A stretch of DNA of 64,000 nucleotides from Acidobacteriaceae bacterium (lineage in GTDB: Bacteria; Acidobacteriota; Terriglobia; Terriglobales; Acidobacteriaceae). Of the stretch, positions 1 through 64,000 are shown piece after piece. Positions within the stretch are counted from its first letter, which is position 1. Every line of letters begins with the position of its first letter. The stretch is from the NCBI GenBank assembly GCA_030041045.1, contig JASHOQ010000115.1, positions 5,702 through 69,701 on the forward strand, given 5' to 3'. The notes below the pieces were generated by a model. The model worked only from the letters and a program-made list of their open reading frames with translations. It did not search any database and was not told where the DNA came from. The position numbers and the translations under genes are program-made.

Positions 1-497
1 ATCAACCCCTTTTGCTGAAGCTCGGCCAGAACGGTGAGCGGTTCCTCGATCGAACCTTCAGCCGGTCCGTGGACGCTGAACAGGCTGCGCAGGTTCACCA
101 CGTCGAGCGCATCCAGACCGAGATTGCGGAGATTGTCCTGAACCGCGCCCATCAGCTCTTCGCGCGAAAAGGCCGGAATCCACGATCCGTCTTTCCCTCG
201 CCGGGCGCCGACTTTGGTCACGATCACCAGATCGTCGCCATAAGGGGAAAGCGCTCTTCGTATGATCTGGTTGGTGACGTGGGGACCGTAATAATCGGAT
301 GTGTCGATATGGTTCACGCCGCTGGCGACGGCTTCCCGCAAAACCGCCATCGCTTCATCCACATCGCGAGGCGGACCCCAGACCAGCTTGTTGCCGTCCC
401 TTCCCGCAAGTTGCATGGCGCCGTAGCCCATACGGTTCACGCGCAACGAACTGCCGGGCAGTGCAAAGCTGCCGGCCTTACACACTTCTTGATGCAT
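1..497 (-). CDS. aldo/keto reductase (N-terminal part; 3' end lies beyond the window start)
   Basis: Own translation of the minus strand from ATG at 497: MHQEVCKAGSFALPGSSLRVNRMGYGAMQLAG...GVNHIDTSDYYGPHVTNQII...LVIVTKVG. This is a typical AKR N-terminus. It is absent from the ORF track because no stop lies in the window. Track ORF 12..542(+) is its shadow. Confidence 0.85.
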   Translation of the reverse strand, partial: MHQEVCKAGSFALPGSSLRVNRMGYGAMQLAGRDGNKLVWGPPRDVDEAMAVLREAVASGVNHIDTSDYYGPHVTNQIIRRALSPYGDDLVIVTKVGARRGKDGSWIPAFSREELMGAVQDNLRNLGLDALDVVNLRSLFSVHGPAEGSIEEPLTVLAELQQKGL

Positions 498-515
498 CTG
501 AATTTCCCTCCATCC

Positions 516-609
516 GCCGATTATCGGCTTCCTCATCGATAACCGGAATTGACAGATCGCGATGGCTTGCTCTAAAACGGAGGCAAGCTCCGAATCAGTA
601 GATAATCGG
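516..609. promoter_or_regulatory. divergent AKR/TetR control region with a palindrome, repeated half-sites and a candidate promoter
   Basis: Palindrome GCCGATTATCGGC at 516-528. Related GATAACCGG at 538-546 and GATAATCGG at 601-609. TTGACA (549-554), a 16-nt spacer, then TCTAAA (571-576) upstream of tetR ATG 639. Confidence 0.3.
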
Positions 610-638
610 AGACCCTCTCCGGTTGCAGGATTTTTGCG

Positions 639-1235
639 ATGGCCCAAAGACGCCTTCAGCCCATCCCTCGAAAGCCGCGCCGAAGACCGCGCAAAGACGC
701 ACTGCGCAATCGCGAGCGCATTCTTGAAGCAGCAAAAGAGGCGTTTACCCGGTTGGGCGCAGAGGCGAGCCTTGACTCGATCGCCCAACAGGCAGGCGTG
801 GGGCCCGGAACCCTCTATCGTCACTTTCCCATGAGAGACGCGCTCATTGAGGCGGTTTATCGCTCTGAGGTTGAAAAGCTCGCCGTCGCGGCGCGCAAGC
901 TTGCCGCAGAGAAGCCCCCGATGGCAGCCCTGCGGGCGTGGATGCTCCTGTTTGTCGACTACATCGCGGCCAAACAGATCATTGCTCCCGCACTCAATTC
1001 CATCGTTGGCGGCGCTTCGAAGCTCTATGAGGGTTCGCGCGCTGAAATTCAGGGGGCGATGGATGCCTTGGTGAAGCGCGCCATAAGGAGCGGCGACATA
1101 CGGAAAGATCTCGATACATCCGATCTGCTGCGTGCTCTCATCGGCGTTTCCCATGTCCCGGTGGTTCCGGGCTGGCAGCAAAGCGCCAGGAGGCTGGTGG
1201 ACATCCTCATCGCCGGCTCTCGCCCCGATCGATGA
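639..1235 (+). CDS. TetR/AcrR family transcriptional regulator
   Basis: N-terminal HTH ILEAAKEAFTRLGAEASLDSIAQQAGVGPGTLYRHFPMRDALIEAVY. Divergent from the AKR gene. Confidence 0.9.
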   Translation: MAQRRLQPIPRKPRRRPRKDALRNRERILEAAKEAFTRLGAEASLDSIAQQAGVGPGTLYRHFPMRDALIEAVYRSEVEKLAVAARKLAAEKPPMAALRAWMLLFVDYIAAKQIIAPALNSIVGGASKLYEGSRAEIQGAMDALVKRAIRSGDIRKDLDTSDLLRALIGVSHVPVVPGWQQSARRLVDILIAGSRPDR

Positions 1236-1345
1236 TCGAGATCTGGGTCAACCATGCCATGACGTCGGCGCTCGCGCCCGTAACCCTCAACCGGTCGGGG
1301 CCGTGATCACCTCGGAGTGCCATTCCTTCGCCATGGATTGCCTGC

Positions 1346-3106
1346 TCATGGTTTGCCGCAGTGCTCGGTCCCCGCTTTGAGCGCCAGCCAGAGACGTCGG
1401 GCGGCATCGTTGTCCGGAGCAAAAAGCAGCACGCGTTCGAGCGTCTGCGCGGCCGCAGCCGTCTCGCCCAGCCGGCATTGCGCCAGGGCGAGATCGATTC
1501 CCGCGGCGCTCGCTCCCGGATCGTGCGTGAACGCCTGCTGCCACAGCGGCACGGCGGCCGCCGCGTCGCCTGCCTGCGCGTCGAGCACGGCCAGGTCGCC
1601 GGCCGCCGTCCCATTCAGAGGGTCTGCCCGCAATGCAGCCTCGTACTCCCGCTTTGCCCGCTCCCGGTCCCCGCTCAACTGTTCCAGGAAACCCAGCTCC
1701 GTATGCAGCTCCGTATCCCGCGCCTGCGCCGGATCGGAGGCTTCGGCCTGGAGCAAAAGTTGCATCGCGCGTTCGCCGGCAGCGCGATCTCCGCGCAGAG
1801 CCAGTTGCGCCCACGCGATTCCTTCGTCGCGCGCACCCGGATGCACCCCGCCGATGGGCACGAGTTCTTCTTCTGCAAGCGGGCTCGAGAACGGCTTGGA
1901 TTCGATCTGGATGCGATGATCGGTTACCTGCTCGTGCGCAATGTCCTCGGTCTCTTCGCGCGGCATGTGGCAGAAGGTGCAGTCGGGGTTCTCCTGGTGA
2001 TGGCCCGATGCCAGGCCCGCGTGGCAGGCCAGGCAGCGGGCGCGGTAAAAGCTCACACGATCGTCCGCGGCCACCGACGCATGCGGATCGTGACACGTTG
2101 TGCACGTGAGCCGGTCGCCGCTGGCTTGCTTGCAGGCGCTCTCCAGCAGCGATTCCCATTGGCTGGTGGCGCGGCCTCCGGGGCCGGCTTTGCGCCCGTT
2201 TTCAAAGTAAACCGCATCGTCGAACAGATCGTCGCCGGGCTCAAAGGCGCCCATCTTGCGTCCCAGTTTCACCACCGCCACTTCTCCTTCCAGATGGCAT
2301 TCGAGACAAGTGGAATCGCGGCGAACGGGATCGAGTCTTGCAGGATTGAGGATGGGTCCTTTTCCATTCTGTGCCAGGTGCCCGGAAGAATCGCCATGGC
2401 AGGCCTCGCAGGTGATCCCGCCCCGAGGAAACGGCAATCCGGCAAAATGATTGCGCGCGTCGGGCATTGACTCTGCCACGTTGCTCGCATGGCAGTGCAG
2501 GCATCCGGGATCGACAGGCAACGTGAACGGCATCTCCTGCGCGCTGAGAAAATTCGGAGTCATGTCCCAGATGTGCTTCTTCGCATACCAGTTGATGGGG
2601 ATCTCGTACCAGTAGCCTTCGCGCTGGAACAGGAAGGTGCGGCCGCGCCGTCCCGAGCCAAGATAAAAGAGCAGCTCTTGCCTGCCGTTCAACCCGCGGC
2701 CCGCGGGAGCGTTGGGCCGCTCATAGGAGAGCCACACCTGGCCCTGATCGAGCGTAACGCGGTAGTGGACGCCGGAGGCCGCGTGCGTGAAGTCGGCCGG
2801 AATGAACCCTTGCACCGCGGGCCCGCTCGCGAGCGCCATGGGCGTGCGCTCCCAGCTTTCAAAAATTTGCTGGTGGCAGCGGGCACACGCGGCATCGGGA
2901 TTCTGCGCAAGCTCAGCGCCGCCGCCCTGCGCATTCGCGCTCTGCAATCCGGCGCTCCGTGACCCAGCCCTCCCCGTTCCGGCGTCAACCGGTGCGCTTG
3001 TAGTCATCCAGCCGATGCCCGCCAGCCCGGCCAGCAAAACCAGGAACGCGGCGCGGCGCAAGAAAACGGAAATATAACGGCGATGCATCGCGAGCCGGGA
3101 CACCAT
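1346..3106 (-). CDS. multihaem c-type cytochrome fused to C-terminal TPR repeats
   Basis: Seven CxxCH motifs (CARCH, CLHCH, CEACH, CLECH, CTTCH, CLACH, CTFCH). N-terminal hydrophobic signal/anchor and a TPR-like C-terminus. The start may be M7 (3088). Confidence 0.8.
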   Translation of the reverse strand: MVSRLAMHRRYISVFLRRAAFLVLLAGLAGIGWMTTSAPVDAGTGRAGSRSAGLQSANAQGGGAELAQNPDAACARCHQQIFESWERTPMALASGPAVQGFIPADFTHAASGVHYRVTLDQGQVWLSYERPNAPAGRGLNGRQELLFYLGSGRRGRTFLFQREGYWYEIPINWYAKKHIWDMTPNFLSAQEMPFTLPVDPGCLHCHASNVAESMPDARNHFAGLPFPRGGITCEACHGDSSGHLAQNGKGPILNPARLDPVRRDSTCLECHLEGEVAVVKLGRKMGAFEPGDDLFDDAVYFENGRKAGPGGRATSQWESLLESACKQASGDRLTCTTCHDPHASVAADDRVSFYRARCLACHAGLASGHHQENPDCTFCHMPREETEDIAHEQVTDHRIQIESKPFSSPLAEEELVPIGGVHPGARDEGIAWAQLALRGDRAAGERAMQLLLQAEASDPAQARDTELHTELGFLEQLSGDRERAKREYEAALRADPLNGTAAGDLAVLDAQAGDAAAAVPLWQQAFTHDPGASAAGIDLALAQCRLGETAAAAQTLERVLLFAPDNDAARRLWLALKAGTEHCGKP

Positions 3107-3195
3107 GCCATTCTACTTTTCTCCTCCGCGCGCGGGGCAGCCGCGCGCGCGCGCCATCTTCATCTTTGCGCAGGCGCGTGGTAAAGTTCAGAGCT

Positions 3196-3771
3196 ATGGC
3201 ATGGCGCGCCACTGTGTTTCTGCTCGGCTGCTTGTCCATGGTTGCGCGGGCTGCGGAGCCCTTCGGCACCGATCTGAACGGTCGTCCGATCGAGCAGATC
3301 GCGCCCGCAGGCGCCAAAGCGGTGGTGCTCTTTTTTGCCACATCGGATTGTCCCATTTCCAACCGCTATATCCCTGAGATCGAGCGGCTCGATCGCGAGT
3401 TTGCGCCCCAGGGCGTGCACTTCTGGTGGGTGTATCCGGATCCCGGAGACACGGCCGCGGTGGTTCGCCGCCACGATGAAGACTTCCAGATCCACGCCGA
3501 TCAGGTGCTCGACACGGAACAACGGCTCACGCGCATGGCGCACGCCACCACAACGCCGGAAGCCGCCGTCTTTCTTTCCACCGCCGCAGGATTGCATGAG
3601 GTGTACCGGGGACGCATCGACGACCGCTACCTCGCTCTCGGACAGGAACGGCCTGCGGCCACACGGCACGACCTGGAGCTGGCCATCCGCGCTGCGCTTG
3701 ACCATAGGCCCGCCGTAAAGCCGGGAGGTCCGGCAGTCGGCTGCTCCATTGTGCCCCGCAACGCGCCATGA
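3196..3771 (+). CDS. thioredoxin-fold (redoxin/SCO-like) secreted protein
   Basis: Signal peptide MAWRATVFLLGCLSMVARA. Motif VVLFFATSDCPISNRYIPEIERL resembles a redoxin fold with a single Cys. The stop overlaps the next ATG (ATGA at 3768-3771). Confidence 0.6.
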   Translation: MAWRATVFLLGCLSMVARAAEPFGTDLNGRPIEQIAPAGAKAVVLFFATSDCPISNRYIPEIERLDREFAPQGVHFWWVYPDPGDTAAVVRRHDEDFQIHADQVLDTEQRLTRMAHATTTPEAAVFLSTAAGLHEVYRGRIDDRYLALGQERPAATRHDLELAIRAALDHRPAVKPGGPAVGCSIVPRNAP

Positions 3772-6026
3772 GATTTCTGCGCTGCACAGCCCTTGCGCTC
3801 GTTGGCTGCGTCTTTCTCTCCTGGCTGCATCCGCGTCGCACGATGCGCGCAGCGCAGGTTCCGGCAGATCCCGGCGCAACCTCTCACTCAGCCCCACCCG
3901 CAGTCCCCGCCGTCACCTGGAGCCGGCAGATTGCGCCCCTCGTCTACCAGAACTGCGCCACCTGCCATCACCCCGGCGGCGGCGGACCGTTCAGCCTGCT
4001 CACCTATCAGGAGGCATTCCGGCACGGACCGCAGATGGCTCAGGTCACGCAGTCGCGCTATATGCCCCCGTGGCTGCCGGCACCCGGATATGGCGATTTT
4101 CTGGGCGCGCGCCGCCTGAGCGATGAGCAGATAGCGCTCATCCGTCGCTGGGTAGCGTCCGGGATGCCCGAAGGCGATGCGTCCATCGCCCCTCCGCCGC
4201 CGCACTATGACGCCACCTGGCAATTGGGAAAGCCCGATCTGATTCTCACCATCGAGCATCCGTACGCCCTGGCCGCAGGGGGAACCGACGTCTTTCGCAA
4301 CTTCGTCCTGCCCTATCCGCTCACCGCAACGCACTATATCCGCGCCATGCAGATTTTGCCCAGCGCGCCCCAGGTGGTGCATCACGCCAACGTGCTCATC
4401 GATCGCACGGCCTCGTTCCGACGCCGTCACCCCGCCGACTGGGAGGATGGAATTCCCGGCATGGAGCTGGAGCTCGATGCCGGCAACACTTTCGACCCCG
4501 ACAGCCATTTTCTTTTCTGGAAGCCGGATACGCCGGTGCTGGAAGAGCCCGCGGGAATGCCCTGGCGGCTCGATCCCGGCAACGATCTCATCCTCAATAT
4601 GCATCTGAAACCCAGCGGCAAGCCGGAAACCATCGGCGCGCAGATCGGTTTGTACTTCACGCCCGAGCCGGCCAGCAAGCATCCCATGCTGCTTGAGCTT
4701 GAAGATGACCGCGGCCTCGATATTCCCGCCGGCGACCGGAGCTTTCAAGTGCAGGATGAATTGGAGCTGCCGGTCGATGTGGACCTCTTCGGGATTTATC
4801 CCCACGCGCACTATCTCGGCAAAGAACTCGAGGGCTGGGCCATTCTGCCCGATGGGCGCAAGCAGTGGCTCATCCGGATTCCGGACTGGGACATCGATCG
4901 CCAGTCGGTCTATCGCTATCGCACTCCGGTTTTCCTGCCGCGCGGGACCGTGGTGCACATGCACTACGTCTACGACAACTCAGAGGACAACGTCCACAAT
5001 CCAAACACGCCGCCCATCCGCGTGCGCGCCGGCAACCGCTCCGTGGACGAAATGGCGCATCTGTGGCTCCAGGTTCTGCCCGTCAACACTGCCAAAGGAA
5101 GTCCCGATCCGCGCTTGCTGCTGGAAGAAGCCTGGATGGAACATCGCGCAAAGCGAAATCCCGGAGACTTGATTGCTTTATATAACCTCGCATCGGCACT
5201 GGCCGGCCTCGGCCGCTACGCCGAAGCCGCAGCCGATTATCGCCAGGTGCTGGCCGCGAATCCTCGCGACGCTCGCACCCTCAACAGCCTGGGCGCCGCA
5301 CTGGAAAACGCGGGAGACTCGTCCGCAGCCGAAAAAGAGTTTACGCAGGCCATAGCGCTCGGGCCCGACAACTGCGACGCGCAATTCAACCTGGCGGAAC
5401 TCGAGCTGAAGCGCAGCCAGTTCGCGCAAGCCGCGGAGCAGTTCCGCGACCTGCTGCGCAACTGCCCCGCCGATGCAGGGGCGCAAAGCGGCCTGGGCGT
5501 CGCCCTCTTGGGCGAAGGCGATTCCGCATCCGCAGAAGCAGAATTCGAGCACGCGCTCGATCTTGATCCCGCCAACTTCACTGCGCTCTATCACCTCGGC
5601 GAAATGGCCATCGAATCGGGTTCGCCGGAGCGCGCCGTCGAATTCCTGCAAAAAGCCTCCGCCCAGCGCCCTGACGACGTCGACACCCGCGAGCGCCTGG
5701 CCATGGCTTATGCGCAATCAGGCCGGCAAGCCGATGCCCTGACCCAATTGCGCGCAGCCGTGCAGCTCTCGCCCGGCGACGCCAATCTGCACGCGCTGCT
5801 CTCGCAGGTTCTTTCGGCAGCCGGCCAGTTGCAGCAGGCTATCGAGGAACAAAACCAGGCGCTGCATTTCGAACCGAACGACGCCGATGGCTGGAACAAC
5901 CTGGGCGTGCTCGAGGCGCGCTTGGGGCACACCGCCGCGGCGCGCGCCGATTTTGAACGCGCCTTGCAGCTCGCGCCCGATCATGCCCAGGCACGCGCCA
6001 ATCTGGCCCGGCTTCCCCGGCAATGA
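3768..6026 (+). CDS. cytochrome c domain + copper type-II (DBH/PHM-like) monooxygenase-like domain + TPR repeat protein
   Basis: CATCHHPGGGGPFSLLTY haem motif. His clusters VVHHANVL, NMHLKP and YPHAHYLGKE plus MHYVYDN resemble Cu-monooxygenase ligand sets. About 300 aa of TPR at the C-terminus. Confidence 0.7.
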   Translation: MRFLRCTALALVGCVFLSWLHPRRTMRAAQVPADPGATSHSAPPAVPAVTWSRQIAPLVYQNCATCHHPGGGGPFSLLTYQEAFRHGPQMAQVTQSRYMPPWLPAPGYGDFLGARRLSDEQIALIRRWVASGMPEGDASIAPPPPHYDATWQLGKPDLILTIEHPYALAAGGTDVFRNFVLPYPLTATHYIRAMQILPSAPQVVHHANVLIDRTASFRRRHPADWEDGIPGMELELDAGNTFDPDSHFLFWKPDTPVLEEPAGMPWRLDPGNDLILNMHLKPSGKPETIGAQIGLYFTPEPASKHPMLLELEDDRGLDIPAGDRSFQVQDELELPVDVDLFGIYPHAHYLGKELEGWAILPDGRKQWLIRIPDWDIDRQSVYRYRTPVFLPRGTVVHMHYVYDNSEDNVHNPNTPPIRVRAGNRSVDEMAHLWLQVLPVNTAKGSPDPRLLLEEAWMEHRAKRNPGDLIALYNLASALAGLGRYAEAAADYRQVLAANPRDARTLNSLGAALENAGDSSAAEKEFTQAIALGPDNCDAQFNLAELELKRSQFAQAAEQFRDLLRNCPADAGAQSGLGVALLGEGDSASAEAEFEHALDLDPANFTALYHLGEMAIESGSPERAVEFLQKASAQRPDDVDTRERLAMAYAQSGRQADALTQLRAAVQLSPGDANLHALLSQVLSAAGQLQQAIEEQNQALHFEPNDADGWNNLGVLEARLGHTAAARADFERALQLAPDHAQARANLARLPRQ

Positions 6027-6118
6027 TGCTCAAGTGTGTTAGGATTCGACACGGTTCGGTCGTCTTCGAATCACGTTATCGGGATTAATTCATTCTCGCG
6101 AGTTGCCGGGTGCCAGCC

Positions 6119-7918
6119 ATGAAAGACTTCGCTTCCCTTCTCTTGCTCCTCTCCGCTTTCTTGTGCGGCGCGGAACTGCAAACGCAAGCTCAGCAGGCAG
6201 CCGCGCCGGCTCCATCCAGCCCGGCTTCGACAAGCACCCCCTGGTGGAAGAATGCGGTCATCTACGAGATCTATCCGCGCAGTTTTCAAGACTCGAACGG
6301 TGACGGCATTGGCGACCTGAACGGCATCACCTCGCGTCTCGACTACCTCCAGAAACTCGGCGTCGACGCCATCTGGCTCACGCCCATTTATCCCTCGCCG
6401 CAGGTGGACTTCGGCTACGACATCTCGAATTACGAGGCCATCGATGCCCAGTACGGAACCATGGCCGATTTCGACCGCCTCGTCGCCGAGGCCCGCAAGC
6501 GCAACATCGGCATCATCATGGACCTGGTGCTGAACCACACCTCGGACAAGGATCCATGGTTCGAGCAATCGGCCAGCTCGCGCACCAATCCCAAGGCCGA
6601 CTGGTATATGTGGCGCGATCCCAAGATGGTCGATGGCCAGCGCCAGCCGCCCAACAACTGGATCTCTGATTTCGGAGGGTCCGCCTGGCAGTGGGATCCG
6701 GCGCGCCGGCAGTACTACTATCATGAGTTCTACGTGCAGCAGCCGGATCTGAATTGGAGCAATCCCCAGGTTCGCCAGGCCATGTTCGACGTCGCCCGCT
6801 TCTGGATTCACCGCGGCGCCGCGGGCTTCCGCCTCGATGCCATTACCTCCCTCTTTGAAGACCCGCAGGATCGCGACGAGCCTTATGTGCTGGGACCGGA
6901 CGGCCAGCCCCGCATCGATGCTTACGGCGACAAGGAAGTGACGAACATCTACACCGACAACCTGCCTGAGGAGCACGATGTTCTGCGCGAACTGCGCCAG
7001 GCCTCCGAAGCGGCGGGCGCGCACAGAGTGGTGCTCATCGGCGAAACCTACCTGCGCTCCATCAACGACCTGCGCAAGATGTACGGCGCGAACAACGATG
7101 AGCTGCAACTGCCCATGGACATGCAGGTGGGCTTCATCAACAGGTTCGATGTGGCGCTGTTCCGCCAGCGCATCGATGAAGCCGAAACCGGTCTCGACGG
7201 CGATGAGCCGCTTTTCGTCTTCGACAATCACGACAATCCGCGCTGGGACCGCTATCAGAAGGACGCTGCCGGGGCGCCGGCCTTCGGCTATGGCCCTCAC
7301 CACGACGATATCGGGCGCGTAATCGCCACGGTTCTCTTCGCCTCGCACGATACCGCCATGATGTACTACGGCGATGAAATCGGCATGGTCACCACGCCGC
7401 CCGCGCGCAAAGCGGATGTGCGCGATCCCATCGGCATCAAGGGCTGGCCCAAGGAAAAAGGCCGCGACGGCGAGCGCACACCCATGCAGTGGAATGCGGG
7501 CCCTGACGCAGGATTCTCCTCAGCCGGCGTCAACACCTGGCTGCCCATTCCAGCCAGCTACAAGACTTCCAATGTGGCCGCCGAAGAGCGTGACCCGGAA
7601 TCGATGCTGCACTGGTACCGGCAGCTCATCGCGCTCAAGAAGAACGACCCGGCCCTGCACGAAGGCGAAGAAATCATGCTCAACACCGCGGACGACCACG
7701 TGTTCTCCTGGCTGCGCAAAACCGCTAACGGAGAAGCCGTGATTGTCGCGTGCAACTTTACCGCGCAGCCGCAGACTGTCAGCTTCGATTTGAGCGCGCA
7801 GGGCGTGAGCAGGACGGGATTAAAGACATTGATGAAAACACCAGGCGCGCCCGAGCCGCATTCGATCGCTTCGGTCGAGCTCGGCCCCTATGGCGTCTAC
7901 ATCGGCCAAGTCCGCTAA
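6119..7918 (+). CDS. GH13 alpha-glucosidase / oligo-1,6-glucosidase-like, secreted
   Basis: WWKNAVIYEIYPRSFQDSNGDGIGDLNGITSRLDYLQKLGVDAIWLTPIYPSPQVDFGYDISNY, GFRLDAI and VFDNHDNPR motifs. Signal peptide from ATG 6119 (track start 6110 is GTG). Confidence 0.9.
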   Translation: MKDFASLLLLLSAFLCGAELQTQAQQAAAPAPSSPASTSTPWWKNAVIYEIYPRSFQDSNGDGIGDLNGITSRLDYLQKLGVDAIWLTPIYPSPQVDFGYDISNYEAIDAQYGTMADFDRLVAEARKRNIGIIMDLVLNHTSDKDPWFEQSASSRTNPKADWYMWRDPKMVDGQRQPPNNWISDFGGSAWQWDPARRQYYYHEFYVQQPDLNWSNPQVRQAMFDVARFWIHRGAAGFRLDAITSLFEDPQDRDEPYVLGPDGQPRIDAYGDKEVTNIYTDNLPEEHDVLRELRQASEAAGAHRVVLIGETYLRSINDLRKMYGANNDELQLPMDMQVGFINRFDVALFRQRIDEAETGLDGDEPLFVFDNHDNPRWDRYQKDAAGAPAFGYGPHHDDIGRVIATVLFASHDTAMMYYGDEIGMVTTPPARKADVRDPIGIKGWPKEKGRDGERTPMQWNAGPDAGFSSAGVNTWLPIPASYKTSNVAAEERDPESMLHWYRQLIALKKNDPALHEGEEIMLNTADDHVFSWLRKTANGEAVIVACNFTAQPQTVSFDLSAQGVSRTGLKTLMKTPGAPEPHSIASVELGPYGVYIGQVR

Positions 7919-7919
7919 G

Positions 7920-10454
7920 ATGAAACTCCGCGCGCTGCTCGCGTCGCTTGCCGCCATGAGCCTCGGCCAGACCCCGCTTTTCGCCCAGCACCCGTCCACT
8001 CTGCCCGCGGTTCCTGCGTTTGCGCTGGACCAGGGCGAATCCTTGCACATCGCGCGCGAAGTCGATCCTGCGCGGCCGTTCTCCGTGATCGGCCCGCAAG
8101 GCGCGCTGCTTGGCCAGCAGGACGGCCGTTGCGAGGCCTGGATCTTTCCCTGGAAGATTTTCAGCCACCTGCGCATAACCGCGGATATGCAGGATTATCC
8201 CGTGCCCATCGATGTGAACCAGCACGCGGCGTGGATCGACGTGACCCCCAGCGCGACCATCCTTACCTACGCGCATGCCAATTTCACCATCCGGCAGATC
8301 ATGTTCGCGCCCAGGCAGGGGCCGGAGGGATCGGGCGTCATCTTGCTCTACCAGATCGAGGCCATCCGGCCCATGACGCTCACCTTCAGCTTCACGCCGG
8401 AGATGCAGCGCATGTGGCCGGCCGAGTCGGACCCTCAACCCTCGCCGGAGTGGGTGCGAGCTCAGGGCAGCGAGGGAAGCGCGCCCTCGGGTTTTTATAT
8501 TCTCCATGAGAATTTTCCCGATCATGCCGCGGCGCTGGCCATGCCCGGAGCCGAGCCGGGCGTTCTTCCGCCGTATCAGGAGCGGCCGCAGGTTTGGCCG
8601 CTTGAGTTTGTGCTGCACTTCGATCCCGCAAAAGACGCGCATACATTCCTTCCCTTGCTCATCACCCGGGCAGATAACAAACAGGACGCAACGCGCGAAG
8701 CGCTGGCACAAAGCCTGGCCGCGCTCAATGTTGCGATACCCGATCTATACCAGAAAAACGCTGCCTATTTTCGCGATCTTCTCTTGAGCCACACCAGCAT
8801 CGAAACGCCGGACGGCGATCTGAACCAGGCTTTTTCCTGGGCCATCGCCGCCATCGATCAACTGCGCGTGCAGACTCCCGAAAACGACGGCGAGGCGCTC
8901 ACCGCGGGCTTTCTGGGCTCAGGCGATTCCACGCGGCCGGGCTTCGGATGGTTTTTCGGCCGTGATGCGCTGTGGACGCTCTACGCCATCAACGGCTTCG
9001 GGGATTTCAGCACAGCTCGCCAGGAATTCGATTTTCTCCTGCGCCATCAGCGCGCCGACGGCAAAATCATGCACGAGTATGCGCAAACCGCAAACCTCGT
9101 CGACTGGCAGTCGCTGCCCTACGAATACGCCGCGGCCGACTCTACCCCGCTGCTGCTGATGGCCATGAACGACTATCTCAAGATCAGCGGCGACGCCGAT
9201 TTTGTGCGCTCGCATTGGGACGCGCTCGCGCGCGCCTGGAACTTCGAAACCGCGCATGTATCGAGCGATGGAATTTACAACAACACCCAGGGCACAGGCT
9301 GGGTGGAAAACTGGCCGCACGCGCTGCCCCATCAGGAAATCTACCTGGCCTCGCTCGACGAGCAGGCCAGTCTGGCCTTTGCTAATCTTGCCCATGTCTG
9401 CGGCCACGCCGATCTTGCGCGGGAGGCCAGGGCACGCGCGGCAAAAATCGCGCCGGCAATCGAAAAAGAATACTTCGAGCCGGGCGCCGGATTTTACTCC
9501 TTTAGCATCGACGCCAACGGCACGCCCGACACCACGCCCACCATCTTCCCCGCCGTGGCCTGGTGGGATGGAACTTTTGCCCTCGATCAATCCGCAACCA
9601 TGATGCAGCGCTGGGCCTCAAGCGAATTCTCCACCGACTGGGGTACGCGGGACGTCGGCGATCAGGTCAGCTTCTACGATCCCATCAGCTATCACCAGGG
9701 AACCGTGTGGCCGCTCTATACGGGATGGGTCTCGCAGGCCGAGTACCGCGCGGGTCATGCGCTTTCCGCCTACGCGCACCTGATGCAGAACGCCGATCTC
9801 ACCTGGTCGCAGGACCTTGGCTCGGTCACCGAGCTGCTGTCGGGCGAGTTCTTTCAGCCTCTCGGCCGCAGCACAGCGCATCAGCTCTGGTCTTCCGCCA
9901 TGGTCGTCTCGCCGGTTCTCCGCGGCCTTTTCGGCCTGGAGTGGAATGCAGCAACGCAGACGCTGACCGTGAATCCGCATCTTCCCGCCGACTGGAACAC
10001 CGCAACCCTGCGCCGCATTCCCTTCGGGAATGCAACCATCGACCTCACTTTCACGCGGCGCGGTCAGGAATTGCTGGTTGAAGCCGCAGGTCCCAGCGCT
10101 TCCGCTCTGCATCTGGTCACCGGCGCGGAGGGAGCAAAGGGCCGCGGACCAGCCCTCGCCATCCCCCTCCCCGCCGTTGAAGTGGCCTTGCCGCATCGCC
10201 TGCCGGAGTTTGGTGCCAAAACGGAACAGATGAAAGTTTTGGACGAACAGCGCACCGGGCGCTCTTTGACTTTGACCCTGTCCGCTCCGGGATCCTCCAG
10301 CCAGACCCTCCTGCTCAAAGAGAATTTCCCCGGAATGCACATCACCGCCGGCCACGCCGTCCTTGGCGCCGGGCAAGACGGGCTCTACTCCCTTTCAGTT
10401 CCATTTCCGGAAGCACCCGGATACGCGACTCAAACCGTGACTCTCACCTGGTAA
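7920..10454 (+). CDS. glycogen-debranching-enzyme-like (amylo-alpha-1,6-glucosidase/GDE_C family) secreted protein
   Basis: Signal peptide MKLRALLASLAAMSLGQTPLFAQ from ATG 7920. GWFFGRDALWT and (alpha/alpha)6-type motifs. Lies 1 nt after the GH13 stop. Confidence 0.75.
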   Translation: MKLRALLASLAAMSLGQTPLFAQHPSTLPAVPAFALDQGESLHIAREVDPARPFSVIGPQGALLGQQDGRCEAWIFPWKIFSHLRITADMQDYPVPIDVNQHAAWIDVTPSATILTYAHANFTIRQIMFAPRQGPEGSGVILLYQIEAIRPMTLTFSFTPEMQRMWPAESDPQPSPEWVRAQGSEGSAPSGFYILHENFPDHAAALAMPGAEPGVLPPYQERPQVWPLEFVLHFDPAKDAHTFLPLLITRADNKQDATREALAQSLAALNVAIPDLYQKNAAYFRDLLLSHTSIETPDGDLNQAFSWAIAAIDQLRVQTPENDGEALTAGFLGSGDSTRPGFGWFFGRDALWTLYAINGFGDFSTARQEFDFLLRHQRADGKIMHEYAQTANLVDWQSLPYEYAAADSTPLLLMAMNDYLKISGDADFVRSHWDALARAWNFETAHVSSDGIYNNTQGTGWVENWPHALPHQEIYLASLDEQASLAFANLAHVCGHADLAREARARAAKIAPAIEKEYFEPGAGFYSFSIDANGTPDTTPTIFPAVAWWDGTFALDQSATMMQRWASSEFSTDWGTRDVGDQVSFYDPISYHQGTVWPLYTGWVSQAEYRAGHALSAYAHLMQNADLTWSQDLGSVTELLSGEFFQPLGRSTAHQLWSSAMVVSPVLRGLFGLEWNAATQTLTVNPHLPADWNTATLRRIPFGNATIDLTFTRRGQELLVEAAGPSASALHLVTGAEGAKGRGPALAIPLPAVEVALPHRLPEFGAKTEQMKVLDEQRTGRSLTLTLSAPGSSSQTLLLKENFPGMHITAGHAVLGAGQDGLYSLSVPFPEAPGYATQTVTLTW

Positions 10455-10576
10455 CACCCGCTGGAGCCCCCAATGCCAGCGAATAAATCGGTTCATCCCC
10501 TACAAAAACGCTATCAGCGCGAGTCCTTTGGCCGTTTTCCTCCATCGTTCGTTCTACTTCCGCCTCATTTTTAGGG

Positions 10577-10606
10577 TTGACAATCGAATTAGGCCTCAGC
10601 TAAAGT
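10577..10606 (+). promoter_or_regulatory. candidate sigma70-type promoter of the TonB-dependent receptor gene
   Basis: TTGACA (10577-10582), an 18-nt spacer, then TAAAGT (10601-10606). This would give a leader of about 185 nt before ATG 10792. Confidence 0.3.
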
Positions 10607-10791
10607 CCATTTCCGGATTGGGTTTTGGCAGTCGTTTGTCCTTCAACTCAATCGGTTGTGCATTCGGGAATGGCTCTAGCCGTTCTGCCTTTTCTCCAGA
10701 CACGCTTCACTGTGCGGATGAGCAGGTAAAAAGTCCAAAAAGAACAAGCGAATGCCGAGAACAAGAACTACCGGGTCTTTCAGGAGGTTTC

Positions 10792-13700
10792 ATGACGAAG
10801 GCTACGTGTCGTGTGCTCGCCGGGCTGGTGCTGGCCGGCGCGGGTCTCTTCATCGCCCAGGTCAGGGCGCAGGCGGTGTACGGATCGATCTTCGGAACGG
10901 TGACGGACCCGAAGGGCGCCGCGATTCCCGGCGCCCTGGTTGACGTAACCGATGAATCCAAAGGCACCGTCGTCAGCGTCACCTCGAACGCCACCGGCGA
11001 TTACTCAGTCCCCCACCTGATCCCCGACGTCTACGACCTCAAGGTCACCGCCAAAGGATTTGAAGCCTTTGAGACCAAGGGCATCAACGTCCTCGCCGAT
11101 ACCGCCCCGCGCATTGATCCCATGCTGGCTGTTGGCGCCACCGCTACCACTGTCGAAGTGAGCGCGGATACCGAGCCGGAGCTGAAGACCGACCGCGCCG
11201 ACGTCGCCAGCGTATTCGACGAGCAGCAGGTGGCAAGCCTGCCGGTACAGGACGAGAACTTTACCAACCTGCAACTGCTCTTGCCCGGCGCGCAGATTCT
11301 GGGCTGGTCGCACGCGGCCGATGAGAATCCCCAGGCTTCGAAGCAGATTCAGATCGACGGACAGGCCTTCGGCGGCGTGGCCTACGAACTGGACGGCGCC
11401 GACAACGAAGATCCGATCCTGGGAATCATCGTAGTTAACCCTTCCATCGACGCGGTTACTGAGGTCAAGGTCACCACTCAGGACTACGACGCCGAAGAGG
11501 GCAAGGCGGTTTCGGCTGTCATGACCGCGCAAACCACCTCCGGCACCAATAATTTTCACGGCGACATCTACGACTTCCGCACCGGCAACGCCAACCTGGC
11601 CCGCGATCCTTACGACCAGCCCCCGGGACCCAATGCCATCCCCGCCGGTCTCAAGAACCGCTTTGGAGGATCGGTCGGCGGACCGGTTCTCAAGGACAAG
11701 CTCTTCTTCTTCGGCAACTATGAGGGGCAGCGCCAAAAAGTTGGCACCTCCGCGTTCGATACGCTGCCCACGGTCCTCACCACCGAGACTTGCCTCGGAA
11801 ACGCAGCGCAAACGGTGACAAAAGATTCCAACGGCGGCGACGGCTGCGACTTCAGCGAATACCTGGCTCAGGGCGAATTTACCCATGACCCGCTTGCGTG
11901 GACCATCTATGACAACCTCGGCAATGACTCCGAAGGCGCGCCGTCGCCTTATCCCAACAACGTCATTCCCAGGTCGGAGGTAGGCACCACGGCCACGAAC
12001 CCGGCATTGGCTTTGCTGAAGGTGTTGGAGCCCTACGTCCTCGCCAAGAACATCACTTACACTCCCAACCCCGGCACAGGGGGTCTCGACGCAAACTACG
12101 CCGCATCGGGCACCGGCCTGTTCAACAGCGATCAATGGACAGAGCGCGTGGATTTCACGCTGAACGATAAGACCCACTTCTTCGAACGCTTCTCCCGCTT
12201 CACTGACACTCTGTCGGGAACGGTGATGTTCGGCGCCGGGGGCGGCCCGGGCTTCGGCATCAACAACTACGGCGGCAACTCGAAGGGCGCCGACGACAGC
12301 GACGTGGTGGGCACGGACATTGCCATCAATCCCAAGTTGCTCACCGACGTGCGCCTCGGCTATCTCCGCTACAACATCGGAGACCAGAAACACGACGTCG
12401 GCACCAACTTTGCCACCATGCTCGGCATTCCCGGCATCAACACCGGCCCGGCCATCCTCACCGGCTCTCCAGGGTTCTTTATCACGCCCGTGCCCGGCGG
12501 TGCGGGTTCCACCGTGGCGAGCGGTTATGATTCCTATGGCGACGGCCTCAACATCAACCGCTGCAACTGCCCGCTGATCGAGCGCGAAGACCAGTTCCAG
12601 ATCGTCAACAACTGGACCAAGGTGCTGGGTAACCACTCCTTCAAGTGGGGTGTAGACCTCCGCTACGGCCGCAACCTGCGCGTTCCGTCCGACAACGATC
12701 GCGATGGCCTGATCTATTTCAACACCGGGCCAACCGAGGACCTCTCTGCTTCGACGCAAGGGGGATTGGGTTTGGCCACCTTCATGCTCGGAGAGGTTTC
12801 GGGCAACGGCGGTACGGCCTTCGGCCGCTACGTCTCCACCTCCTTCAACGCCAAGGAGTTCCAGAAACGCACCTTTTTCTATTTGGCAGACTCGTGGCGC
12901 GCCACGCACAAGTTAACCATCAACTTCGGCGGCCGCCTCGATCTGTTCTGGCCGGAGAGCGTCAATGGCGCCGGCAACGGCGCACTCCAGAACCTGAACG
13001 ACGGCTATCTGCACGTGGCCGGCATCGGCGGAATCCCCTCCGATATGGGCTGGACGGTGAGGGCTCTCAAGCAGCTTTCGCCCCGCCTTGCCGCTTCCTA
13101 CGAGATTGATCAGAAAACCGTTATCCGCGCGGGCTACGGACGCAGCTTCGACATGGGCGTCTTCGGCTCTATCTTCGGCCACGCGGTCACGCAAGATATT
13201 CCTGTGCTGGCCTTTCAGAATATTGTGGCGCCCAATACCATCACGCCTGCATTTGATCTGAGCGCCGGGCCGCCAGCCTACGTTTTCCCAACGACTCCCG
13301 CCAACGGCTTGCTGCCCGAGCCAGGCTACACCGTCTCGTCCTATTCCCGGCCCAACCCGTTGCAATTCCCCACCATCGACGCCTGGAACCTGGCCGTGCA
13401 GCGCTCGCTCACCGGCACTATGAGCCTCACGGTGGCCTACGTCGGCAACAAGGGAACGCACACGCTGGGCGACGGCGACGGCAACACTACCAACCCCAAC
13501 GAAGCCACGATCGCCTTGCCCGCGCAATACAGCGTAAACGGACAGACGATAACCTTTAACCCTGCCGCGGGCTCCGGCATCTCGGCGAACAACCAGACCG
13601 GAAGCTCCAAGTACCTGGAGCGCTTCTACGGCGGTTCGCTGGCGGCTTGCCGCGATCCAGACTATCTCAGCTCCGCCCACTTCCCCTCGGGAACGACTAT

Positions 13701-14532
13701 CGCAGATGTTGATAGCGATCCCCTTCTCCAGCCCGGCATGTGCGGCTGGACGGCGGGAATCAATTACCACGGCAATAACCAGAACACCGAGTACGACTCC
13801 ATGCAGGTCACGCTTTCGCAGCGCTCCTACAAGGGCCTGAACTTAACCACTAATTACGTGTGGGCCAGCGCCTTCGACGAGAGCACCGACTACTTCACTT
13901 GGAGCCACTCCATTCCCCATATGCGCGACAGCAACGTCCGCCGGCAGCAACTGATCGGCTATGGCAGCTACGACCTGCCCTTCGGCCATGGCAAGCAGTA
14001 CTTAAGCGGCGCCAATGGCCTTACCGACGCGTTCGTCGGCGGCTGGCAGCTCAGCGATACCACAAACTGGGCGAGCGGCCTGCCTTGGACACTCAGCTAC
14101 AACGAGTGCGGCGCCAATGTTCCCAATGGACCTTGCGACCCCAGCATCGTTCAAGGTGAGCACCTCAAGATTCACCTCACCGCATTCAACCCGCAGACCG
14201 CTTCACGCACGTTCTTCACAACGGAGACGCTGGGCAGCGGGGTCTTTTACAACCCGGGCCTGGATAACTTCGGCAACGTGGGTCAAAACACCTACTTCGG
14301 GCCGAGGTTCTTCGGAACTGATATGGCGATCACCAAACAGTTCAGCATCTGGGAGAAGGTTTCCGGTAAGTTTCGCATGGATGCCTTCAACATCTTTAAC
14401 CACATTGCAGCAGGCAACCCGAACGGCAGCGTTGAATCGGGTGGCACAATTACCGCCGGTGGCCAGGGTTACGGCCAAAGCTTCGACTTCGGCCCTCGGC
14501 AGCTCGACTTCAGCCTCCGCCTGCAGTACTGA
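10792..14532 (+). CDS. TonB-dependent receptor-like outer-membrane protein with N-terminal carboxypeptidase-regulatory-like domain
   Basis: AGGAGG at 10783-10788, then ATG. Signal peptide MTKATCRVLAGLVLAGAGLFIAQVRAQA, then VYGSIFGTVTDPKGAAIPGALVDVTDESKGT (CarboxypepD_reg). C-terminal barrel ends ...LDFSLRLQY. Confidence 0.85.
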   Translation: MTKATCRVLAGLVLAGAGLFIAQVRAQAVYGSIFGTVTDPKGAAIPGALVDVTDESKGTVVSVTSNATGDYSVPHLIPDVYDLKVTAKGFEAFETKGINVLADTAPRIDPMLAVGATATTVEVSADTEPELKTDRADVASVFDEQQVASLPVQDENFTNLQLLLPGAQILGWSHAADENPQASKQIQIDGQAFGGVAYELDGADNEDPILGIIVVNPSIDAVTEVKVTTQDYDAEEGKAVSAVMTAQTTSGTNNFHGDIYDFRTGNANLARDPYDQPPGPNAIPAGLKNRFGGSVGGPVLKDKLFFFGNYEGQRQKVGTSAFDTLPTVLTTETCLGNAAQTVTKDSNGGDGCDFSEYLAQGEFTHDPLAWTIYDNLGNDSEGAPSPYPNNVIPRSEVGTTATNPALALLKVLEPYVLAKNITYTPNPGTGGLDANYAASGTGLFNSDQWTERVDFTLNDKTHFFERFSRFTDTLSGTVMFGAGGGPGFGINNYGGNSKGADDSDVVGTDIAINPKLLTDVRLGYLRYNIGDQKHDVGTNFATMLGIPGINTGPAILTGSPGFFITPVPGGAGSTVASGYDSYGDGLNINRCNCPLIEREDQFQIVNNWTKVLGNHSFKWGVDLRYGRNLRVPSDNDRDGLIYFNTGPTEDLSASTQGGLGLATFMLGEVSGNGGTAFGRYVSTSFNAKEFQKRTFFYLADSWRATHKLTINFGGRLDLFWPESVNGAGNGALQNLNDGYLHVAGIGGIPSDMGWTVRALKQLSPRLAASYEIDQKTVIRAGYGRSFDMGVFGSIFGHAVTQDIPVLAFQNIVAPNTITPAFDLSAGPPAYVFPTTPANGLLPEPGYTVSSYSRPNPLQFPTIDAWNLAVQRSLTGTMSLTVAYVGNKGTHTLGDGDGNTTNPNEATIALPAQYSVNGQTITFNPAAGSGISANNQTGSSKYLERFYGGSLAACRDPDYLSSAHFPSGTTIADVDSDPLLQPGMCGWTAGINYHGNNQNTEYDSMQVTLSQRSYKGLNLTTNYVWASAFDESTDYFTWSHSIPHMRDSNVRRQQLIGYGSYDLPFGHGKQYLSGANGLTDAFVGGWQLSDTTNWASGLPWTLSYNECGANVPNGPCDPSIVQGEHLKIHLTAFNPQTASRTFFTTETLGSGVFYNPGLDNFGNVGQNTYFGPRFFGTDMAITKQFSIWEKVSGKFRMDAFNIFNHIAAGNPNGSVESGGTITAGGQGYGQSFDFGPRQLDFSLRLQY

Positions 14533-14558
14533 CCAGCGAACCAACAACATTCAACCAG

Positions 14559-14587
14559 GAGGGGAGCTTCGGCTCCCCTCTTTCTTT
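14559..14587 (+). terminator. rho-independent terminator after the receptor gene
   Basis: GAGGGGAGC-TTCG-GCTCCCCTC hairpin (14559-14580) followed by TTTCTTT. Confidence 0.6.
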
Positions 14588-14713
14588 GCCGTTGCCCTGC
14601 AATCTCGACGTGTGCCAGGGCACTGAAACGCTCGGATCCGCCATCCGGCGACCGCCCTCTCACACCAACTGATTCGATGAGAGCGGCTTTAAACTAAAGA
14701 CCAGGTCCACATC

Positions 14714-15757
14714 ATGGCTAGTCAAGCGATCGCTGCCATCCTTCTTGCCGTCCTTGCCGTCGCCTCGTCCGGCGAGCCGCAGCAAGCCGGAGCGCAGCCG
14801 GCCGCGCAAATTGCCGCGCCCTCGTTTGCCTCAGCCCAGGAGCTTGCCGCCCGCGGCCGCCTGGACCAGGCGCTCACGCAACTGAATCAATTGGCGGCGC
14901 AATCGTCGGAGCCGCCCGGCGTGGAGCGCCTGCGCGGCATTATTTTCTACCAGAAGGAGCAATTTCCGGAAGCCATCGCGGCCTTCACCAAGGCTGAGGC
15001 CCAGGACCCCAACGATCGCGAGTCGGTCGAAATGCATGGCGTGAGCCTCTACCGTCTGGGCCGAGCCTCGGAGGCGATTCCCTTCCTCGAGAAAGCCCAC
15101 GCTCAAGTGGAGACGGCGAATGTCGATCCCAATTACGTCCTGGCTCTCTGCTATGCCGATGTGCAGCGCTACGACGACTCGCGCCACGCCTTTGCCGCGC
15201 AGTACGGCTTTCCGCCCGACTCGGCGGAGGCTTATCTTCTCGCCGGACGCATGTTCTTGCGCCGCGAGCTCCGCGATCAGGCCGGAGCAGCGGCGGCGAA
15301 GGCTCTTGCGCTGAATCCCCAATTGCCGCTGGCGCATGAGCTCCTGGGCGAAGTGGCGCTCGCCAAGGGTGACGTTCCCGGCGCCATTCGTGAACTCGAA
15401 GCCGAGCGCAAAATCAACCCGCTGGACGCGAGTCTCTACGACCGGCTGGGCGATGCCTATCTTCGCAACGAACAGTTCAAGGACGCGCAGCAGGCCCTCG
15501 ATCGCGCCGTGCTGCTGGAGCCCAACTCCACCGGGCCGTACATTCTCCTGGGTGAAACTTTCCTCAAGCTCAAGCAGCCCATCCAGGCGCTGCATTACCT
15601 GGTGCACGCCGCGCAGATGGATCCGTCGAACTACGTCACCCACAATCTGCTGGGCCAGGCTTATCGCGACACGGGGCAGGCCGACGAAGCCAGGCGCGAA
15701 TTCAAAATCGTCGTGGATTTGCAAAACAACGGGCCCGCCAGCGCCCCGGAGAAATAG
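14714..15757 (+). CDS. TPR repeat protein, secreted
   Basis: Signal-like N-terminus MASQAIAAILLAVLAVASS. Repeated TPR consensus (A..F..A....P....A...LG). Confidence 0.8.
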   Translation: MASQAIAAILLAVLAVASSGEPQQAGAQPAAQIAAPSFASAQELAARGRLDQALTQLNQLAAQSSEPPGVERLRGIIFYQKEQFPEAIAAFTKAEAQDPNDRESVEMHGVSLYRLGRASEAIPFLEKAHAQVETANVDPNYVLALCYADVQRYDDSRHAFAAQYGFPPDSAEAYLLAGRMFLRRELRDQAGAAAAKALALNPQLPLAHELLGEVALAKGDVPGAIRELEAERKINPLDASLYDRLGDAYLRNEQFKDAQQALDRAVLLEPNSTGPYILLGETFLKLKQPIQALHYLVHAAQMDPSNYVTHNLLGQAYRDTGQADEARREFKIVVDLQNNGPASAPEK

Positions 15758-15761
15758 GCAG

Positions 15762-17615
15762 ATGCGCCGGGTCTGCACCACGCTCTGCGTAGCCGGCCTC
15801 TGCGCGGCGCTCGTTGCGCCGGCGCGGCTCGTGGCGCAGGCGAATGCGCAAGCCATCAAGGAAGCGGATGCGGCCTTCCACGCCGGCTATGCGGCCCAGC
15901 AGGCAGGCAACCTGGAGCTGGCCCGAACGCAGTTCGCCCAGGCCGTGCGGCTGGCGCCGCAAATTCCGGAAGGGCATGAAGCGCTGGGCGCCGTGCTGGT
16001 GGAAATGGGCAGGCCCGTTGAGGCGGCAAACGAATTCGCAACCGCGGAAAATCTCAAGCCCAACGATGCGGCCATCGAAAGCAATCTGGCCCTCGCTCTG
16101 GCCCAGGCGGGTCAGCCGGAAAATGCCATCCCTCATTTCGACGCGGCGCTTCGGCTCGCGCAAAAGCCGTCGCAGACGCCGGTCAACGCCGATTTCCTTG
16201 AAGCCTTCGCCCGCGTACTGGTTGCCGCCGGCAAACCTGACCGGGCCCTGGAGCAGTTCGCCGCAGCGGAAGCGCTCACTGGTCCCAAAGCCGATCTCGA
16301 CGACGACATCGGCTCGCTCTATGCGCAGTTGGACCGCTGGGACGAGGCGCAAAGCCGCTTTGAGAAGGCGATTGCGCTCGATGGCAATTACGTGCGCGCG
16401 CGCATTCATCTGGGCATTCTGCTGCGACGTCAGCACGATCTCGCGGGATCGCTTGCAGAGCTCGAAAGCGCGGTCCGGATCGAGCCCACCAACGGCCAGG
16501 CCTTGCTCGAGGTTGGGCGCACCCAGGCCGCCATGGGCAATGACGCGGATGCCGCAAACGAATTTGCTGACGCCATCAAGATCGACGCCACGCTTCCCGA
16601 CGCGCAATTGGAGCTCGCCATGGCGCTGCAGCGGCTGGGACGGCAGCAGGAGGCAATCCCCTGGTTTCAACAGGCGGTTGCGCGCGACCCGCACAACCCA
16701 GCCGCGCTCGATAATCTCGGCCTCGCGCTCACGCTCACCGGCAACGCCAAGGACGCCCTCGCAATCCTCGAGCGTGCGCTGGCTGAGAATCCCGCCGACG
16801 TGGCTGCTCTCAAGGACCTCGGCGTGACTCATATCCAGCTTTCGGCCTTCGACGATGCCATTGGAGACTTGCAAAAGGCGCTTACACTTGATGCCAGCGA
16901 CGCGCAACTCCATTACGACCTTGGCGTGGCCTTGAAGTTCAAGGATCGATTTGATGACGCCATTGCCGAGTTGACGCGCGCCGCGCAATTGGATCCGAGC
17001 TTGCCGGATCCCCCGTACACGCTCGGCATTCTTTATATGCAGACCGGCAAGCTGGACCAGGCTGTTGTGGAATTGAAAAAAGCCGTCGCGCTCAGGCCCG
17101 ATAATGGCGATGCCTGGGCCATCTTGGGCAGCACCTTGAAGCAGGACTCCCGGCTCGACGAAGCTGTGGATGCGCTCAAAAAGGCCATCGCGCTCTTGCC
17201 AGCGCAGCCCGGCCCGCGCGTCACGCTCGCGGGCGCTCTCGCTGACCAGGCGGCAGCGCTCGAGCAGCAGGCCGACGCAGCGGACGCCTCCGGCGATCAG
17301 GCAAAGGCGGAACAGTTGCGCAGCCAGATGAAAGAGCTGCGAGGCCAGGCCGCCGATTACCGGCGTCAGGCTGCTGACCTGAGCCGCGCGGCCGTGAGCC
17401 GGCAGCGGGCCGATTTTGCTCTCAATGAAGGAAATCAAATGTTGCTGCGCGGCCAGATTGCCGACGCCATCGCGCGTTATCAGGAGTCGATCGCCGCCGA
17501 TCCCACTTTTGCCGAGCCGCACGTGCAACTGGCCATCGCCTATGAACGCCAGGGACGCATGGAAGATGCGGCCGCCGAGCGCGCCAAAGCAAAGGAATTG
17601 GATCCGGACAAATGA
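15762..17615 (+). CDS. TPR repeat protein, secreted (about 617 aa)
   Basis: Start moved to ATG 15762 (MRRVCTTLCVAGLCAALVAPARLVAQA). The upstream part of track ORF 15336.. overlaps the previous gene out of frame. More than 12 TPR units. Confidence 0.8.
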   Translation: MRRVCTTLCVAGLCAALVAPARLVAQANAQAIKEADAAFHAGYAAQQAGNLELARTQFAQAVRLAPQIPEGHEALGAVLVEMGRPVEAANEFATAENLKPNDAAIESNLALALAQAGQPENAIPHFDAALRLAQKPSQTPVNADFLEAFARVLVAAGKPDRALEQFAAAEALTGPKADLDDDIGSLYAQLDRWDEAQSRFEKAIALDGNYVRARIHLGILLRRQHDLAGSLAELESAVRIEPTNGQALLEVGRTQAAMGNDADAANEFADAIKIDATLPDAQLELAMALQRLGRQQEAIPWFQQAVARDPHNPAALDNLGLALTLTGNAKDALAILERALAENPADVAALKDLGVTHIQLSAFDDAIGDLQKALTLDASDAQLHYDLGVALKFKDRFDDAIAELTRAAQLDPSLPDPPYTLGILYMQTGKLDQAVVELKKAVALRPDNGDAWAILGSTLKQDSRLDEAVDALKKAIALLPAQPGPRVTLAGALADQAAALEQQADAADASGDQAKAEQLRSQMKELRGQAADYRRQAADLSRAAVSRQRADFALNEGNQMLLRGQIADAIARYQESIAADPTFAEPHVQLAIAYERQGRMEDAAAERAKAKELDPDK

Positions 17616-17665
17616 CACCACCGGCTGCCCCGGCGGCGCGCCCCATGTGCTAGACTTTCGCCCGG

Positions 17666-18325
17666 ATGAATGCCTTCCCGATTGGAGTTCTACTGATACT
17701 TGGCGCAACCCCGCTTGTGGCGCAAACCCGGGCGCCCGCGCCGGCATCCGCTCCTACGCGAACCTACACCAACAATGTCGGCTTCAGTTACACCGTCCCT
17801 TCCGATTGGGAGGTGGTGGACATGGGCTCTACGCTGCCGGGTGCGCAACAGCAGGCGCAGCAGCAAGCCTCCAGCGACCAGGAGAAACGGGGAATCGGCT
17901 GCACGCAGATGGGCCTGAGCGCGCGCTACGGCAGTCCCGCTTCCACGGTGGTCGCCGTGGTGTTGCCCTTCGCCTGCCTTGGATCGGAAATGACCGAGAA
18001 GGATTTGTCCGGCATGGGAGAAGGAGCTCTGGAGGGAGTCCGGCAAAACTTCGATCTCGGCGAACCGCAATACGGCGCATATTCCCTGGGCAGCCACAAT
18101 CTGTGGATCGAGCGCGTCATCGGCACTCTCAAAGACCATCCTAAGGCTCAGTACGCGGTGGAAACCGTGTGCGGCATTCTGAAGAAGGGTGCAGTGTGCT
18201 GGATGGCGATTGCCGCCGACCCGGCGGCGCTGGCAAGTTTCGAGCACTGTATAGTGGTGCTCGACGATGAGGCGCCCTCCGCGCTGGCGCCCGCGAACGC
18301 CTTCGCGAAGAAGCCGTCGTATTAG
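17666..18325 (+). CDS. hypothetical secreted protein
   Basis: Signal peptide MNAFPIGVLLILGATPLVAQ. No motif recognised. Confidence 0.6.
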   Translation: MNAFPIGVLLILGATPLVAQTRAPAPASAPTRTYTNNVGFSYTVPSDWEVVDMGSTLPGAQQQAQQQASSDQEKRGIGCTQMGLSARYGSPASTVVAVVLPFACLGSEMTEKDLSGMGEGALEGVRQNFDLGEPQYGAYSLGSHNLWIERVIGTLKDHPKAQYAVETVCGILKKGAVCWMAIAADPAALASFEHCIVVLDDEAPSALAPANAFAKKPSY

Positions 18326-18431
18326 GCAGTTCGATTGAGTAAGTGCCTCATGTGCCTGGAGTCATGGTCACGATAGTCGAACACGGAGCGCGCAGCAAAT
18401 ATCAGTCAATTCTCGCCCGGAGAAACCCGCA

Positions 18432-20321
18432 TTGCCGATTACGCGCCGCCGCTTCTTGAACTCGCTTTGCCGCACCGCACTGGTATTGCCATTGCAAGAA
18501 GTTCTTCGATTGGCTCGTCCGGCTCTGGCCAGGGACGGAGGCCAAACCGCTCCGCCGCAAAAGCCCGCAGGCGCGGCGCGCGAGACGTATGCGGCGCAAG
18601 CCCGGCCCGCGCCCAAAGGAACGCCCTCGCCGGTCACCGGTACCCCGCTCGGAGTTCAGTTTGTCGACGTTGCCAAAGAGGCAGGCCTCAACGTGGAAAC
18701 CATCTTTGGCGGCGAGCACCACAACAAGTATCTGCTGGAGACTACCGGCTGCGGCGCTGCGTTCTTCGATTACGATCAGGACGACTGGGTCGACATTTTT
18801 CTGGTGAACGGCTGGCGGCTCGAGGGTTTTCCCCAGGGGCATGAGCCGGTGTGCCATCTGTTCAAGAACAATCGTGACGGCACATTTACCGACGTCACTC
18901 TGAAAGCAGGCCTGGCGCGGTCCGGCTGGGGCCAGGCGTGCTGCGTCGGCGATTACAACAACGACGGCTGGAACGATCTCTTCGTCAGCTATTACGGCCA
19001 GAACGCGCTCTTCCGCAACAACGGCAACGGCACCTTCACTGAGGTCACCCGGGAAGCCGGCCTGCTGCAGGACCGCCTGCGCTGGAACTCCGGCTGCGCG
19101 TTTCTCGATTACGACCGCGACGGCCATCTCGATCTCTTCGTCGGCAACTACATCGATCTCGATCTCAAAACCGCGCCGCTGCCCGAAGATGCGAACTGCA
19201 CCTACAAGGGCATTCAGGTTGCCTGCGGACCGCCGGGCCTCCAGGGCGGCAAGAACCTTCTCTACCACAACAACGGTGACGGCACGTTCACCGATGTGAG
19301 CGACAAGGGCGGCATGGGCACGGCGCTGGGCACCTACGCTCTCGGCGTGGTTGCCGCCGATTTCGACAATACCGGCTGGCCCAACATTTACGTTGCCAAC
19401 GATTCCACCGCAGCCACTTATTACGTGAATCAACAGGACGGCGCCTTCAAGGACCAGGCCGTTGAAGCAGGCGTGGCGTATTCGCCCGATGGAAAGCCGC
19501 AGGCGGGCATGGGCGTTTCCGCCGGAGACTACAACCGCGACGGCCTTCTCGACATTGTGAAGACAAACTTCGCCGGCGACACCGACTCGCTCTATTTGAA
19601 CCTGGGCGAGGGCTCTTTCGACGATCGCACCTACCAGGCCGGTCTGGGCATGAATACGCGCTTGCTGGGTTGGGGCGTCAGCTTCCTGGATATCGATAAC
19701 GACGGCTGGCCGGATATTCTCATTGCCAACGGCCACGTCTACCCTGAAGTGGATGGAACCGAAGTGGACGCACCCTACGCCGAGCGCAAGTATCTCTACC
19801 GCAACCTGCGCAACGGCCAGTTTGAAGACGCGAGCCTCCTCGGCGGCAGCGGCATCACCACCCCGGCCAGGGCGCGCGGCTTTGCCGTGGGCGATTATGA
19901 CAATGACGGCGATCTGGACGCGGTGGTCAACTGCGTCAACGCCCTTCCGCAACTGCTGCGCTGCGACACCACGCTCCACCGCAATTGGATCAAGATTCGC
20001 GTCGTGGGAACCAGGAGCAACCGCAGCGGCATTGGCGCGCGGGTGAAGGTGGTGGCGCAAACCGGCACTCCCCTGTTGAGTGCAAAACCCGGTTCTCCGC
20101 TCGCCCAGATCGACGAGGTTCGCTCCTCGAACGGCTATTTCTCCGCCGGCGACCTGCGCCTGCACTTCGGTCTCGGCGACGCCGGGAAGGTCGACCTCGT
20201 CGAAATCCGCTGGCCTTCCGGCGCCGTGGACATGCTCACCAACCTTGACGTGAATCGCCTTTACGTGATCGAAGAAGGCGGCAAGATTTTGAAGTCTGAA
20301 GCCTTCCCGACTACGCGGTAG
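18432..20321 (+). CDS. CRTAC1-family protein (FG-GAP/VCBS repeats + ASPIC/UnbV domain), Tat signal
   Basis: TTG start with twin-arginine motif ITRRRFL. Repeated DYD.DG..D.FV units. C-terminal RWPSG...L..l..n..y.i.EG ASPIC/UnbV signature. Confidence 0.85.
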   Translation: MPITRRRFLNSLCRTALVLPLQEVLRLARPALARDGGQTAPPQKPAGAARETYAAQARPAPKGTPSPVTGTPLGVQFVDVAKEAGLNVETIFGGEHHNKYLLETTGCGAAFFDYDQDDWVDIFLVNGWRLEGFPQGHEPVCHLFKNNRDGTFTDVTLKAGLARSGWGQACCVGDYNNDGWNDLFVSYYGQNALFRNNGNGTFTEVTREAGLLQDRLRWNSGCAFLDYDRDGHLDLFVGNYIDLDLKTAPLPEDANCTYKGIQVACGPPGLQGGKNLLYHNNGDGTFTDVSDKGGMGTALGTYALGVVAADFDNTGWPNIYVANDSTAATYYVNQQDGAFKDQAVEAGVAYSPDGKPQAGMGVSAGDYNRDGLLDIVKTNFAGDTDSLYLNLGEGSFDDRTYQAGLGMNTRLLGWGVSFLDIDNDGWPDILIANGHVYPEVDGTEVDAPYAERKYLYRNLRNGQFEDASLLGGSGITTPARARGFAVGDYDNDGDLDAVVNCVNALPQLLRCDTTLHRNWIKIRVVGTRSNRSGIGARVKVVAQTGTPLLSAKPGSPLAQIDEVRSSNGYFSAGDLRLHFGLGDAGKVDLVEIRWPSGAVDMLTNLDVNRLYVIEEGGKILKSEAFPTTR

Positions 20322-20922
20322 CGCGCGATGGCGCTCTCTTGCGGGATCCGCCGCGCGCGGACAGCCGCCGGCCATCGCGCGCTTCGCCGCGCCCGCGGCG
20401 CACAGTCTTCGCCACGCGTCCGCCGCGCGAGAGTTCGCATGTCTCCCACAGCCCACGCAGCCGCCGCGCTTCCTCGTAGTGCCGGCGCGTCAGCCGCAGC
20501 AGAATCCTCTTCCCCTTGGCCGTGAGCGCCACGTTCACCACGCGCCGGTCGGCTGCATCCTGCGCGCGCCGCACCAGCCCGCTCTGCTCGGCCCGCTCCA
20601 CCAGTCCCACCACGGAGTGGTGCCGCTCCTGCAGAAACTCCGCCAGCTCGGTCACGCTGGCCGATTCCCGGCCGGTGTAGCCCTCGATGCCGAGCATCAA
20701 TTGATGCTGCTGTGGCGTCACGTTGCAGCGGCGCGCAGCATCTTCACTGAAGCGGAGAAACTGGCGCAGCGCGTACCGGAATTGCGCCAGGTTGCGTACA
20801 ATGGCGGCAATGCGCGCCGCATCCATGGTTTCCCAGCGCCCGGAGATGGCTTTTGCCGTCATCTCTTCCAGTATAGCGGATTTGGCGCGCGTTTCCGCAA
20901 TCCGTCGGTTTTGAAAATGCAT
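20311..20922 (-). CDS. MarR family transcriptional regulator with Arg-rich C-terminal tail
   Basis: FRYALRQFLRFSEDAARRCNVTPQQHQLMLGIEG...VTELAEFLQERHHSVVGLVERAEQSGLVRR (winged HTH). The start is uncertain (ATG 20922, 20862 or 20826). The 3' end overlaps the CRTAC1 gene by 11 nt. Confidence 0.8.
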   Translation of the reverse strand: MHFQNRRIAETRAKSAILEEMTAKAISGRWETMDAARIAAIVRNLAQFRYALRQFLRFSEDAARRCNVTPQQHQLMLGIEGYTGRESASVTELAEFLQERHHSVVGLVERAEQSGLVRRAQDAADRRVVNVALTAKGKRILLRLTRRHYEEARRLRGLWETCELSRGGRVAKTVRRGRGEARDGRRLSARGGSRKRAPSRATA

Positions 20923-20926
20923 CGTA

Positions 20927-20943
20927 ATGCGATAATATCGCAT
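20927..20943. promoter_or_regulatory. perfect 8-1-8 palindrome between marR and the ClC gene (candidate MarR operator)
   Basis: ATGCGATAATATCGCAT lies in the 34-bp divergent gap between the MarR start (20922) and the ClC start (20957). Confidence 0.4.
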
Positions 20944-20956
20944 CAGGATATATTGG

Positions 20957-22831
20957 ATGCCAAGCGAAACGCAAAACCCCGAAAAACGACGCCCGGCGGG
21001 CGAGCCGGCCCCACCCCGCGTGCAGCCGGATGCGCCCGCGCATCGGGAGGGCCAGTTCGGCATCGCCCTTGAGCCCCAGGTGGTGAAAATCTGCGGCTGG
21101 GCGCTGCTCGTCGGTCTCATCGGCGGATTGGTGGCGCAGGGCCTGCTCGAGCTCATCTACTTCTTCACCAACCTCTTCTTCTACGGCCGCTTCTCCTTCG
21201 CCATCTCCCACCCGGTGGGCAATCACCTCGGCCTCTGGGTCATTCTCATTCCCCCCATCGGCGGCCTCGTGGTCGGCCTGCTCATCTACTTCTTCGAGCC
21301 CACCCTCAAAGGCCACGGCATCCCTGAAGCCATGGAGGCTGTCCTCTTCGGCCGCAGCCGCATGCGCCTGCGCGTGGCCATACTCAAGCCGCTGGCCACG
21401 GCTCTCGCCATCGGCACCGGCGGGCCGTTCGGCGCCGAAGGGCCCATCATCCAGACCGGCGGCGCCTTCGGCTCCCTGCTCGGCCAGGCTCTCGGGCTCA
21501 CGCCTTACTATCGCCGCGTGCTGCTCGCAGCCGGCGCCGCCGCGGGCATGGCGGCCACGTTCACCGCGCCCCTCGCCGGCGTGCTCGTCGCCATTGAACT
21601 GCTCCTCTTCGAGCTCCGCGCCCGCTCCTTTATTCCCGTGGCCCTCGCCTCTGCCGTCGCCACCGGCGTGCGCATTCACTTTGTCGGATGGAAGCCGCTC
21701 TTCCCCATGCCCGAATACAAAATCACGGGCATGAACGAGCTCTGGCTCTTCGCCCTCATGGGCATTCTCATGGGCATCGTCGCCGTCATCATGATCCGCG
21801 TGCTCTCCTGGCTTGAGGATTTCTTCGACGAGCTGCCCATCCCCTACGCCGCCATCTGGTCGCCGGCCATCGGCGCGGTCCTGCTCGGCATCATCGGCTA
21901 CTTCTGCCCGCAGGTCTTCGGCACCAGTTACGACACCATTCGCGACATGCTCAACGACCGCCTCGGCGCCGGATCGCTTCTCGGTATCGGCTTCGCCAAG
22001 TTCTGGGCGCTCGTCATCTCGCTCGGCTCCGGCACCACCGGCGGCGTCTTCGCGCCCTCGCTCGTGGTGGGCGGCGGGCTGGGCGCCGTCTACGCCATGT
22101 TCATGCGGCACATCGTGCCCAATCTGGTGAGCGATCCCGGCCTCTATTCGCTCGTCGCCATGGCCGCGGTCTTCGGCGGCATTGCCCGCGCGCCCTTCAC
22201 CAGCATCATTTTCCTCTTCGAGCTGAGCCACAATCCCAATGCCCTGCTGCCCTTGCTCGTCTGCGTCATGATCTCCGACGGCTTCGTGCGCCTGTTTAGC
22301 CGCGACTCCATCATGACCATCAAGCTGGTCAAGCGCGGACTCATCGTTCTCCAGGATTACTCCGCTCCCCTGCTCATGCGCGCGCGCATTGACCAGGTCA
22401 TGCGCACCGGCTTCCCTGTGCTCCACGCCGAAGACGACCTGAGCGAAGCTCTCGCCCATTTCCCGCCCGACGAAGCCGGTTTTCTTCCCGTCGTCGACGC
22501 CCAGGGCGACCTGGTCGGCATCGTGGAGGCGTGCGACCTGTTGCGCGCGGTCGAGCCTGCACGCCCCAAGCCGCTGGGTCCGCTGGCGCGGCAGGAATAC
22601 GTGCTCGCCTTTCCCGGCGAATCGGTCGACCGTGTCCATCGCGAGATGATGCGCAAGAATGTCGAGAACGTGGTGGTCGTTGAATCGAGCCAGTCGCGCA
22701 AACCCGTCGGCCTCGCCCGCGCCAACGACATTCTGGCCCTGCGCCGCTGGCTGCTTGAAGAGGAGACCGGAGAGCTGCGCCGCGCCACTCTCGACGAACC
22801 CTCGGAAAGCCCCGGCGTCAAGCTGGCCTGA
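20957..22831 (+). CDS. ClC-family chloride channel / Cl-/H+ antiporter with C-terminal CBS pair
   Basis: GHGIPE, GAEGPIIQTG and GGVFAPSL selectivity-filter motifs. C-terminal CBS-like region. Confidence 0.9.
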   Translation: MPSETQNPEKRRPAGEPAPPRVQPDAPAHREGQFGIALEPQVVKICGWALLVGLIGGLVAQGLLELIYFFTNLFFYGRFSFAISHPVGNHLGLWVILIPPIGGLVVGLLIYFFEPTLKGHGIPEAMEAVLFGRSRMRLRVAILKPLATALAIGTGGPFGAEGPIIQTGGAFGSLLGQALGLTPYYRRVLLAAGAAAGMAATFTAPLAGVLVAIELLLFELRARSFIPVALASAVATGVRIHFVGWKPLFPMPEYKITGMNELWLFALMGILMGIVAVIMIRVLSWLEDFFDELPIPYAAIWSPAIGAVLLGIIGYFCPQVFGTSYDTIRDMLNDRLGAGSLLGIGFAKFWALVISLGSGTTGGVFAPSLVVGGGLGAVYAMFMRHIVPNLVSDPGLYSLVAMAAVFGGIARAPFTSIIFLFELSHNPNALLPLLVCVMISDGFVRLFSRDSIMTIKLVKRGLIVLQDYSAPLLMRARIDQVMRTGFPVLHAEDDLSEALAHFPPDEAGFLPVVDAQGDLVGIVEACDLLRAVEPARPKPLGPLARQEYVLAFPGESVDRVHREMMRKNVENVVVVESSQSRKPVGLARANDILALRRWLLEEETGELRRATLDEPSESPGVKLA

Positions 22832-22859
22832 CCTTGCGTCCAACCCGCACCTAGATCCA

Positions 22860-23100
22860 GGAAGCACAGAAAAGCGTCCCGAAGGGACGCCCGAGAATAG
22901 CCCAGGGTGAAGCTCGCCGCAGCGAGCGGAACCCTGGGAAATGCGGCAAGAACGAATCCCGAGCCCCGTAGGGGCGATGGAACCGAGCCGTCATGCGGGC
23001 GTCCGAGCCTCCGGGCGAAATCCTGACCCGGAACGAAGTGAAGGGGAAGGACCGTGCAACCCCACTCAAGGGCACGGGCGCTGAAGCGAGCGGCTGCTCG
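22860..23100. repeat. hairpin-dense GC-rich intergenic element next to tRNA-Val
   Basis: GCGTCCC-GAA-GGGACGC (22874-22890), GCCCC-GTA-GGGGC and CCCAGGG...CCCTGGG pairs. No credible CDS. It resembles dispersed intergenic palindromic elements seen in soil-bacterial genomes (recollection only). Confidence 0.35.
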
Positions 23101-23109
23101 ATGCAATCG

Positions 23110-23186
23110 TGGTGGGCGGTCAGGGACTCGAACCCCGGACCCCTTCCTTGTAAGGGAAGTGCTCTAACCAACTGAGCTAACCGCCC
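23110..23186 (-). tRNA. tRNA-Val (anticodon TAC), CCA encoded
   Basis: Reverse complement GGGCGGTTAGCTCAGTTGGTTAGAGCACTTCCCTTACAAGGAAGGGGTCCGGGGTTCGAGTCCCTGACCGCCCACCA. The acceptor stem GGGCGGT/ACCGCCC, D-, anticodon- (CTTCC/GGAAG, loop CTTACAA) and T-arms all pair. Confidence 0.93.
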
Positions 23187-23262
23187 GCGGCACGCGGCAT
23201 CTCGGCAACTGTTTCTGATGATAGCAGCGCGCGCGGAAATTCCACGCAACGCGCCCGCTTGC

Positions 23263-23299
23263 CCCATCCCTTCGCGCGTGATTTGTGCGAAAGGGTGGG
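23263..23299. repeat. REP-like imperfect palindrome (copy 1)
   Basis: CCCATCCCTTCGC...GCGAAAGGGTGGG. Its reverse complement aligns with 48927-48962 with a few mismatches and indels (by eye). Confidence 0.4.
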
Positions 23300-23306
23300 A
23301 AGCCCC

Positions 23307-23338
23307 CTGACTCGCTGACTTGCTGACTTGCTACACTC
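23307..23338. repeat. octanucleotide tandem repeat (CTGACTTG)n
   Basis: CTGACTCG CTGACTTG CTGACTTG CTACACTC, immediately upstream of GTG start 23345. An inverse-orientation copy lies at 45621-45638. Confidence 0.6.
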
Positions 23339-23344
23339 AAACGC

Positions 23345-24223
23345 GTGCGCCGGCTCATCGTAAATGCTGACGACTTCGGCCTGACCGCCGGCGTCAACCG
23401 CGCCGTGGCCGAGTTGTCCTCCGCGGGCGTGCTGACCAGCACCACGCTCATGGCCCGCGCCGGCGCAACACGCGAAGCAATCGGAATCGCCCGCGCGAAA
23501 CCCTCTCTCGGCGTCGGCTGCCACGTGGTCCTGGTCGATGGCGCTCCGATCCTTTCCGCGCGCAGAGAGATCCCGCGTCTTGCCCGCCCTGCCGCCTCCG
23601 ATCCCGCAGGCGAACTGCGTCCCGGTCTGCCGGGATTTCTCCGCGCCATCTATCTTGCCCCGGACAAACAGAAGCTCTACGCACAGATCGAAGCCGAGAC
23701 CCGCGCGCAGATCGAATTCCTGCAGATCGCCGGCGTCGCCCTCACGCATATCGACACCCACAAGCACGTGCACATGTTTCCCGGGGTGCTGCGCGCCGTG
23801 CTGCGCGCCGCGCGCGCCCGCGGCCTTCGCGCCGTGCGCAACCCCTTTGAGCCGGCTTGGGCCGTGCGCGCCGCGGGTGCGGGACCATGGCTCCGCGTGG
23901 CGCAGGTCAGCGCGCTACGCTGGCTCGCGCCCGTCTGCCGCGGCATCATCGCCGAAGAAGGCTTCGTCACCACCGACGGTACCCTCGCCGTGGTCGGCAC
24001 CGGCATCCTCGATCGCACCATGGTCCGCCGCCTGCTCACCAACCTTCCCCAAGGCACCTGGGAGCTGGTCACGCACCCCGGCTACAACGACGCCGATCTT
24101 GACCGTGTGCGCACGCGCCTGCGCGCCTCGCGCGACATCGAGCGCGATGCTCTCGAGGCCATCCGCGAGTTTCCTGGCATCGAGCTGATCTCCTATCGCG
24201 ACCTCAACCCGGCAAGCGCTTGA
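23345..24223 (+). CDS. ChbG/HpnK (YdjC) family carbohydrate deacetylase
   Basis: GTG start. MRRLIVNADDFGLTAGVNRAVAEL...THIDTHKHVHMFP, the YdjC-family signature. Confidence 0.85.
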   Translation: MRRLIVNADDFGLTAGVNRAVAELSSAGVLTSTTLMARAGATREAIGIARAKPSLGVGCHVVLVDGAPILSARREIPRLARPAASDPAGELRPGLPGFLRAIYLAPDKQKLYAQIEAETRAQIEFLQIAGVALTHIDTHKHVHMFPGVLRAVLRAARARGLRAVRNPFEPAWAVRAAGAGPWLRVAQVSALRWLAPVCRGIIAEEGFVTTDGTLAVVGTGILDRTMVRRLLTNLPQGTWELVTHPGYNDADLDRVRTRLRASRDIERDALEAIREFPGIELISYRDLNPASA

Positions 24224-24326
24224 GCGAACGATCTTCGTGCTCCGCACCTCCGCGGCCTGAATCTTCAGCCGCGCTGAACGCGTCCAATCTGGAGGCAGCT
24301 TCCGGTATTCTCATTGAGAACCTCGC

Positions 24327-25478
24327 ATGCGCATCGGCATCACCTGCTATCCCACCTACGGCGGCTCCGGCGTTGTGGCCACGGAGCTCGGCATCGAGCT
24401 TGCGCGCCTCGGCCACGAGATTCACTTCATCTCTTATTCGCAGCCCTTCCGCCTCAGTGGCCGCCTCAACGAGGGCGGAGGCGGCATCTTCTACCACGAG
24501 GTGCCGGTCTCGAATTATCCCCTCTTCGAGTTCCCGCCCTACGATCTGGCGCTGGCCTCGCGCATGGCGGAAGTGGCCGAGTATTATGCGCTCGACCTGC
24601 TGCACGTCCACTACGCCATTCCTCACTCCGTGAGCGCGCTGCTGGCGCGGCAGATGCTCGCTGCCAATGGCCGCCGCCTGCCCTTCGTCACCACCCTGCA
24701 CGGCACTGACATTACGCTCGTCGGCCTCGATCGGAGTTACCTGCCCATCACCCGCTACAGCATCCAGCAGAGTGACGGCGTCACTTGCATTTCCAATTAC
24801 CTCAGGGAAAAAACCATCCAGGATTTCGGCGTGACGCGGCCCATCGAGACCATCACCAACTTCGTCAACTGCGACGTGTACGCGCCTTTTGCCGACGAGG
24901 CGCAGCGCGCGGAAGCGCGGGCGCGTTTCGCCCGCCCCCAAGAGGCGATTCTGATGCACCTTTCGAACTTCCGCCCGGTCAAGCGCGTGGTGGACACGGT
25001 GAAGATCTTCGCAAGTGTTGCCAGGGAGCGGCCCGCGCAATTGGTTCTCATCGGCGATGGGCCCGACCGCTCCGCCGCCGAGTGGCTCGCGCACGATCTT
25101 GGCATCCAGTGCCAGGTGCACTTCCTGGGCAAGCAGGAGCGCGTCAATGAGCTGCTGCCCCTGGCCGATCTGCTGCTCATGCCCAGCGAGCTCGAGTCCT
25201 TTGGCCTGGCCGCGCTCGAAGCCATGGCGTGCAAGGTTCCCTCCATTGCCACGCGCGTGGGCGGCGTGCCCGAGCTCATTGACGACGGCGAGAACGGCTT
25301 GCTCTTTCCCGTGGGCGATGTGGACGCGATGGCCGCAGCCGCGCTCGCGCTGCTGGGCGATCCCGCGCGCCTTCAGGCCATGCGCGATGCCGCGCGCAAG
25401 GCCGCGCAGAAGCGCTTCTGCGCCTCGCTGGTGGTGCCGCAATATGTGCGCTTCTACGAGCAGGTGCTCACGCAGTGA
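24327..25478 (+). CDS. bshA: GT4 glycosyltransferase, BshA-like (N-acetyl-alpha-D-glucosaminyl L-malate synthase-like)
   Basis: MRIGITCYPTYGGSGVVATELG..., LLHVHYAIPH, TTLHGTDITLVG, and C-terminal E..G...LEAMA...P GT-B motif. Assigned from remembered BshA orthologue motifs, not from a search. Confidence 0.7.
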   Translation: MRIGITCYPTYGGSGVVATELGIELARLGHEIHFISYSQPFRLSGRLNEGGGGIFYHEVPVSNYPLFEFPPYDLALASRMAEVAEYYALDLLHVHYAIPHSVSALLARQMLAANGRRLPFVTTLHGTDITLVGLDRSYLPITRYSIQQSDGVTCISNYLREKTIQDFGVTRPIETITNFVNCDVYAPFADEAQRAEARARFARPQEAILMHLSNFRPVKRVVDTVKIFASVARERPAQLVLIGDGPDRSAAEWLAHDLGIQCQVHFLGKQERVNELLPLADLLLMPSELESFGLAALEAMACKVPSIATRVGGVPELIDDGENGLLFPVGDVDAMAAAALALLGDPARLQAMRDAARKAAQKRFCASLVVPQYVRFYEQVLTQ

Positions 25479-25514
25479 TCAGTGTTCAGTGTTCAGGGTT
25501 CAGGGGTCAGGGGT
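25473..25514. repeat. heptamer tandem array, G-rich arm (6 units), overlapping the bshA stop codon
   Basis: CAGTGAT CAGTGTT CAGTGTT CAGGGTT CAGGGGT CAGGGGT. The TGA stop (25476-25478) lies inside unit 1. Confidence 0.85.
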
Positions 25515-25813
25515 CAACAAGCCAGAATGTTGGCTTATGAGGTTGCGCGAAGCGAGCAAATATTTGCACAGGTGGTTGCGCTTGCGCGCCAAGGTTTGCC
25601 TGCACGGTTCCATTGCGCAGAGGGGTTGACCGCTCAGGCCATCCCGAAGTGCGTTCCGGCTGCTGAGAATCGACCCCGCCGAGTGCGCAGGCTGCTCAGA
25701 ATCTCTCGAAGAGACGCGAATTTGCGCTCAAATTGCGCGATTTGACGCGGTTTTCGCAACACTGGACGCATGGTTTGGCGCCAACTCGCCGCCGTGTGTC
25801 CCCTACGAAGCCC

Positions 25814-25876
25814 CATTTCCCTACTCCCTACTCCCTATTCCCTACTCCCTACTCCCTGACCCCTGCTCCCTGAAAT
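25814..25876. repeat. heptamer tandem array, C-rich arm (9 units)
   Basis: CATTTCC CTACTCC CTACTCC CTATTCC CTACTCC CTACTCC CTGACCC CTGCTCC CTGAAAT. Complement-type units of the same family. Confidence 0.85.
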
Positions 25877-26151
25877 CCTGCGCCTGTGCGAAACGATGGC
25901 GGTGTGCGCGCCACTATCCATTCGAAGCGCGGGATGGGCCGATCTCTTCACACCGGTAGCCGGGTAAACGCCGCGAAGGGAAAGGCCCCTGCGCTCGGAA
26001 CGGGCACCTTAAAGCATTTTCTGAGTAGCTATATCCCGAAGACGGAAAGCAGAGTCGACGCGACCAACAGGGAGCGGCGACCTTGCGAAGGAACGAAGAG
26101 GACACAGTAACTCAGAAAATGCCGTAGATAGATAGAAAAGCGCGGCGCGCG

Positions 26152-26877
26152 TCACGCCTGCGGCCGGAAGACCGGCTCGAAGCCCAGCGCGCGCCAGAAG
26201 CGCTCGAGCAGCGCAAGGGTTCCCCGGCTCGTGGCCGGCGTGACGCCTATTTCCATCGCCGCACCGCAAGACTTCTCCAGATCTGCGAGCTCGAGATCGG
26301 ACGGCGAGAGAGCAAGCGCCACGCAGCGATCCGGACGATAAGTGCACGCGGCGAGATCGGCGATAGAAAGCGTTTTGGTGGGTGTGGCGAAGACCGCGTG
26401 CGGCGGAGCCATGCGGTCGAGCAGCCAGAGAATTTCGAGTTTCGATTCGAGCTCGTCGGGCACGCAATCGATGACGAGCTCGGCCGGCCGCACCGCGTCT
26501 TCAATCGACGCGACAAAGGCGACCGGGAAGGTTTCCACGGGATTGGTTTCGACGCGAATGGGTTCGTCGGGATTGAATTCCTCAGGGGCTGAAGCGCGCG
26601 ACGCATCCTGGGTGCGGCTGCCGGCAGTCAGGGACCGGCCCGCACTGCAAGCGGGATCGCTCGCGCCTTCAGCCTTTTTTTCCCGGGCGAGCTCACGGCG
26701 CAGCGCCTCGCGCGCGCGGCGCAGGTTCGAAGGCAGCACATCTTCGAGCAGGACGCGGAAGCCGGCGCGTGCAGCGCGGCGCGCAAGCGAGCGCCCCAGC
26801 CGGCCGGCCCCGATAATGGCCACGGTCAAGGAAGAGCCGGGCGGGCTATCCGATCCGAAATCCGGCGCGGGGGTCAT
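26152..26877 (-). CDS. 3-hydroxyacyl-CoA dehydrogenase-like NAD-binding domain protein
   Basis: Start moved to ATG 26877. VAIIGAGRLGRSLARRAARAGFRVLLEDV Rossmann motif, CVPDELESKLEIL. Low-complexity insert; no C-terminal dimerisation domain seen. Confidence 0.7.
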   Translation of the reverse strand: MTPAPDFGSDSPPGSSLTVAIIGAGRLGRSLARRAARAGFRVLLEDVLPSNLRRAREALRRELAREKKAEGASDPACSAGRSLTAGSRTQDASRASAPEEFNPDEPIRVETNPVETFPVAFVASIEDAVRPAELVIDCVPDELESKLEILWLLDRMAPPHAVFATPTKTLSIADLAACTYRPDRCVALALSPSDLELADLEKSCGAAMEIGVTPATSRGTLALLERFWRALGFEPVFRPQA

Positions 26878-26935
26878 AGGAGTGAAAGGCGCGCGGCGAG
26901 GCCATGTGCGAGCCGGCGCGGCATATTCACGCGAC

Positions 26936-27130
26936 TCATCGCTCCGTGAGGGCCTGCACCACGTCGTCGGCGCTGGGGCGGGCCTGCTCCAGGTGCTCGG
27001 CCACGCGGGCGCGCTCCTCGGCAGAAAGCGTGGGAACGGCGGCAAGGACGCGGCGCAGGGTCACGGCCACGTCGTCAATGTAGTTCATCAGGCGAATGGC
27101 TTCTCCGGAAAGCGGCATGGGCTCCCTCAT
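26936..27130 (-). CDS. small hypothetical protein (64 aa)
   Basis: ORF directly upstream of the dehydrogenase-like gene, with a helical-looking sequence. No motif; weak support. Confidence 0.35.
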   Translation of the reverse strand: MREPMPLSGEAIRLMNYIDDVAVTLRRVLAAVPTLSAEERARVAEHLEQARPSADDVVQALTER

Positions 27131-27353
27131 TCCTCAGTCTCGTTCCTGGGTCTCGTTCGCTGGTCTTCCGGCATTTATTGTAGGCGGTTGGTTGCGGTTG
27201 AGGGAAACGGCGCGCCCTGACAAAGCCCGTGCTGCGAAGCGCGGGCTGCCTGCGGCCTTTATGCCTCCGGGGCGTCTACGGCGCTACAATTCCCCTCGAC
27301 CGGAGATGCGCAGAAAGCTCAAGGCGCATCTTCCCCATAGAAAGAGGCTGGTC

Positions 27354-27668
27354 ATGAAGAGGAGACAGGTATTTGCGGTACTCATGGGTGCGGCCCTCGC
27401 CTTTGCCGGCAAATCGTTCGCGCAGGACACGGCCAACGTTCCCAAGTACCCCGACAAGCTGGCTCTGGCCCAGGCCAATGCCAAGCAACTGCTGGCATTG
27501 ATGGATACCAATAAGAATGGAAGGATTTCGAAACAGGAATGGATGAACTTCATGTCCAAAGAGTTCGACCGGCTCGACACCGACCACAGCGGTGAGCTCG
27601 ATCCGCACGAGCTGTTGCAGTCGGACGTGACGGTCGAGCGCCCGCGGCCGTCGACTCTCGGCAAATAA
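27354..27668 (+). CDS. secreted EF-hand calcium-binding protein
   Basis: Start at ATG 27354 (MKRRQVFAVLMGAALAFAGKSFA). Two EF loops: DTNKNGRISKQE and DTDHSGELDPHE. Confidence 0.75.
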   Translation: MKRRQVFAVLMGAALAFAGKSFAQDTANVPKYPDKLALAQANAKQLLALMDTNKNGRISKQEWMNFMSKEFDRLDTDHSGELDPHELLQSDVTVERPRPSTLGK

Positions 27669-27822
27669 GCGCGCCATCCGGCACCCCGCCTATGGTTCGA
27701 AGGGCTGGAGCGGAGCCCTCCAGCCGGTGGGTACGTGTGGAAATAAGGCCGCCGCGGCAAATGCATCGCGCATAATCGATGAAGCCAACAAAAAACGCAG
27801 GCGATTACGCGAGGTGCGGCCG

Positions 27823-29424
27823 ATGGGATTGCCGATGAGGATCTCCAGGCGGGAATTCGTGATGCGTGTGGGGCAGGCGGGAGGATTCGGCGCTGCCTTC
27901 CTCGCCATGCAGCAACTGGGACTGATGCCGCTTGCGGAGGCTGCCCCGCGGCTGGACACGGCGCCGGGCGCGGGCAGCGGCGTGCGCGTGGCCATCCTGG
28001 GCGCCGGCATCGCCGGGCTGGTGGCTGCCTACGAGATGAAGGCGCTGGGCTACGAGTGCACGGTGCTTGAGGCGCGCACGCGTCCCGGCGGGCGCAGCTG
28101 GACCGTTCGCGGCGGAGACTCCGTGCAACTCATTGACGGCACCACCCAGACCTGCGCCTGGAGCGCGGGTCAGTACCAGAACTTTGGCCCCGCGCGCCTT
28201 CCCTCGGCGCACACCACGATCCTGGGCTATTGCCGCAAGCTCGGCGTGCCTATGGAGGTGGAGATCAACACCAACCGGTCGACGCGCCTGGAAAACCCCG
28301 CCGTGGGCCAGGGTCAGCCGGTCGAGCAGCGGCAGGTGGTCAACGACGCTCGCGGCCACGTGAGCGAACTGCTGGCCAAGTGCATCCAGAAGGGGGCGCT
28401 GGACGCGGAACTGACCTCCCAGGACCGCGACCGCATGCTCAGCTTTCTGCGCATCTACGGACCGCTCGACAAGGTCTATCAATATACCGGCAGCGAGCGC
28501 TCGGGATTCACCACCCTGCCCGGGGCAGGCGACCAGGCCGGCGTGCTGCGCAAGCCCATCGACATGCACACCCTGCTCGACGAGAACTTCTGGTGGGCGA
28601 TTCTCTTTGAAGAGATCTTCGACATGCAGGCCACCATGTTCCAGCCTGTGGGCGGCATGGATCGCATCGCCTATGCGCTCGCCGAGGCCGTCAATGGAAC
28701 AGACCGGCGGACCATCCGATACGGTGCGGAAGTCAAGGAGATTCGCCGTACGGCCGGCGGCGTGCGCGTCGTGTACACCGAGCGGGGAGCGGAGAAGTCG
28801 CTCGAGGCCGACTACTGCCTCTGCAGTCTGCCGCTCAACCTGCTGCGCAAGATCGCCAACGATTTCAGCCAGCCCTATCGCACGGTGATCGAGCAGTGCA
28901 CGTACGGCAATGCCTACAAGATTGCCTGGGAGAGCCGCCGGTTCTGGGAGCAGGACTTCAATATTTACGGAGGTATCGAGGTCGTCACCACAGGCCCGAA
29001 CGTGGTCTGGCTGCCTTCGGGCGGTCTTTTCGGCGAGCGCGGCGTGCTGGTGAGCGGCTACGGGTTCGAGACGGAGGACTCCTTTGCCCTGCTGAGCTTG
29101 AACAATAAATTCGCGGCATCGCGGCTGACGGTGGAGCGGCTGCATCCCGGCTACGGCAAGGAACTCGCCAACCCGGTCTATGTGCCTTGGGCGCACGTTC
29201 CCTTCAATGAAGGCTCATGGATTGCGTCGTACGGTTCCGGGCAGAGTGCATATATTGATGACGCGGTCGACCCCGGCTACGAGCTCCTGCTCCAGCCCGA
29301 CGGGCCCATCTATTTTGTGGGCGAGCATGTGAGCCACGTACGCGCCTGGCAGGAGGGCGCAGCCCTGAGCGCGCTGCGCGCGGTGCAGATGATCGGCGCA
29401 AGGGAACGGGCGAAACGCGCCTGA
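27823..29424 (+). CDS. flavin-containing amine oxidase / L-amino-acid oxidase-like, Tat signal
   Basis: SRREFV twin-arginine motif. VAILGAGIAGLVAAYEMKALGYECTVLEARTRPGGR dinucleotide fold. C-terminal YFVGEH motif. The start is 27823 or 27835. Confidence 0.85.
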   Translation: MGLPMRISRREFVMRVGQAGGFGAAFLAMQQLGLMPLAEAAPRLDTAPGAGSGVRVAILGAGIAGLVAAYEMKALGYECTVLEARTRPGGRSWTVRGGDSVQLIDGTTQTCAWSAGQYQNFGPARLPSAHTTILGYCRKLGVPMEVEINTNRSTRLENPAVGQGQPVEQRQVVNDARGHVSELLAKCIQKGALDAELTSQDRDRMLSFLRIYGPLDKVYQYTGSERSGFTTLPGAGDQAGVLRKPIDMHTLLDENFWWAILFEEIFDMQATMFQPVGGMDRIAYALAEAVNGTDRRTIRYGAEVKEIRRTAGGVRVVYTERGAEKSLEADYCLCSLPLNLLRKIANDFSQPYRTVIEQCTYGNAYKIAWESRRFWEQDFNIYGGIEVVTTGPNVVWLPSGGLFGERGVLVSGYGFETEDSFALLSLNNKFAASRLTVERLHPGYGKELANPVYVPWAHVPFNEGSWIASYGSGQSAYIDDAVDPGYELLLQPDGPIYFVGEHVSHVRAWQEGAALSALRAVQMIGARERAKRA

Positions 29425-29464
29425 TCGCCCCAGGAAGCGCAGAGCTGAAGCGCCCGCGCCGCAC

Positions 29465-30088
29465 TCAGATGATGGCTTTTTGCTTGCGAACGGTTCCCGC
29501 CTCTTTCCAGGCGATGGCGAGGCCGAACCCGAGGAAGACCAGGCTCAACATGCCCAGCAGCCCACGGCCTTTTTCCACGATGAAAGGCGAGGCCGCGGCC
29601 CAGAGCGGCAGCTTGACCAGAACGTAGTTGAGCCACACGGCGCTGGTTGAGGTGTCTTCAACCGCATGCATGATGAGCACGGGAATGGCGGCCAGCGCGA
29701 CGGCCAGATAGCTGATCACCACCGGAGTCACGCGGAACTTGAGGCCGGGCGCGCCTTTGGAGCCTATGGCAAACGCGCGTCCTACGATGTAGCCCACCGG
29801 GAGGGTCAGGAAGCTGGGGCCGCGCACGCCGTCGAGCAGCACGTCAAGGCAGGCCAGGATAACAAAGTACACCAGCGCCGCCACGCCGCCCAGGATCAGT
29901 CCGCGGGTGAGCAGCACGCGATCGTCGAGAAAGTCCTTGGCCGCAGCCGCCAGGCACCGGTCGCAGGCCGCTTTCGATTCCACGCGGTTGATTTTGCCGT
30001 TCACCACCTTGCCGCAAAACGCGCACACGCCGGTGATAGGCGAGGGATCCACCAGCCCGGTTACTGAAGTGCACGTCTCGAAGGTCAT
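29465..30088 (-). CDS. hypothetical polytopic membrane protein with N-terminal Cys-rich (zinc-ribbon-like) segment
   Basis: C..C...C..C spacing (CAFCGK...CDRC), then 4-5 hydrophobic helices. Confidence 0.6.
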   Translation of the reverse strand: MTFETCTSVTGLVDPSPITGVCAFCGKVVNGKINRVESKAACDRCLAAAAKDFLDDRVLLTRGLILGGVAALVYFVILACLDVLLDGVRGPSFLTLPVGYIVGRAFAIGSKGAPGLKFRVTPVVISYLAVALAAIPVLIMHAVEDTSTSAVWLNYVLVKLPLWAAASPFIVEKGRGLLGMLSLVFLGFGLAIAWKEAGTVRKQKAII

Positions 30089-30394
30089 AGCGGAAAGTTA
30101 CCACTGGAGTTATCGGAATACCAGTGAAAATTCTTTAGTTGCAGGTACGTTAGCCCATCGGGTGATTGGACTTCGGAGTAACGAAGGTCGAGGATTTCCA
30201 CTTTCCAGCGGGGCCCTGTAGGCCGCGCGCCGACGGTCCCGTTACTTTCGGGCTATCCCACCCGGCAAGCAGACCTGGGCGATCAACGGCCGCACCTCGG
30301 CCGCGCATTCGGCCATCTCCCGCAGCAGGTCCCCGGCTTTGTCCTCTGTGGCCGCGGCCATGTTATTGCGGAAGACTACTGAAGCTGCGCCGGG

Positions 30395-30811
30395 TTACGC
30401 CGCTTCCACAAAGAGGCGCTTGCCGAGAGCCCGGAGAGCTTGATCGATGCGATCGATCTTGGTGGAGTGTCGAAGATTGGTGAGGCGGTTCACCTCCTGC
30501 TTCGTCGTCCCCAGGCGCCGCGCCAGATCAATGGGTCGCACACGCTGCCGAAGCATCTCGTTCAGCAGGAGAACCTTCGCCGCTACGCTGGGTGATAATT
30601 CGACAACTGCCTGGCCGCGCTTGGGCTTTGACGGCATGGGCACGGGACGCATGTCGTCGAAGTAGAACTCCATCGCCAGCTCAAGCGCTTCCTTGGCCAT
30701 GGCGAGAGCGTGGGTGCGGTTGTTGCCTTGCGTAATGGCAGGAGGGATATCGGGAAACGTGGCGAGTATGAATTTTCCATCCTTGCGGAGGTTCACGGGA
30801 TAACCGCGCAT
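30395..30811 (-). CDS. hicB: HicB-family antitoxin with C-terminal XRE-type HTH
   Basis: MRGYPVNLRKDGKFILATFPDIPPAITQGNNRTHALAMAKEALELAMEFY (HicB fold) plus RPIDLARRLGTTKQEVNRL HTH. AAGGAG RBS upstream. Confidence 0.85.
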   Translation of the reverse strand: MRGYPVNLRKDGKFILATFPDIPPAITQGNNRTHALAMAKEALELAMEFYFDDMRPVPMPSKPKRGQAVVELSPSVAAKVLLLNEMLRQRVRPIDLARRLGTTKQEVNRLTNLRHSTKIDRIDQALRALGKRLFVEAA

Positions 30812-30815
30812 ATTC

Positions 30816-31038
30816 TCACTCCTTTTCGCCCTTCAAGCCCAATTGCTTCTTGATGTCTTCGGCGAGTCCTCTTGGAGACCGTCCTGAGATTTCTTCCACA
30901 GCGGCAATCTTTCGCCCGCTGAAGCGGGCTGAACTCATGGAACCCGTTCCCCTTCCCCAGGCTTGCGCCTGGGGCTACCTTCTCTCGTCCGCCTGCGGCG
31001 GACTTTGCCTGCCACCGTTTGAACTCCGAGCTCTTCAC
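30816..31038 (-). pseudogene. hicA: hicA toxin gene interrupted by a 1-nt frameshift
   Basis: GTG 31038 gives VKSSEFKRWQAK...GKGNG (HicA-like N-terminus). The HicA-like C-terminus ...EEISGRSPRGLAEDIKKQLGLKGEKE* is in the +1 frame, ending at TGA 30816-30818. The span is 223 nt (3n+1). Track ORF 30793..31056 is the read-through artefact. Confidence 0.55.
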
Positions 31039-31115
31039 GGCTAGCTTACGGTACACACTTTTGTTTACTTTGACAAGGCCTGAATTCCTTCGCCGCGCGC
31101 CGGGATTGGGGCGCC

Positions 31116-32300
31116 TCAGGCCGTCCTGAGGATGGAGATCACGGTCAGGTCATCGTCCTGCCCGTGACGGATGGCGGCCTCGGCGAGGCTGAGCGGGGAT
31201 GCGTCCTGATTGAGCAGCGACTGCGCGCGCGCGAAGCCGAACAAGGCTCCCTCGGCATCCCGCGCCTCGACCACGCCGTCGGTGATCAGCGTAAGGCGAT
31301 CGCCGGGCCGCATCTCCAGCGTGGCCTGCTCGGGGATGGCGCCGGCCAGCACGCTCAGCGGCATGGACCCGGCAAACGCGATTTCCGCGCCATTCAGCCA
31401 GGGCGCCGGATGGCCGGCGTTGGCCAGGGCCACGCGGCCCGTTGCATCGAGACGCACCGCCAGGCAGGTGACGAACCCGCCGCGCTTGCTCTCGCAAAGC
31501 CCGCGGTTGAGTTCGGCCAGAATTTCGGCGGGCTCCCGGCCCGCTCGATCATGTCCTGTCCGGCTGCCAGTCCGGCTAATCGTCCGCAGCATGCCGATGA
31601 GCATGGAGACGATCATGGCCGCGCTGATCCCCTTGCCGCTGACGTCGCCGATGACCACCAGGGTCTGGCCGCCGTCGAGCGGCAGGACCTGGAAGAAATC
31701 TCCGCCCACCTGCGCCGCCGGACGGTAGATGCACTCGATCGAATACCCGGGAACCTGCGGCGGCTCTTCCGGCACCATGAGCCGCTGGATCTCCCGGGCA
31801 GCCGCCAGCTCGGTCTCCATCCCTGCCTTCTCCAGCTCCAGCCGGATGCGGCGTTTCGACTCGGCAACCGAGACCACCACCAGGCCGGTGTAGCCCAGGA
31901 CAACGGTGATGGTGACTGCGAGACCGTCAAAGATCAGCCGGTGGTGAAACTGGGTCAACTGTGCCGGGTCGAGACTGGTCAGCGCCGCAGCACCGGGGAG
32001 CCAGTTGTACAGCAGGTTCATGACTACATTCTGGAGAACGAACAGGGGCACAAACGCAATCCAGGAGCGCCCGCGCAGGGTGATGCCGGAGACGGCGTAC
32101 AACGTAGAGAACAGCCCGATGATCACGACCGAGAGAGCCAGGGCCAGGTAGCGCTGGCGGCCCATGCCCATGCCGTCGAACACGAAGCCGAAGCTCGAAA
32201 AGATGAAGAAGACGGCGACGAGGAAAACCACGATGGACCACCGCGGCGTGGTCTTCCACTGGCTCCAACCGGGCAGGGTTATGCGTGATCCGGGTCGCAT
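31116..32300 (-). CDS. membrane-anchored PP2C/SpoIIE-family serine phosphatase (RsbU-like)
   Basis: Four to five N-terminal TM helices, then AREIQRLMVPEE...AAQVGGDFFQVLPLDGGQTLVVIGDVSGKGISAAM...LITDGVVEA. Confidence 0.85.
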   Translation of the reverse strand: MRPGSRITLPGWSQWKTTPRWSIVVFLVAVFFIFSSFGFVFDGMGMGRQRYLALALSVVIIGLFSTLYAVSGITLRGRSWIAFVPLFVLQNVVMNLLYNWLPGAAALTSLDPAQLTQFHHRLIFDGLAVTITVVLGYTGLVVVSVAESKRRIRLELEKAGMETELAAAREIQRLMVPEEPPQVPGYSIECIYRPAAQVGGDFFQVLPLDGGQTLVVIGDVSGKGISAAMIVSMLIGMLRTISRTGSRTGHDRAGREPAEILAELNRGLCESKRGGFVTCLAVRLDATGRVALANAGHPAPWLNGAEIAFAGSMPLSVLAGAIPEQATLEMRPGDRLTLITDGVVEARDAEGALFGFARAQSLLNQDASPLSLAEAAIRHGQDDDLTVISILRTA

Positions 32301-32826
32301 GAGAGTGTTCTCAAGGATGATACGGCGTCACCCGGGCGATGGCGTGGCAGCGTCGGCCGCTTTCTCAAGTCCGAGAATAGGAACGCTTCGGCTTCGCTCG
32401 GGGCCGGGCCTGGGCCACGCGGCGGATCTCGGCTGATTGAGGGAGGGGGTGCCCCCCGGTATTCTGGGCGCAGATTCTTGAAATTTAACAGATTAGGTGA
32501 AATGCTTCTGCGCAAATTCCTCTGGCGCAGGAATTTAGGCACAGATTCCTTTGCATCAACGACTTAGAGCAATGCGGCTGATGCTGGTTTTATTCGGCTG
32601 CAACTAGGATAGCGATTTGGGGGAAATGATCTGCAAACGAAGATGAGAGTTTTTCCGCGTCGTGCTCCCCAGGTCTCGAAGGCAAGACATGTGGCGCTGG
32701 GCACTCTTGGGAATTCCGATTTCGAGATACTTCGTGGCGGGTCGGTCAACACTTCACAGGACGGGCCGTACCGAGGGGCAACAAAATGTCATCGCGATAA
32801 ATCGCACCAAGGCCCTTCAAAACGAG

Positions 32827-33327
32827 CTAGGAAAGTTCGATTTCGTCATTCAGGTAGCGTTCGAGCTTTGCCGGCGACAATGAGATGTCGCCCGATGAAG
32901 GATCTTTCTCCATCTCGATCTTTAGGACTTTCAGATACAGGTCACCAAAGTCTTTCCACACAGAGCTGGATTCGCTTTGTCTTTTGGCGATGTGGTCCTT
33001 CCCCGCGACCCAATATAGATTGACCCAGTGAAAGAAGAAGCTCCGGACTAATTCCGCATCGAGAGCCTTGCGACGAGTAAAAAGCCCAACGGTCTCGAAG
33101 AAATCGAAAACATCTTCTGCCTCTTCTTCAGCGGCGTGATCTCGCAGGGCCAGCGCCGCCCGAGAGCGAATCTTCTTGAACTCGGAAGATGAGAATCGAT
33201 CATCAAGTTTCATTGCTAAATCGGCGGCCAAATTCGCCCTGAAGGCCTTATTTTGTGACAACAGGGTGAATATCGCAACCACAGCAGCTAAGGCGGTCCC
33301 AATCGCTTCCAATGACTCCCACGCCAT
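32827..33327 (-). CDS. hypothetical protein with N-terminal TM helix (possibly DUF4760-like)
   Basis: AT-richer gene. IGTALAAVVAIFTLL anchor. The family assignment is recollection only. Confidence 0.5.
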   Translation of the reverse strand: MAWESLEAIGTALAAVVAIFTLLSQNKAFRANLAADLAMKLDDRFSSSEFKKIRSRAALALRDHAAEEEAEDVFDFFETVGLFTRRKALDAELVRSFFFHWVNLYWVAGKDHIAKRQSESSSVWKDFGDLYLKVLKIEMEKDPSSGDISLSPAKLERYLNDEIELS

Positions 33328-33604
33328 CGCGAGCCTTCTCTCCTCTGCGCTTCTCGCAGTCCCGCAGGCGGGGCCGCCCTTATCGAAATGATACTTGGTG
33401 AACTCGTTTCTTTTTCAGGAAGCGAAGGACAACCGCAGATCCTTCGACACCCTCCCCTGCACTGCGTTCAGGGTCCGGTTTCTCAGGATGACAGCGTCGT
33501 GGTGGTTCCCCGATCGGCGCTTGCCATCAGCTACGAGCCTCGGGTGGTCAGCCGCGCGCCATCGAGGAGCCTGCGTACGCGGCGCTCGGCGCAGCCGGTG
33601 CATT

Positions 33605-33955
33605 TCAGATGGCAATCTTGGTCTCGATGGTGTCGTAGTCGGCGCGCACGCCCTTGGACGTCGACTCGAGAAGCCCAGCGCGCGCGAGCGCCTGCACGTC
33701 GGCGTGGACATTGCTGTAATCCCGGCCGAGCGCCTTGGCCAACGAGCGGATGCTGGTGACATGGTTGCGCCGCACATAGCGCAACAGTTCCATCCGCCGG
33801 CTGGAGAGCACGCGCGCAAGAGCATCCCAGCTTTCGAACGCCAAGTGACGCTCCTGGAACTTCTCACCGCGCTCCGCGCGATGCCAGGCGTCGATTGCCT
33901 GCCGTTTGGCTTCCTCTTCAAAGTCTCCGCCAACTGTAATTTTGATTTCGCTCAT
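33605..33955 (-). CDS. HTH (MarR/wHTH-like) putative antitoxin, TumA-like
   Basis: RRMELLRYVRRNHVTSIRSLAKALGRDYSNVHADVQALARAGLLE. Its start overlaps the upstream partner's stop by 4 nt (33952-33955). Confidence 0.65.
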   Translation of the reverse strand: MSEIKITVGGDFEEEAKRQAIDAWHRAERGEKFQERHLAFESWDALARVLSSRRMELLRYVRRNHVTSIRSLAKALGRDYSNVHADVQALARAGLLESTSKGVRADYDTIETKIAI

Positions 33956-34239
33956 TCGGTACCTCGCAACGTGTGCACGTCGGTCCAGAAATCTGCCAGA
34001 AGCTGTTCGATGGTGGTGAAGACATAGGCGGTCTCGACACCCTGAAAGTGCCGGTGATCGCCCTTCCCTCGTTCGTTGTCATACCCGACCTCGCGAACTC
34101 CCGGCCGGCCATAAAAAAGCGAGTACTTCAAATTGTGTACCGACGGATGGACTGGCGAAGGCACTCGCCAATACACAATTTCCAAGATGGCTCCGTCATC
34201 AAAATCGATACGCTGTTCAAAGAGCAATTCAGCCTTCAT
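33952..34239 (-). CDS. DUF6516/TumE-like putative toxin
   Basis: ILEIVYWRVP...KYSLFYGRPGVREVGYDNERGKGDHRHFQG...YVFTTIEQLLADFW matches my memory of the TumE family pattern (YDN..gKGdHrH). Confidence 0.6.
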   Translation of the reverse strand: MKAELLFEQRIDFDDGAILEIVYWRVPSPVHPSVHNLKYSLFYGRPGVREVGYDNERGKGDHRHFQGVETAYVFTTIEQLLADFWTDVHTLRGTE

Positions 34240-34263
34240 CGCGCGCTCTATATGGCATTATAC

Positions 34264-34273
34264 ACCATATGGT
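34264..34273. promoter_or_regulatory. perfect palindrome ACCATATGGT abutting a minus-strand TATAAT box upstream of the tumE-like gene
   Basis: The minus strand reads ...AAAATACCATATGGTGTATAATGCCATATAGAGCGCGCGATG. Candidate autoregulated TA promoter/operator. Confidence 0.3.
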
Positions 34274-34364
34274 ATTTTCAGCAGACAGATTCGCCGGCAG
34301 CGAGCGGGCCCGGAATCAGGTCGGGAATTTCGCCTCATCTTCGCTCTCCTGATAATATCGAACC

Positions 34365-36356
<1,992 letters not shown>

Positions 36357-36428
36357 GAGGCTTTCCTGCGTTGGATAATTCGATTGAGTCCGGGGCAACC
36401 CGCCGCTTGGGTCACGCCATCCAAGGCA

Positions 36429-37025
36429 ATGAGTTTTTCTATGCTTCGGGGCGAGGGTTTACAAACGCAGGTGAGTTTCAAGGAGGATGACGCAACGGCG
36501 AGCGGACACATCCTCCAGTTTTATTCCAGCGAGGATGAGCTGCTCGACACGCTCTCGGCGTATATCGGTGAGGGACTCCGAGCCGGCGAGAGCGCCATCG
36601 TCATCGCTACGCCGGAACACCTGCGCGCTCTGCGCTACCAGCTTGAGAGCATAAACGCCGACCTGATCCGGGCCATGTTTGAGGACCGCTACATCACCCT
36701 CGACGCCAACGTCGCCCTGACCAGCTTCATGGTCGACGGAATGCCGGATGAGCGCCTGTTCGGCGAGATGGCGCGCCTTCTGCTGCACCGCGCCTCCGCG
36801 TCCAAGCGGCGCGTGCGCGCCTTCGGAGAGATGGTGGCTCTGCTCTGGGCCAGCGGCAATCGCGAGGCCACGGTGCGCCTGGAACGGTTGTGGGAAGACT
36901 TCTGCCGCAAGCGCGAGGTCTCGCTGCTGTGCAGCTATCCCAAAGCCGCATTTGCTGAGAACATGGTGGGCGCACGGCGCAAAGCGGAATCTGAAATCCG
37001 TGCGGCCCACACCCTGAAAATTTAA
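36429..37025 (+). CDS. MEDS-domain (DcmR-like sensory) protein
   Basis: GHILQFYSSEDELLDTLSAYIGEGLRAGESAIVIATPEH...FGEMVALLW fits the MEDS pattern. First ATG at 36429 (track start is TTG 36384). Confidence 0.65.
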   Translation: MSFSMLRGEGLQTQVSFKEDDATASGHILQFYSSEDELLDTLSAYIGEGLRAGESAIVIATPEHLRALRYQLESINADLIRAMFEDRYITLDANVALTSFMVDGMPDERLFGEMARLLLHRASASKRRVRAFGEMVALLWASGNREATVRLERLWEDFCRKREVSLLCSYPKAAFAENMVGARRKAESEIRAAHTLKI

Positions 37026-37227
37026 CGTCGGCTCGAGCATCGCATCGGTTCCGGCGCGGTTAGCTGCTGGTGCCGTTGCCGGGCAGCCTCTCCGGCGCAA
37101 GCACAAACTCAGCCATTGCCCGGCAGACCCCGAGAATTACTTTGTCTCCGCAGGCAACAAAATCAGCGTACCCGTCATCTCACTCCACGCCGCGAATATT
37201 CATTGAGCCCGGGGGCTTTTTAGAGAA

Positions 37228-37608
37228 ATGAGAACGATCCTTCTGGTAGAGGACGATCCTCTGCGGGGGCTGGTGCGCAAATCCATCCTCGATAAGCGGT
37301 TCCCCGATGTGAAACGGGTTGCCGATGCCGCCGAAGCGCTCTGCCTGATTGAGCAGCGCCGGTTTTCCGCCAATCTGGGCCTGGTCATCTCCGGTCATCA
37401 CGCGCATGGCCTGAGCGGTCCCGCCTTTGTGGCCGAACTGCACGCACGCCTGCCCGAAGTGCCGGTGCTGGTGCTGGGCAGCGCGGCAGAGTCTCCCGGC
37501 GATTACGCCAGCAAAGGCGTGCGTTTTCTGGCCAAACCCGCAGCCAAGGAAGAGCTTGTGGCCGCGGCCAGTGAAATGGTCCTCAAGGACGCGCGCCCGA
37601 CGGCTTGA
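37228..37608 (+). CDS. stand-alone receiver-domain protein lacking the phospho-acceptor Asp (pseudo-receiver)
   Basis: ILLVEDDP acidic pocket and LAKP Lys are present. The CheY D57 position reads LVISGHH (GGT, Gly) and the T87 position reads VLVLGS. Confidence 0.8.
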   Translation: MRTILLVEDDPLRGLVRKSILDKRFPDVKRVADAAEALCLIEQRRFSANLGLVISGHHAHGLSGPAFVAELHARLPEVPVLVLGSAAESPGDYASKGVRFLAKPAAKEELVAAASEMVLKDARPTA

Positions 37609-37885
37609 GCGCAATGGCTCGCTCTGCGGCGGATTCTTTCCCGGAATGGTGTCCTCAACCGTTCAATCCCTCTCTTTTCCCTTCCCAGGCTGTGAGCCAA
37701 ATCACACCCGGGACGCCTATCATGGATACAGAATGAAGGGCACAGCCCGGAGCGGAGACCGCTGGGGCGCTGGTTCAGAAGTGCCGGCCCGCTGGCGGGC
37801 TTGAAGCGCGCGAACGGCGGAACTCGAAGCGCTGCGCGCGCGGGAATCGCCCGCGCTGCCGCACATCATTCTGGAGACCTCATCC

Positions 37886-39949
37886 ATGGCAGCATTCGGC
37901 AGTTTCGCCCTGCTCATTGCGCTGGCGCTGGCCGCTTATAACCTGCTGGCCGGCACCGTGGCGCTGCGGCTCATTGCCACGGGCCAGCCCGCAGCGATTG
38001 CGCCCGAGCGGCTGGCGGATACGGCGCGGCGGGCCGGCATTGCGGGCTTTTACGCCGTAACCGCCGCGGCGTTCGCACTCGTCGTGTCGGTTTTTAGCAA
38101 CGATTTTTCCATCGCCTACATCCTGGAGCACTCCAACCGCGCCCTGCCCGCACCCTATAAGTTCGCCGCCATGTGGAGCGGCCAGGAAGGTTCGCTGCTT
38201 TTGTGGGCGTGGCTGCTGGGAACCTACGGATTTGTTTTGCGCCTGCGCCACAAAACCGACGTGAAGCTCTATGCCTACGCGGGCACCATCCTCGCCGGCA
38301 TCCAGGTTTTCTTTCTGCTCATCCTCAACTTTGCCGCACCGCCTTTCGCCCTGCTGCGCGGCGCCATTCCGGCCGACGGCAACGGCCTCAATCCCCTGCT
38401 CCAGTATCCGGAGATGGTGATCCATCCGCCGATGTTGTATCTCGGCTACGTGGGCTTCTCGGTTCCCTTCGCCTTCGCCCTGGGCGCGCTGATGATGCGC
38501 TACCAGGGGGAAAAATGGATCCACATTACGCGCACCTGGACCATGGTCACCTGGCTGTTCTTGACCTGCGGCATCTTTCTGGGCATGCACTGGGCGTACG
38601 CGGTGCTGGGCTGGGGCGGCTACTGGGGCTGGGACCCGGTGGAGAACGCCAGCTTCATGCCCTGGCTCACGGGCACGGCCTTTCTGCATTCGGTCATGAT
38701 GCAGGAGCGCAAGGGCATGATGAAGAGCTGGAACGTGTGGCTCATCTTTTCCACATTCCTCTTGACCATGCTGGGCACGCTGCTCACGCGCGCGGGTCTG
38801 GTGAGCAGTGTGCACGCCTTCGCGCAATCCTCCATCGGCACCTGGTTTGTCGTCTTCATGGGCATCACGCTCGCGGTGTGCATTTTCACTTACGTTCACC
38901 AGCGCGGGCATCTGCAGACCGAGCATCATCTTGAGTCGCTGGTGAGCCGCGAGTCCAGCTTCCTGTTCAACAATCTGGTCCTGCTCGCGGCCTGCTTTGT
39001 CATTCTCTGGGGCACGCTGTTTCCCATCCTTTCGGAATACGTTGAAGGCACAAAGGTGACCGTGGGTGCGCCCTGGTACAACCAGGTGGCCGTGCCGGTG
39101 GGATTGTTTCTGCTGTTTTTGACCGGCGTGGGGCCGCTGCTGCCCTGGCGCGCAACTTCGTTCCGCAGTATCCGGCGCAATTTCATTCTGCCCGTCATCG
39201 CGCTCTGGACGACGGTCATCGTTTTGCTGGCCGTGGGCGTGCGGCCGTGGGAGAACGGCGCGTACTCCTCCGGACATTTCTATGCGCTGGTGGGTTTTTC
39301 CGTTTCCGCCGCGGTGCTCACCGCCATTCTGTCGGAGTTCTGGCGCGGCGCCGCGGTGATTCGCAGGCAGACGGGCCGCAGCCTGCCGAGCGCCACCTGG
39401 GTCCTGACCCGGCGCAACACGCGGCGCTACGGCGGCTACATGGTGCACATCGGTGTGGTGGTGGTGATGATCGGGCTCTGCGGCTCGGCCTTCAACCGCA
39501 ACACCGAGAGCGAGCTCGGCCTGCACGGTAAAATGAGCATCGGCCCTTACACGCTGGAGTGCACCGGGTTCACCCAGGACTCGAACGACAACTACAACTC
39601 TGAATATGCGGTGCTGAACGTGTGGGAGCAAGGCAGGCTGCAGTTCCAGATGACGCCGGAGCGCCGCGTTTACCTGGTGAGCGGCCAGCCGCAGACCATG
39701 GTCGCCATCCATTCGGTTCCCGCGTGGGATTTGTACGTGGTCTATGAAGGCACCAATCCCTCCACCGGCCAGCCCATCATCAAAGCATTTTTGAATCCGC
39801 TGGTGGGCTGGATCTGGGCCGGCCTGGTGGTGATGGTGCTGGGCACGTTTATCGCCTTGGCGCCGAGCCTGAGCCCAGCCACGGCTGTGGTGCGCGTACC
39901 GGCCCCGCGCGCTGCCGCGCCCGAGCCGGTGCTGAAAGGCGGCGACTGA
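37886..39949 (+). CDS. ccmF: cytochrome c-type biogenesis haem lyase CcmF
   Basis: About 15 TM segments. WGGYWGWDPVENASFMPWL (WWD-type motif). Confidence 0.9.
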   Translation: MAAFGSFALLIALALAAYNLLAGTVALRLIATGQPAAIAPERLADTARRAGIAGFYAVTAAAFALVVSVFSNDFSIAYILEHSNRALPAPYKFAAMWSGQEGSLLLWAWLLGTYGFVLRLRHKTDVKLYAYAGTILAGIQVFFLLILNFAAPPFALLRGAIPADGNGLNPLLQYPEMVIHPPMLYLGYVGFSVPFAFALGALMMRYQGEKWIHITRTWTMVTWLFLTCGIFLGMHWAYAVLGWGGYWGWDPVENASFMPWLTGTAFLHSVMMQERKGMMKSWNVWLIFSTFLLTMLGTLLTRAGLVSSVHAFAQSSIGTWFVVFMGITLAVCIFTYVHQRGHLQTEHHLESLVSRESSFLFNNLVLLAACFVILWGTLFPILSEYVEGTKVTVGAPWYNQVAVPVGLFLLFLTGVGPLLPWRATSFRSIRRNFILPVIALWTTVIVLLAVGVRPWENGAYSSGHFYALVGFSVSAAVLTAILSEFWRGAAVIRRQTGRSLPSATWVLTRRNTRRYGGYMVHIGVVVVMIGLCGSAFNRNTESELGLHGKMSIGPYTLECTGFTQDSNDNYNSEYAVLNVWEQGRLQFQMTPERRVYLVSGQPQTMVAIHSVPAWDLYVVYEGTNPSTGQPIIKAFLNPLVGWIWAGLVVMVLGTFIALAPSLSPATAVVRVPAPRAAAPEPVLKGGD

Positions 39950-40554
39950 TGGCGCGCTCACGCGCTTTTACTTTTTGGACAAGAGCAGTGGGGGGTCTGC
40001 TCCGTGCCCCATCCATTCCACGTTCTTTGTGGAATGGGCGGGAAAGAGCAAACCTGGTTTTTTGCATCAAGACCGCGCAAGCGTTGCTGCTCGCCGTCGC
40101 CATCTGCTTCAGCGTGGGTGCGAGCGACCAAAGCGCGCGCATGGATTACCTGAGCCATCACCTCATGTGCCAGTGCGGCTGCGCGCAGCTCCTGGGCGAG
40201 TGCGACCACGTGGGTTGCCCCGACCGCGACACCGAGCTCGCGGAGCTGAGCGCGGCCGTGGCCGCGGGGAAAAGCGACGAGCAGATTCTCGACGGATTCG
40301 TGTCCAAATATGGCGCGGTGGTGCGCGCCGCGCCCACCACCCACGGGTTCGACCTGGTGGCGTGGATTGCCCCCTTCGCCGTCTTTGCCGCTGCGCTTCT
40401 GGGCACGATTCTGCTTGTCCGCCGCTGGTCGGGCATCTCCGGCATGCAGGCTTCCGCCGCCCCGCCCGAAAGCAATGACCCCGCCGATTGCGAGCGCCGC
40501 GAGCGCATTCGCCGGGAAACGAGTGTTGGCACCGGCGCCGAAGGAGGATTCTGA
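39949..40554 (+). CDS. ccmH: CcmH/NrfF-like cytochrome c biogenesis protein
   Basis: The ATG overlaps the ccmF TGA (TGATG). Cys-rich LMCQCGCAQLLGECDHVGC segment followed by a TM helix. The true start is uncertain. Confidence 0.65.
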   Translation: MARSRAFTFWTRAVGGLLRAPSIPRSLWNGRERANLVFCIKTAQALLLAVAICFSVGASDQSARMDYLSHHLMCQCGCAQLLGECDHVGCPDRDTELAELSAAVAAGKSDEQILDGFVSKYGAVVRAAPTTHGFDLVAWIAPFAVFAAALLGTILLVRRWSGISGMQASAAPPESNDPADCERRERIRRETSVGTGAEGGF

Positions 40555-40557
40555 CCC

Positions 40558-40836
40558 ATGACCGAAACCGAGGGACTGATTGCCGGCATGTTTCTCCTCT
40601 TCGCGCTGGTGGTCTACACCTTCTGGCCGGAAAATGCCTTCGCCAGCCAGAAGGAAAAAACACGTCTCGATTTTCTGCTCGAGCGCAAGGAGCAGCTCTA
40701 CGAGAATCTGCGCGACCTGAACTTCGAGCATCGCGCCGGCAAATATCCTGAAGAAGATTTTCAGATCCAGCGCGCGCTACTCGAGAACGAAACCGCCGAA
40801 CTGCTGGCAGAAATTGACCGGCTGCAGGGCGCGTGA
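40558..40836 (+). CDS. small single-TM protein with CcmI-like N-terminal motif
   Basis: TM LIAGMFLLFALVVYTF, then LRDLNFEHRAGKYPEEDFQIQRALLE. The same motif recurs in the tail of the next gene. Confidence 0.55.
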   Translation: MTETEGLIAGMFLLFALVVYTFWPENAFASQKEKTRLDFLLERKEQLYENLRDLNFEHRAGKYPEEDFQIQRALLENETAELLAEIDRLQGA

Positions 40837-40841
40837 AGAGG

Positions 40842-40918
40842 CAGGGGTCAGGTTTCAGGGATCAGGGATCAGGGATCAGAGGTCAGGGATCAGGGATCAG
40901 AGGTCTGGGATCAGGGTC
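40842..40918. repeat. heptamer tandem array (11 units, G-rich on + strand), single arm
   Basis: CAGGGGT CAGGTTT CAGGGAT x3 CAGAGGT CAGGGAT x2 CAGAGGT CTGGGAT CAGGGTC. Starts 6 nt after stop 40836 and ends 9 nt before ATG 40928. Confidence 0.9.
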
Positions 40919-40927
40919 GAAGCGGAA

Positions 40928-42289
40928 ATGAACGAATCCATAACGAAAAAGGCCAGGATGAAAACGGCACGTGCGCTTGCGGGTTATTTCGCGTTGAGTT
41001 TCTCGTTGTGCGCCGCCCTGGCGCACGCGGCCACGGTGAGCGGTACGGTGACGGACAAGACCACGGGCAAGCCCGCCGCCGGCGACGTGGTGGTGCTGCT
41101 CGACGTGCAGGCGGGCATGAGCGAAGCGGCGCACGCCGCCACCGACGCGCAGGGTCATTACTCCATCAGCGCGCCCGGCGACGGACCCTACCTGGTGCGC
41201 GTCACCCACCAGGGCGCGGGCTACTTCATCGCTGCGCCGCCCGGAGCGGCGTCGAGTCCCGGCGCCGGCGACATCGCCGTCTACGACGTGGCCGCCAAGG
41301 TGAGCGGCGTCTTCATCGAGGCCGACGTGATTGAGGCGGAAACCGACCCCAGCGGCGCGCTCAAAATCGACGAGCGCTACTACGTGCACAACACCAGCTC
41401 GCCGCCGGTCACGCAGTGGAGCCCGAAGTCGTTTTCCATTGTGCTGCCGGCCGATGCGCAGATCACTGACACCGGCGCGCAGCGGCCCAGCGGCCTGCCC
41501 ACCAGCGTGAAGATGGATCCCGACGGGCCCAAGGGCCACTACTCGTTCAATTTTCCCATCCAGCCCGACGACGGCGAAAGAGACACGATGTTCCAGATCG
41601 GTTACACGCTGCCGTACGCGGGCGACAAGTACACTTTCAAGCCGTCGATTACGCTGCCCGCCGACAACTTCGCCGTGTTGCTGCCCAAGTCCATGACCTT
41701 CACGCCCGGAGCGGGGCTGGAGTTCAAGCCCGTGAATGAGGACCCGAGCGTGCAGACATTTCTTTTGAAGAATCCGTCGCCGGGACAGGCGCTGGCCTTC
41801 ACTATCTCCGGCGAGGGCCAGATTCCGCGCCCGGCGCAGGGCGACAACGGCGCACAGGATGCAGGCGGACAAAGCGCCGCCGCGAACGGCCAGCCCGGCG
41901 GCGGCATCGGCGCACCCATTGACACGCCCGACCCGCTGAGCAAATACAAGTGGTGGATTCTGGGCGCGCTGGCGCTGCTGCTCGCCACCGCCGCGGCTTT
42001 CCTTCTGCGCCGGCCCGCGTTTGCCGTGGCGGGCGCGCCTGGATCCGCAGCGGCGGCCCCGTTTGCCCCGCAACCCGCGGCGGGTTCGTTTTCCGTGCAA
42101 CCCTCGGCGGCGGCAAGCGCAGTTGCGGTTGCGCCGGCGGCAAAAAATGCGGCCCTGCTGAACGTACTTAAGGACGAGCTCTTCGACCTTGAAAGCGAAA
42201 AAATTGCCGGCACGCTATCCGCCGCCGACTATGCCGAGCAAAAGGCCGCGCTGGAAGTGGTGCTGAAGCGGGCGTTGAAAAAACAGTGA
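40928..42289 (+). CDS. carboxypeptidase-regulatory-like domain protein with C-terminal TM anchor and CcmI-like tail
   Basis: Start moved to ATG 40928 (track ORF 40814.. reads through the repeat). Signal peptide, ATVSGTVTDKTTGKPAAGDVVVLL, TM WWILGALALLLATAAAFLL, tail LFDLESEKIAGTLSAADYAEQKAALE. Confidence 0.7.
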   Translation: MNESITKKARMKTARALAGYFALSFSLCAALAHAATVSGTVTDKTTGKPAAGDVVVLLDVQAGMSEAAHAATDAQGHYSISAPGDGPYLVRVTHQGAGYFIAAPPGAASSPGAGDIAVYDVAAKVSGVFIEADVIEAETDPSGALKIDERYYVHNTSSPPVTQWSPKSFSIVLPADAQITDTGAQRPSGLPTSVKMDPDGPKGHYSFNFPIQPDDGERDTMFQIGYTLPYAGDKYTFKPSITLPADNFAVLLPKSMTFTPGAGLEFKPVNEDPSVQTFLLKNPSPGQALAFTISGEGQIPRPAQGDNGAQDAGGQSAAANGQPGGGIGAPIDTPDPLSKYKWWILGALALLLATAAAFLLRRPAFAVAGAPGSAAAAPFAPQPAAGSFSVQPSAAASAVAVAPAAKNAALLNVLKDELFDLESEKIAGTLSAADYAEQKAALEVVLKRALKKQ

Positions 42290-42420
42290 TCAGGGGTCAG
42301 GGGTCAGGGGTCAGGGGTCAGCGAACAGTGGTCAGCCTACCGAGAGTCGCTTTCTGATCCCTGATCCCTATTCCCTGCTCTCCATTCCCTGACCCCTGAC
42401 CCCTGAAACCTGACCCCTGG
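42284..42420. repeat. heptamer arrays in inverted arms (8 + 9 units, 15-nt spacer), overlapping a stop codon
   Basis: CAGTGAT (CAGGGGT)x4 CAGCGAA CAGTGGT CAGCCTA / spacer / TGATCCC x2 TATTCCC TGCTCTC CATTCCC TGACCCC x2 TGAAACC TGACCCC. TGA 42287-42289 lies inside unit 1. Confidence 0.9.
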
Positions 42421-42434
42421 TATATCCTTCCGCC

Positions 42435-42926
42435 ATGAAGACCCTATTGCGCACGCTGCTTTATCTCGCGCTGATTGTCTGGCTGGGCGCGGAGATTTTC
42501 TTTCCCGTTGTCGCCGCGGTTGCCTTCACCACGAACGGGATTGATACGCACGCCGCCGGAACCATGGTGGGCCACCTGCTGCACATTCTGCACCGCATGG
42601 CGTTGGTGTCCGGCATCGTGGCGCTGGCTCTGCTGGCGCTGGCGCCCGCGTGGGGCATCTACAAGCCGCGCGCGGTGCTGGCGCCCATGGCGCTGGTGGT
42701 GCTCATGATGGGCTGCACAATTTTCTCCGAGTGGGTCATCATGCCCGCCATGGAGCGCGACCGGCTGGCCGCGAGCAGCGCCATCGACACAGGCGATCAA
42801 AGCGATCCGCTGGCGCAGCACTTCAACAAACTGCATGAGCGCAGCGTCAACCTGCAGATTGCAATCCAGCTCCTCGGCGTTGTCGCCGTTGCACTGTTGG
42901 CGCGCGCGGAGTCGACGCGCGCATGA
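42435..42926 (+). CDS. DUF4149-like integral membrane protein
   Basis: Four TM helices. N-terminus MKTLLRTLLYLALIVWLGAEIFFPVVAA resembles DUF4149 (recollection). Confidence 0.6.
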   Translation: MKTLLRTLLYLALIVWLGAEIFFPVVAAVAFTTNGIDTHAAGTMVGHLLHILHRMALVSGIVALALLALAPAWGIYKPRAVLAPMALVVLMMGCTIFSEWVIMPAMERDRLAASSAIDTGDQSDPLAQHFNKLHERSVNLQIAIQLLGVVAVALLARAESTRA

Positions 42927-42960
42927 GCGGCGAAGGCTTCAGGGGGAGGCGAGTTTCGCC

Positions 42961-43518
42961 ATGAGCCGGCTGATTGTGTGGAATATGCTTTCGCTCGACG
43001 GTTACTTTGAAGGCGCGAAGAGCTGGGATGTGGAGTGGTTTCATCCCTACTTCACCGGCGAGCTCGAGGCCTTCTCGCTCGAGCAGTTGCGCCGCGCCGA
43101 CGCGCTGCTCTTCGGCCGCATCACCTACGAGGGCATGTCCGCCTACTGGCAGAGGGCCGAGGGCGAAGATGCGCGCTACATGAACACGCTGCCCAAGGTC
43201 GTCTTTTCTTCCACGCTGGCGCGCGCCGACTGGGCCAACACGCGCCTGGTGAAGAGCGGCATGGAAGCCGAGGTGAAAGCGCTCAAGCAGCAGGGTGCGC
43301 GCGATCTCTACGTCTTCGGCAGCGGGCAGCTCTGCGCCGACCTGCTTGCAGCCGGCCTGGTGGATGAGGTTCGCCTCTGCATCCAGCCCATCGTAATCGG
43401 CCGCGGCGCCACGCTCTTTGGCCGCGGTCTCCAGCGGATGAACATGACGCTGCTCGAAGCGCGGCCGCTCGCGAACGGCTGCGTGATCCTGCGCTACGAG
43501 CCGCAGGGCAGCGCCTGA
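42961..43518 (+). CDS. dihydrofolate reductase-family (RibD C-terminal domain) protein
   Basis: Start at ATG 42961. MSRLIVWNMLSLDGYFEG...LLFGRITYEGM...DLYVFGSGQL...LVDEVRLCIQPIVIGRG. Confidence 0.85.
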   Translation: MSRLIVWNMLSLDGYFEGAKSWDVEWFHPYFTGELEAFSLEQLRRADALLFGRITYEGMSAYWQRAEGEDARYMNTLPKVVFSSTLARADWANTRLVKSGMEAEVKALKQQGARDLYVFGSGQLCADLLAAGLVDEVRLCIQPIVIGRGATLFGRGLQRMNMTLLEARPLANGCVILRYEPQGSA

Positions 43519-43587
43519 ATGCTCCTGTAAAATCGCCAAAGGCCCCGCCGCGAAGATACCGCGCGCAGGCCATCACACGGAATCTCG

Positions 43588-44676
43588 ATGAAGACAGGCA
43601 TCATCGGCCTGCCGCAGGTGGGAAAGACGTCGCTGTTCAAGATTCTCACCAAGGCCAAACTCGAAGAGCACAGCGGCTACTCGAATCCGCGCGAGGCCCA
43701 CATCGGCATGGCGCGCGTGCCCGACCAGCGGCTGGACAAGCTCTCCGCGCTCTACTCGCCGAAGAAAACCACCTACGCCTCGGTGGAATATGTGGACGTG
43801 GCCGCGATCGGGCAGGAGGCGCTCAAGGAAACGGCGTTCCTCACCAACCTGCGCAACGTGGACGCGCTCATTCACGTGCTGCGCGCTTTTGAGGACGAAT
43901 CGATCCCCCACGTCGGTCCCATCGATCCGCTGCGCGACGTGAAGAACGTCGAATTCGACCTGATGGTGAGCGACCTCACCCAAATCGAGAAGCGCATCGA
44001 GCGCGTGGAAAAAGACATGAAAAAGGCCCGCACCAGCGATCTCGAACGCGAGCAAGCACTGCTGCTGCGCTCGAAAGAAGCGCTCGAGCGGGAGCAGCCG
44101 CTGCGCGAGCTGGAAATGACGCCGGAAGAGAGAAAGCTCATCCGCGGCTTCATGTTTCTTTCGCAAAAGCCCATTCTGTATGCGCTTAACATCAGCGAAA
44201 GCACGGCGCTGGGCGCCGATCTCGAGAGCGCGGCGGCCAAGTTCAAGCTCGACTCCATCGCGCAGCGGCCCAATGCCGCGGTCACGGCCATCTGCGGCAA
44301 GGTGGAAGCGGAGCTGGCGGAAATGGACGACGCCGAAGCGGCGGACTTCCTCTCGAGCTACGGATTGCATGAGAGCGGGCTTGTGCGGCTGATTCGCAAG
44401 AGCTACGAGCTGCTGGGGCTCATCAGCTTTTTTACCGCGGGCGAGGACGAGTGCCGCGCGTGGACGGTGCCGCTGGGCTCGAAGGCGCCGCAGGCCGCGG
44501 GCGCCATCCACACCGATCTCGAGCACCACTTCATCCGCGCGGAAACCATCCGCTGGGATGCGCTGCTTGAAGCCGGCTCCGAGGCCGCGGCCCGCGCCAA
44601 AGGCACGCTGCGCCTGGAGGGCAAGGATTATGTGGTGCAGGACGGCGATGTTTTACACATCAGGCACAGCGGGTGA
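43588..44676 (+). CDS. ychF: redox-regulated ATPase YchF (Obg-family)
   Basis: MKTGIIGLPQVGKTSLF P-loop. C-terminal TGS-like FIRAE...YVVQDGDVLHIR. Confidence 0.95.
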   Translation: MKTGIIGLPQVGKTSLFKILTKAKLEEHSGYSNPREAHIGMARVPDQRLDKLSALYSPKKTTYASVEYVDVAAIGQEALKETAFLTNLRNVDALIHVLRAFEDESIPHVGPIDPLRDVKNVEFDLMVSDLTQIEKRIERVEKDMKKARTSDLEREQALLLRSKEALEREQPLRELEMTPEERKLIRGFMFLSQKPILYALNISESTALGADLESAAAKFKLDSIAQRPNAAVTAICGKVEAELAEMDDAEAADFLSSYGLHESGLVRLIRKSYELLGLISFFTAGEDECRAWTVPLGSKAPQAAGAIHTDLEHHFIRAETIRWDALLEAGSEAAARAKGTLRLEGKDYVVQDGDVLHIRHSG

Positions 44677-44679
44677 AAA

Positions 44680-44876
44680 AGGCAGGGGTCAGGTTTCAGG
44701 GGTCAGGGGTCAGGGAGCAGTGGTCAGTGGTCAGTGATCAGAAATCAGCGATCCGAGATGGAATCAGCTTCTAGCTGTGGTCTGTTCCCTGTTACCTATT
44801 CCCTGCTTTCTTGATGGCTTCTTCCATTGGCTGCTTGCTTTCTGACCACTGACCACTGATCACTGACAACTGATTT
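44680..44876. repeat. composite heptamer array filling the whole ychF-ZIP intergenic region
   Basis: Shares the 22-mer AGGCAGGGGTCAGGTTTCAGGG with 40839-40860. Units CAGGGGT, CAGTGGT, CAGTGAT..., then CAGCTTC TAGCTGT, C-rich CTGTTCC/CTATTCC, then CTGACCA x2 CTGATCA CTGACAA. Confidence 0.9.
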
Positions 44877-44882
44877 CCAACC

Positions 44883-45608
44883 ATGCTCAAGCTCTCCCTT
44901 CTTCTCGGCGCGGTGGCGGCGCTGGCCGATGTGGCCGGCGGGTTAATCCTGGTGCGCGCGCGCGGCGTGGAGCGCTACCTGCGCTACTTTGTCGCCCTGG
45001 GCGCGGGATTCCTGATGGCCACGGCGCTGCTGGAGATGACGCCGGAGAGCCTGCGCATCAGCCCTCAGCTCGCGCCGGTGCTCATCATGGCCGGCTACTG
45101 CGCGGTTCATCTGCTGGAGCACACCATCAACGCGCATTTTCATTTCGGCGAGGAAACGCACGCGGGCGAGTTCGTCTCCCTGCACACCGGCTACTCCGTG
45201 CTCGGCGGCCTGAGCGTGCACGCGCTCTTTGACGGCGTGGCCATCGGCTCCGGATTTGTGGTTTCCGAATGGCTGGGCTGGCTGATCTTTCTCGCCATTT
45301 TGCTGCACAAGATGCCGGAGGGATTCACCATGGCTTCGGTGATGCTGGCGAGCGGGCGCAGCCGCACCACGGCGTTCTACTCGGCGGTGGTGCTGGCCGC
45401 GGCCACGCTGGCCGGCGTGCTTTTGATCGAACTGGTGCCGAGCTGGCTTTCGATCGGCCTGCCGGTCTCGGCCGGCGTGGCCATTTACGTGGCCGCTACC
45501 GATCTGGTGCCCGAGGTGAACCGCGAGCCCGGCATCCGCATGGCGCTGGTGTTTTTCCTGGGCGTGGCTGCGTTCCTGGTTCTGCGGCATGTGTTGCCGG
45601 CGTTGTAA
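44883..45608 (+). CDS. ZIP-family divalent metal transporter (ZupT-like)
   Basis: Eight TM pattern. HLLEHTINAHFHFGEE His-rich loop. HALFDGVAIG and HKMPEGF motifs. Confidence 0.9.
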   Translation: MLKLSLLLGAVAALADVAGGLILVRARGVERYLRYFVALGAGFLMATALLEMTPESLRISPQLAPVLIMAGYCAVHLLEHTINAHFHFGEETHAGEFVSLHTGYSVLGGLSVHALFDGVAIGSGFVVSEWLGWLIFLAILLHKMPEGFTMASVMLASGRSRTTAFYSAVVLAAATLAGVLLIELVPSWLSIGLPVSAGVAIYVAATDLVPEVNREPGIRMALVFFLGVAAFLVLRHVLPAL

Positions 45609-45620
45609 ACGAGCGGGTCG

Positions 45621-45638
45621 GCAAGTTAGCAAGTCAGC
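45621..45638. repeat. octamer repeat (GCAAGTYA)2, inverse orientation of 23307-23338
   Basis: GCAAGTTA GCAAGTCA GC, immediately left of the transposon target duplication. Confidence 0.5.
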
Positions 45639-45647
45639 TCGGTTCAT

Positions 45648-45667
45648 GGTAGTGTCTCAGTTTGAAA
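45648..45667. repeat. left terminal inverted repeat of the transposon
   Basis: GGTAGTGTCTCAGTTTGAAA. Begins GGnnnTG like IS1 ends. Confidence 0.85.
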
Positions 45668-45771
45668 ATGACTCGAAATGGGGATGGCGAAGATATGGCG
45701 CAAAACTTTACTGTTGCCTTTAGAGTTTTTGTCGATAACAATGATGGGACCATCAAAGAATGGCGAAAATG

Positions 45772-46338
45772 CTACCCCAAAGCGTTTAGGACTTTTACCC
45801 CAGCAGGCGGAGAAAACTCGCCAATTTCCTCTGCCATCCCATAAGCAACGGCGTCCGAGCCGGTGAGGTAAACGTCATGGAAACGAAACTGAGTCCACAA
45901 ATCCTCGGGCAACCGAAGGTGAGCGCGCAGGATTTCCTCCATCCTGGCATCATCAATAGCGAGGTTGGCAGCGACGGCTTTCAGTTTGTCAACGCTCGCC
46001 CCATTGGGGGAATTAATGGCCTTGTGGATCATGAAAACAGCATTAGCAGTGGTCTTTCGGGAGTGGGCGCCAAGATAGGCAAGCGTGGCAGCAGAGGCAA
46101 CTTGGCCAGCGTTGTAGAGGACGACTTCTATGGCGAGCTTCTTTAGAGCGTTATAAAGAAAAACGCCGTCGCCGACAAAGCCGCCCCATGACTGAAACAA
46201 GATGTGAACGCGCTTAGTCCCAGCCGCAGATACTGTGGTTAATCCATTTATCAACTTGGCTCCGTTCGCGGCGTTTATATCGCCGCAATATGTCGCCCAG
46301 AGTTCCTCTGCGACGGGCTTCTTGGTTTCTTCTGGCAT
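45772..46338 (-). CDS. stand-alone ClpP-like (S14/Clp-fold) serine peptidase
   Basis: Start moved to ATG 46338. Candidate Ser-His-Asp triad contexts GQVASAATLAYLG, FMIHKA and LTGSDAVAYGMAEEI, in ClpP order. Lies 29 nt downstream of the transposase on the same strand. Confidence 0.7.
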   Translation of the reverse strand: MPEETKKPVAEELWATYCGDINAANGAKLINGLTTVSAAGTKRVHILFQSWGGFVGDGVFLYNALKKLAIEVVLYNAGQVASAATLAYLGAHSRKTTANAVFMIHKAINSPNGASVDKLKAVAANLAIDDARMEEILRAHLRLPEDLWTQFRFHDVYLTGSDAVAYGMAEEIGEFSPPAGVKVLNALG

Positions 46339-46367
46339 AGCGGAAATACTACACCTTTCCTCGGATT

Positions 46368-47201
46368 CTATTGAGCCAAGAATGCTATCTCTTCGTAGCT
46401 CCAAACGTGATCCGAGATGCCCGCAGCCATCGCGGGCGTAATTCTCAAGGTCTTGTGAATCCGAGCGAAGTTGTAGTGGATGAAATGCAGCGTAACCGCA
46501 GCCGCGTGATTTTCCACTTTCTTAGAGAACGCATTGGTTAAGCGTGTGAACCGGCGCATGCTCATCCGCATAGTCAAATTCTGGCGTTCCACAAAAGACG
46601 TACTCGCGTGCTTAGGGTCGGGATCGCCTGCCACGGTTTTCATATCCCAGCCGATGCACTTGGCTGGGCTGTAACGCCGCGTTTCCTCGTCTGTCGGAGC
46701 GCCGTAGATTTTCTGGAGCGTAGCAAAGTCCACATCGGCTCCGAACGCGTTTTCGACCGCTTCCAAATAGGCTTTGTGTCCATCAGTTGTCAGTTGCACC
46801 CGACCCTTCACGCGGCTGGCAACGTCCTGCATAAATTCGTTGGCCCACCATCCATCGCGGCCGCCCACAAGGTAGCTCACACAGAGCTTCGTATCGGCGT
46901 CAATCGCGGTCCAAGTCCAAGTGTCTCCCCATCCTTCCGCCTTGCGGTCGGGGCTGGCGTTCTTAGCCTTTGCCCCAACAAAGCACCAAATTTCGTCACA
47001 CTGGACCCGCTTGCAGCGCACGTCACGCACCGTCGCATCGTGGTATGCGTGTGCGGCGCTCGCCACGTCCAAGAGAAGCTTTGTGACGGTATTGATTGAA
47101 ACGTCCACGATCCGGCTGATGCTCCGAAGGCTAGTACCTTCGACGAGCATTTGGACGATTTGCGCCCGCTTAGCAAGTGGAAGTCTGTTCGTGACAAGCA
47201 T
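46368..47201 (-). CDS. IS1-family transposase (single ORF, ISMhu11-like)
   Basis: N-terminal HTH RAQIVQMLVEGTSLRSISRIVDVSINTV. DDE region QCDEIWCFVG...WTWTAIDADTKL...TTDGHKAY...ERQNLTMRMSMRRFTRLTNAFSKKVENH...HYNFARIH. Confidence 0.85.
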   Translation of the reverse strand: MLVTNRLPLAKRAQIVQMLVEGTSLRSISRIVDVSINTVTKLLLDVASAAHAYHDATVRDVRCKRVQCDEIWCFVGAKAKNASPDRKAEGWGDTWTWTAIDADTKLCVSYLVGGRDGWWANEFMQDVASRVKGRVQLTTDGHKAYLEAVENAFGADVDFATLQKIYGAPTDEETRRYSPAKCIGWDMKTVAGDPDPKHASTSFVERQNLTMRMSMRRFTRLTNAFSKKVENHAAAVTLHFIHYNFARIHKTLRITPAMAAGISDHVWSYEEIAFLAQ

Positions 47202-47315
47202 AATATTCAGTTTGATTCTAAGTGTCAAGCATAAAGTTCACTTTGAGGACTTAGACTCGCTATTACTGAGATATTCTCATCTTTAACTGATACCTTTGGT
47301 GCTTATACTGAGACA

Positions 47316-48596
47316 ATGGGTGAGGGGATGGATATGCCACTCGATTACGAGGACCTGGTCACACGAGCAACCACTGTCTTTCAGCCACGGACGCCGATCA
47401 CAACGCGTGATCTGTTTGCTGGCCGCTGGAATGAGTTGATGGCGGTTGTCGATGCGGTTAATCAGATTGGTCTGCACGCCGTAATCTATGGTGAACGCGG
47501 CGTCGGGAAAACCTCCCTGGCTAATGTTGTGGCTCCGACGGTTTACGCGATGGATGATCCAAGCCCGACTGCGCCCCTCAATCCCAAAGGGCGAGTAATT
47601 GTCAAAACGGTGGCGACTACTTCGGACACTTTTGCTTCGGTGTGGGTCAAACTCTTTAAAGACATTACGCTGATTGATGATCGACCTGTAGCTGGTTTCT
47701 TCCCTGGCCAAAAGGGACGAGTGTCGCTGCTAGAAGCTTACGGTCTAGATTCAAATCTCTCAGTCGATGACATTCGGCGGGTGATTAGCAATATTCCGAA
47801 TTCGGTGTTCATAGTGGATGAGTTCGATCGACTGCAGCCTGCATCAATGAAAGAGTTTACCGACCTGATTAAGACCCTATCCGATTTTTCGGTGAATTCC
47901 ACGGTCGTTTTGGTAGGAGTTTCCGATACCATCGCCAATCTTGTTGCTGACCATGCTTCAATTGTGCGCGCAATTTCACAGGTATTTCTTAGGAGAATGC
48001 TACCGATTGAGTTGAGGAAAATTCTTACGAACGCCGAAGAGAAACTTGGCATCCATTTCACCGATGACGCCGCTCGTCTCATTGTTCATGTTTCGCAGGG
48101 TTTGCCGCACTATACGCACCTGATTGGCCTTCATGCTGTTCGGGTGGCAGCAGACGCGTACACCGCTCCGACCATTTCACGCAAAGATGTATTTGTGGCC
48201 TTGGATCGGGCTACTACTCAGGCTGAGCAAAGCACTAGGAACAGGCATTCAAGGGCTATTCACAGTTCACACAAAGATGCGCTATATCGGCAAATTCTTT
48301 TAGCGTGTGCAGTGGCCGCTGCTCAAGAACAAGACCCACTAGGGTATTTCACCCCGAGCGCAGTGATTGAACCACTTAGTGCGATTCTGGGCCGTCTAGT
48401 AGAGATTGCAACATTTAATTCCCATTTGAGCGCATTCTCTCAACTAGAACGTGGAAATGTGCTAGAACGAGACGGCCAGCCGCGGGCATATCGATTTAGA
48501 TTTCAAGACCCGATGGTGGTTCCATTTACCTTCATGGACGCGGTCGCAAACGGGATTGTCGATGAAGATCACCTTGCGAGACTTTTGAACGACTAG
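47316..48596 (+). CDS. ORC/Cdc6-like AAA+ ATPase with C-terminal winged-helix-like region
   Basis: Walker A IYGERGVGKTSLANVV, Walker B VFIVDEFDRL and sensor-like VLVGVSD. About 150-aa C-terminal helical domain. Confidence 0.8.
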   Translation: MGEGMDMPLDYEDLVTRATTVFQPRTPITTRDLFAGRWNELMAVVDAVNQIGLHAVIYGERGVGKTSLANVVAPTVYAMDDPSPTAPLNPKGRVIVKTVATTSDTFASVWVKLFKDITLIDDRPVAGFFPGQKGRVSLLEAYGLDSNLSVDDIRRVISNIPNSVFIVDEFDRLQPASMKEFTDLIKTLSDFSVNSTVVLVGVSDTIANLVADHASIVRAISQVFLRRMLPIELRKILTNAEEKLGIHFTDDAARLIVHVSQGLPHYTHLIGLHAVRVAADAYTAPTISRKDVFVALDRATTQAEQSTRNRHSRAIHSSHKDALYRQILLACAVAAAQEQDPLGYFTPSAVIEPLSAILGRLVEIATFNSHLSAFSQLERGNVLERDGQPRAYRFRFQDPMVVPFTFMDAVANGIVDEDHLARLLND

Positions 48597-48831
48597 GGCC
48601 ATTGCTCTTGGCTTTTCCATACCAGCGGGCTTCCGCGGCTTTCACCGCAATGGACTTCCGTTGCTCCTCGGACAACTTGGCCGCTCGCACAGCAGCTCCC
48701 TTGACTCCCCCCGCCCTGCCTCGAACATGGGGATTCCGTTTGGCGGCACTGACCGGGTCATCCAGGCCCTCTGTCGCAATTTCAACGACCATCTTTGCGA
48801 GTTGGTTCGGATCACGCGGGCGCTTCGGCAT
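48532..48831 (-). CDS. small basic protein (99 aa), function unknown
   Basis: MPKRPRDPNQLAKMVVEIATEG...GRAGGVKGAAVRAAKLSEEQRKSIAVKAAEARW resembles a widespread small basic protein type (recollection). Its 3' end overlaps the ATPase gene by 65 nt (convergent). Confidence 0.5.
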   Translation of the reverse strand: MPKRPRDPNQLAKMVVEIATEGLDDPVSAAKRNPHVRGRAGGVKGAAVRAAKLSEEQRKSIAVKAAEARWYGKAKSNGPSRSKVSQGDLHRQSRLRPRP

Positions 48832-48876
48832 GTCTCAAGTTTGCCTGACTGGGTTAAGCACCGCAACCCCCTACGC

Positions 48877-48896
48877 TTTCAAACTGAGACACTACC
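48877..48896. repeat. right terminal inverted repeat of the transposon
   Basis: TTTCAAACTGAGACACTACC followed by the duplicated CGGTTCAT. Confidence 0.85.
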
Positions 48897-48926
48897 CGGT
48901 TCATGGCAGATTGGCGGGCGTGCTGT

Positions 48927-48962
48927 CCCACCCATTCCGCAAACAACGCGGAAAGGATGAGG
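48927..48962. repeat. REP-like imperfect palindrome (copy 2)
   Basis: CCCACCCATTCCGC-AAACAAC-GCGGAAAGGATGAGG. Related to the reverse complement of 23263-23299. Confidence 0.4.
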
Positions 48963-49029
48963 CAACCAGGTTTACATCGCAACAAACACCCCGATATGTG
49001 CCGGGCGGAAAATCGCGTTCGCCTTGCGA

Positions 49030-49845
49030 TCAATTCCCCAGGTTCGCGCTCACTGCGCGCGAGCGGCCCAGTCCGACCTTCCACGCATAGAGGCGCGCCA
49101 GCAGCTTGCCGTAATCCCACGCCACTTTGAAGTTGGCCTTGCTGGCGCCGCGATAACGGCTGCCGAAGACGAACGGCACCTCCTGCATAGTGCCGAGCCG
49201 CGCACGCACCAGGATTTCCAGCAGCAGCTTGAAGCCGGCGCGCTGGAATTCGATCTGATTCACGGCCGCGCGCCGCACCAGGAAGAAACCGGACATGGGA
49301 TCCCGGGCACGCAGCTTGCGCCGCTGCAGCGGCAAGGTAGCCCAGACAGCCGCGGCCGAAAGCAGCTTGCGCAAGGGATGCCATCCGCCCAGCCCGCCGC
49401 CCGGCGTATAGCGGCTGCCGATGGCCAGGTCGCGCCCTTCGGCGATGGCCGCATAGAGTTCCCGCAAAAGCTCCGGCGGATGCTGCAGGTCGGCATCCAT
49501 CACACCCAGCACCGGGGCGTCAGTCGCGCGCCAGCCATCGAGTACGGCGCCGGAAAGCCCGCGCTCGCCCGTGCGCACGATCAGGCGCACGCGCTCGTCC
49601 TCCGCGGCAATCCTCGAAACCACCTCGCTCGTGCCGTCGGGGCTGTCGTCGTCCACCACGATGATCTCGTAGTCGATCTCGAGGGGATCCAGGGCCGCGC
49701 GCACCATGCCGAGGACGCGGGCAATGTTTTCCGCTTCACACAGTGTGGGAATGACCAGAGCCAGCTTCAGGCGCGCGCACTCAGACACGCCACCGGAGCT
49801 CCGGAGGCTCGCAGCGTGCACCGGTTCTCGAATCGGCAGCGACAT
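49030..49845 (-). CDS. GT2 polyprenol-phosphate mannosyl/glycosyl transferase (Dpm1/Ppm1-like)
   Basis: Start moved to ATG 49845. LALVIPTLCEAENI...IIVVDDDSPDGT...VMDADLQHPPE... Confidence 0.85.
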   Translation of the reverse strand: MSLPIREPVHAASLRSSGGVSECARLKLALVIPTLCEAENIARVLGMVRAALDPLEIDYEIIVVDDDSPDGTSEVVSRIAAEDERVRLIVRTGERGLSGAVLDGWRATDAPVLGVMDADLQHPPELLRELYAAIAEGRDLAIGSRYTPGGGLGGWHPLRKLLSAAAVWATLPLQRRKLRARDPMSGFFLVRRAAVNQIEFQRAGFKLLLEILVRARLGTMQEVPFVFGSRYRGASKANFKVAWDYGKLLARLYAWKVGLGRSRAVSANLGN

Positions 49846-49912
49846 AGAAAGATGCGATAATTCTATCGCCGGAAACCCTCTCCTGAACAGGCGCAAAGGG
49901 AGCTCAAGACGT

Positions 49913-51460
49913 TTGCGGAACCAGACTTTCTACGCGAGAGCACTGCTCACTTTATGCTTCACCCTCGTCGGTTTCGCCGTGATGGGCTATCATCCCGGCC
50001 TGGAAGACGACGGGGTTTATCTGGCTGCGGTCAAGGCGCGCCTCGACCCCACCCTGTTTCCGCACAACGCCGCGTTCTTTGAGCTGCAGACGCAGGCTAC
50101 CGTCTTTGACTCCTGCCTGGCCGGTTTTGTGAGAGCCGCGCATATGCCTCTGGCCTGGGCTGAGCTCTTCTGGCAGCTCGCGTGCCTGTTCGCCATTCTC
50201 TTTGCCTGCCAAAGCATCGCGCGGCGGCTGTTTGCCTCGTTCGCCGCCGTGTGGGCCGGCGTGGCCCTGGTGGCGGCAATGTTTACCCTGCCCGTCGCCG
50301 GCACCGCGCTCTACCTCGCTGACCAGCACCTGCACCCGCGCAATGCAGCCGCGGCCTTGATCCTGCTGGCCGTCTCGCGGATTCTTGCCCGAAGGCGCCG
50401 ACAGGCCGTTCCGCTTTTGCTTGCAGCCGCGCTCGTGCACCCGCTGATGGCCGCGCTGGGCATCTCCTTTTGCGCGCTGCTCACGCTGGCGCTGCTCGAC
50501 CCGGTGCACGCGTGCGTGCTCTCGCTCCGTGCGCGCGTCCTCTCGCTCATTGACCGGCCCCTGGCCGTTTCGCGTGGCCTGGAGCGCGGGAAAGCCGCGG
50601 CGCTCCTGCCGCTGGCCTGGCTGTTGCAGCCGGCGAATCCAGCGTGGCTCAAGGCGCTCAACACGCGCATCTACTGCCATCTTTCTCAGTGGACCTGGTA
50701 CGAATGGCTGGGAGCGCTGGCGCCGCTGGCGCTCTTCTGGCTGCTCTGGCGCGTAGCCGAGAGGCGCGGAGAAAAATCCCTGGCGCGGTTTGCCCTGGCC
50801 GTCTTTGCCTACGGCGTCCTGCAGCAGGCGGTCGCCGTGGCGCTGCTCACGCCTGCGCGCTGGGCGCGGCTCATGCCGCTGCAACCCATGCGCTACCTGC
50901 AACTGGTCTACTTCTTTCTCGCGCTTGTGGCCGGAGGTCTCGCGGGCCGGTTTCTTTTGCGCGGACCCTCAGTCCGCGCGACCGTCTCTCGCTGGGCCGT
51001 GTTTCTCGTTTTGATCAACGGCGTCATGCTTGTGGGCCAGCTTACGTCCTTCCGCGGCAGCCCGCACTTCGAGCTGCCCGGCGTGCGCCCGGCCAATCCC
51101 TGGCTGCAGGCTTTCGCGTGGATCGGGGCCAACACTCCCCGCGAGGCGTATTTCGTTCTCGACCCCCAATACCTGCGCGCGCCCGGCGAGGATTACCACG
51201 GCTTTCGCGCGCTCGCGCGGCGCAGCAGCCTGGCCGACGAAGTGAAGGACGCCGGCGTGGCCATGCAGGTTCCCGAGCTGGCCCCGGTGTGGGCGCGCCA
51301 GGTCGCGGCCGAGCAGGGCTGGAGCCGTTTCACCCTCGCCGACTTCGAACGGTTGAAGGCCGAGTTCGGCGTCGACTGGGCGCTGGTCGCGTATCCGCAG
51401 CCCGCCGGACTTGACTGCGTGTGGCACAATCGCGCGCTCGCCGTCTGCCGCATTCCCTGA
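49913..51460 (+). CDS. polytopic membrane protein, possible GT-C-type glycosyltransferase
   Basis: More than 10 hydrophobic helices and a C-terminal soluble part. Divergent from the GT2 gene. The start is uncertain (TTG 49913 or a later GTG/ATG). The upstream part of the track ORF overlaps the GT2 gene. Confidence 0.55.
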   Translation: MRNQTFYARALLTLCFTLVGFAVMGYHPGLEDDGVYLAAVKARLDPTLFPHNAAFFELQTQATVFDSCLAGFVRAAHMPLAWAELFWQLACLFAILFACQSIARRLFASFAAVWAGVALVAAMFTLPVAGTALYLADQHLHPRNAAAALILLAVSRILARRRRQAVPLLLAAALVHPLMAALGISFCALLTLALLDPVHACVLSLRARVLSLIDRPLAVSRGLERGKAAALLPLAWLLQPANPAWLKALNTRIYCHLSQWTWYEWLGALAPLALFWLLWRVAERRGEKSLARFALAVFAYGVLQQAVAVALLTPARWARLMPLQPMRYLQLVYFFLALVAGGLAGRFLLRGPSVRATVSRWAVFLVLINGVMLVGQLTSFRGSPHFELPGVRPANPWLQAFAWIGANTPREAYFVLDPQYLRAPGEDYHGFRALARRSSLADEVKDAGVAMQVPELAPVWARQVAAEQGWSRFTLADFERLKAEFGVDWALVAYPQPAGLDCVWHNRALAVCRIP

Positions 51461-51530
51461 TACTCCGCCTGAGCGCCGCAAATCGCATTGCAGCTTGCGC
51501 CTCAATCCTGGAGAATGAGAGAGTCAACTC

Positions 51531-52961
51531 TTGCCGGCGCGGAGACTCCCGGACATGCTCAACCTCACCCAGCGAATGATTCTCGGCTGCCTGCTTCTGG
51601 CCGGACTTGCGGTCGTGCTGGTGGCCGCGACGCATCGTGCGCTCCTGGGCGCGGGCCAGCTGGGACTTGCCTATGGGCTCCTCGCCGCCATCGTCGTGGT
51701 TGCCGCAGGCATGGCGTTTTTCGCTCTGCGGCCCATTCGCGCGCTGGCCAGGGACGTGCGCAGCATCGCCCAGGGCAACCTGGAACACCGCGTGGAGTGG
51801 AGCAGCCGCGACGACTTCGGCGTCCTTGCCAGCGAGATCAACCGCATCGCCGTGCGCCTGCGCGAGCTGCGCGACACCGAGGCCGGCCGCCGGCAGATGG
51901 AGTTCCAGCTCTCCGACGCCGTGCTCCAATCCATCTTCGAGCCCATCATCGTCACTGACGGCAAGGGCCACGTGCTCAAGGTGAACCAGGCTGCGGCAGA
52001 GCTGCTGGGCGAGGCCGCAACCGACCGCATGGCGCTCACCAGCACGCCCGGAGGCGACAAAATCCTGAGCGCCATCCGCGACGCCGTCTCCATGCAGAAG
52101 CCGGTGGCCGCCGAGGACGAGGCCGCGCTTCTGCCCACGCGCATCGGCAAAAAGGAGCGCAGCTACCGGCTGCGCACCACGCCCATGCGCGACTCCGAAG
52201 GCCGCCTGCTGGGCACCGTGACCACGCTCGAAGACGTGACCACGCTCCAGGACACGGACCGCTTCAAGACGCAGTTCATCGCCGTGGCCAGCCGCAAGCT
52301 GCGCGACCCGCTGCTGCAGTTGCGGCGCGGCCTTTACGCGCTGAGCCAGGGCTACGGCGGCGAGCTCTCCCCGCTGCAGACCGAGCTGATGTCCAAGGCC
52401 AACAACGATGCCGAGCAGTTGAACGACCTGATGAACGACCTGATCGAAGTGGCCGAGCTCGACACCGGCAAGCGCGAGCTCAAGCTCGAGCGCCTCCGCC
52501 CCGCGCAGGCGCTCACTGAGGCGCGCGACCGCTATTGCGAAGAGGCTGCCGGCAAACACATTCACCTGGAAGTGAACGCCTACGCGGATCTGACGCCGGT
52601 GAAGGCCGACCGGCGCGCGCTGCGCTCCATTCTCGACAACCTTCTGGGCAACGCGCTGCGCTACACGCCGGCGGACGGCGAGATTTTTTTGAGCGCCGAG
52701 GAGATGAAGAACCATGTGCAGTTCACCGTGCGCGACACCGGCCGCGGCATTGAAGCCGACCGCCTGAGCCGCATCTTCGACCGCCTGAATCCGTTCTCGG
52801 AAAAAGGCACGGGGCTGGGGCTGGCGCTGGTTCGCCGTCTGGTGGAGTCGCTCGGCGGCCAGATCGCTGTGGAAAGCCGGCTCGGCCACGGCACCACCTT
52901 CCGTTTCACCCTCCCCGTCGCCGCTGTCGAAGAAGTCCGGCACCCGGTGGAGGCGGGGTAG
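51531..52961 (+). CDS. HAMP-PAS sensor histidine-kinase-like protein with degenerate H-box (His replaced by Arg)
   Basis: Two TM helices plus HAMP, a PAS-like region, and an H-box reading FIAVASRKLRDPL (CGC where CAC is expected). Intact N, G1 and G2 boxes: LDNLLGNALRYTP, VRDTGRGI, GTGLGLAL. Confidence 0.85.
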   Translation: MPARRLPDMLNLTQRMILGCLLLAGLAVVLVAATHRALLGAGQLGLAYGLLAAIVVVAAGMAFFALRPIRALARDVRSIAQGNLEHRVEWSSRDDFGVLASEINRIAVRLRELRDTEAGRRQMEFQLSDAVLQSIFEPIIVTDGKGHVLKVNQAAAELLGEAATDRMALTSTPGGDKILSAIRDAVSMQKPVAAEDEAALLPTRIGKKERSYRLRTTPMRDSEGRLLGTVTTLEDVTTLQDTDRFKTQFIAVASRKLRDPLLQLRRGLYALSQGYGGELSPLQTELMSKANNDAEQLNDLMNDLIEVAELDTGKRELKLERLRPAQALTEARDRYCEEAAGKHIHLEVNAYADLTPVKADRRALRSILDNLLGNALRYTPADGEIFLSAEEMKNHVQFTVRDTGRGIEADRLSRIFDRLNPFSEKGTGLGLALVRRLVESLGGQIAVESRLGHGTTFRFTLPVAAVEEVRHPVEAG

Positions 52962-52965
52962 CACG

Positions 52966-54093
52966 ATGGCTGAGTTGCAGCTCGAAACCAAACCGGAGCC
53001 GGCGAAACTGCGCATCTACCTGGGCGCAGCGCCCGGCGTGGGCAAAACCTACCACATGCTCGACGATGCCTACCTCATGCGCCACCAGCAGAACGTGGAC
53101 GTGGTCCTTGGCCTGGTGGAATCGCACGGACGGCAGGAGACCGAGGCGCGCATCCGCGACCTGGAACAGATTCCCCTCAAAGTCATTCCCTACCGCGGCG
53201 TCAACCTCAAAGAGATGGACGTGGACGCCATCCTCGCCCGCCATCCCGGCACCGTGGTGGTGGACGAGCTGGCGCACACCAACGTGCCCGGCAGCAAGAA
53301 CCGCAAGCGCTACGAAGACGTGCTGGAGCTGCTCGACGCGGGCATCAACGTGATGACCGCGGTGAATATCCAGCACCTGGAGACGCTGAACGACGCCGTG
53401 AGCCGCTCGGCCAACACCACCATCCGCGAGACTGTGCCCGACAGCTTTCTAAAGCGCGCCGACGAAGTGGTGAACGTGGACCTCACCGTGGACGAGCTGC
53501 GCTCGCGCCTCAAACAGGGCAAGATCTATGCGCCCGAAAAAGTGGAGCAGTCGCTGGCCAACTTTTTCCGCAAGGGCAATCTGAACATGCTGCGTGAGCT
53601 GGCGCTGCGCACCACGGCCGAGCAGGTGAGCGCCCGCGCCTCGGAGTATCGGCGCACGCAGGGCCTGGAGCAGGCGCCCATCCCGGAAAAAGTGATGGTC
53701 TGCCTGAGCACGCGCCCCGGCACGGAGCGCCTGCTGCGCGTGGGCGCGCGCATCGCCGGCCGCCTGGCCACCAACTGGTACGCCGTCTACGTGACCAAGC
53801 CCGACGACAAGGGCCACGGCGACCCCGAAGCCTATCATCGCCTGGAGGAGTACCAGCGCATGGCCAAAAGTCTGGGCGCGAAGGTGGTCTCGCTGGTCGA
53901 TCGCAATGTCTCTGACGCGCTCATCCGCTTCGCCCAGCAGGAGAACATCTCTCACGTGGTCTTCGGCCAATCGGTGCGCTCGCGCTGGGACATCTTGTTG
54001 CGCGGCTCCGTGCTCAACCGCTTCCTGGCCGAGGTGCGCGACGTTACCGTCCAGGTAGTCCCCATGCAGAAGCCGCTGCGCGCCCGGGCGTAA
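52966..54093 (+). CDS. KdpD N-terminal sensor domain + USP-like domain protein (no kinase core)
   Basis: LRIYLGAAPGVGKTYHMLDDA...VVDELAHTN...AVNIQHLE (KdpD N-terminal P-loop domain), then a USP-like region. Starts 4 nt after the kinase stop. Confidence 0.85.
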   Translation: MAELQLETKPEPAKLRIYLGAAPGVGKTYHMLDDAYLMRHQQNVDVVLGLVESHGRQETEARIRDLEQIPLKVIPYRGVNLKEMDVDAILARHPGTVVVDELAHTNVPGSKNRKRYEDVLELLDAGINVMTAVNIQHLETLNDAVSRSANTTIRETVPDSFLKRADEVVNVDLTVDELRSRLKQGKIYAPEKVEQSLANFFRKGNLNMLRELALRTTAEQVSARASEYRRTQGLEQAPIPEKVMVCLSTRPGTERLLRVGARIAGRLATNWYAVYVTKPDDKGHGDPEAYHRLEEYQRMAKSLGAKVVSLVDRNVSDALIRFAQQENISHVVFGQSVRSRWDILLRGSVLNRFLAEVRDVTVQVVPMQKPLRARA

Positions 54094-54098
54094 AGACA

Positions 54099-54259
54099 GG
54101 GAACAGGGAATAGGGAATAGGGAATAGGGAATAGGGAGTAGGGAATAGGGAGTAGGGAGTAGGGAGTAGAAAAACACGAGCGGGTACGGCTTTGCTGTTC
54201 CCTGTTCCCTGTTCCCTGTTCCCTATTCCCTACTCCCTACTCCCTGCTCCCTGCTCCCT
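54099..54259. repeat. heptamer arrays in inverted arms (10 x GGGARYA, 27-nt loop, 9 x complement) between convergent genes
   Basis: GGGAACA (GGGAATA)x4 GGGAGTA GGGAATA (GGGAGTA)x3 / GAAAAACACGAGCGGGTACGGCTTTGCT / (GTTCCCT)x4 ATTCCCT (ACTCCCT)x2 (GCTCCCT)x2. Confidence 0.9.
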
Positions 54260-54269
54260 ACCGCCCGCC

Positions 54270-54743
54270 TCACTCGCAGAAGACGCGGACCTTGGTTGCG
54301 TTTCCCTCTTTGCCGTCCACGTCCACGGTCAAGTCCTCCAGGTGATCGATCAGTTCCTCCAGATTCTCGGGCTTGATCTGCGAAAGGGTGAGCGGAACAC
54401 CGTGCTGGCTGAGCGCCTCGTCAAGATGCTCGTGGGCCTGCGCGGGGATGAGGCTCGCCAGGCGCACGCCTGCCCGCAGCAGTTGCATGGGCACGCGCAC
54501 GTTCACCGTGGTGGGACCTTTCATGCCGGTCGTCGCCTCGTCGGCTTCCACCAGCACGCGCAGGTATTTTGCGCGCGTCTTCGCCGAGCCTGCCTTGGCA
54601 TCTCCGCCGCCGCCCCCTGTGCCCTTGAATCCGCCCGCGGTCGCGGTCTCCGGCTCGATGGCTGCAAGTAAGCGTTCGGCCTCGTCGGTGGTGATCTTGC
54701 CCGCGGCGAGCATCTCCAGAATCTGACGCCTGTTCTCGTTCAT
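54270..54743 (-). CDS. SHOCT-like / LiaX-N-terminal-like domain protein
   Basis: Start moved to ATG 54743. RRQILEMLAAGKITTDEAERLLAAI, then a Gly-rich linker and a beta-rich C-terminus. Confidence 0.6.
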   Translation of the reverse strand: MNENRRQILEMLAAGKITTDEAERLLAAIEPETATAGGFKGTGGGGGDAKAGSAKTRAKYLRVLVEADEATTGMKGPTTVNVRVPMQLLRAGVRLASLIPAQAHEHLDEALSQHGVPLTLSQIKPENLEELIDHLEDLTVDVDGKEGNATKVRVFCE

Positions 54744-54810
54744 GTTTTCTCTCCTTGCCGATAAAAGTTGGTCGATTGATGTTGCCCGATTGAACTTTCT
54801 CCTTGAGCGC

Positions 54811-55071
54811 TCACAAAATCCGCACCCGCACAGTGTTGCCCTCGGCGCGGACATGCACGTGCGTTCCCGGCAGGCTGGAGACGATGTCCCAAAGGCCGCC
54901 GAGAGCCCGCCACGGGCTGACGCCGCCCGCGAGCGACAGGCCTGCCAAAACCAGAACCAGCAGCGGCAAGAGCAGCAGCGCCGGGATCCACAACAGGAAG
55001 AGCGGAACCCAGAGATTCGGGCTGTGCCAGCACTGGTTTTCAATGCGCAGAAGTGCGATGCTGGGAATCAT
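54811..55071 (-). CDS. small membrane protein
   Basis: Hydrophobic core VPLFLLWIPALLLLPLLVLVLAGLSLAG. Overlaps the upstream gene's stop by 4 nt. Confidence 0.45.
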   Translation of the reverse strand: MIPSIALLRIENQCWHSPNLWVPLFLLWIPALLLLPLLVLVLAGLSLAGGVSPWRALGGLWDIVSSLPGTHVHVRAEGNTVRVRIL

Positions 55072-55457
55072 TTGAGCGCCTCCAGCGCGCGGATAGCCTC
55101 TTCGGCTTCAATCTCCCCGCTCCTCAGCCGGTCCAGGATTTCTGTGCGCGAAGGCGAGGGGTTGGTCTCGACAAACTCAAGCTGGCTGGAGATGCGGTTG
55201 AGACGCGATTTGATCGTGGGGTAGCTCACGCCGAATGTCTGCTCCATCTCCTTGATGGACCCGTGGGAGCGGACGAAGGCCACGATGAAAACCTGGTCCT
55301 CCAGGCTCAGCCGCGCCAGCTCGGGCAGGAGGAACTCCCCCTCAACGGTCAGATTCCTCTCCGGTATCCGCACCCGCTCCACCACCAGGCCGGACCCCTC
55401 CGCCAAGCGCAGCAGGTCCTTCCAGTCGGCGGCCCGCTTTTTGGCTTCCTCGGTCAT
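55068..55457 (-). CDS. DUF2089-like HTH protein
   Basis: LSLEDQVFIVAFVRSHGSIKEMEQTFGVSYPTIKSRLNRI (sigma70 region-4-like HTH) plus C-terminal ILDRLRSGEIEAEEAIRAL. Confidence 0.65.
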   Translation of the reverse strand: MTEEAKKRAADWKDLLRLAEGSGLVVERVRIPERNLTVEGEFLLPELARLSLEDQVFIVAFVRSHGSIKEMEQTFGVSYPTIKSRLNRISSQLEFVETNPSPSRTEILDRLRSGEIEAEEAIRALEALK

Positions 55458-55723
55458 CTGGCGATCTCCTGTTTGTTCATCTCAGTAAGAACTGTAATTG
55501 ATATTCTTAATTATTACAAGAGAAAATATTGATTTTTATGAATAATTCGCTAAATCCTTTAGATGGGCTGCGGCGCTCTGCGCTTCCCCTCAGGAAATGA
55601 GTGCGGGGCGGCTTCCGCGAGGCCCAGCTCGGGTCGTGGCCGGCGTCTCCGGTGCGCGCAAGCTCTGCGTGATAGCCTGTGGGGGTTTTGGCGCATGCTG
55701 TCTCCGCGCCGGTTCTGATTGTC

Positions 55724-57907
55724 ATGAAAAATTCCCTTTCCGCAGCCTCCTGCCTCGTGTTCCTTTCGCTTGCCGCAGCCCGCGCGCAGCAGCCGCCGTA
55801 TCCCTTCAGCGATCCCACGCAGCCGGTGGAGAAGCGCATCGACAATCTGCTCTCGCTCATGACCGTTGACGAAAAGATTCACTGCCTGGGCACAGACACC
55901 GGCGTGCCGCGGCTGGGCGTACCCAACATCGGCAGCTCCGAAGGCATTCACGGCGTGGTGCAGCGCCAGAAGCGCGGCAACCGCGAGCCCATCACCACCA
56001 CGCAGTTTCCGCAGCCCAAGGGGATGGGCGAATCCTGGGATCCCGATCTGGTGCGCGCGGCCGGCGGCGTGGAGGGCTACGAGGCGCGCTTCATTTCGCA
56101 GACCGCGAAGTACGACCGCAAGATTCTCATGCTCTGGGGTCCGCAGTCGGATCTGGCGCGCGATCCGCGCTGGGGCCGCAGCGAGGAGGTGTACGGCGAA
56201 GACCCGTTCTTCAACGGGACTATGACCACTGCCTTTGCGCGCGGGCTCGAGGGCGACGATCCCAAATACTGGCAGGCTTCGCCGCTGCTCAAGCACTTCC
56301 TTGCCAACAGCAACGAGGATCATCGCGACAGCTCTTCTTCGAACTTCGACCAGCGCCTCTTCTGGGAGTACTACTCGGTTCCCTTCCGCATGGCTTTCCA
56401 GGAGGGCGGCGCGAAGGCGGTGATGGCTTCTTACAACGGGTGGAACGGCACGCCCATGGCCATCAATCCCATCCTCCAGAGCATTCTGCGCGATCAATGG
56501 GGCGTCGAAGTGTTCTCGAGCGATGGCGGCGCGGTGCACGAGCTGGTCGATCCGCGCCATCTCTTCCCCGACCAGAAGGCCGCGGTGGTCGCATGCCTGA
56601 AAAACGGCATCAACCAGTTCCTCGACCGCTATCTGGACGAGACCACGGCGGCGGTGAAGGACGGCGAAGTGAGCGAAGCGGAGATCGACGCGCTGCTGCG
56701 GCCCAAGTTCCGCATTGCCATCAAGCTCGGCCTGCTCGACCCGGCGGACATGGTGCGGTACACCAAGATCAAGGATTCGCCTGAGCCCTGGAACACCGGC
56801 CGCGATCGCGACATTTCGAAGAAGATGGCGCTCGAGTCCGTGGTTCTGCTCAAGAACGAAGGAAACCTGTTGCCGCTCGACAGGAACGCGATTCATTCCA
56901 TCGCCGTCATCGGGCCGCTCGCCGACCAAGTCCATTGGGACTGGTACGGAGGCACGCCGCCGTACACGGTGACGCCGCTCGCGGGCATCCAGGCCGCGGT
57001 GGGCGCGAACGTGAAAGTGAACTACGCCGAGAGCGAACTGGGCAACGCGGCCGTGCTCGCGGCCAAGAACTCCGACGTCGCCGTGGTGGTGATCGGCAAC
57101 GATCCCACCTGCGGGCCGGACATGGCGCACGACTGGTACCACACCATCGACGGCGGAGGGACGCTGGCCTGCACCGTGCCCAGCGACGGCCGCGAAGGAC
57201 GTGACCGCGAGAGCATTGACCTGGCCGAGGAGCAGCTGGTGAAGCAGGTCTACGCGGTGAATCAAAAAGTCATTGTGATTCTCGTTTCGAGCTTTCCTTT
57301 CGCCATCAACTGGAGCGAGGAGCACGCGCCCGCCATTCTGCACATGGCGCACAGCTCGCAGGACGAAGGCGCGGCACTGGCCGCGGTCCTCTTCGGCGAC
57401 TACGATCCCGGCGGCCATCTCGTCGAGACCTGGCCGAAATCCCTCGACCAGTTGCCGCCCATGATGGATTACAACATCCGCGACGGCAAGACCTACATGT
57501 ACTTCAAGGGCGAGCCGCTTTATCCTTTCGGTTTCGGCCTGAGCTACACCACGTTCAAGTTCGCCGACCTGCGCACCAGCGCGTCCACGCTCAAAAAAGA
57601 CGGCGCCGTCACTGTGAGCGTGGACGTGACCAACACCGGCAGCCGCGCGGGCGACGCTGTGGTCGAGATGTACGTGCACCACATGGGAACAAAGGTCGAG
57701 GAACCGAACGAGGCGCTCAAGGGTTTCAAGCGCGTGAGCCTCGCACCCGGCGAAACCAAGACTGTCGAGCTTCCGCTCAAGGCCTCGGCGCTGGGGTGGT
57801 GGGACGAGAAACTGCCCGGCTGGCGCGTGGAAGCGGAGCCGGTGCAGGTGAGGATCGGGGATTCGTCGGCGGACGTCCTCGCGAGCACGACCATCCGCGT
57901 ACAGTAA
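55724..57907 (+). CDS. GH3 beta-glucosidase/beta-xylosidase, secreted
   Basis: Start at ATG 55724 (signal MKNSLSAASCLVFLSLAAARAQ). GH3 motifs: GRSEEVYGEDP, VMASYNGWNG, SDGGAV, and a C-terminal Fn3-like domain. Confidence 0.9.
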   Translation: MKNSLSAASCLVFLSLAAARAQQPPYPFSDPTQPVEKRIDNLLSLMTVDEKIHCLGTDTGVPRLGVPNIGSSEGIHGVVQRQKRGNREPITTTQFPQPKGMGESWDPDLVRAAGGVEGYEARFISQTAKYDRKILMLWGPQSDLARDPRWGRSEEVYGEDPFFNGTMTTAFARGLEGDDPKYWQASPLLKHFLANSNEDHRDSSSSNFDQRLFWEYYSVPFRMAFQEGGAKAVMASYNGWNGTPMAINPILQSILRDQWGVEVFSSDGGAVHELVDPRHLFPDQKAAVVACLKNGINQFLDRYLDETTAAVKDGEVSEAEIDALLRPKFRIAIKLGLLDPADMVRYTKIKDSPEPWNTGRDRDISKKMALESVVLLKNEGNLLPLDRNAIHSIAVIGPLADQVHWDWYGGTPPYTVTPLAGIQAAVGANVKVNYAESELGNAAVLAAKNSDVAVVVIGNDPTCGPDMAHDWYHTIDGGGTLACTVPSDGREGRDRESIDLAEEQLVKQVYAVNQKVIVILVSSFPFAINWSEEHAPAILHMAHSSQDEGAALAAVLFGDYDPGGHLVETWPKSLDQLPPMMDYNIRDGKTYMYFKGEPLYPFGFGLSYTTFKFADLRTSASTLKKDGAVTVSVDVTNTGSRAGDAVVEMYVHHMGTKVEEPNEALKGFKRVSLAPGETKTVELPLKASALGWWDEKLPGWRVEAEPVQVRIGDSSADVLASTTIRVQ

Positions 57908-57912
57908 ATTGA

Positions 57913-59526
57913 ATGGGATCTCCGACCGCAGCCGTGCTGGGTGAAGTCGGCCTGCCGGCGCCGGTGCGCGAACTGGCTGCGAAGCGCTGGGACGCGATCG
58001 TCGTGGGCGCGGGCCACAACGGCCTCGCCTGCGCCGCGTATCTGGCGCGCGCGGGCAAGCGCGTGCTGGTGCTCGAGAGCCGCAGGCGCGTGGGCGGCGC
58101 GTGCACGCTGGAAGAGCCGTTCCCCGGCGTCAAGATGTCGCCCTGCGCCTATCTTGCCGGCCTGCTGCATCCGCTGGTCGTGGAAGAGCTCGAGCTCCCG
58201 AGGCGCGGTTTCCATTGGACACCGGCGGTGAATGGGATGTTTGTTCCCTTTCTCGACGGCACCAGCGTGCAGCTCTGGGATGACGCCGAACGCTGCGCTG
58301 CGGAGATTCGCGCCCTATCTCCGCGCGACGTCGACGGCTGGCGCGCCATGAGCGACGTGATCCGCCGCCTGCGCGATGCGATTCGACCGGCAGGCGAACG
58401 CGATCTCCCCCGCGATTTATGGATCGGCGAAGCGCCCACGCGCGACCAGCTCGAAGAACGCATCGGCGGCGACGACGAGGCGCGGGCGCTGCTCTTCGAG
58501 TGGTCGATGGCCGAGTTCGTCGCGCGCTACCTGAGCGACGAGCGCCTGCAGATCGCGTATCTCGGCCAGGGCGTGATCGGCACCAACGCCAGTCCGTTCG
58601 ACGCGGGCACGGCCTCGATCCGTTTCCATCATGCTTCGGGGCGCCTGGGCGGCATGCCCGACATGTGGGGCTACGTGCGCGGCGGCATGGGCATGGTGAG
58701 TTTTTATTTCTGCGATGCCGCGCGCGAGGCCGGCGCTGTGGTGGCTTGCGGGGTTCCGGTCGCGCGGATTCAGCCGGGCGAAGGCCCGCATCCCGCGGAA
58801 GTGCAACTCGAAGGCGGCGAGCGCATCGCAGCGCGTGTCGTGGTTTCCAATGCCGACCCTCGGCGAACGCTCATGATGCTCGGCGACGCAGCGGACACCG
58901 GCTGGCGCGAAAAAGTCGAGCGCGTGCCCATCGAGGGCTGCACGCTAAAGCTCAACGTGCATCTGCGCGCGCTGCCCAATTTCACCGCGCGGCCCGGCGC
59001 GAATGAGCCGCACCACTACGGGCAGATCAACACGCCGCTGACCAAAGAAGAATGGAATGCCGGCTACGCCGCCGCGCGCCGCGGCGAACTGCCCGATCAC
59101 CTCTGGTGCGAGCTCTATTTCCAAAGTGTCCACGACGCGAGCGTGGCGCCCGCGGGCACGCACGCCATGAGCGTCTTTGCGCAGTACGTGCCATACAAGT
59201 TTGCGCGGGGCACGTGGGACGCGCGGCGCGAAGAGGTTCGCGCACTGGCGTTGAAGTCCCTGGCGCGCTTCTGCTCCAACATTCCCGATGCCGTGATCGA
59301 CTGCCAGGTGCTTGGGCCCCCGGATATCGAAGAGAAAGTGGGCCTCAGCGGCGGGCACATCTTCCAGGGCGAGTGCCTGCCGCCCTATATGTGGGCCAAC
59401 CGGCTCGCGCCGCGCACGCCCATGCCGGGCATCTATCTCTGCGGCGCGTGCACCCATCCCGGCGGCAGCGTGATCGGCATCAATGGACGCAACGCGGCGA
59501 TGGCGGTGCTGAAAGACAGCCTTTAG
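57913..59526 (+). CDS. phytoene-desaturase-family NAD(P)/FAD-dependent oxidoreductase (CrtI-like)
   Basis: WDAIVVGAGHNGLACAAYLARAGKRVLVLESRRRVGG dinucleotide fold. C-terminal GIYLCGACTHPGGSV. Confidence 0.85.
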   Translation: MGSPTAAVLGEVGLPAPVRELAAKRWDAIVVGAGHNGLACAAYLARAGKRVLVLESRRRVGGACTLEEPFPGVKMSPCAYLAGLLHPLVVEELELPRRGFHWTPAVNGMFVPFLDGTSVQLWDDAERCAAEIRALSPRDVDGWRAMSDVIRRLRDAIRPAGERDLPRDLWIGEAPTRDQLEERIGGDDEARALLFEWSMAEFVARYLSDERLQIAYLGQGVIGTNASPFDAGTASIRFHHASGRLGGMPDMWGYVRGGMGMVSFYFCDAAREAGAVVACGVPVARIQPGEGPHPAEVQLEGGERIAARVVVSNADPRRTLMMLGDAADTGWREKVERVPIEGCTLKLNVHLRALPNFTARPGANEPHHYGQINTPLTKEEWNAGYAAARRGELPDHLWCELYFQSVHDASVAPAGTHAMSVFAQYVPYKFARGTWDARREEVRALALKSLARFCSNIPDAVIDCQVLGPPDIEEKVGLSGGHIFQGECLPPYMWANRLAPRTPMPGIYLCGACTHPGGSVIGINGRNAAMAVLKDSL

Positions 59527-59572
59527 CTTCTAGCTTGTAGCTGTCGGCTCTCAGCTATCAGCTGTTTGTCGG
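59524..59572. repeat. heptamer array variant (TAGCTTC type, 7 units) starting in the stop codon
   Basis: TAGCTTC TAGCTTG TAGCTGT CGGCTCT CAGCTAT CAGCTGT TTGTCGG. The TAG stop 59524-59526 forms the first 3 nt of unit 1. The same CAGCTTC TAGCTGT units occur at 44765-44778. Confidence 0.75.
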
Positions 59573-59761
59573 CTGGTTGAAAGGGGCGCATTCCCAGGTC
59601 CCCAGGCCGGTACCCTTCGAATTTGCTCAGAGCACGCCCCGGAAAACGCAACCGCCCGTGTATCCCTGCGTAGTTTTTTCGCAGTTGCGTGCCATATCAC
59701 GCTGGTGTACCTTGATGCATAACTCCGGGGCCCCGCAATGTTGCGGAGAGGAGAGAGCCCG

Positions 59762-60220
59762 ATGAAGACTCCAGGTTCCCCTTCCATCAAACAAACAATC
59801 GAGACGGTGACCGATCTATCAGGAGTGGTTTCCGGTGCAGGGAGATTCGGGAACACAGAACTAACAGGAATCAACCAGTCGTTAGAAACACCCACGACAA
59901 AGCAAGACTTTTACTTCACGCTCACGCGAAATTCGGACTTTCTGTCTCCGCAATTTTCTGCGTTGGCGTCTGCTCGCCAGGGTCAATCCTTCGCGGCAGT
60001 GACGATTCATACGATCTCCGGTCATGTTGTGACGTTGTCGTGGGCCAATGTGTACTCGGTCACTCGAGCGGACTCGGGAAAGCAGGAAATCTCGTGGTTG
60101 GCCACCGCAATTGCCGTGGACGGCAGCTCGTCCTGGCCGATTCTGACCAACTGGAAGAGTCTGAATTCCCCACAGAGCTCCCAGCCTCGCCTGATCCAGA
60201 ATTCATTGCTCAGACGGTAG
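59762..60220 (+). CDS. hypothetical protein with weak Hcp (T6SS tube)-like pattern
   Basis: GGAGAGGAGAG RBS-like tract before ATG 59762. QDFYFTLTRNSDFLSPQFSALASARQGQSFAAVTIHT...VTLSWANVYSV resembles the Hcp core (DxxFxK..D.SSP.L......G.....V.I......L.L.NV.I). Confidence 0.5.
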   Translation: MKTPGSPSIKQTIETVTDLSGVVSGAGRFGNTELTGINQSLETPTTKQDFYFTLTRNSDFLSPQFSALASARQGQSFAAVTIHTISGHVVTLSWANVYSVTRADSGKQEISWLATAIAVDGSSSWPILTNWKSLNSPQSSQPRLIQNSLLRR

Positions 60221-60305
60221 CAAGATTCACCCTCCCGCCGGAGGGAACCCGAGTTGGAGAGCCCGGCTTCCCCGGCTGGGGCGGCTCTGCTATGCTCGCG
60301 CCTAA

Positions 60306-61739
60306 ATGTCTTCCCCGGCAACCCTCAAGCGCAGCCTCGGGTTTCGCGATCTGGCGCTGTTTTATATCGTCAGCGGCTTGAGCATCCGCTGGATCGCCAC
60401 CGCGGCCGCAGCCGGGCCGAGCGTTCTCCTCATCTGGCTGGCGGCGCTCATTGGCTTTTTCCTGCCCCTGGCCGCAACCGTCATGGAGCTCTCCTCGCGC
60501 TATCCGCAGGAAGGCGGTATGTACATTTGGGCGGAGCAGGCCTTCGGCGAGTTTGCCGGCTTCATCACCGCGTGGACCTACTGGATGAGCAACCTGCCGT
60601 ATTTCTCGGCGGTGCTCTACTTCGCCGCGGCATCCACGCTGTTCGCCTTCGGCAAGAACGCGCAGAGCCTCGCCGCAAGCACCGGCTACTTCATGCTTTT
60701 CTCCGCCGGATGGCTGGCGATCATCACGCTGCTCAATATCATGGGCGTAGACGCGGGCAAGTGGCTCAATAACGTCAGTTCGCTCGGCAGTATTCTGCCG
60801 CTCATCGTGGTGATCGGCCTGGGTGCGATGGCCTACGCGCGCTTCGGATCGGCGGTGCATCTTTCCGCCGCCGCCATGACTCCGCACTGGTCGATGAAGA
60901 ACGCCATCTTCTGGTCGGGAGTCTTCTTCGCCTTCGCGGGGCTCGAGTCCGGTTCGGCGATGGGCGACGAGATTCGCAACCCGCGCCGGACCATTCCCTG
61001 GGCGATCCTCGCCGGCGGCAGCGTAATGGCGATCGGCTACGTTGCCGGAACCGCGGCCTTGCTGGTAGCCGTGCCGGCCAGCGCCATGAGCGGGCCGGAA
61101 GGTTTGTTGAACGGGGTGCGGACGCTGAGCGCGCATCTCGGCCTCGCGAGTCTGCTTGCGCCCATGGCGCTGCTGGTAAGCCTGAACGGCGTGGGCAGTG
61201 CGGCGGCTTTTCTTTCGTCCACCTCGCGCCTGCCGTTTGTGGCCGGCATCCACAATTACCTGCCGCCGGTCTTCGGCCGGATTCATCCGCGCTTCCGAAC
61301 GCCGTGGGTTGCCATCGGCGTGTACGGGGCCGCGGGCATCGGGATGGCGCTGCTGGGCCAGGCGGGAACCAATGTCCGCGGCGCCTATGACGTGCTGGTG
61401 GGCATGGCCGGGCTGACCACGTTCCTTCCTTATTTTTTTGTCTTCAGCGCGCTGATCCGGGTGCAGAATCGGCCCATGGAGGCGGGCGCTCTGCGCATCC
61501 CCGGCGGCCGGCCGGCGGCGATTGCGCTGGCGGCGATGGGCCTGGCAAGCACAGTGGCCACGGTGGTGCTCTCCACCATCCCCGCCGGAGACGATCCGCA
61601 TCCGGTGCTGGCGGTGGTGAAGATTCTCGGGTTAACGGCGGTGCTCGTGGGCGCTGGCGTGGCTGTGTTTGTGGCCGCGCGCGTTGTCAGGCGCGGGCAG
61701 AAACAAGCCAATCCGGTGCGGCGCTCTGTCCCGCAATGA
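60306..61739 (+). CDS. APC-superfamily amino acid/polyamine permease
   Basis: Twelve TM helices. N-terminal LKRSLGFRDLALFYIVSGLSIRW and SGLESGSAMGDEIRNP motifs. Confidence 0.9.
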   Translation: MSSPATLKRSLGFRDLALFYIVSGLSIRWIATAAAAGPSVLLIWLAALIGFFLPLAATVMELSSRYPQEGGMYIWAEQAFGEFAGFITAWTYWMSNLPYFSAVLYFAAASTLFAFGKNAQSLAASTGYFMLFSAGWLAIITLLNIMGVDAGKWLNNVSSLGSILPLIVVIGLGAMAYARFGSAVHLSAAAMTPHWSMKNAIFWSGVFFAFAGLESGSAMGDEIRNPRRTIPWAILAGGSVMAIGYVAGTAALLVAVPASAMSGPEGLLNGVRTLSAHLGLASLLAPMALLVSLNGVGSAAAFLSSTSRLPFVAGIHNYLPPVFGRIHPRFRTPWVAIGVYGAAGIGMALLGQAGTNVRGAYDVLVGMAGLTTFLPYFFVFSALIRVQNRPMEAGALRIPGGRPAAIALAAMGLASTVATVVLSTIPAGDDPHPVLAVVKILGLTAVLVGAGVAVFVAARVVRRGQKQANPVRRSVPQ

Positions 61740-62303
61740 GGCCGCTGCGGCAAAACCCGGGGCGGCCGCGCCGACTTGAGGTTACAGATTCGGTACACGG
61801 CATCCCTGGTTTTGATTCAGCCCGTAAACTGCGCATGCGCCGCGCAGCAAGCGGACCGGCAGATGAATTCAAGCGCAGCCTGAAGTGAATTGCCCCAAAT
61901 AGCTGATTTGGCACGTCTTTGGTCGACACTGTTCGGTGGCGCATCGCGTCCGCCGCGGCCCCCTCCGGTTTTCACCCAAACTTGCCGCCGAAAGGCCGAT
62001 TTTGCAACTATTGAATTGGCTTGAGCGTCAATGAAACTACGTGCGCGTCCACTCTATCGGTCCTGAGTGAAGGATATAGCTGCCCAGGAATCGTGGTAGA
62101 CGCCGCGGCTCGCGATGGGAGTGTGGGTTTTCGCTTGAGTCGAGTTGCGCCTGAGTCCCGGACATGGTGGCCGCGGAGTTCATCCGGGCGCGTTTACCGC
62201 ATGGCGATCGAGCTTTCGGACCGCATCCGCCCGCTCTGATTTCAAAGATGAAAAAAGGCTTCAACCAAACTGAGGTCCACGACTGGACACAGAAGAGAAG
62301 AAT

Positions 62304-63563
62304 ATGGACCAATCTTCGCTCTCGTATGAGTCGCCTTCGTTCGATATCCATCGAAGCAAGAAAAGACGCCGCCACTGGTGGGTGTGGGCGGTCATCCTGC
62401 TCGCATTCGGCGGCCTGTTTTATTGGGTAATCCATCAGCATGTGCAGAGCCAGCAGGCTATGGCGGGCGGTGGCCGCGGAGGCCGCCGCAACGCCGTGAC
62501 CGGACCGGTGCCCGTCACTTACGCCACGGCCACAAAGGGCAGCCTGGGCATTTACCTTGACGCCATCGGCACCGTGACACCTGTCTATACCGACATGATC
62601 ACGCCCGAGGTCACCGGCCTGGTGACCGCGGTCCATTTCCGCGAAGGCCAGTACGTGAAGAAAGGCGATCCGCTGATCGACATCGATCCGCGCCCCTACG
62701 AGGCGCAGCTCGAGGAGGCGCAGGGAGCGCTGGAGCGCGACCAGAACCTTCTGGCTGAGGCGCAGATGGACCTGAAGCGCTACCAGGACGCGTGGGCCAA
62801 GAACGCCATCCCCCGCCAGACCCTCGAAGACCAGGAAAAACTGGCGCTGCAGGATCAGGGCACAGTCACCAACGACGAGGGCACGGTGCAGTACGACCAG
62901 GTGCAGGTGGGCTTTTGCCACATCGCTTCGCCCATCGACGGCCGCGTGGGCCTGCGCGTCGTCGATCCCGGCAACGTGGTCACGGCCAACTCCACCACGG
63001 CTCTGGCCGTGGTGGCGCAAACTACGCCCATCACCGTGATCTTTACCGTGCCTGAAGACAGCCTGCCTGAGGTGCTCGAGCAGATGCACGGCGGCAAGGC
63101 GCTCACCGTGGACGCGTATGACCGCAACCAGCAGACCCAGCTCGACACCGGCAAACTGCTGGCTGTCGACAGCCTGATTGACACCACCACCGGCACGGTG
63201 AAGCTGCGCGCGCAGTTCGCCAACGCGAAGGGCATGCTCTTTCCCAACCAGTTCGTCAACACGCGCCTGCTGGTGAAAACCATCGACAACCTCACTCTGG
63301 TTCCTTCTTCCGCCATCCAGCACAACGGCAGCACCGACTTTGTTTACGTCATCCAGAATCCCAACGTCAAAGGCAAAGCGGTTGCGGTTATGACCAACGT
63401 GAAGTCGGGAATCTCCGATAAAGGCGACACTGCGGTCACGGGCATCGACCCCGGCATGGTGGTGGCCAACAGCAGTTTCCAGAAGCTGGTGGACAAGTCT
63501 CCCGTCCTCCATTCGAACGTGGCGCTGCCCTCGAGCGATAACACCGAGGATGAAGCTCCATGA
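62304..63563 (+). CDS. RND efflux periplasmic adaptor (MdtA/AcrA-type MFP)
   Basis: TM anchor, lipoyl and hairpin regions: [58 protein letters not shown]. Confidence 0.9.
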
Positions 63564-64000
63564 GTCCGTCGCGCCCCTTCATTCTGCGGCCGGTGGCCAC
63601 GTCGCTGCTCATGGCCGCCATCCTGCTGGTGGGCATCGTCGCCTACACGCAGTTGCCGGTCTCGGCGCTGCCTGAAGTCGATTACCCCACCATCCAGGTG
63701 CTTACGTTTTATCCCGGCGCCAGCCCCGACGTGACCGCCACCACCATTACCGCGCCGCTTGAGCGGCAGTTCGGCGAGATGCAGGGCCTGAGCCAGATGA
63801 CCTCGACCAGCGCCGGCGGCGTTTCCGTCATCGTGCTGCAGTTCGATCTCTCGCTCGGGCTCGACGTGGCCGAGGAGGAAGTGCAGTCGGCCATCAACGC
63901 GGGGCAGACCTTCTTGCCCTCCGACCTGCCTGAGCCGCCCATCTACAGCAAGACCAATCCCGCCGACGCGCCCGTGCTTACGCTCGCCATCACTTCCGAC
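63560..64000 (+). CDS. RND efflux permease (MdtB/AcrB family), 5' part; continues beyond the window
   Basis: Own translation from ATG 63560 (ATGA overlap with the adaptor stop): [58 protein letters not shown]... Confidence 0.9.

Follow-up and report, generated by a model that had tools for sequence, protein, structure and literature searches.

What kind of element fills the gap between two co-directional genes at positions 42284-42420 of the window (the whole 64-kb stretch of DNA analysed), and what may it do there? The gap measures 145 nt, from a stop codon ending at 42289 to an ATG at 42435, as stated in a first reading made from the letters alone (hereafter the sequence-only reading), and it is occupied by a pair of inverted heptanucleotide arrays (Table 1). 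The upstream ORF ends in ...AAA AAA CAG TGA, and its last sense codon and stop codon (42287-42289) both lie within array unit 1, CAGTGAT, which can be read directly at 42284. The start of this gene was set at ATG 40958; the longest ORF, from TTG 40814, would cross the array at 40842. The eight G-rich and nine C-rich heptamers counted by the sequence-only reading were found again, and the spacer, which it put at 15 nt, is 14 nt long. Gene-proximal units of the G-rich arm are perfect and those near the centre are degenerate. The C-rich arm, of CTGACCC type, ends 15 nt ahead of the next start codon.

Table 1. Coordinates of the element at 42284-42420, its neighbours and the sister arrays of the window
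Feature	Position	Strand	Remark
Upstream gene, CarboxypepD_reg-domain protein	40958..42289	+	Pfam, ORFs; last gene after ccmF/ccmH genes
G-rich (YAG-type) arm, 8 units: CAGTGAT, CAGGGGT x4, CAGCGAA, CAGTGGT, CAGCCTA	42284..42339	+	
Central spacer, 14 nt, apical loop region of the predicted hairpin	42340..42353	+	
C-rich (CTR-type) arm: CTGATCC x2, CTATTCC, CTGCTCT, CCATTCC, CTGACCC x2, CTGAAAC, CTGACCC, CTGG	42354..42420	+	Pairs with G-rich arm
34-nt stretch, exact reverse complement of 44683-44716 (+)	42386..42419	-	Contains 19-mer at 42401-42419
-10-like box TATATCCT, TATCCT 6 nt ahead of ATG	42421..42428	+	Right boundary of element
Downstream gene, DUF4149 membrane protein	42435..42926	+	
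G-type array in CAG TGA of GT4 glycosyltransferase gene: CAGTGAT, CAGTGTT x2, CAGGGTT, CAGGGGT x2	25473..25516	+	
C-type partner of 25473-25516, CTACTCC type, 300 nt further downstream	25816..25872	+	
Single-arm G-type array, 11 units, CAGGGAT type, CAGAGGT every third unit	40842..40916	+	Starts with 19-mer
Two-arm element between ychF and ZIP transporter gene; G-arm 44683-44753, C-type arrays 44782-44805 and 44842-44875	44683..44875	+	
Two-arm element between convergent genes (KdpD-N/Usp protein, SHOCT-domain protein): (YAGGGAR)10, spacer of about 25 nt, (CTRYTCC)9	54097..54262	+	
Weak relative: TAGCTTC, TAGCTTG, TAGCTGT from TAG stop of amine-oxidase-like gene, then complementary CAGCTAT, CAGCTGT	59524..59572	+	

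TRF gives a period of 7 for both arms, the stretch 42290-42321 holding 4.6 perfect copies and 42354-42419 another 9.4. As an inverted repeat, the arms match best over 35 nt, with 91% complementarity. The predicted RNA fold of the element reaches -80.9 kcal/mol, compared with -48.4 +/- 3.9 for shuffled sequences (z = -8.3), and about 47 base pairs of stem are predicted from its 137 nt, in agreement with the long hairpin foreseen by the sequence-only reading. The motif [TA]GTATYCT-N6-ATG, to which the -10-like box at the right boundary belongs, is retained in 24 of 41 distinct orthologous DUF4149 upstream regions; this box is the putative promoter of a leaderless DUF4149 mRNA. A promoter and terminator scan of 40000-46000 detected neither a sigma-70 consensus promoter nor a U-tract terminator at any array.

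The other loci listed by the sequence-only reading all carry TRF arrays of period 7. All six loci are intergenic, and each begins 0-6 nt past a stop codon or contains one, as had been proposed. The CAG TGA of the GT4 glycosyltransferase gene opens the array at 25473 just as at our locus. The unit family was drawn too wide in one case, 59524-59572, where the TAGCTTN unit is of another type and is not G-rich. Inverted pairs of a G-arm and a C-arm, described as the archetype, occur at four of the six loci; the arms at 25473 and 25816 stand 300 nt apart, with short unsupported ORFs only in the spacer (25517-25815), and the array at 40842-40916, which begins 5 nt past the stop of a 92-aa ORF, has no complementary arm and no canonical G-quadruplex (G4) motif. 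The element between ychF and the ZIP gene starts 6 nt past the stop and ends 7 nt short of the ATG (predicted fold -92.5 kcal/mol, z = -4.5); that between the convergent genes folds at -116.1 kcal/mol (z = -9.9). Arrays and elements of the window range from 75 to 400 nt in length.

Part of this sequence is shared between neighbours. The 19-mer edge common to our locus and the arrays at 40842 and 44683 does exist, at 42401-42419 instead of 42402-42420, and the match to 44683 extends to 34 nt. The two copies of the 34-mer form a perfect inverted repeat 2.3 kb apart around the DUF4149-RibD_C-YchF block. Common sequence is limited to this 19-34-nt stretch, the remainder differing at each locus. 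Sharing beyond chance is upheld by the 34-nt exact inverted match, and it fits ectopic conversion; a duplicative origin "rather than" slippage, as it had been put, is a false choice. Rfam at the gathering threshold matched nothing but a tRNA-Val in the whole window, and gave no match in 25400-26200 at E<=1. No KOPS, Chi or uptake-sequence motif matched the arrays.

The feature that is conserved is the period. The window contains 10 repeat segments at lag 7; the other lags from 4 to 12 give 0-1, and shuffled sequences give 0. With its relatives added (470 kb), 54 segments are found at period 7 versus 0-7 elsewhere, and period 7 is the only one enriched among 80 related metagenomic loci; the relatives of the source are Acidobacteriaceae-like MAGs and contigs of soil or peat metagenomes. 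The tendency extends to genomes of many phyla (153 arrays with other units at period 7, 1-19 at other periods) and to viral contigs (288 versus 0-36), where the density is about one array per 2.75 kb. Many phyla, and viral contigs too, contain the same unit, and genomes of Granulicella and Terracidiphilus were among the hits of the scan. The 7-nt register is strict, with 0% indels in most arrays, and unit sequences are highly diverse, even inside the same genomes. With the period conserved and the units different, a mechanistic origin of slippage type is more likely than a sequence-specific binding site.

Intergenic heptamer repeats were shown between 2007 and 2015 to be over-represented in many bacteria. 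The STRR heptamers, reportedly described in cyanobacteria by Mazel et al. in 1990, are defined in heterocystous cyanobacteria with the units CCCCAGT, TTGGTCA and CAACAGT. Like them, the present arrays are tandem, dispersed intergenic heptanucleotides, and CCCCTGA and CTGACCA resemble CCCCAGT and TGACCAA. The units are not identical, however, and the relatives of the source are Acidobacteriaceae-like rather than heterocystous cyanobacteria; to our knowledge, neither an inverted two-arm layout nor anchoring at stop codons belongs to the definition of STRR. The REP, BIME and REPIN elements of enterobacteria and pseudomonads are extragenic, are found at 3' ends or in co-directional gaps, often form hairpins as inverted doublets, and stabilise upstream mRNA. 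Liang, Rudd and Deutscher are said to have found in 2015 that a REP can lower upstream gene expression if a stop codon lies no more than about 15 nt away. A REP is an imperfect palindrome, conserved and 20-40 nt in length, that is mobilised by RAYT transposases, whereas the elements described here are arrays of 7-nt units with no evident REP-like consensus and no palindrome in near-identical copies.

Direct repeats of TAACTGA are known, with a patchy distribution, from marine Beggiatoaceae, some Cyanobacteria and Bacteroidetes; they are short (2-6 copies), AT-rich and very rarely inverted, with one indirect repeat in 170 sets, and binding by a protein that covers about 7 nt has been proposed for them (MacGregor 2015, PMC4679880). 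They share the CTGA core with our C-type arms (CTGACCC, CTGACAA, CTGAGAA) as well as their position, on the sense strand a few nt upstream of starts, but ours are longer and rich in GC, and in most cases have a complementary partner arm at the stop codon upstream. The G-rich heptamers of Xanthomonas (GGGAATC) and Nostoc (GGGGAYT) come closer (Rehm et al. 2015, PLoS One, PMC4692102). About 90% of these are intergenic and most are transcribed, with transcript starts and stops more frequent at repeats than at controls; many lie in convergent inverted pairs that could form stem-loops, and few lie between divergent genes; length and sequence differ among related species, and no link to gene function was found (PMC4692102). 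Period 7, one G3-4 tract per unit and at least two tandem units are common to both, together with anchoring and inverted pairs. The units differ: ours read GGGGTCA, GGGATCA or GGGARTA (sister arrays GGGATCA and GGGAATA), and under the published rule (GGGNATC or GGGGA(C/T)T) GGGGTCA has a run of four G while its remaining bases depart from both consensus units. Our host is a soil bacterium of Acidobacteriaceae-like type. In its clade, units other than G-rich ones serve for the same architecture too, and G4 capacity is often interrupted, so that the emphasis on quadruplexes cannot be transferred. STRR, named as the closest analogy by the sequence-only reading, thus belong to the neighbourhood, the nearest system being that of Xanthomonas and Nostoc. 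Since this class is already described, the kind of element is not new: 42284-42420 is a further example of the known heptamer-repeat class, here in an Acidobacteriaceae-like bacterium. A literature search for heptamer repeats in Acidobacteria returned nothing relevant, in keeping with the sequence-only reading, which knew of no such description, and the same was true of a search with exact double units (CAGGGGTCAGGGGT and others).

The placement of the arrays relative to genes follows a rule. In the window, in its relatives and in other phyla, arrays flush with stop codons have the G-rich strand as sense strand, whereas in those just upstream of starts the sense strand is the C-rich one. Strand counts after stops favour G over C by 19:8 and 18:5, those before starts C over G by 17:5 and 10:3. 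Across phyla the median gap to a gene is 14 nt on the 5' side of the G-strand versus 85 nt on the 3' side, and in other genomes the partner arm lies 3' of the G-arm in 15 cases, the opposite order being found in 0. About one fifth of the longer intergenic gaps carry a heptamer array in the soil Acidobacteriaceae lineage. By gap type, arrays occur in 34 of 167 co-directional, 6 of 24 convergent and 5 of 38 divergent gaps. The depletion in divergent gaps is only mild. Where both arms are present they co-vary between loci: native pairs fold at -1.245 kcal/mol per nt versus -0.745 for chimeric pairs, the native value being reached in 0 of 20,000 permutations, which implies that the arms must meet physically. 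Single arms are common in relatives and other genomes, as at 40842 in the window, and one viral contig has direct repeats with unrelated units, unable to pair, as its post-stop and pre-start arrays, so the hairpin is not essential to the class. The preference for G-rich sense strands past stops and C-rich ones ahead of starts suggests that the transcript is under selection. Sense and antisense folding energies, compared for 16 elements, were equal on average with no consistent bias and no G.U signature, and the selected strand is thus not assignable from the G.U test.

Comparison of orthologous junctions shows how the arrays change. Among 77 relatives, the ychF-ZIP junction is in most cases a stop, 2-10 nt and an ATG; about 15 relatives carry arrays there, with differing units. 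At the CarboxypepD_reg-DUF4149 junction most relatives have two-arm arrays, again of different units. The same architecture is built in relatives from CAGTTCT, TCGTGAT, CAGCTTT and CAGTGAT. The arrays overwrite the last codon and the stop codon of the upstream gene, and CarboxypepD_reg orthologues vary in C-terminal residue and stop codon (Q-TGA, N/S/K-TAG). Such gain, loss and unit turnover fit slippage. On a shorter time scale, the window and a 99.7%-identical contig (L001) show 11 differences over 3.77 kb and 0 in about 290 nt of array, a single comparison in which slippage is not seen directly and there is no unit-number polymorphism. The period-7 structure is not an assembly artefact: the C-arm (42354-42420) is identical in L001, and an independent MAG contig and a Logan assembly match the C-arm and the whole element at 44683-44875 base for base. 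The four perfect CAGGGGT units are carried only by the window's own assembly, because short-read contigs break there.

Taken together, 42284-42420 very probably belongs to a widespread class of simple-sequence arrays, made of intergenic heptanucleotides, of which it represents the two-arm, inverted form. The explanation that we find best overall, and hold tentatively, is that of slippage-grown arrays whose arms are kept complementary through hairpin formation and which are filtered by selection on transcripts, with a REP-like 3' stem-loop action. Replication slippage in a 7-nt register would make and remodel the arrays, and neighbouring arrays would swap sequence through ectopic conversion. 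As the arms meet in the hairpin, their complementarity may be maintained by intrastrand template switching at quasi-palindromes, by selection for pairing, or by both. Arrays persist only outside reading frames and reach up to them, presumably by growing until flush.

Another account, which we judge rather unlikely, would make everything a non-adaptive by-product: period-7-biased slippage and template switching seeds dispensable DNA, coding selection halts its spread, harmless orientations persist and the hairpin has no role. It is in keeping with a period, and not a unit, kept across phyla and viral contigs, with the sporadic gain at the ancestrally tight ychF-ZIP junction, the overwriting of the upstream gene's last codon and stop, the single arms and divergent-gap arrays, the lack of a G.U strand signature, and the absence of a link with gene function, here as in Rehm et al. 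(PMC4692102). It agrees less well with the CarboxypepD_reg-DUF4149 junction, which retains two arms in most relatives despite the change of units, with the strand rule, which requires some selection or a polar process, with the stability of the arrays between 99.7%-identical strains, and with their density in viral contigs, where dispensable DNA is scarce. Regulation of transcription or translation by a DNA or RNA G4 in the G-arm, competing with the hairpin, was also proposed by Rehm et al. for their repeats, and G4 formation in vitro is known for related repeats. In the window, canonical G4 motifs are almost confined to these arrays, and an isolated G-arm is predicted to form a four-tetrad RNA G4 at -37.6 kcal/mol. 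However, only two of the five G-rich arms (42293 and 54099) satisfy the G3+N1-7 x4 rule that each had been said to satisfy; those at 40842, 44683 and 25473 never have four consecutive G-tracts, being interrupted by CAGGTTT or CAGAGGT. The units of relatives cited above cannot form G4, and with both arms present the hairpin is predicted to win (-78.9 versus -37.6 kcal/mol). A quadruplex is therefore unlikely as the common denominator, and we give the G4 reading a very low probability. Recognition of the arrays by a single-strand nucleic-acid binder (cold-shock protein, S1, CsrA-like) that covers about 7 nt, or a Rho device made of a Rho-resistant G-rich trailer and a Rho-loadable C-rich stretch, could account for the strict register and for the TCAG/CTGA core shared with TAACTGA and with arrays of a viral contig; the strand rule matches the known loading-site preference of Rho, and canonical terminators are rare in these genomes. 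We nevertheless regard this as improbable, given the diversity of units within the same genomes, which argues against one sequence-specific binder, and the pairing of arms, which, where it occurs, leaves neither strand single-stranded; no candidate protein was found.

The sequence-only reading had also considered a terminator and a MITE- or REP-like element. For a classical Rho-independent terminator of the upstream operon speak a very stable GC-rich stem right past the last gene of a co-directional cluster and ahead of a likely promoter, and the similar element between the convergent genes. Yet a U-tract is absent after all four two-arm elements. The apical region spans 14-25 nt or more, and terminator stems are far shorter than the stem seen here; some arrays have a single arm or occupy divergent gaps, and a comparable element sits in the ancestrally tight ychF-ZIP junction. 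U-tract terminators are rare in all gaps of the source and relative genomes (6 of 167 co-directional gaps), and in some relatives (L147, L178 and L181) a normal one is placed between the arms, so that the arms there are not themselves the terminator; we hold this reading for very doubtful. A transposase-spread MITE or REPIN-type element, with the 19-mer as terminal inverted repeat, would explain why this 19-mer stands at the gene-proximal edge of three arrays and why a 34-nt exact match joins two of them, the presence of the same unit in many phyla and viral contigs, and the breaking of short-read assemblies at the arrays as at multi-copy repeats; REPINs are likewise hairpin-forming inverted doublets. 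But the 19-mer is found at one end only of each locus, the flanks (AGAGG, AAAAGG, GTATAT) show no target-site duplication, length and unit composition differ at every locus with no fixed copy length, and orthologous junctions change locally by degrees instead of gaining or losing a discrete insert. One transposase gene was seen in the 64-kb window, of IS1 type and located in an unrelated island of low GC3, and no RAYT-like gene was seen in these 64 kb. Mobility of this kind appears highly improbable. Further candidates were set aside. A phase-variable contingency SSR agrees neither with the single comparison with L001 nor with the housekeeping genes that adjoin the arrays. Stops in all three frames would be a possible purpose for units containing TAG or TGA, but CAGGGGT has none on the sense strand. 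The C-arm, considered as an array of -35 boxes (CTGACC/CTGACA), has spacings of 14, 19 or 21 nt to the -10-like box and not 16-18. Healing of double-strand breaks by telomerase-like addition predicts that arms are always paired, while single arms are common.

Returning to slippage-grown arrays with a REP-like action, the role that we propose for 42284-42420, as a possibility only, is that of a 3' trailer of the ccm/CarboxypepD_reg transcription unit, a REP/BIME-type 3' stem-loop and not a U-tract terminator. In a read-through transcript the arms would zip into a stem of about 47 bp that begins under the ribosome positioned at the stop codon and finishes just ahead of the -10 box of the probably leaderless DUF4149 gene. 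Such a stem would block 3'-5' exonucleases and hinder read-through, and, being close to the stop codon, could also modulate translation termination of the upstream gene.

A bolder interpretation, to which we give very little probability, sees in these phylum-spanning arrays a punctuation of gene boundaries, with a polar origin in 7-nt steps and a translation-sensing two-arm device. A sequence-independent polar process would lay arrays outward from ORF ends, in chromosomes and phage genomes alike. The terminating ribosome would then melt the base of the stem, allowing handover to the juxtaposed start (coupling across a "zero-length" hairpin) or freeing the C-arm as a Rho loading site. If true, this would explain arrays flush with both ORF ends, the order G-rich first and C-rich second on both strands, and the insertion into the ancestrally tight ychF-ZIP junction.

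In practice, short-read assemblies break at these arrays and gene callers may be misled by them, as with the longest ORF from 40814, which crosses an array. Any explanation of the class has to account for a constant period and not a constant sequence, for anchoring at ORF boundaries with its strand rule, and for the co-variation of the arms. With arrays in about one fifth of its longer gaps, the soil Acidobacteriaceae lineage would be a good experimental system for this purpose.

The 42284-42420 element is a real, non-random and well-delimited feature. Its arrays (Table) occupy nearly the whole 145-nt gap before the next ATG at 42435. The best-matching stretch of the inverted arms is 35 nt long and 91% complementary, and the predicted RNA fold reaches -80.9 kcal/mol compared with -48.4 +/- 3.9 in dinucleotide shuffles (z = -8.3), in agreement with the long hairpin proposed by the sequence-only reading. 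Tandem Repeats Finder identified period-7 arrays at every locus that this reading had named, and the window holds 10 repeat segments at lag 7, against 0-1 at each remaining lag in the range 4-12 and 0 in shuffled sequence. Only small corrections to the earlier description were needed: the spacer measures 14 rather than 15 nt; the reverse complement of the 19-mer found at the gene-proximal edge of the arrays at 40842 and 44683 lies at 42401-42419, one base away from its assigned place; and the loci, grouped into one unit family, do share period 7 but include a single arm and a divergent unit (Table). The 19-mer sits within 34 nt that are perfectly matched between 42386-42419 (-) and 44683-44716 (+).

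Features of the 42284-42420 element, its neighbourhood and related arrays (window positions)
Feature	Position	Description
Gene order at locus		ccmF, ccmH, 92-aa ORF, CarboxypepD_reg-domain protein (40958-42289), DUF4149 membrane protein (42435-42926), RibD_C protein, ychF (43588-44676), ZIP transporter
More distant genes		GT4 glycosyltransferase, KdpD-N/Usp protein, uvrB
Upstream ORF end	stop 42287-42289 (+)	...AAA AAA CAG TGA
G-rich arm	from 42284	8 heptamers: CAGTGAT, perfect CAGGGGT x4, CAGCGAA, CAGTGGT, CAGCCTA
Spacer between arms	directly 3' of G-rich arm	14 nt
C-rich arm	from 42354	9 heptamers: CTGATCC x2, CTATTCC, CTGCTCT, CCATTCC, CTGACCC x2, CTGAAAC, CTGACCC, then CTGG
Downstream start codon	42435	ATG
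Array	40842-40916	one arm only
Arrays	25473 and 25816	arms separated by 300 nt
Array	59524-59572	unit TAGCTTN
Purine-linker sites	40834, 44674, 54091	also in relatives L156, L170, L176, L179, L180, L187, L199, L202

The C-rich arm and the entire 44683-44875 element are identical in the MAG contig GCA_030048205.1 (99.7% identical to the window) and in a Logan assembly, which speaks against an assembly artefact there. Both short-read assemblies end inside arrays. Same-organism short-read contigs (L001 and L002) break off within arrays at 42324, 42390 and 44711, implying that the units are multi-copy genome-wide and that the arrays fragment MAG assemblies. Over 3.77 kb, 11 differences separate the window from the 99.7%-identical contig, 0 of them in arrays; the unit-number polymorphism sought between strains was thus not seen in this one comparison.

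The region is ordinary chromosome, in which the sole Rfam match of the window is a tRNA-Val. No T-run was found 3' of any array, and no consensus promoter or terminator coincided with an array in the scan of 40000-46000. TATATCCT directly precedes the DUF4149 start. Of 41 distinct upstream regions of orthologues, 24 have a [TA]GTATYCT box at a spacing of exactly 6 nt from this ATG (window 42421-42437; relatives L123-L202), with no Shine-Dalgarno sequence before it. We infer that the box is the -10 box of a leaderless DUF4149 mRNA; the element would then separate the stop codon of the upstream transcription unit from the promoter of the downstream one. A second leaderless case may be TACACT-N7-GTG at 23333-23347. 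The longest CarboxypepD_reg ORF starts at TTG 40814 and crosses the 40842-40916 array (window 40814-40957); the true start is likely ATG 40958, and heptamer arrays can misguide start-codon calling.

Other features of the window were recorded. The 34-bp match is a perfect inverted repeat flanking the three-gene block DUF4149-RibD_C-ychF (2.26 kb), both copies being the array edges nearest to genes. It may allow the block to invert, or else record gene conversion between arrays. The 300 nt at 25517-25815, between G-type and C-type arrays 3' of the GT4 glycosyltransferase gene, contain neither an Rfam match nor a convincing ORF; 25465-25885 is strongly structured (-167 kcal/mol, z = -3.1). Directly 3' of the ZIP gene lies a low-GC3 island (45772-48596) that carries a STAND/AAA NTPase and an IS1-type transposase besides a Clp-protease-like ORF; it is probably mobile or defence-related and is unlinked to the arrays. 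Short period-8 arrays with the CTGAC/GTCAG core of the heptamer arrays, possibly their degenerate relatives, are present at 23305-23332 (CTGACTTG x3, immediately upstream of GTG 23345) and at 45617-45638 (GTTAGCAA, GTCAGC, 9 nt past the ZIP stop codon).

A scan for CAGGGGTCAGGKKTCAGGG in one genome per GTDB species gave at least 120 loci. Among the matches listed are Acidobacteriota (including Acidobacteriaceae, Granulicella and Terracidiphilus), Chloroflexota, Gemmatimonadota, Planctomycetota, Verrucomicrobiota, Cyanobacteria, Bacteroidota, Actinomycetota and several proteobacterial orders; within their 8-kb loci, 153 additional period-7 arrays occur, built from many unrelated units, against 1-19 per other period. 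The unit also occurs in 86 viral contigs, whose 0.79 Mb contain 288 period-7 arrays against 0-36 at other periods. Close relatives, taken as 80 orthologous loci from a metagenome scan with YchF (protein identity 85-90%), give together with the window (470 kb) 54 period-7 arrays against 0-7 at other periods. This excess with many units indicates that the conserved property is the 7-nt step, not the sequence. Among gaps of 50 nt or more, arrays are present in 34/167 co-directional, 6/24 convergent and 5/38 divergent ones; U-tract terminators are infrequent throughout these genomes. In viral contigs L206 (IMGVR_UViG_3300028840_003139, 6300-9600) and L231, nearly every intercistronic gap has a heptamer array, the sense-strand order in L206 being stop, (TCAGCAT)2, (TCAGGGG)5-10, (TTCAGCA)4-6, Shine-Dalgarno, ATG.

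Arrays are placed with a marked polarity. Across phyla, the median distance to the neighbouring gene is 14 nt at the 5' end of the G strand (3.5-8 nt where the neighbour is a gene end) versus 85 nt on the 3' side, which bears out the suspected association with gene 3' ends. Arrays built from other units had counts of 19:8 for G>C after stops and 17:5 for C>G before starts; the Acidobacteriaceae set gave 18:5 and 10:3. C-rich (CTR-type, C>G) arrays lie on the sense strand 0-70 nt upstream of a start or are G-rich (YAG-type) for an opposite-strand gene, with no counter-example seen. The stop codon is often the in-phase unit 0 when it is TAG, and with TGA, CAG TGA T is unit 1. As orthologues of the upstream protein differ in their final residue and stop codon, the array overwrote the gene end. 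A complementary arm follows the G-rich arm on its 3' side in 15 genomes and precedes it in 0. Stop codon and first CAG unit are repeatedly joined by a purine-only linker (AGAGG, AAAAGG, AGA, GAAAGA, TAAAGA, AGAGAA). The tight orthologous junction of relative L173 reads TAAGGAAAGCAGGGAATG, so a Shine-Dalgarno-like spacer may have seeded G-rich arrays.

Two-arm elements from various loci and species use the units CAGGGGT, TAGGGAA, CAGTGGT, CAGTTCN, CAGGTGT, TCGTGRT and CAGTGTA, and every right arm fits its own left arm: native pairs give -1.245 kcal/mol per nt versus -0.745 for chimeras, and 0 of 20,000 permutations of arm pairs attained the native fold energy. Arms that co-vary must interact, through templated copying, selection for pairing, or both. 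Turnover is local: the ychF-ZIP junction is a stop, 2-10 nt and ATG in most relatives, ~15 relatives carry arrays there, of about eight different units, and the junction orthologous to 42284-42420 carries a two-arm array, of varied units, in most synteny-keeping relatives. At this junction (orthologous to 42290-42434), L172, L176 and L199 have a two-arm element of the hexamer GTGTGA / TCACAC, and L147, L178 and L181 have a canonical GC-stem plus T-tract terminator between heptamer arms, which there flank the terminator rather than replace it.

Several readings of these elements were weighed. A G-quadruplex formed by the G-rich arm is unlikely as the common denominator: the G3+N1-7 rule, first thought to hold for each G-rich arm, applies to only 2/5 of those in the window, the others being interrupted by units such as CAGGTTT and CAGAGGT; many relatives have non-G-rich units. 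The suggested competition with the hairpin is likewise unlikely as a general feature, the predicted hairpin being twice as stable as the predicted G4. The suggestion of a classical Rho-independent terminator is not supported, the element being without a U-tract. Nor is a MITE or REPIN, as the shared edge is one-sided, duplication is absent and length is not fixed, and no RAYT gene was seen in the 64 kb of the window; of the REP/MITE-like proposal, the REP-like 3' stem-loop is retained. A strictly kept register, together with the TCAG/CTGA core and the C/G strand rule, hints at arrayed protein-binding sites or a Rho-related array, yet the diversity of units speaks against one specific binder.

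We assign the element to the class of intergenic heptameric simple-sequence repeats, of which it is an inverted two-arm form. Arrays may originate by slippage in a 7-nt register, to which the period common to unrelated sequences, phyla and phage genomes points, as do local gain, loss and unit gradients; the 34 nt shared exactly by arrays 2.3 kb apart suggest ectopic conversion between neighbours. The duplicative origin once preferred to independent slippage and slippage itself need not exclude each other. That arrays fit flush against ORF ends and obey the strand rule points to selection, most simply on the transcript, as what determines their persistence. Arm co-variation suggests that the hairpin forms in vivo, and we tentatively favour a REP-like 3' stem-loop as the most likely predicted effect of 42284-42420. 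The stem, starting at the upstream stop codon and ending at the putative next promoter, would be a barrier to exonuclease and an obstacle to read-through, near enough to the stop codon to disturb a terminating ribosome. Its main rival, that arrays are tolerated by-products without a role, is only slightly less probable. Against the hairpin as the essence of the class stand single arms, arrays in divergent gaps, the lack of a G.U strand signature, and a viral contig whose post-stop TCAGGGG and pre-start TTCAGCA arrays are direct repeats, unable to pair. A polar 7-nt process punctuating gene boundaries, with a translation-sensing hairpin, seems quite improbable.

This kind of element is already described, the oldest example of heptamer repeats being the cyanobacterial STRR. 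Repeats of GGGAATC in Xanthomonas and GGGGAYT in Nostoc form 70-75 convergent inverted pairs per genome, are under-represented between divergent genes and have neighbouring genes without a functional theme; they form G4 in vitro and most are transcribed, the authors assigning no function (Rehm et al. 2015, PMC4692102). They share with the present arrays the intergenic bias and the placement around stop and start codons, stop overlap included. In Beggiatoaceae, cyanobacteria and Bacteroidetes, TAACTGA arrays stand immediately 5' of start codons (MacGregor 2015, PMC4679880). Our literature search found no report of such repeats for Acidobacteria, nor of these units. What is new here is that the heptamer-repeat class extends to another phylum and into viral contigs, that units are interchangeable while period and polarity stay constant, and that the arms co-vary.

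Follow-up and report, generated by a model that had tools for sequence, protein, structure and literature searches.

Between two convergent genes of an Acidobacteriaceae bacterium lies a stretch of DNA, lower in GC content than its surroundings and framed by inverted repeats, which raises a simple question: is it a mobile element, and if so, of what kind and with what on board? The analysis covered 64,000 nt of one contig (JASHOQ010000115.1, assembly GCA_030041045.1), here called the window, and a set of related loci from other genomes. The stretch is very probably an intact IS1-family insertion element with passenger genes (a "transporter IS"), inserted between genes for a ZIP-family transporter and a glycosyltransferase.

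Its boundaries are exact. The sequence GGTAGTGTCTCAGTTTGAAA at 45648–45667 (+ strand) has its exact reverse complement at 48877–48896 (− strand), and the same octamer, CGGTTCAT, abuts both on the outside (45640–45647 and 48897–48904), all at the positions given by a first-pass annotation of the window. By IS convention the first repeat, distal to the transposase start, is IRR, and the second, upstream of the transposase, is IRL. The match is exactly 20 bp, with a mismatch (A vs. G) at position 21, and the element so delimited is 3249 bp long (45648–48896). A default repeat finder did not include this pair in its output; it was detected by direct pattern search. That annotation had also judged the pair too good for chance and the interior AT-rich, and both points are borne out: only ~0.002 perfect 20-nt inverted pairs would be expected anywhere in 64 kb, the 20-mer with up to three mismatches is found at just these two places (0.01 expected from shuffled sequences), and GC content is 52.0% in the interior, vs. 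63.1% in the 10 kb on one side and 65.1% in that on the other. The octamer, with four copies in the window vs. 2.06 expected, is not rare by itself, so its weight lies in its position. There is one copy of the element in the window, and an Rfam search of 45000–49500 gave no match.

The left-hand neighbor is a gene for a ZIP-family metal transporter (44883–45608, + strand; Pfam Zip, "zinc transporter ZupT" in the source records), whose stop codon precedes the element by 39 bp; to the right, convergent with it, is one for a family-2 glycosyltransferase (49030–49845, − strand; Pfam Glycos_transf_2), whose stop codon is 133 bp beyond. Removal of the element and one octamer had been suggested to leave a plausible empty site, with a reconstructed junction ...GCAAGTCAGCTCGGTTCATGGCAGATTGG... 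For gene order this holds: relatives whose ZIP gene is 88% identical (L014 and L016 among them) have it next to the glycosyltransferase gene, and neither element nor repeat comes between the two. The exact site was found nowhere: the intergenic DNA of these unoccupied relatives has no homology and no alignment to that of the window, a pattern scan of JGI metagenomes for TCAGCTCGGTTCATGGCAGATTGG gave 0 matches, and six of six same-species contigs, found by their exact ZIP and glycosyltransferase proteins, are occupied.

The element could be an old, fixed relic, no longer moving, whose passengers are now ordinary host genes; this is a matter of its activity only, not its identity. Occupation of the same site in every same-species contig, over several samples, would fit such a history, as would the single copy in the window and the failure of the metagenome scan to find an empty site, but the terminal repeats are still perfect (20 of 20), as is the duplication, the transposase is untruncated and keeps every invariant residue, and the GC content is still 11–13 points below that of the host. 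We regard a fixed relic as possible but rather unlikely.

The gene at 46368–47201 (− strand) encodes, in a single ORF, a 277-aa DDE transposase with an N-terminal helix-turn-helix. The first-pass annotation had called it IS1-type, and at the motif level it does belong to that family, as a divergent branch. It scores 33 bits with Pfam PF03400 (DDE_Tnp_IS1; gathering cut-off 24.1); it aligns with E. coli InsB over the E-motif region (BLASTP, E 3e-6) and shares its DE(I/Q)W, TDG, and ERxNLxxR motifs; D69, D140, and E205 are unchanged across 39 homologues; and homologues bear the label "IS1 family transposase" at NCBI (PGAP) and JGI. Both ends of the element begin GGTAGTG, in agreement with the GGnnnTG pattern that had been likened to IS1 (GGTGATG in IS1A). 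IS1 is also the top NCBIfam transposase model, with 69.6 bits (vs. 30.5 for IS6 and 25.1 for IS1595), a score below the cut-off of 100 for the curated equivalog transpos_IS1 (NF033558). A search of the N-terminal 60 residues for a CxxC pair found none, hence no zinc finger, and one ORF spans the helix-turn-helix and DDE domains in place of frameshifted insA/insB'; these features exclude the canonical IS1 group, but not the single-ORF subgroups. Placement on a divergent branch follows from the sub-threshold NCBIfam score, the lack of zinc finger and frameshift, and a D-to-E spacing of 65 residues, vs. about 25 in IS1.

Could the element instead belong to IS1595, or another IS1-related family? 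IS1595 members have 8-bp duplications, in some cases passenger genes, and DDE transposases distantly related to those of IS1, and the window element has both an 8-bp duplication (compatible with either family) and passengers. Its transposase falls short of the IS1 equivalog cut-off and has a weak match to the IS1595 model (E 1.3e-5), but at 25.1 bits, under a cut-off of 75, this is far behind the IS1 model, and the Pfam score, the InsB alignment, the form of the ends, and the database names of the homologues all point to IS1, so that a different family has only a slight chance of being the right one.

Related transposases were collected from 80 genome loci (individual loci are given L numbers), and both ends were called in 71 distinct loci. 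These comparisons revise the gene content first proposed for the IS1-type element, namely a transposase and three passengers: two of the three stand (an ATPase and a ClpP-fold protease), but the third, a 99-aa ORF (48532–48831, − strand) beginning 45 bp inside IRL, is shared by nearly all members of the family. Of 63 related elements, 61 have a homologue, and in 48 that homologue lies immediately within the corresponding end, which makes it backbone rather than cargo. Conservation extends over the first ~75 aa of this small basic protein (KRPRDPNQLAK...GGxKGGxARAxxLTPEQRxxIAxKAAEARW in the alignment). Its family, with 12,296 representative clusters, has no Pfam entry: a Pfam search with 36 members gave no match for any of them, a PDB sequence search gave none for the small protein, and its AlphaFold model (pTM 0.36) is too weak for a fold search. 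It lies where insA does in IS1, and may be a DNA-binding regulator or cofactor.

The two remaining genes lie inside the repeats, with one duplication around the whole unit, so that the earlier description as a passenger-carrying element rather than a simple IS is upheld. The first (45772–46338, − strand) encodes a 188-aa ClpP-fold serine protease (Pfam CLP_protease, E 4.4e-16), whose Ser, His, and Asp align to an intact ClpP catalytic triad; a gap of 29 bp separates it from the transposase gene, which precedes it on the same strand, and members of this gene family also follow the transposase in L018 and L004. The second (47316–48596, + strand), divergent from the transposase gene, encodes a 426-aa AAA+ ATPase (420 aa in the source record) with Pfam matches to nSTAND1, AAA_22, and AAA_16. 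Its AlphaFold model (pLDDT 89, pTM 0.84) has Orc1/Cdc6 proteins as top Foldseek matches (E about 2e-9), with likeness over the full length, and homologues occupy the same slot in L036, L062, and L101. The divergent intergenic space (47191–47246) contains a pair of 25-nt direct repeats, as well as a promoter-like TTGACA-17-TATTAT (47228–47200, − strand) overlapping the transposase start codon, and is possibly a regulatory region.

An obligate pairing of ATPase and protease was considered and rejected, since each gene occurs with other partners: the ATPase with a ParA-like gene in L036, a trypsin-like protease in L101, and no protease in L062; the ClpP-like gene with a HEC-04-type ATPase in L018 and a Schlafen/AlbA_2 protein in L035. 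A metagenome scan with the ATPase yielded only three loci, too few for tabulating partners.

It might be argued that these are not passengers at all, but accessory transposition functions, with the ATPase choosing targets as TniB, TnsC, or IstB do and the protease in a regulatory role. The ATPase gene does adjoin the transposase gene, divergently; the protein has a faint Pfam TniB match (E 0.0048), and precomputed TniB matches are found in some of its homologues. Its fold, however, is Orc1/Cdc6-like throughout, and it is rare in the family, being found in only four of the examined elements (those of the window, L036, L062, and L101), as is the ClpP-like gene (also four); unrelated genes fill the same slots in others, and there are bare elements of 1.0–1.1 kb with duplications (L080 and L086). 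In Granulicella sp. L60 the ATPase occurs alone, with no transposase nearby. A TniB- or IstB-like helper role was rejected on the grounds of rarity and fold, and accessory functions in general appear most improbable.

Across the family, in the 71 loci, the transposase gene has the core GGTAGTGnnTCAGTTTG on both sides, in (+) orientation upstream and (−) downstream, and the consensus of the ends is GGTAGTGncTCAGTTTGAA. The 8-bp duplication, first proposed from the window as typical for elements of this kind, is the rule among these relatives: it abuts the GGTAGTGnnTCAGTTTG ends perfectly at 57 of the 71 and with one mismatch at another six. The rival reading of the 20-mer as a generic dispersed repeat, with flanking octamers matching by chance, can be dismissed as having a negligible probability: CGGTTCAT does occur four times in the window where about two copies are expected, but the 64 kb contain just two copies of the 20-mer, 71 other loci have it on both sides of a homologous transposase, and the chance of a perfect duplication at each of the 57 is 1 in 65,536. 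The duplicated octamers of these 57 favor A at position 2 and T at 7, but only weakly; a similarity of the outer flank in L005 (GCTCGATTTAA vs. GCTCGGTTCAT) was judged to be chance.

Related elements are 1013–5395 bp long (median 3162), and 61 of the 63 with perfect or one-mismatch duplications exceed 1.5 kb. Three are on plasmids of isolates (Acidiphilium, Hoeflea, and Mesorhizobium), with the same architecture and each with its own duplication. Cargo-bearing relatives are mobile: two copies on one MAG contig (L072 and L074) are 99.9% identical, with the identity starting and stopping exactly at the repeats and with differing duplications, so these relatives move together with their cargo.

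On this reading, DDE transposition placed the window element in the gap where the ZIP and glycosyltransferase genes converge. Its transposase, with a D69/D140/E205 triad and N-terminal helix-turn-helix, presumably binds both 20-bp ends (GGTAGTG...) and would connect them to target cuts with an 8-bp stagger, repair of which would generate the CGGTTCAT duplication. As its backbone the family has both ends and the genes for the transposase and, inside IRL, the small basic protein; there are two cargo slots, one between and one after these genes. In this element the upstream slot is taken, in antisense, by the Orc1/Cdc6-like ATPase, and the downstream slot by the ClpP-fold protease, which is probably co-transcribed with the transposase.

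The element shares with E. coli IS1 (IS1A) a DDE transposase bearing DE(Q/I)W, TDG, and ERxNLxxR...FSK motifs, GGnnnTG ends in inverted repeats of ~20 bp, a short fixed duplication (8–9 bp in IS1), and a small gene directly within IRL. IS1, however, is a cargo-free 768 bp and makes its transposase by −1 frameshifting between insA (zinc finger and HTH) and insB, in contrast to the single ORF here; the D-to-E spacing of the window transposase is ~40 residues longer, its pairwise similarity to InsB is limited to the catalytic motifs, and the small IRL-proximal protein has no similarity to InsA. The ISMhu11 subgroup in ISfinder has a single-ORF transposase, lengths of ~900–4600 bp owing to passengers, and duplications of 0–10 bp; the lengths and 8-bp duplications of the window's family resemble this general description, which is the level at which the two were likened. 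No description of this IS1-type cargo family was found in the literature searched, nor any occurrence of the name ISMhu11.

What the passengers do is suggested by their counterparts. Cargo of the relatives includes RosmerTA (PADLOC E 2e-120 for RmrA and 3e-24 for RmrT), PD-Lambda-2_B-like (5e-46), HEC-04 (1e-44), HigB, MazF, and dCTP-deaminase-like genes, and several proteases. Since known anti-phage and toxin-antitoxin genes are carried in the same slots, the ATPase and protease of the window most likely form a defense or addiction module that would favor retention of the element. They themselves have no significant matches in PADLOC-DB v2 (none for the ClpP-like protein; for the ATPase, PDC-S59 at best, E 0.0018, compared to 2.1e-5 for its homologue in L101), so the case is one of guilt by association. 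Tn7-like transposons offer a parallel, their variable cargo being dominated by defense systems and toxin-antitoxin genes (Benler et al., 2021; PMC8649781), as in the window's family. They differ in being large, with multi-protein TnsABC(D/E) machinery and site-specific targeting; the elements described here are minimal, with one DDE transposase, one to four cargo genes, and only weak base preferences in the duplicated octamers.

Taken alone, the window element is a clean, well-delimited, and ordinary IS1-family insertion, and the family behind it is the more useful finding. As a tentative and on present evidence doubtful extension, it could represent a large, undescribed IS1-type clade of the Acidobacteriota and Alphaproteobacteria whose members serve as minimal shuttles for defense and toxin-antitoxin cassettes, with a small basic protein in the backbone that may regulate or assist transposition, and with the ATPase and ClpP-fold protease as a new anti-phage or abortive-infection module. 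If so, the four unrelated protease folds among family cargo (ClpP-like, SDH-type, proteasome-like, and trypsin-like) would suggest a shared protease-based effector logic. The near-universal small protein is itself a candidate IS-encoded cofactor. To our knowledge, there has been little experimental work on the defense systems of the Acidobacteriota. Because known defense and toxin-antitoxin genes are already among the family's cargo, its uncharacterized passengers (the Cdc6-like ATPase; proteases of the ClpP-like, SDH-type, and proteasome-like kinds; and families c3 and c8) are good candidates for new defense genes in soil members of this phylum, and the 17-nt conserved core together with the 8-bp duplication allows boundaries to be set to the base, giving unambiguous cargo lists for hundreds of elements.

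The element occupies 3249 bp of the window (45648-48896). The genes on either side of it, for a ZIP metal transporter and a family-2 glycosyltransferase, converge on the insertion, their stop codons lying 39 and 133 bp away, respectively. The first-pass annotation had described perfect 20-bp inverted ends with abutting octamers and an interior AT-richer than the flanks. A pattern search of the window confirmed the former in full: GGTAGTGTCTCAGTTTGAAA is found at 45648-45667, its exact reverse complement at 48877-48896, and the octamer CGGTTCAT directly outside both (45640-45647 and 48897-48904). Even a search tolerating three mismatches placed the 20-mer nowhere in the 64 kb but at the two element ends, versus 0.01 expected; perfect 20-nt inverted pairs are expected about 0.002 times in a 64-kb window. 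The octamer by itself is unremarkable (four copies in the window vs. two expected), so its weight comes from its position. The interior is indeed AT-richer, at 52.0% GC vs. 63.1% and 65.1% in the 10-kb flanks. Two neighboring features noted earlier are also present: tandem octamers GCAAGTTA and GCAAGTCA (45621-45636), 4 bp ahead of the duplicated target octamer, and, on the far side of the element, a short hairpin, TTCCGC...GCGGAA (48935-48953).

Scanning one genome per species gave at least 580 related stretches, of which 80 loci were retrieved (loci are designated by L numbers, with positions local to each); most are acidobacterial, and 14 are alphaproteobacterial. The core GGTAGTGnnTCAGTTTG flanks the transposase gene in 71 distinct loci, on the plus strand on its upstream side and on the minus strand on its downstream side. 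Immediately beyond the ends, the two octamers agree fully in 57 of these and have one mismatch in six more, the chance of each identical match being 1 in 65,536; an 8-bp duplication is the rule in this family, in line with the earlier view that it fits IS1/IS1595-type elements. A generic dispersed repeat, which would have undone the earlier reading, is excluded as the nature of the 20-mer, since it brackets a related transposase in these 71 loci. Related elements are 1013-5395 bp long (median 3162), and 61 of the 63 with a duplication are longer than 1.5 kb. This layout recurs in Acidiphilium multivorum, Hoeflea sp. IMCC20628, and Mesorhizobium loti, in each case on a complete plasmid; the respective duplications are AAGCCGAG, GATGATTG, and CGCTGGTG. 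Two copies on MAG contig CAWHOT010000001.1 (L072 5980-11374 and L074 5980-8762) are 99.9% identical; the match runs exactly from one outer repeat boundary to the other, and the duplications differ, showing that a cargo-bearing family member moved as a unit. The L072 copy has an additional 2.6-kb insertion (ORFs of 251 and 556 aa) within its proteasome-like cargo gene.

At 99.5-100% identity to the window, the same-species contigs found in two NCBI assemblies and three Logan runs are all occupied at this site. In two metagenomic relatives, the ZIP gene (88% identical) and the glycosyltransferase gene (81%) are adjacent, with no repeat, transposase, or cargo between them, so the element was acquired in the lineage of the window. 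The empty site predicted earlier is not confirmed base for base: an exact search of JGI metagenomes for the predicted junction gave no match. The relatives' 560 bp of intergenic DNA is not homologous to that of the window, and has no counterpart of the tandem octamers or the hairpin.

The assignment of the transposase to IS1 is supported by Pfam DDE_Tnp_IS1 (33 bits vs. a gathering score of 24.1) and by NCBIfam, where IS1 is clearly the best model (69.6 bits, under the curated cut-off of 100; IS6 30.5, IS1595 25.1). BLASTP against E. coli K-12 InsB aligns the ERxNLxxR...FSK (E 3e-6) and DE(I/Q)W (E 2e-4) segments, and TDGH is the counterpart of InsB TDGW. There is an N-terminal helix-turn-helix, and none of 39 homologues, three of them from isolate plasmids, deviates at D69, D140, or E205. 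More than 8000 homologous proteins are in the databases; where a source gives a name, it is "IS1 family transposase," and where it gives an organism, this is a member of Acidobacteriota. The ends begin GGTAGTG, those of IS1A GGTGATG, so the GGnnnTG pattern reported earlier fits both. Unlike in canonical IS1, the transposase is a single ORF without a zinc finger, and its D-to-E spacing is 65 residues. By its motifs, ends, and duplication, the element belongs to the IS1 family and would work like IS1; it falls outside the canonical two-ORF group.

Read in transposase orientation (the minus strand of the window), the element begins with IRL, the inverted repeat upstream of the transposase (48896-48877), followed by a 99-aa basic ORF (48831-48532); a 426-aa P-loop ATPase gene on the plus strand, opposite to the transposase (47316-48596); a 114-bp divergent intergenic region; the 277-aa transposase gene (47201-46368); and, after a 29-bp gap, a 188-aa ClpP-like gene (46338-45772), both on the minus strand; it ends with IRR, the opposite repeat (45667-45648). 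The divergent region includes two 25-nt direct repeats, GTGACAAGCATAATATTCAGTTTGA and GTGTCAAGCATAAAGTTCACTTTGA (47191-47246), which have TCAGTTTGA in common with the terminal repeat; the second copy reads TCACTTTGA. A near-consensus promoter-like TTGACA-17-TATTAT (11/12; 47228-47200, minus strand) overlaps the transposase ATG, so its transcript would begin past the annotated start codon. A 21-nt inverted repeat (46348-46368/46457-46477; 86% complementary, arms 88 nt apart) pairs the tail of the transposase ORF with the short stretch leading up to the ClpP-like start codon, and may serve to couple translation of the ClpP-like gene or to mask it.

Three non-transposase passengers had been proposed. 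Two stand, the ATPase and ClpP-like genes; the 99-aa ORF, with homologues in 61 of 63 related elements, is not a passenger. In 48 elements the homologue is in sense orientation directly inside IRL, and in 13 it is antisense, immediately ahead of the transposase gene; only two bare elements of 1.0-1.1 kb are without one. Homologues are about 72-80 aa, with a conserved part of ~75 aa including KRPRDPNQLAK near the N-terminus and GGxKGGxARAxxLTPEQRxxIAxKAAEARW. The 24 extra codons in the window (ORF 48532-48831, minus strand) are not conserved; through them the ORF shares 65 nt with the 3' end of the ATPase gene. No Pfam, NCBIfam, or PDB relative was found; the AlphaFold model is helical, with low confidence, and one record names a homologue "histone H1." A profile search gave 12,296 representative clusters at E ≤ 0.001 and 1,946 at E ≤ 1e-10. 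The product of this gene, which holds the place occupied in IS1 by insA, is a candidate DNA-binding regulator or cofactor. At L109 (1184-3040), an 81%-identical ATPase and adjoining small-ORF homologue are followed by a HigA-like HTH gene, with no recognizable terminal repeat past the small ORF; either the element has degraded here, or the two genes move together.

The ATPase model (AlphaFold pLDDT 89, pTM 0.84) has archaeal and eukaryotic Orc1/Cdc6 as its best full-length structural matches (E about 2e-9), and some sources name homologues "Cdc6-like AAA superfamily ATPase." The ClpP-like protein matches ClpP structures (E 3e-8), its Ser, His, and Asp aligning with the catalytic triad. The two are not a fixed pair. 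The ATPase gene is found alone (L062), with a ParA-like gene (L036), with a trypsin-like protease (L101, a 4670-bp element with duplication CGGTGGTC), and, in Granulicella sp. L60, without any transposase nearby; the ClpP-like gene is found with a HEC-04-type ATPase (L018) or a Schlafen/AlbA_2 protein (L035). In another organism, a transposase and ClpP-like module (77% DNA identity) adjoins a YhaV-type toxin pair, its IRR still 20/20 identical and its transposase frameshifted. In L004-L013 (e.g., L005 5831-8693), two ORFs of 102 and 154 aa stand in for the intact transposase gene, with the ClpP-like gene and an IRR identical at 20/20 positions after them. The opposite end belongs to another subtype (GGCAGTGGTGCAGTTTGG), the interior includes a YhaV-type toxin pair, and there is no duplication. 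This looks like a decayed element, or a hybrid from recombination between two.

In the same two slots, relatives carry RosmerTA RmrA (E 2e-120) and RmrT (3e-24), a PD-Lambda-2_B-like HTH-M78 peptidase (5e-46; 17 elements), HEC-04 ATPases (1e-44), HigB and MazF toxins, dCTP-deaminase-like proteins, and proteases of four different folds. Because of this association, a defense or addiction role is the best guess for the window's passengers, at slightly better than even chances. PADLOC found no significant match for them; the best for the ATPase is PDC-S59 (E 0.0018; 2e-5 for the L101 homologue). Unrelated protease folds recur (ClpP-like in four elements, SDH-type ClpP-like in three, proteasome-like in six, trypsin-like in L101), often in the slot following the transposase gene (L018-L101, L098). 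The SDH-type protease is also on an Acidiphilium multivorum plasmid (L098, NZ_CP041717), where the right end of the element (5881-5897) covers the final 18 nt of a gene annotated as the RES-domain toxin in a RES-Xre pair, and insertion may have altered the toxin C-terminus.

Insertion sequences with passenger genes are already known, among them the ISMhu11 subgroup of IS1 in ISfinder. Defense cargo has precedents among Tn7-like transposons (PMC8649781). Beyond these precedents, three features of the family had no counterpart in the searchable literature: the base-exact signature, the conserved small protein, and cargo rich in both defense genes and proteases.

Follow-up and report, generated by a model that had tools for sequence, protein, structure and literature searches.

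The window, by which we mean the whole 64,000-nt stretch of DNA that was analysed, holds one mobile unit of 3249 bp (~3.25 kb) at positions 45648-48896; its neighbours are a ZIP transporter gene on one side and a glycosyltransferase gene on the other. The unit ends in perfect 20-nt terminal inverted repeats (TIRs), with GGTAGTGTCTCAGTTTGAAA at the transposase-distal, ClpP-like end (45648-45667, + strand) and its exact inverted match at the small-protein end (48877-48896, - strand); two such matches were seen in 0/100 shuffles in a shuffle control. Adjoining both TIRs on the outer side is an 8-bp direct repeat, the target-site duplication CGGTTCAT, whose left (45640-45647) and right (48897-48904) copies are identical. 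GC content is ~50-54% within the element versus ~63% outside, and the TIR consensus GGTAGTG(G/T)(G/C)TCAGTTTGA also occurs at the ends of related elements from many phyla. We conclude that this is an intact transporter insertion sequence of the IS1 family, one of a large lineage and probably of recent insertion.

Four genes lie inside these ends. The first encodes an IS1-family DDE transposase with an N-terminal HTH (46368-47201, - strand; 277 aa from the ATG at 47201, or 286 aa from a TTG start at 47228). The protein scores above the Pfam cutoff for PF03400 (33 bits, cutoff 24.1) and below that of the NCBIfam model NF033558 (3.4e-19), and more than 8000 of its homologues bear the name ‘IS1 family transposase’. 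Residues D78, D149, E214 and R221 are invariant in 96 relatives, and the DDE triad is intact. Two 25-nt direct repeats with TIR-like half-sites (GTG(A/T)C ... TCA(G/C)TTTGA; 47191-47246, family D6 of the repeat search) sit at the transposase start and in the divergent control region, and a TIR-like 9-mer is found near the transposase start in 17/48 elements versus ~4 expected. We regard these repeats as a candidate operator, which may belong to the small protein described below or to the transposase.

Directly downstream, on the same strand, is a gene for a 188-aa ClpP-fold serine peptidase (45772-46338, - strand). Its mechanical ORF runs to a TTG at 46404; the start was set at the ATG at 46338 from 188-aa homologues, which places the transposase stop at 46368 29 nt before it. 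The protein matches Pfam CLP_protease (4.4e-16), its best PHROG match is a ClpP-related head-maturation protease (3e-15), and in NCBIfam it scores 30 bits against the ClpP equivalog model (cutoff 308) and 64 bits against the ClpP-related head-maturation model (1.5e-17, cutoff 120). An AF2 model (pLDDT 86) adopts the ClpP fold (Foldseek TM 0.72-0.85), and the catalytic-type residues S82/H105/D155 are kept among homologues, which are 188 aa long and come nearly all from Acidobacteriaceae/Terriglobales. The product is putatively an active, self-compartmentalising serine peptidase, and its gene may be co-transcribed with the transposase.

Divergent from the transposase is a stand-alone Cdc6/Orc1-like AAA+ ATPase (47334-48596, + strand; 420 aa, or 426 aa from the ATG at 47316) with Walker A (GERGVGKTS) and Walker B (IVDEFD) motifs. 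Matches to Pfam nSTAND1, AAA_22 and AAA_16 are each just over cutoff, the PHROG family phrog_6841 matches at 2.5e-46, and PADLOC models gave no significant match for either the ATPase or the ClpP-like protein. The AF2 model (pLDDT 87) ends in a C-terminal winged helix, and its top Foldseek matches are Cdc6/Orc1 (~1e-9, TM 0.45-0.53). The family comprises 518 clusters at 50% identity (E<=1e-30), nearly all of 400-430 aa. The protein is made up of AAA+ base, lid and winged helix and lacks an effector domain; it would act as an autonomous ATP-dependent DNA-binding switch. The fourth gene encodes a small basic protein of 99 aa (48532-48831, - strand) just inside the TIR, on the transposase strand and convergent with the ATPase gene, which it overlaps by 65 nt; it has no match in Pfam, NCBIfam or PDB.

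This inventory bears out all features described in the original prediction, namely a TIR-bounded unit with these four genes, a ClpP-fold gene 29 nt after the transposase with plausible Ser/His/Asp contexts and neither ClpX nor ClpA encoded nearby, a 426-aa initiator-clade ATPase with a wHTH-like tail, and a Lys/Arg-rich protein convergent with and overlapping it. The coordinates given at the time (45772-48831) cover the genes but leave out the element ends.

We delimited 55 relatives of the element (49 non-redundant, 2.1-5.3 kb), with exact 8-bp duplications in 41 of the 49. They follow a common plan of TIR, small protein, cargo slot 1, transposase, optional cargo slot 2 and TIR, in which slot 1 is usually on the opposite strand and slot 2 lies directly downstream of the transposase. 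The small protein (~75-100 aa in relatives; consensus KRPRDPNQLAKxIVDIATGE...GGLKGGKARAxKLTPExRSxIAKKAAxARW) was found with a family HMM at the same end of 38-40 of the 49 elements, whatever their cargo. It had been predicted to be cargo and is instead a near-universal core gene, such that transposase and small protein are the core genes of the lineage; we propose an InsA-like regulatory or end-binding role for it.

The ATPase fills slot 1 and the peptidase slot 2, as independent, interchangeable passengers that are not mutual partners, and neither is needed for transposition of the lineage. Sister elements without the ATPase have other genes in its place; they match this element in transposase family and TIRs, and their 8-bp duplications are perfect. 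One carries a complete RosmerTA (RmrA 1.4e-139, RmrT 4.9e-19), a system with experimentally shown anti-phage activity (bioRxiv 10.1101/2022.05.11.491447). Further sister cargoes include PD-Lambda-2_B-like (2.8e-49) and HEC-04 (2.4e-47) genes, a methylase fused to an Mrr_cat nuclease, a dCTP-deaminase-like protein, Fic, a Ser/Thr kinase, an SDH-type ClpP-like protease, a proteasome-like protein, NYN, endonuclease VII, and YhaV and Panacea toxin-antitoxin genes. The ClpP-like gene is an Acidobacteria-restricted slot-2 cargo, which follows a transposase of this family at a distance of 15-29 nt in relatives L083-L092 and L099; slot 1 of these other ClpP-like-bearing elements holds YhaV/PrlF-like genes or small ORFs. 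Because the elements appear mosaic, cargo may well be swapped between them through recombination in the conserved sequences on either side of it (the small-protein and transposase genes and the TIRs). We are highly confident of this architecture and of the passenger status of the ATPase and peptidase.

To place the ATPase and transposase in context, we surveyed the best 80 hits per scan, using mechanical ORFs and BLAST clustering, such that the fractions given here are approximate. An IS1-like transposase adjoins the ATPase in 15-16 of 80 ATPase loci, which come from 8 or more phyla and all show the same position, and ~8 further loci carry TIR or transposase relics. The remaining ~56 (~70%) have no transposase and no conserved neighbour, and the ATPase genes there lie for the most part next to housekeeping genes and not in defence islands. 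One homologue adjoins an ISL3 transposase. Another, gp30 of Mycobacterium phage Kevin1, aligns with 96% of the ATPase at 37% identity; it is encoded beside a HicB-like antitoxin in the Cluster N central variable region (PMC6544188), to which, according to bioRxiv 10.1101/2023.01.03.522681, every characterised prophage defence of Cluster N maps.

Sister cargoes and the phage homologue together point to conflict or defence as the likely role. We interpret the ATPase as most likely working in genetic conflict, that is, in fending off or excluding phage or other mobile DNA, and give such a function of this particular protein about even odds; the peptidase may join the same class of conflict cargo, with lower confidence. 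The defence reading of the ATPase is one of guilt by association only, from the IS slots and the phage locus, and with no effector domain a defence mechanism is not obvious. Weighing architecture, passenger status and conflict function together, we assign this explanation a probability of about 0.7.

The alternative that survives best, which we nevertheless consider unlikely, is that the passengers serve the element and not the host, through addiction or stabilisation, control of copy number or replication of an excised form, or exclusion of competitors, with no anti-phage role. In its favour, YhaV, Panacea and Fic among the sister cargoes are classic toxin-antitoxin modules, replication initiators have the Cdc6/Orc1 fold, and transposase-less ATPase genes lie outside defence islands. 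However, many chromosomes retain an intact ATPase gene on its own after transposase loss, which suggests selection at the level of the host, sister cargoes include experimentally validated anti-phage systems, and phage homologues of the ATPase are found in a prophage defence locus; a toxin-antitoxin role and a defence role are also not mutually exclusive.

Less probable is that the ATPase is an accessory transposition protein in the elements carrying it, regulating target choice or strand transfer in the manner of IstB, TniB/TnsC or MuB, as the original prediction had offered in one of its two readings. Its recurrence in the same divergent position beside the transposase, seen in 20 or more loci across many phyla, could reflect a facultative benefit to the element itself, and its AAA+ plus DNA-binding winged-helix layout, AAA_22 membership and weak TniB similarity (E 0.0048, 16.8 bits, under the 22.4 cutoff) would suit such a role. 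We reject this reading because the ATPase neighbours the transposase in only 4 of 80 transposase-centred loci, because ~70% of ATPase loci keep an intact gene with no transposase nearby, and because the two proteins have not co-diversified. The other 76 closely related transposases belong to elements that keep perfect TIRs and 8-bp duplications; IS-linked ATPases and ATPase-bearing transposases are both scattered in their respective trees, and the distances of the two proteins do not correlate (Spearman -0.003, Mantel r 0.25). Nor do IstB, TnsC or MuB structures appear among the top 50 fold matches of the ATPase, its position is a slot filled elsewhere by RosmerTA, restriction-type and toxin-antitoxin genes, and its homologues also occur in phage defence loci and beside the ISL3 transposase.

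Less probable still is a two-component system of ATPase and ClpP-like peptidase, whether IetAS-like or a Clp/Lon-like defence or addiction cassette. The two genes do share an element, a protease of the ClpP fold normally requires an AAA+ partner while neither ClpX nor ClpA is encoded nearby, and the ATPase has a very weak PADLOC match to the IetA P-loop (E 0.023). Yet they are not a pair, because they are never together elsewhere: a lack of co-occurrence had been named beforehand as refuting, and the two were found together in no other locus examined (0/80 ATPase, 0/80 transposase and 0 ClpP-like loci); none of the 160 ATPase and transposase loci surveyed (best 80 hits each) contains the ClpP-like gene. 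They occupy opposite strands and different slots, and the ATPase resembles a Cdc6/Orc1 DNA-binding switch with winged helix, not a Clp/Hsp100-type unfoldase. In the nearest ATPase-bearing relative (L184), a Panacea toxin-antitoxin module (SocA/Panacea plus a 148-aa ORF) replaces the peptidase in slot 2, and in ClpP-like-bearing relatives YhaV or other genes replace the ATPase. The second predicted reading survives in part: cargo hitch-hiking on an IS, possibly for defence or addiction, is supported in general by RosmerTA, methylase-nuclease fusion, PD-Lambda-2_B-like, HEC-04 and toxin-antitoxin genes in the same slots, whereas ATPase and protease as one cassette does not stand. A prophage remnant, with the peptidase as head-maturation protease and the ATPase as a phage replication or packaging gene, is suggested by the best NCBIfam and PHROG matches of the peptidase and by phrog_6841, but is effectively refuted by head-maturation scores far under cutoff, the absence of capsid, portal, terminase and other phage genes from the region, the IS1-type TIRs and duplication bounding a unit of 3.25 kb, its position between the ZIP transporter and glycosyltransferase genes, and a peptidase structurally closest to cellular ClpP.

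Compared with known systems, the ATPase shares the whole-length layout of Orc1/Cdc6 replication initiators (AAA+ base, lid, C-terminal winged helix) but is only 12-16% identical to them, matches no ORC or Cdc6 sequence family, and is bacterial, encoded on mobile elements and phages outside any replication-origin context. Like IstB (IS21), TniB/TnsC (Tn5053/Tn7) and MuB, it is an AAA+ protein beside a DDE transposase inside an element, with AAA_22 clan membership and a faint TniB match; unlike them it is not obligatorily transposase-linked, is divergently placed, can be replaced by unrelated cargo and is mostly found alone, and its closest folds are Cdc6/Orc1, RuvB and RFC. The ClpP-like protein shares with ClpP (peptidase family S14) the fold with its long handle helix (TM up to 0.85), the Ser-His-Asp triad and the CLP_protease match. 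Against ClpP and ClpP-related phage prohead proteases, in turn, it is ~20% identical with scores under model cutoffs, has its own conserved C-terminal motif (EFSPPxGVKVLNALG), lacks a nearby unfoldase or capsid gene, and is always IS cargo or in variable regions. RosmerTA, PD-Lambda-2 and HEC-04 occupy exactly the ATPase’s slot in sister elements, with no sequence relationship to the ATPase or ClpP-like protein, such that the comparison is guilt-by-position only.

As for the vehicle, the transporter insertion sequence (tIS) concept is outlined in a passage of PMC3129680 that cites Siguier et al. 2009. Like tIS of the IS1 and IS1595 families, our element is an IS with passenger genes inside its inverted repeats, and its transposase is IS1-family by Pfam; it differs in having two defined cargo slots, an additional conserved small protein and cargo that is mostly defence and toxin-antitoxin genes. 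We found no paper on such a plan with such cargo, and named relatives may exist in ISfinder. IS1 ends begin with GGT and IS1 makes an 8-bp duplication, as here. Classical enterobacterial IS1 (insA / insB', programmed frameshift) has the same transposase family, the small gene inside one inverted repeat on the transposase strand is positionally like insA, and the transposase of relatives L083-L090 is divided between two frames. Yet our element is 3.2 kb versus ~0.77 kb for IS1, its transposase is a single ORF with its own HTH, and cargo separates the small-protein gene from the transposase; InsA has a zinc finger, whereas the small protein lacks cysteines, and no family similar to it was detected. 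Because sister elements carry anti-phage and toxin-antitoxin genes in the same positions, these IS1-family elements with swappable passengers look like small shuttles for defence genes. Tn7-like transposons also carry defence cargo, and with them and the Cluster N central variable region, where the ATPase family itself occurs (Kevin1 gp30), our elements have in common a conserved mobile backbone and a swappable defence/toxin-antitoxin locus; compared with Tn7-like elements, prophages and satellites, the vehicle here is far smaller, an IS of 2-5 kb with one or two cargo genes.

The stretch between window positions 45648 and 48896 is an intact IS1-family transporter insertion sequence (tIS), with a transposase and a small basic protein as its core; a Cdc6/Orc1-like AAA+ ATPase and a ClpP-like peptidase ride in it as separate passengers, each in one of two cargo positions that recur among its relatives. 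End reading and a pattern search revealed GGTAGTGTCTCAGTTTGAAA as an exact inverted repeat at 45648-45667 and 48877-48896, perfect over its 20 nt and starting GGT, with two such matches in 0 of 100 shuffles and no further copy found within the window. The 8-bp direct repeat CGGTTCAT brackets these terminal inverted repeats (TIRs), and because the repeats are exact and flanked by this duplication we set the mobile unit at 45648-48896 (3249 bp). By ORF listing and composition across the window, it is a 3.2-kb island of 50-54% GC against a background of 62-65%, lying between a ZIP-family transporter gene (44883-45608, plus strand) and a glycosyltransferase gene (49030-49896, minus strand). Target duplications of IS1 elements are normally 8-9 bp long, and the element shares with that family both its short TIRs and a duplication of this size. 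The features that the original prediction had described here were borne out in every particular. Outside the element, G-rich heptamer tandem arrays (CAGGGAT, TCAGGGG, CAGGGGT) occupy intergenic positions 40837-40916, 42282-42336, 42354-42419, 44683-44748 and 44842-44873, with complementary arrays (CTGATCC, CTGACCA) at distances of a few tens of bases; the paired arrays would form long imperfect intergenic hairpins and may represent a repeat specific to this genome or something akin to a terminator.

The transposase (46368-47201/47228, minus strand) carries an N-terminal HTH, passed the Pfam threshold for IS1 transposases (PF03400, 33.0 bits, cutoff 24.1) and has more than 8000 homologues named 'IS1 family transposase'; its score to the NCBIfam equivalog NF033558 (69.6 bits, 3.4e-19) lay below the cutoff of 100. 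Its DDE triad is intact, with D78, D149 and E214, together with R221, invariant across 96 aligned relatives. Overlapping the transposase start are two 25-nt direct repeats (47191-47246, 84% identical), each of which holds both TIR half-sites, GTG(A/T)C and TCA(G/C)TTTGA, with about 11 extra bases between them. Of 48 elements, 17 have a TIR-like 9-mer close to the start of the transposase (about 4 expected); in several relatives it recurs around position -19 or -54, counted from the ORF start. The 25-nt repeats are possibly an autoregulatory operator, a candidate role read from sequence. Scanning for promoters and terminators gave counts no higher than in shuffles, and the single strong -35/-10 match, which overlaps the transposase start, was not relied on. 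In a YhaV-carrying sister element (loci L083-L090, about 5142-5968 in L083 coordinates), which lacks a matching target duplication, the transposase lies in two frames (aa 11-98 and 86-286), an arrangement that resembles the programmed frameshift of IS1 insA/insB' and is equally possibly a pseudogene.

We fetched 80 metagenome loci (the best 80 hits) whose transposases are 60-84% identical to that of the window and analysed them in the same way as 80 loci centred on ATPase homologues. Combining all loci, we delimited 55 elements by their TIRs, of which 49 were non-redundant, with lengths of 2.1-5.3 kb, GGTAGTGNNTCAGTTTG-type TIRs, and exact 8-bp duplications in 41 of the 49; the lineage occurs in Acidobacteriota, Planctomycetota, Proteobacteria, Nitrospirota, Actinomycetota and other phyla. 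These elements share a common plan: a TIR, the small protein, a first cargo position ("slot 1", mostly on the opposite strand), the transposase, an optional second cargo position downstream of it ("slot 2"), and the second TIR. The small basic protein of the window (99 aa, 48532-48831, minus strand, overlapping the ATPase 3' end by 65 nt) matched no family in Pfam, NCBIfam, PADLOC or PHROGs, and a PDB sequence search with it returned no structure and nothing useful. BLAST detected a homologue in about 35 of the 80 transposase-centred loci, and a family HMM placed the protein at the same element end in 38-40 of 49 elements, on the transposase strand and about 15-80 nt inside the end. This near-constancy at one end makes it a core gene rather than the cargo it had first been taken for; its placement is like that of insA in IS1, and we infer an InsA-like regulatory role.

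Evaluating slot cargo through scans of representative and pooled cargo proteins, we found in slot 1 the complete RosmerTA system (RmrA matched end to end at 1.4e-139, RmrT at 4.9e-19), PD-Lambda-2_B-like HTH-peptidase proteins with a partner ORF (2.8e-49), a HEC-04/OLD-type ABC ATPase (2.4e-47), an N6/N4 methylase fused to Mrr_cat, Fic, a Ser/Thr kinase, HATPase_c with DUF4325, an SDH-type ClpP-like protease, and YhaV with an upstream small ORF. Slot 2 held a proteasome-like protein (about 328 aa, 4 elements, no PADLOC match), dCTP-deaminase-like, NYN and endonuclease VII-like proteins, SocA/Panacea with a 148-aa ORF, and the ClpP-like gene. Peptidases were strikingly common among the cargo, with ClpP-like, SDH-type ClpP-like, proteasome (Ntn)-like and HTH-M78 (ImmA/IrrE-type) proteins at loci L125, L120, L121 and L129 (slot 2), at L143 (slot 1) and at 45772-46338 of the window. 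Such cargo would be exchanged by recombination between the conserved flanks.

The ClpP-like gene of the window (minus strand, CLP_protease) was given its start at ATG 46338 because its homologues are 188 aa long, and its position 29 nt after the transposase stop, noted from the outset, held with this start. The protein matched Pfam CLP_protease at 4.4e-16, its family has invariant Ser82 and His105 with Asp155 in at least 90% of sequences, and its AlphaFold model (pLDDT 86) aligned to ClpP structures with Foldseek TM scores of 0.72-0.85 at about 20% identity. ORF listing revealed no ClpX, ClpA or ClpC gene in or beside the element, and the peptidase would be a putatively active ClpP-type chamber co-transcribed with the transposase. 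A phage head-maturation protease was rejected on its NF045542 score (64 bits, cutoff 120) and on the lack of phage structural genes in the window or the ClpP-like loci. In the family alignment, a C-terminal tail, EFSPPxGVKVLNALG (residues about 173-188 of the window protein), is nearly invariant; it lies outside the Pfam CLP_protease and NCBIfam ClpP matches and could be a docking or regulatory peptide. The family comprises about 200 clusters, nearly all from Acidobacteriaceae/Terriglobales, and we compared the context of the window copy with those of five clusters of related proteins. Three of these match the window in having a transposase of the same family (55-92% identity) 15-29 nt upstream of the gene, and their slot 1 holds YhaV or assorted small ORFs; one cluster has no transposase, and one lies beside an IS1595-family transposase and a tRNA gene. 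At this last site (L093-L095, about 3720-5570) the order is IS1595-family transposase, a 50-aa ORF and then an 81%-identical ClpP-like gene, beside the tRNA 3' end; no TIR pair was found at L094, where an apparent TIR-like match proved to be the 3' part of the tRNA gene.

The ATPase (47316/47334-48596, plus strand; Walker A GERGVGKTS, Walker B IVDEFD) passed several P-loop Pfam thresholds (nSTAND1, AAA_22, AAA_16, AAA, KAP_NTPase) without a specific assignment, with the nSTAND1 match (38.8 bits, cutoff 27.1) covering only profile positions 13-217 of 379. A tripartite STAND architecture was rejected, as the protein has 420 aa, a winged-helix end and no extra domains. Its AF2 model (pLDDT 87, pTM 0.82) had Cdc6/Orc1 as its closest full-length folds, followed by RuvB, RFC and CED-4, and the top PDB fold matches were 1fnn, 2qby, 7jgr and 1w5t over about 420-450 columns; by sequence, its profile matched the RuvB lid best among PDB entries (E 0.002), and that search was otherwise uninformative. 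The protein has more than 1100 close homologues, and an exhaustive search (E<=1e-30) yielded 518 clusters at 50% identity, nearly all of them proteins of 400-430 aa that stand alone. Slot 1 cargo of sister elements also includes an AAA_16 ATPase that is distantly related to this one (hhalign probability 96% to the ATPase profile).

We searched the 80 genomic loci of ATPase homologues (the best 80 hits) for the transposase, the small protein and the ClpP-like protein. An IS1-like transposase lay directly upstream and divergent in 15-16 of the 80, bounded by the same TIR consensus and 8-bp duplications, and most of these loci had the small protein downstream and convergent. About 8 further loci retain only a TIR or transposase fragment, and about 56 have neither TIR nor transposase. 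Hosts of the IS-linked copies include Acidobacteriota, Planctomycetota, Alpha- and Betaproteobacteria (among them cultured Mesorhizobium), Nitrospirota, Solirubrobacterales, Aminicenantales and others, and these copies are dispersed across the whole ATPase tree. Neighbour clustering of the 80 loci found no conserved or recurrent partner outside the IS, and the 104 nearest neighbours of transposase-less ATPases were, by Pfam, mostly housekeeping proteins with no recurrent partner and no defence-island signal. Among the relatives, L040 (5587-11054) is a 5.5-kb element with the same TIR, an 8-bp duplication CATTTTCA and a truncated ATPase match (residues 44-425, in pieces) 1.5 kb from the transposase, as if slot 1 had been rearranged or had taken up a nested insertion. 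The element at L076 (5089-5141) has a duplicated right end with two TIR copies 35 nt apart, each followed by the 8-bp target GCCCCACG.

Full-length ATPase homologues also occur in annotated genomes of temperate actinophages, between structural/lysis genes and integrase/immunity genes: Mycobacterium phage Kevin1 gp30 (L186 4923-6191; 37% identity over 96% of the query) and Gordonia phage Cashline gp34 (L187 5007-6209; 35% identity). Kevin1 gp30 sits between the lysis cassette and the integrase/repressor and adjoins a HicB-like antitoxin; the genome announcement describes it as an orpham in a unique central variable region (PMC6544188), the region, expressed in lysogens, to which all characterised Cluster N prophage defences have been mapped (bioRxiv 10.1101/2023.01.03.522681). 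On the Salinibacter ruber plasmid pSR31 (L081 2228-5197), a 40%-identical homologue is divergent from an ISL3-family transposase, which again fits cargo better than a helper dedicated to one transposase family; a tyrosine recombinase lies nearby. Distant full-length homologues (27%), named 'AAA family ATPase', were present on 63 Yersinia plasmid records, the plasmid matches H3-H25 being Yersinia pestis pMT1-type plasmids and Enterobacter.

Since the matched cargo includes RosmerTA, an experimentally validated anti-phage system (bioRxiv 10.1101/2022.05.11.491447), the slots are populated by conflict genes, and we infer that the passengers have conflict or defence functions. Several observations speak against a defence role: PADLOC-DB v2 gave no significant match for the ATPase (best E about 0.002, PDC-S59 and Cas3c) and no hit for the remaining three, the ATPase lacks an effector domain, and its stand-alone copies have ordinary neighbours. 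The checks proposed with the original prediction, Pfam and PADLOC searches and a neighbourhood survey, likewise returned no defence or helper family for the four proteins, with NCBIfam and PHROGs also run, and no other locus in which the ATPase and ClpP-like genes stand together. A cassette formed by these two genes, the second of its two readings, held in one part: the genes are passengers, dispensable and replaced in sister elements, and they are not a pair, with the ClpP-like gene in 0 of 80 ATPase loci and 0 of 80 transposase-centred loci. Among the closest relatives, an element at L184 (3571 bp, same TIR, ATPase 76% and transposase 83% identical) combines the ATPase and small protein with a Panacea module in slot 2, and an 86%-identical ATPase at L180 has no IS at all; together with the ClpP-like contexts, these loci make the passengers independent of each other and each dispensable to the backbone.

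The first reading, of the ATPase as a transposition helper like IstB, TniB, TnsC or MuB, is not supported, with the ATPase in only 4 of the 80 transposase-centred loci (all distant copies, 31-34% identity) and most ATPase loci free of a transposase; a PHROG 'DNA transposition protein' match (E 0.0068) covers the P-loop only. Pairwise transposase and ATPase distances were uncorrelated by rank (Spearman -0.003, Mantel r 0.25), and ATPase-bearing transposases were intermixed with those of elements carrying other cargo, so the association must have been repeatedly made and broken. A single ancient capture of the ATPase followed by co-diversification was rejected by the same lack of rank correlation.

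For the ATPase as a passenger with a conflict function, the most likely mechanism, to which we give a probability of roughly one half, would be an ATP-driven, DNA-binding, oligomerising switch acting on foreign DNA. More tentatively, and with the odds somewhat against it, the elements could be widespread, overlooked miniature defence shuttles whose slots offer a discovery platform, with the ATPase, a family of about 500 clusters at 50% identity that extends to actinophage defence loci, as a new single-gene anti-phage/anti-plasmid system that binds foreign DNA in an ATP-dependent way, the ClpP-like, SDH-type and proteasome-like peptidases as new protease-based immunity or counter-immunity factors, and the small protein as a new IS1-lineage regulator.

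An insertion sequence is commonly regarded as little more than its transposase gene, and defence cargo is known on larger transposons and in prophage variable regions. What emerges here is a lineage of 2-5 kb insertion sequences with one or two interchangeable genes, many of them recognisably anti-phage or toxin-antitoxin. If this is general, the smallest autonomous mobile elements help spread immune genes; slot genes without assigned function (the Cdc6-like ATPase, the ClpP-like and proteasome-like peptidases, unannotated ORFs) become motivated defence candidates, by the reasoning that made defence islands productive; and the long-standing question of what tIS accessory genes do becomes directly testable. 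The result also displaces the attractive but unsupported idea that IS1 has a helper ATPase; of the readings considered, that one would have surprised most had the data borne it out.

Comparing these findings with known systems, the element, with its passengers inside the inverted repeats of a single-transposase IS and both dispensable or replaced in sisters, belongs to the transporter ISs, an already described concept (PMC3129680). Our literature search on passenger genes and defence cargo of IS1 elements, which covered sources other than ISfinder, found no description of the lineage; within that scope, an IS1-type lineage with a fixed two-slot plan, its conserved small protein, and its defence-rich cargo with a Cdc6-like ATPase as a frequent passenger appear to be new. 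An IS1 subgroup whose members reach 4.6 kb is listed in ISfinder. The ClpP-like peptidase shares with ClpP (S14) the fold and the Ser-His-Asp triad, but scored only 30 bits to TIGR00493 against a cutoff of 308.6. The ATPase differs from TniB (16.8 bits, cutoff 22.4) and from IstB, for which Pfam gave no match. In its model it shares with Orc1/Cdc6 the AAA+ base, the lid and the winged helix at the C-terminus, but it matched no ORC/Cdc6 family in Pfam or NCBIfam, and in place of an origin-associated context its genes lie in an IS, in a phage variable region or in isolation.
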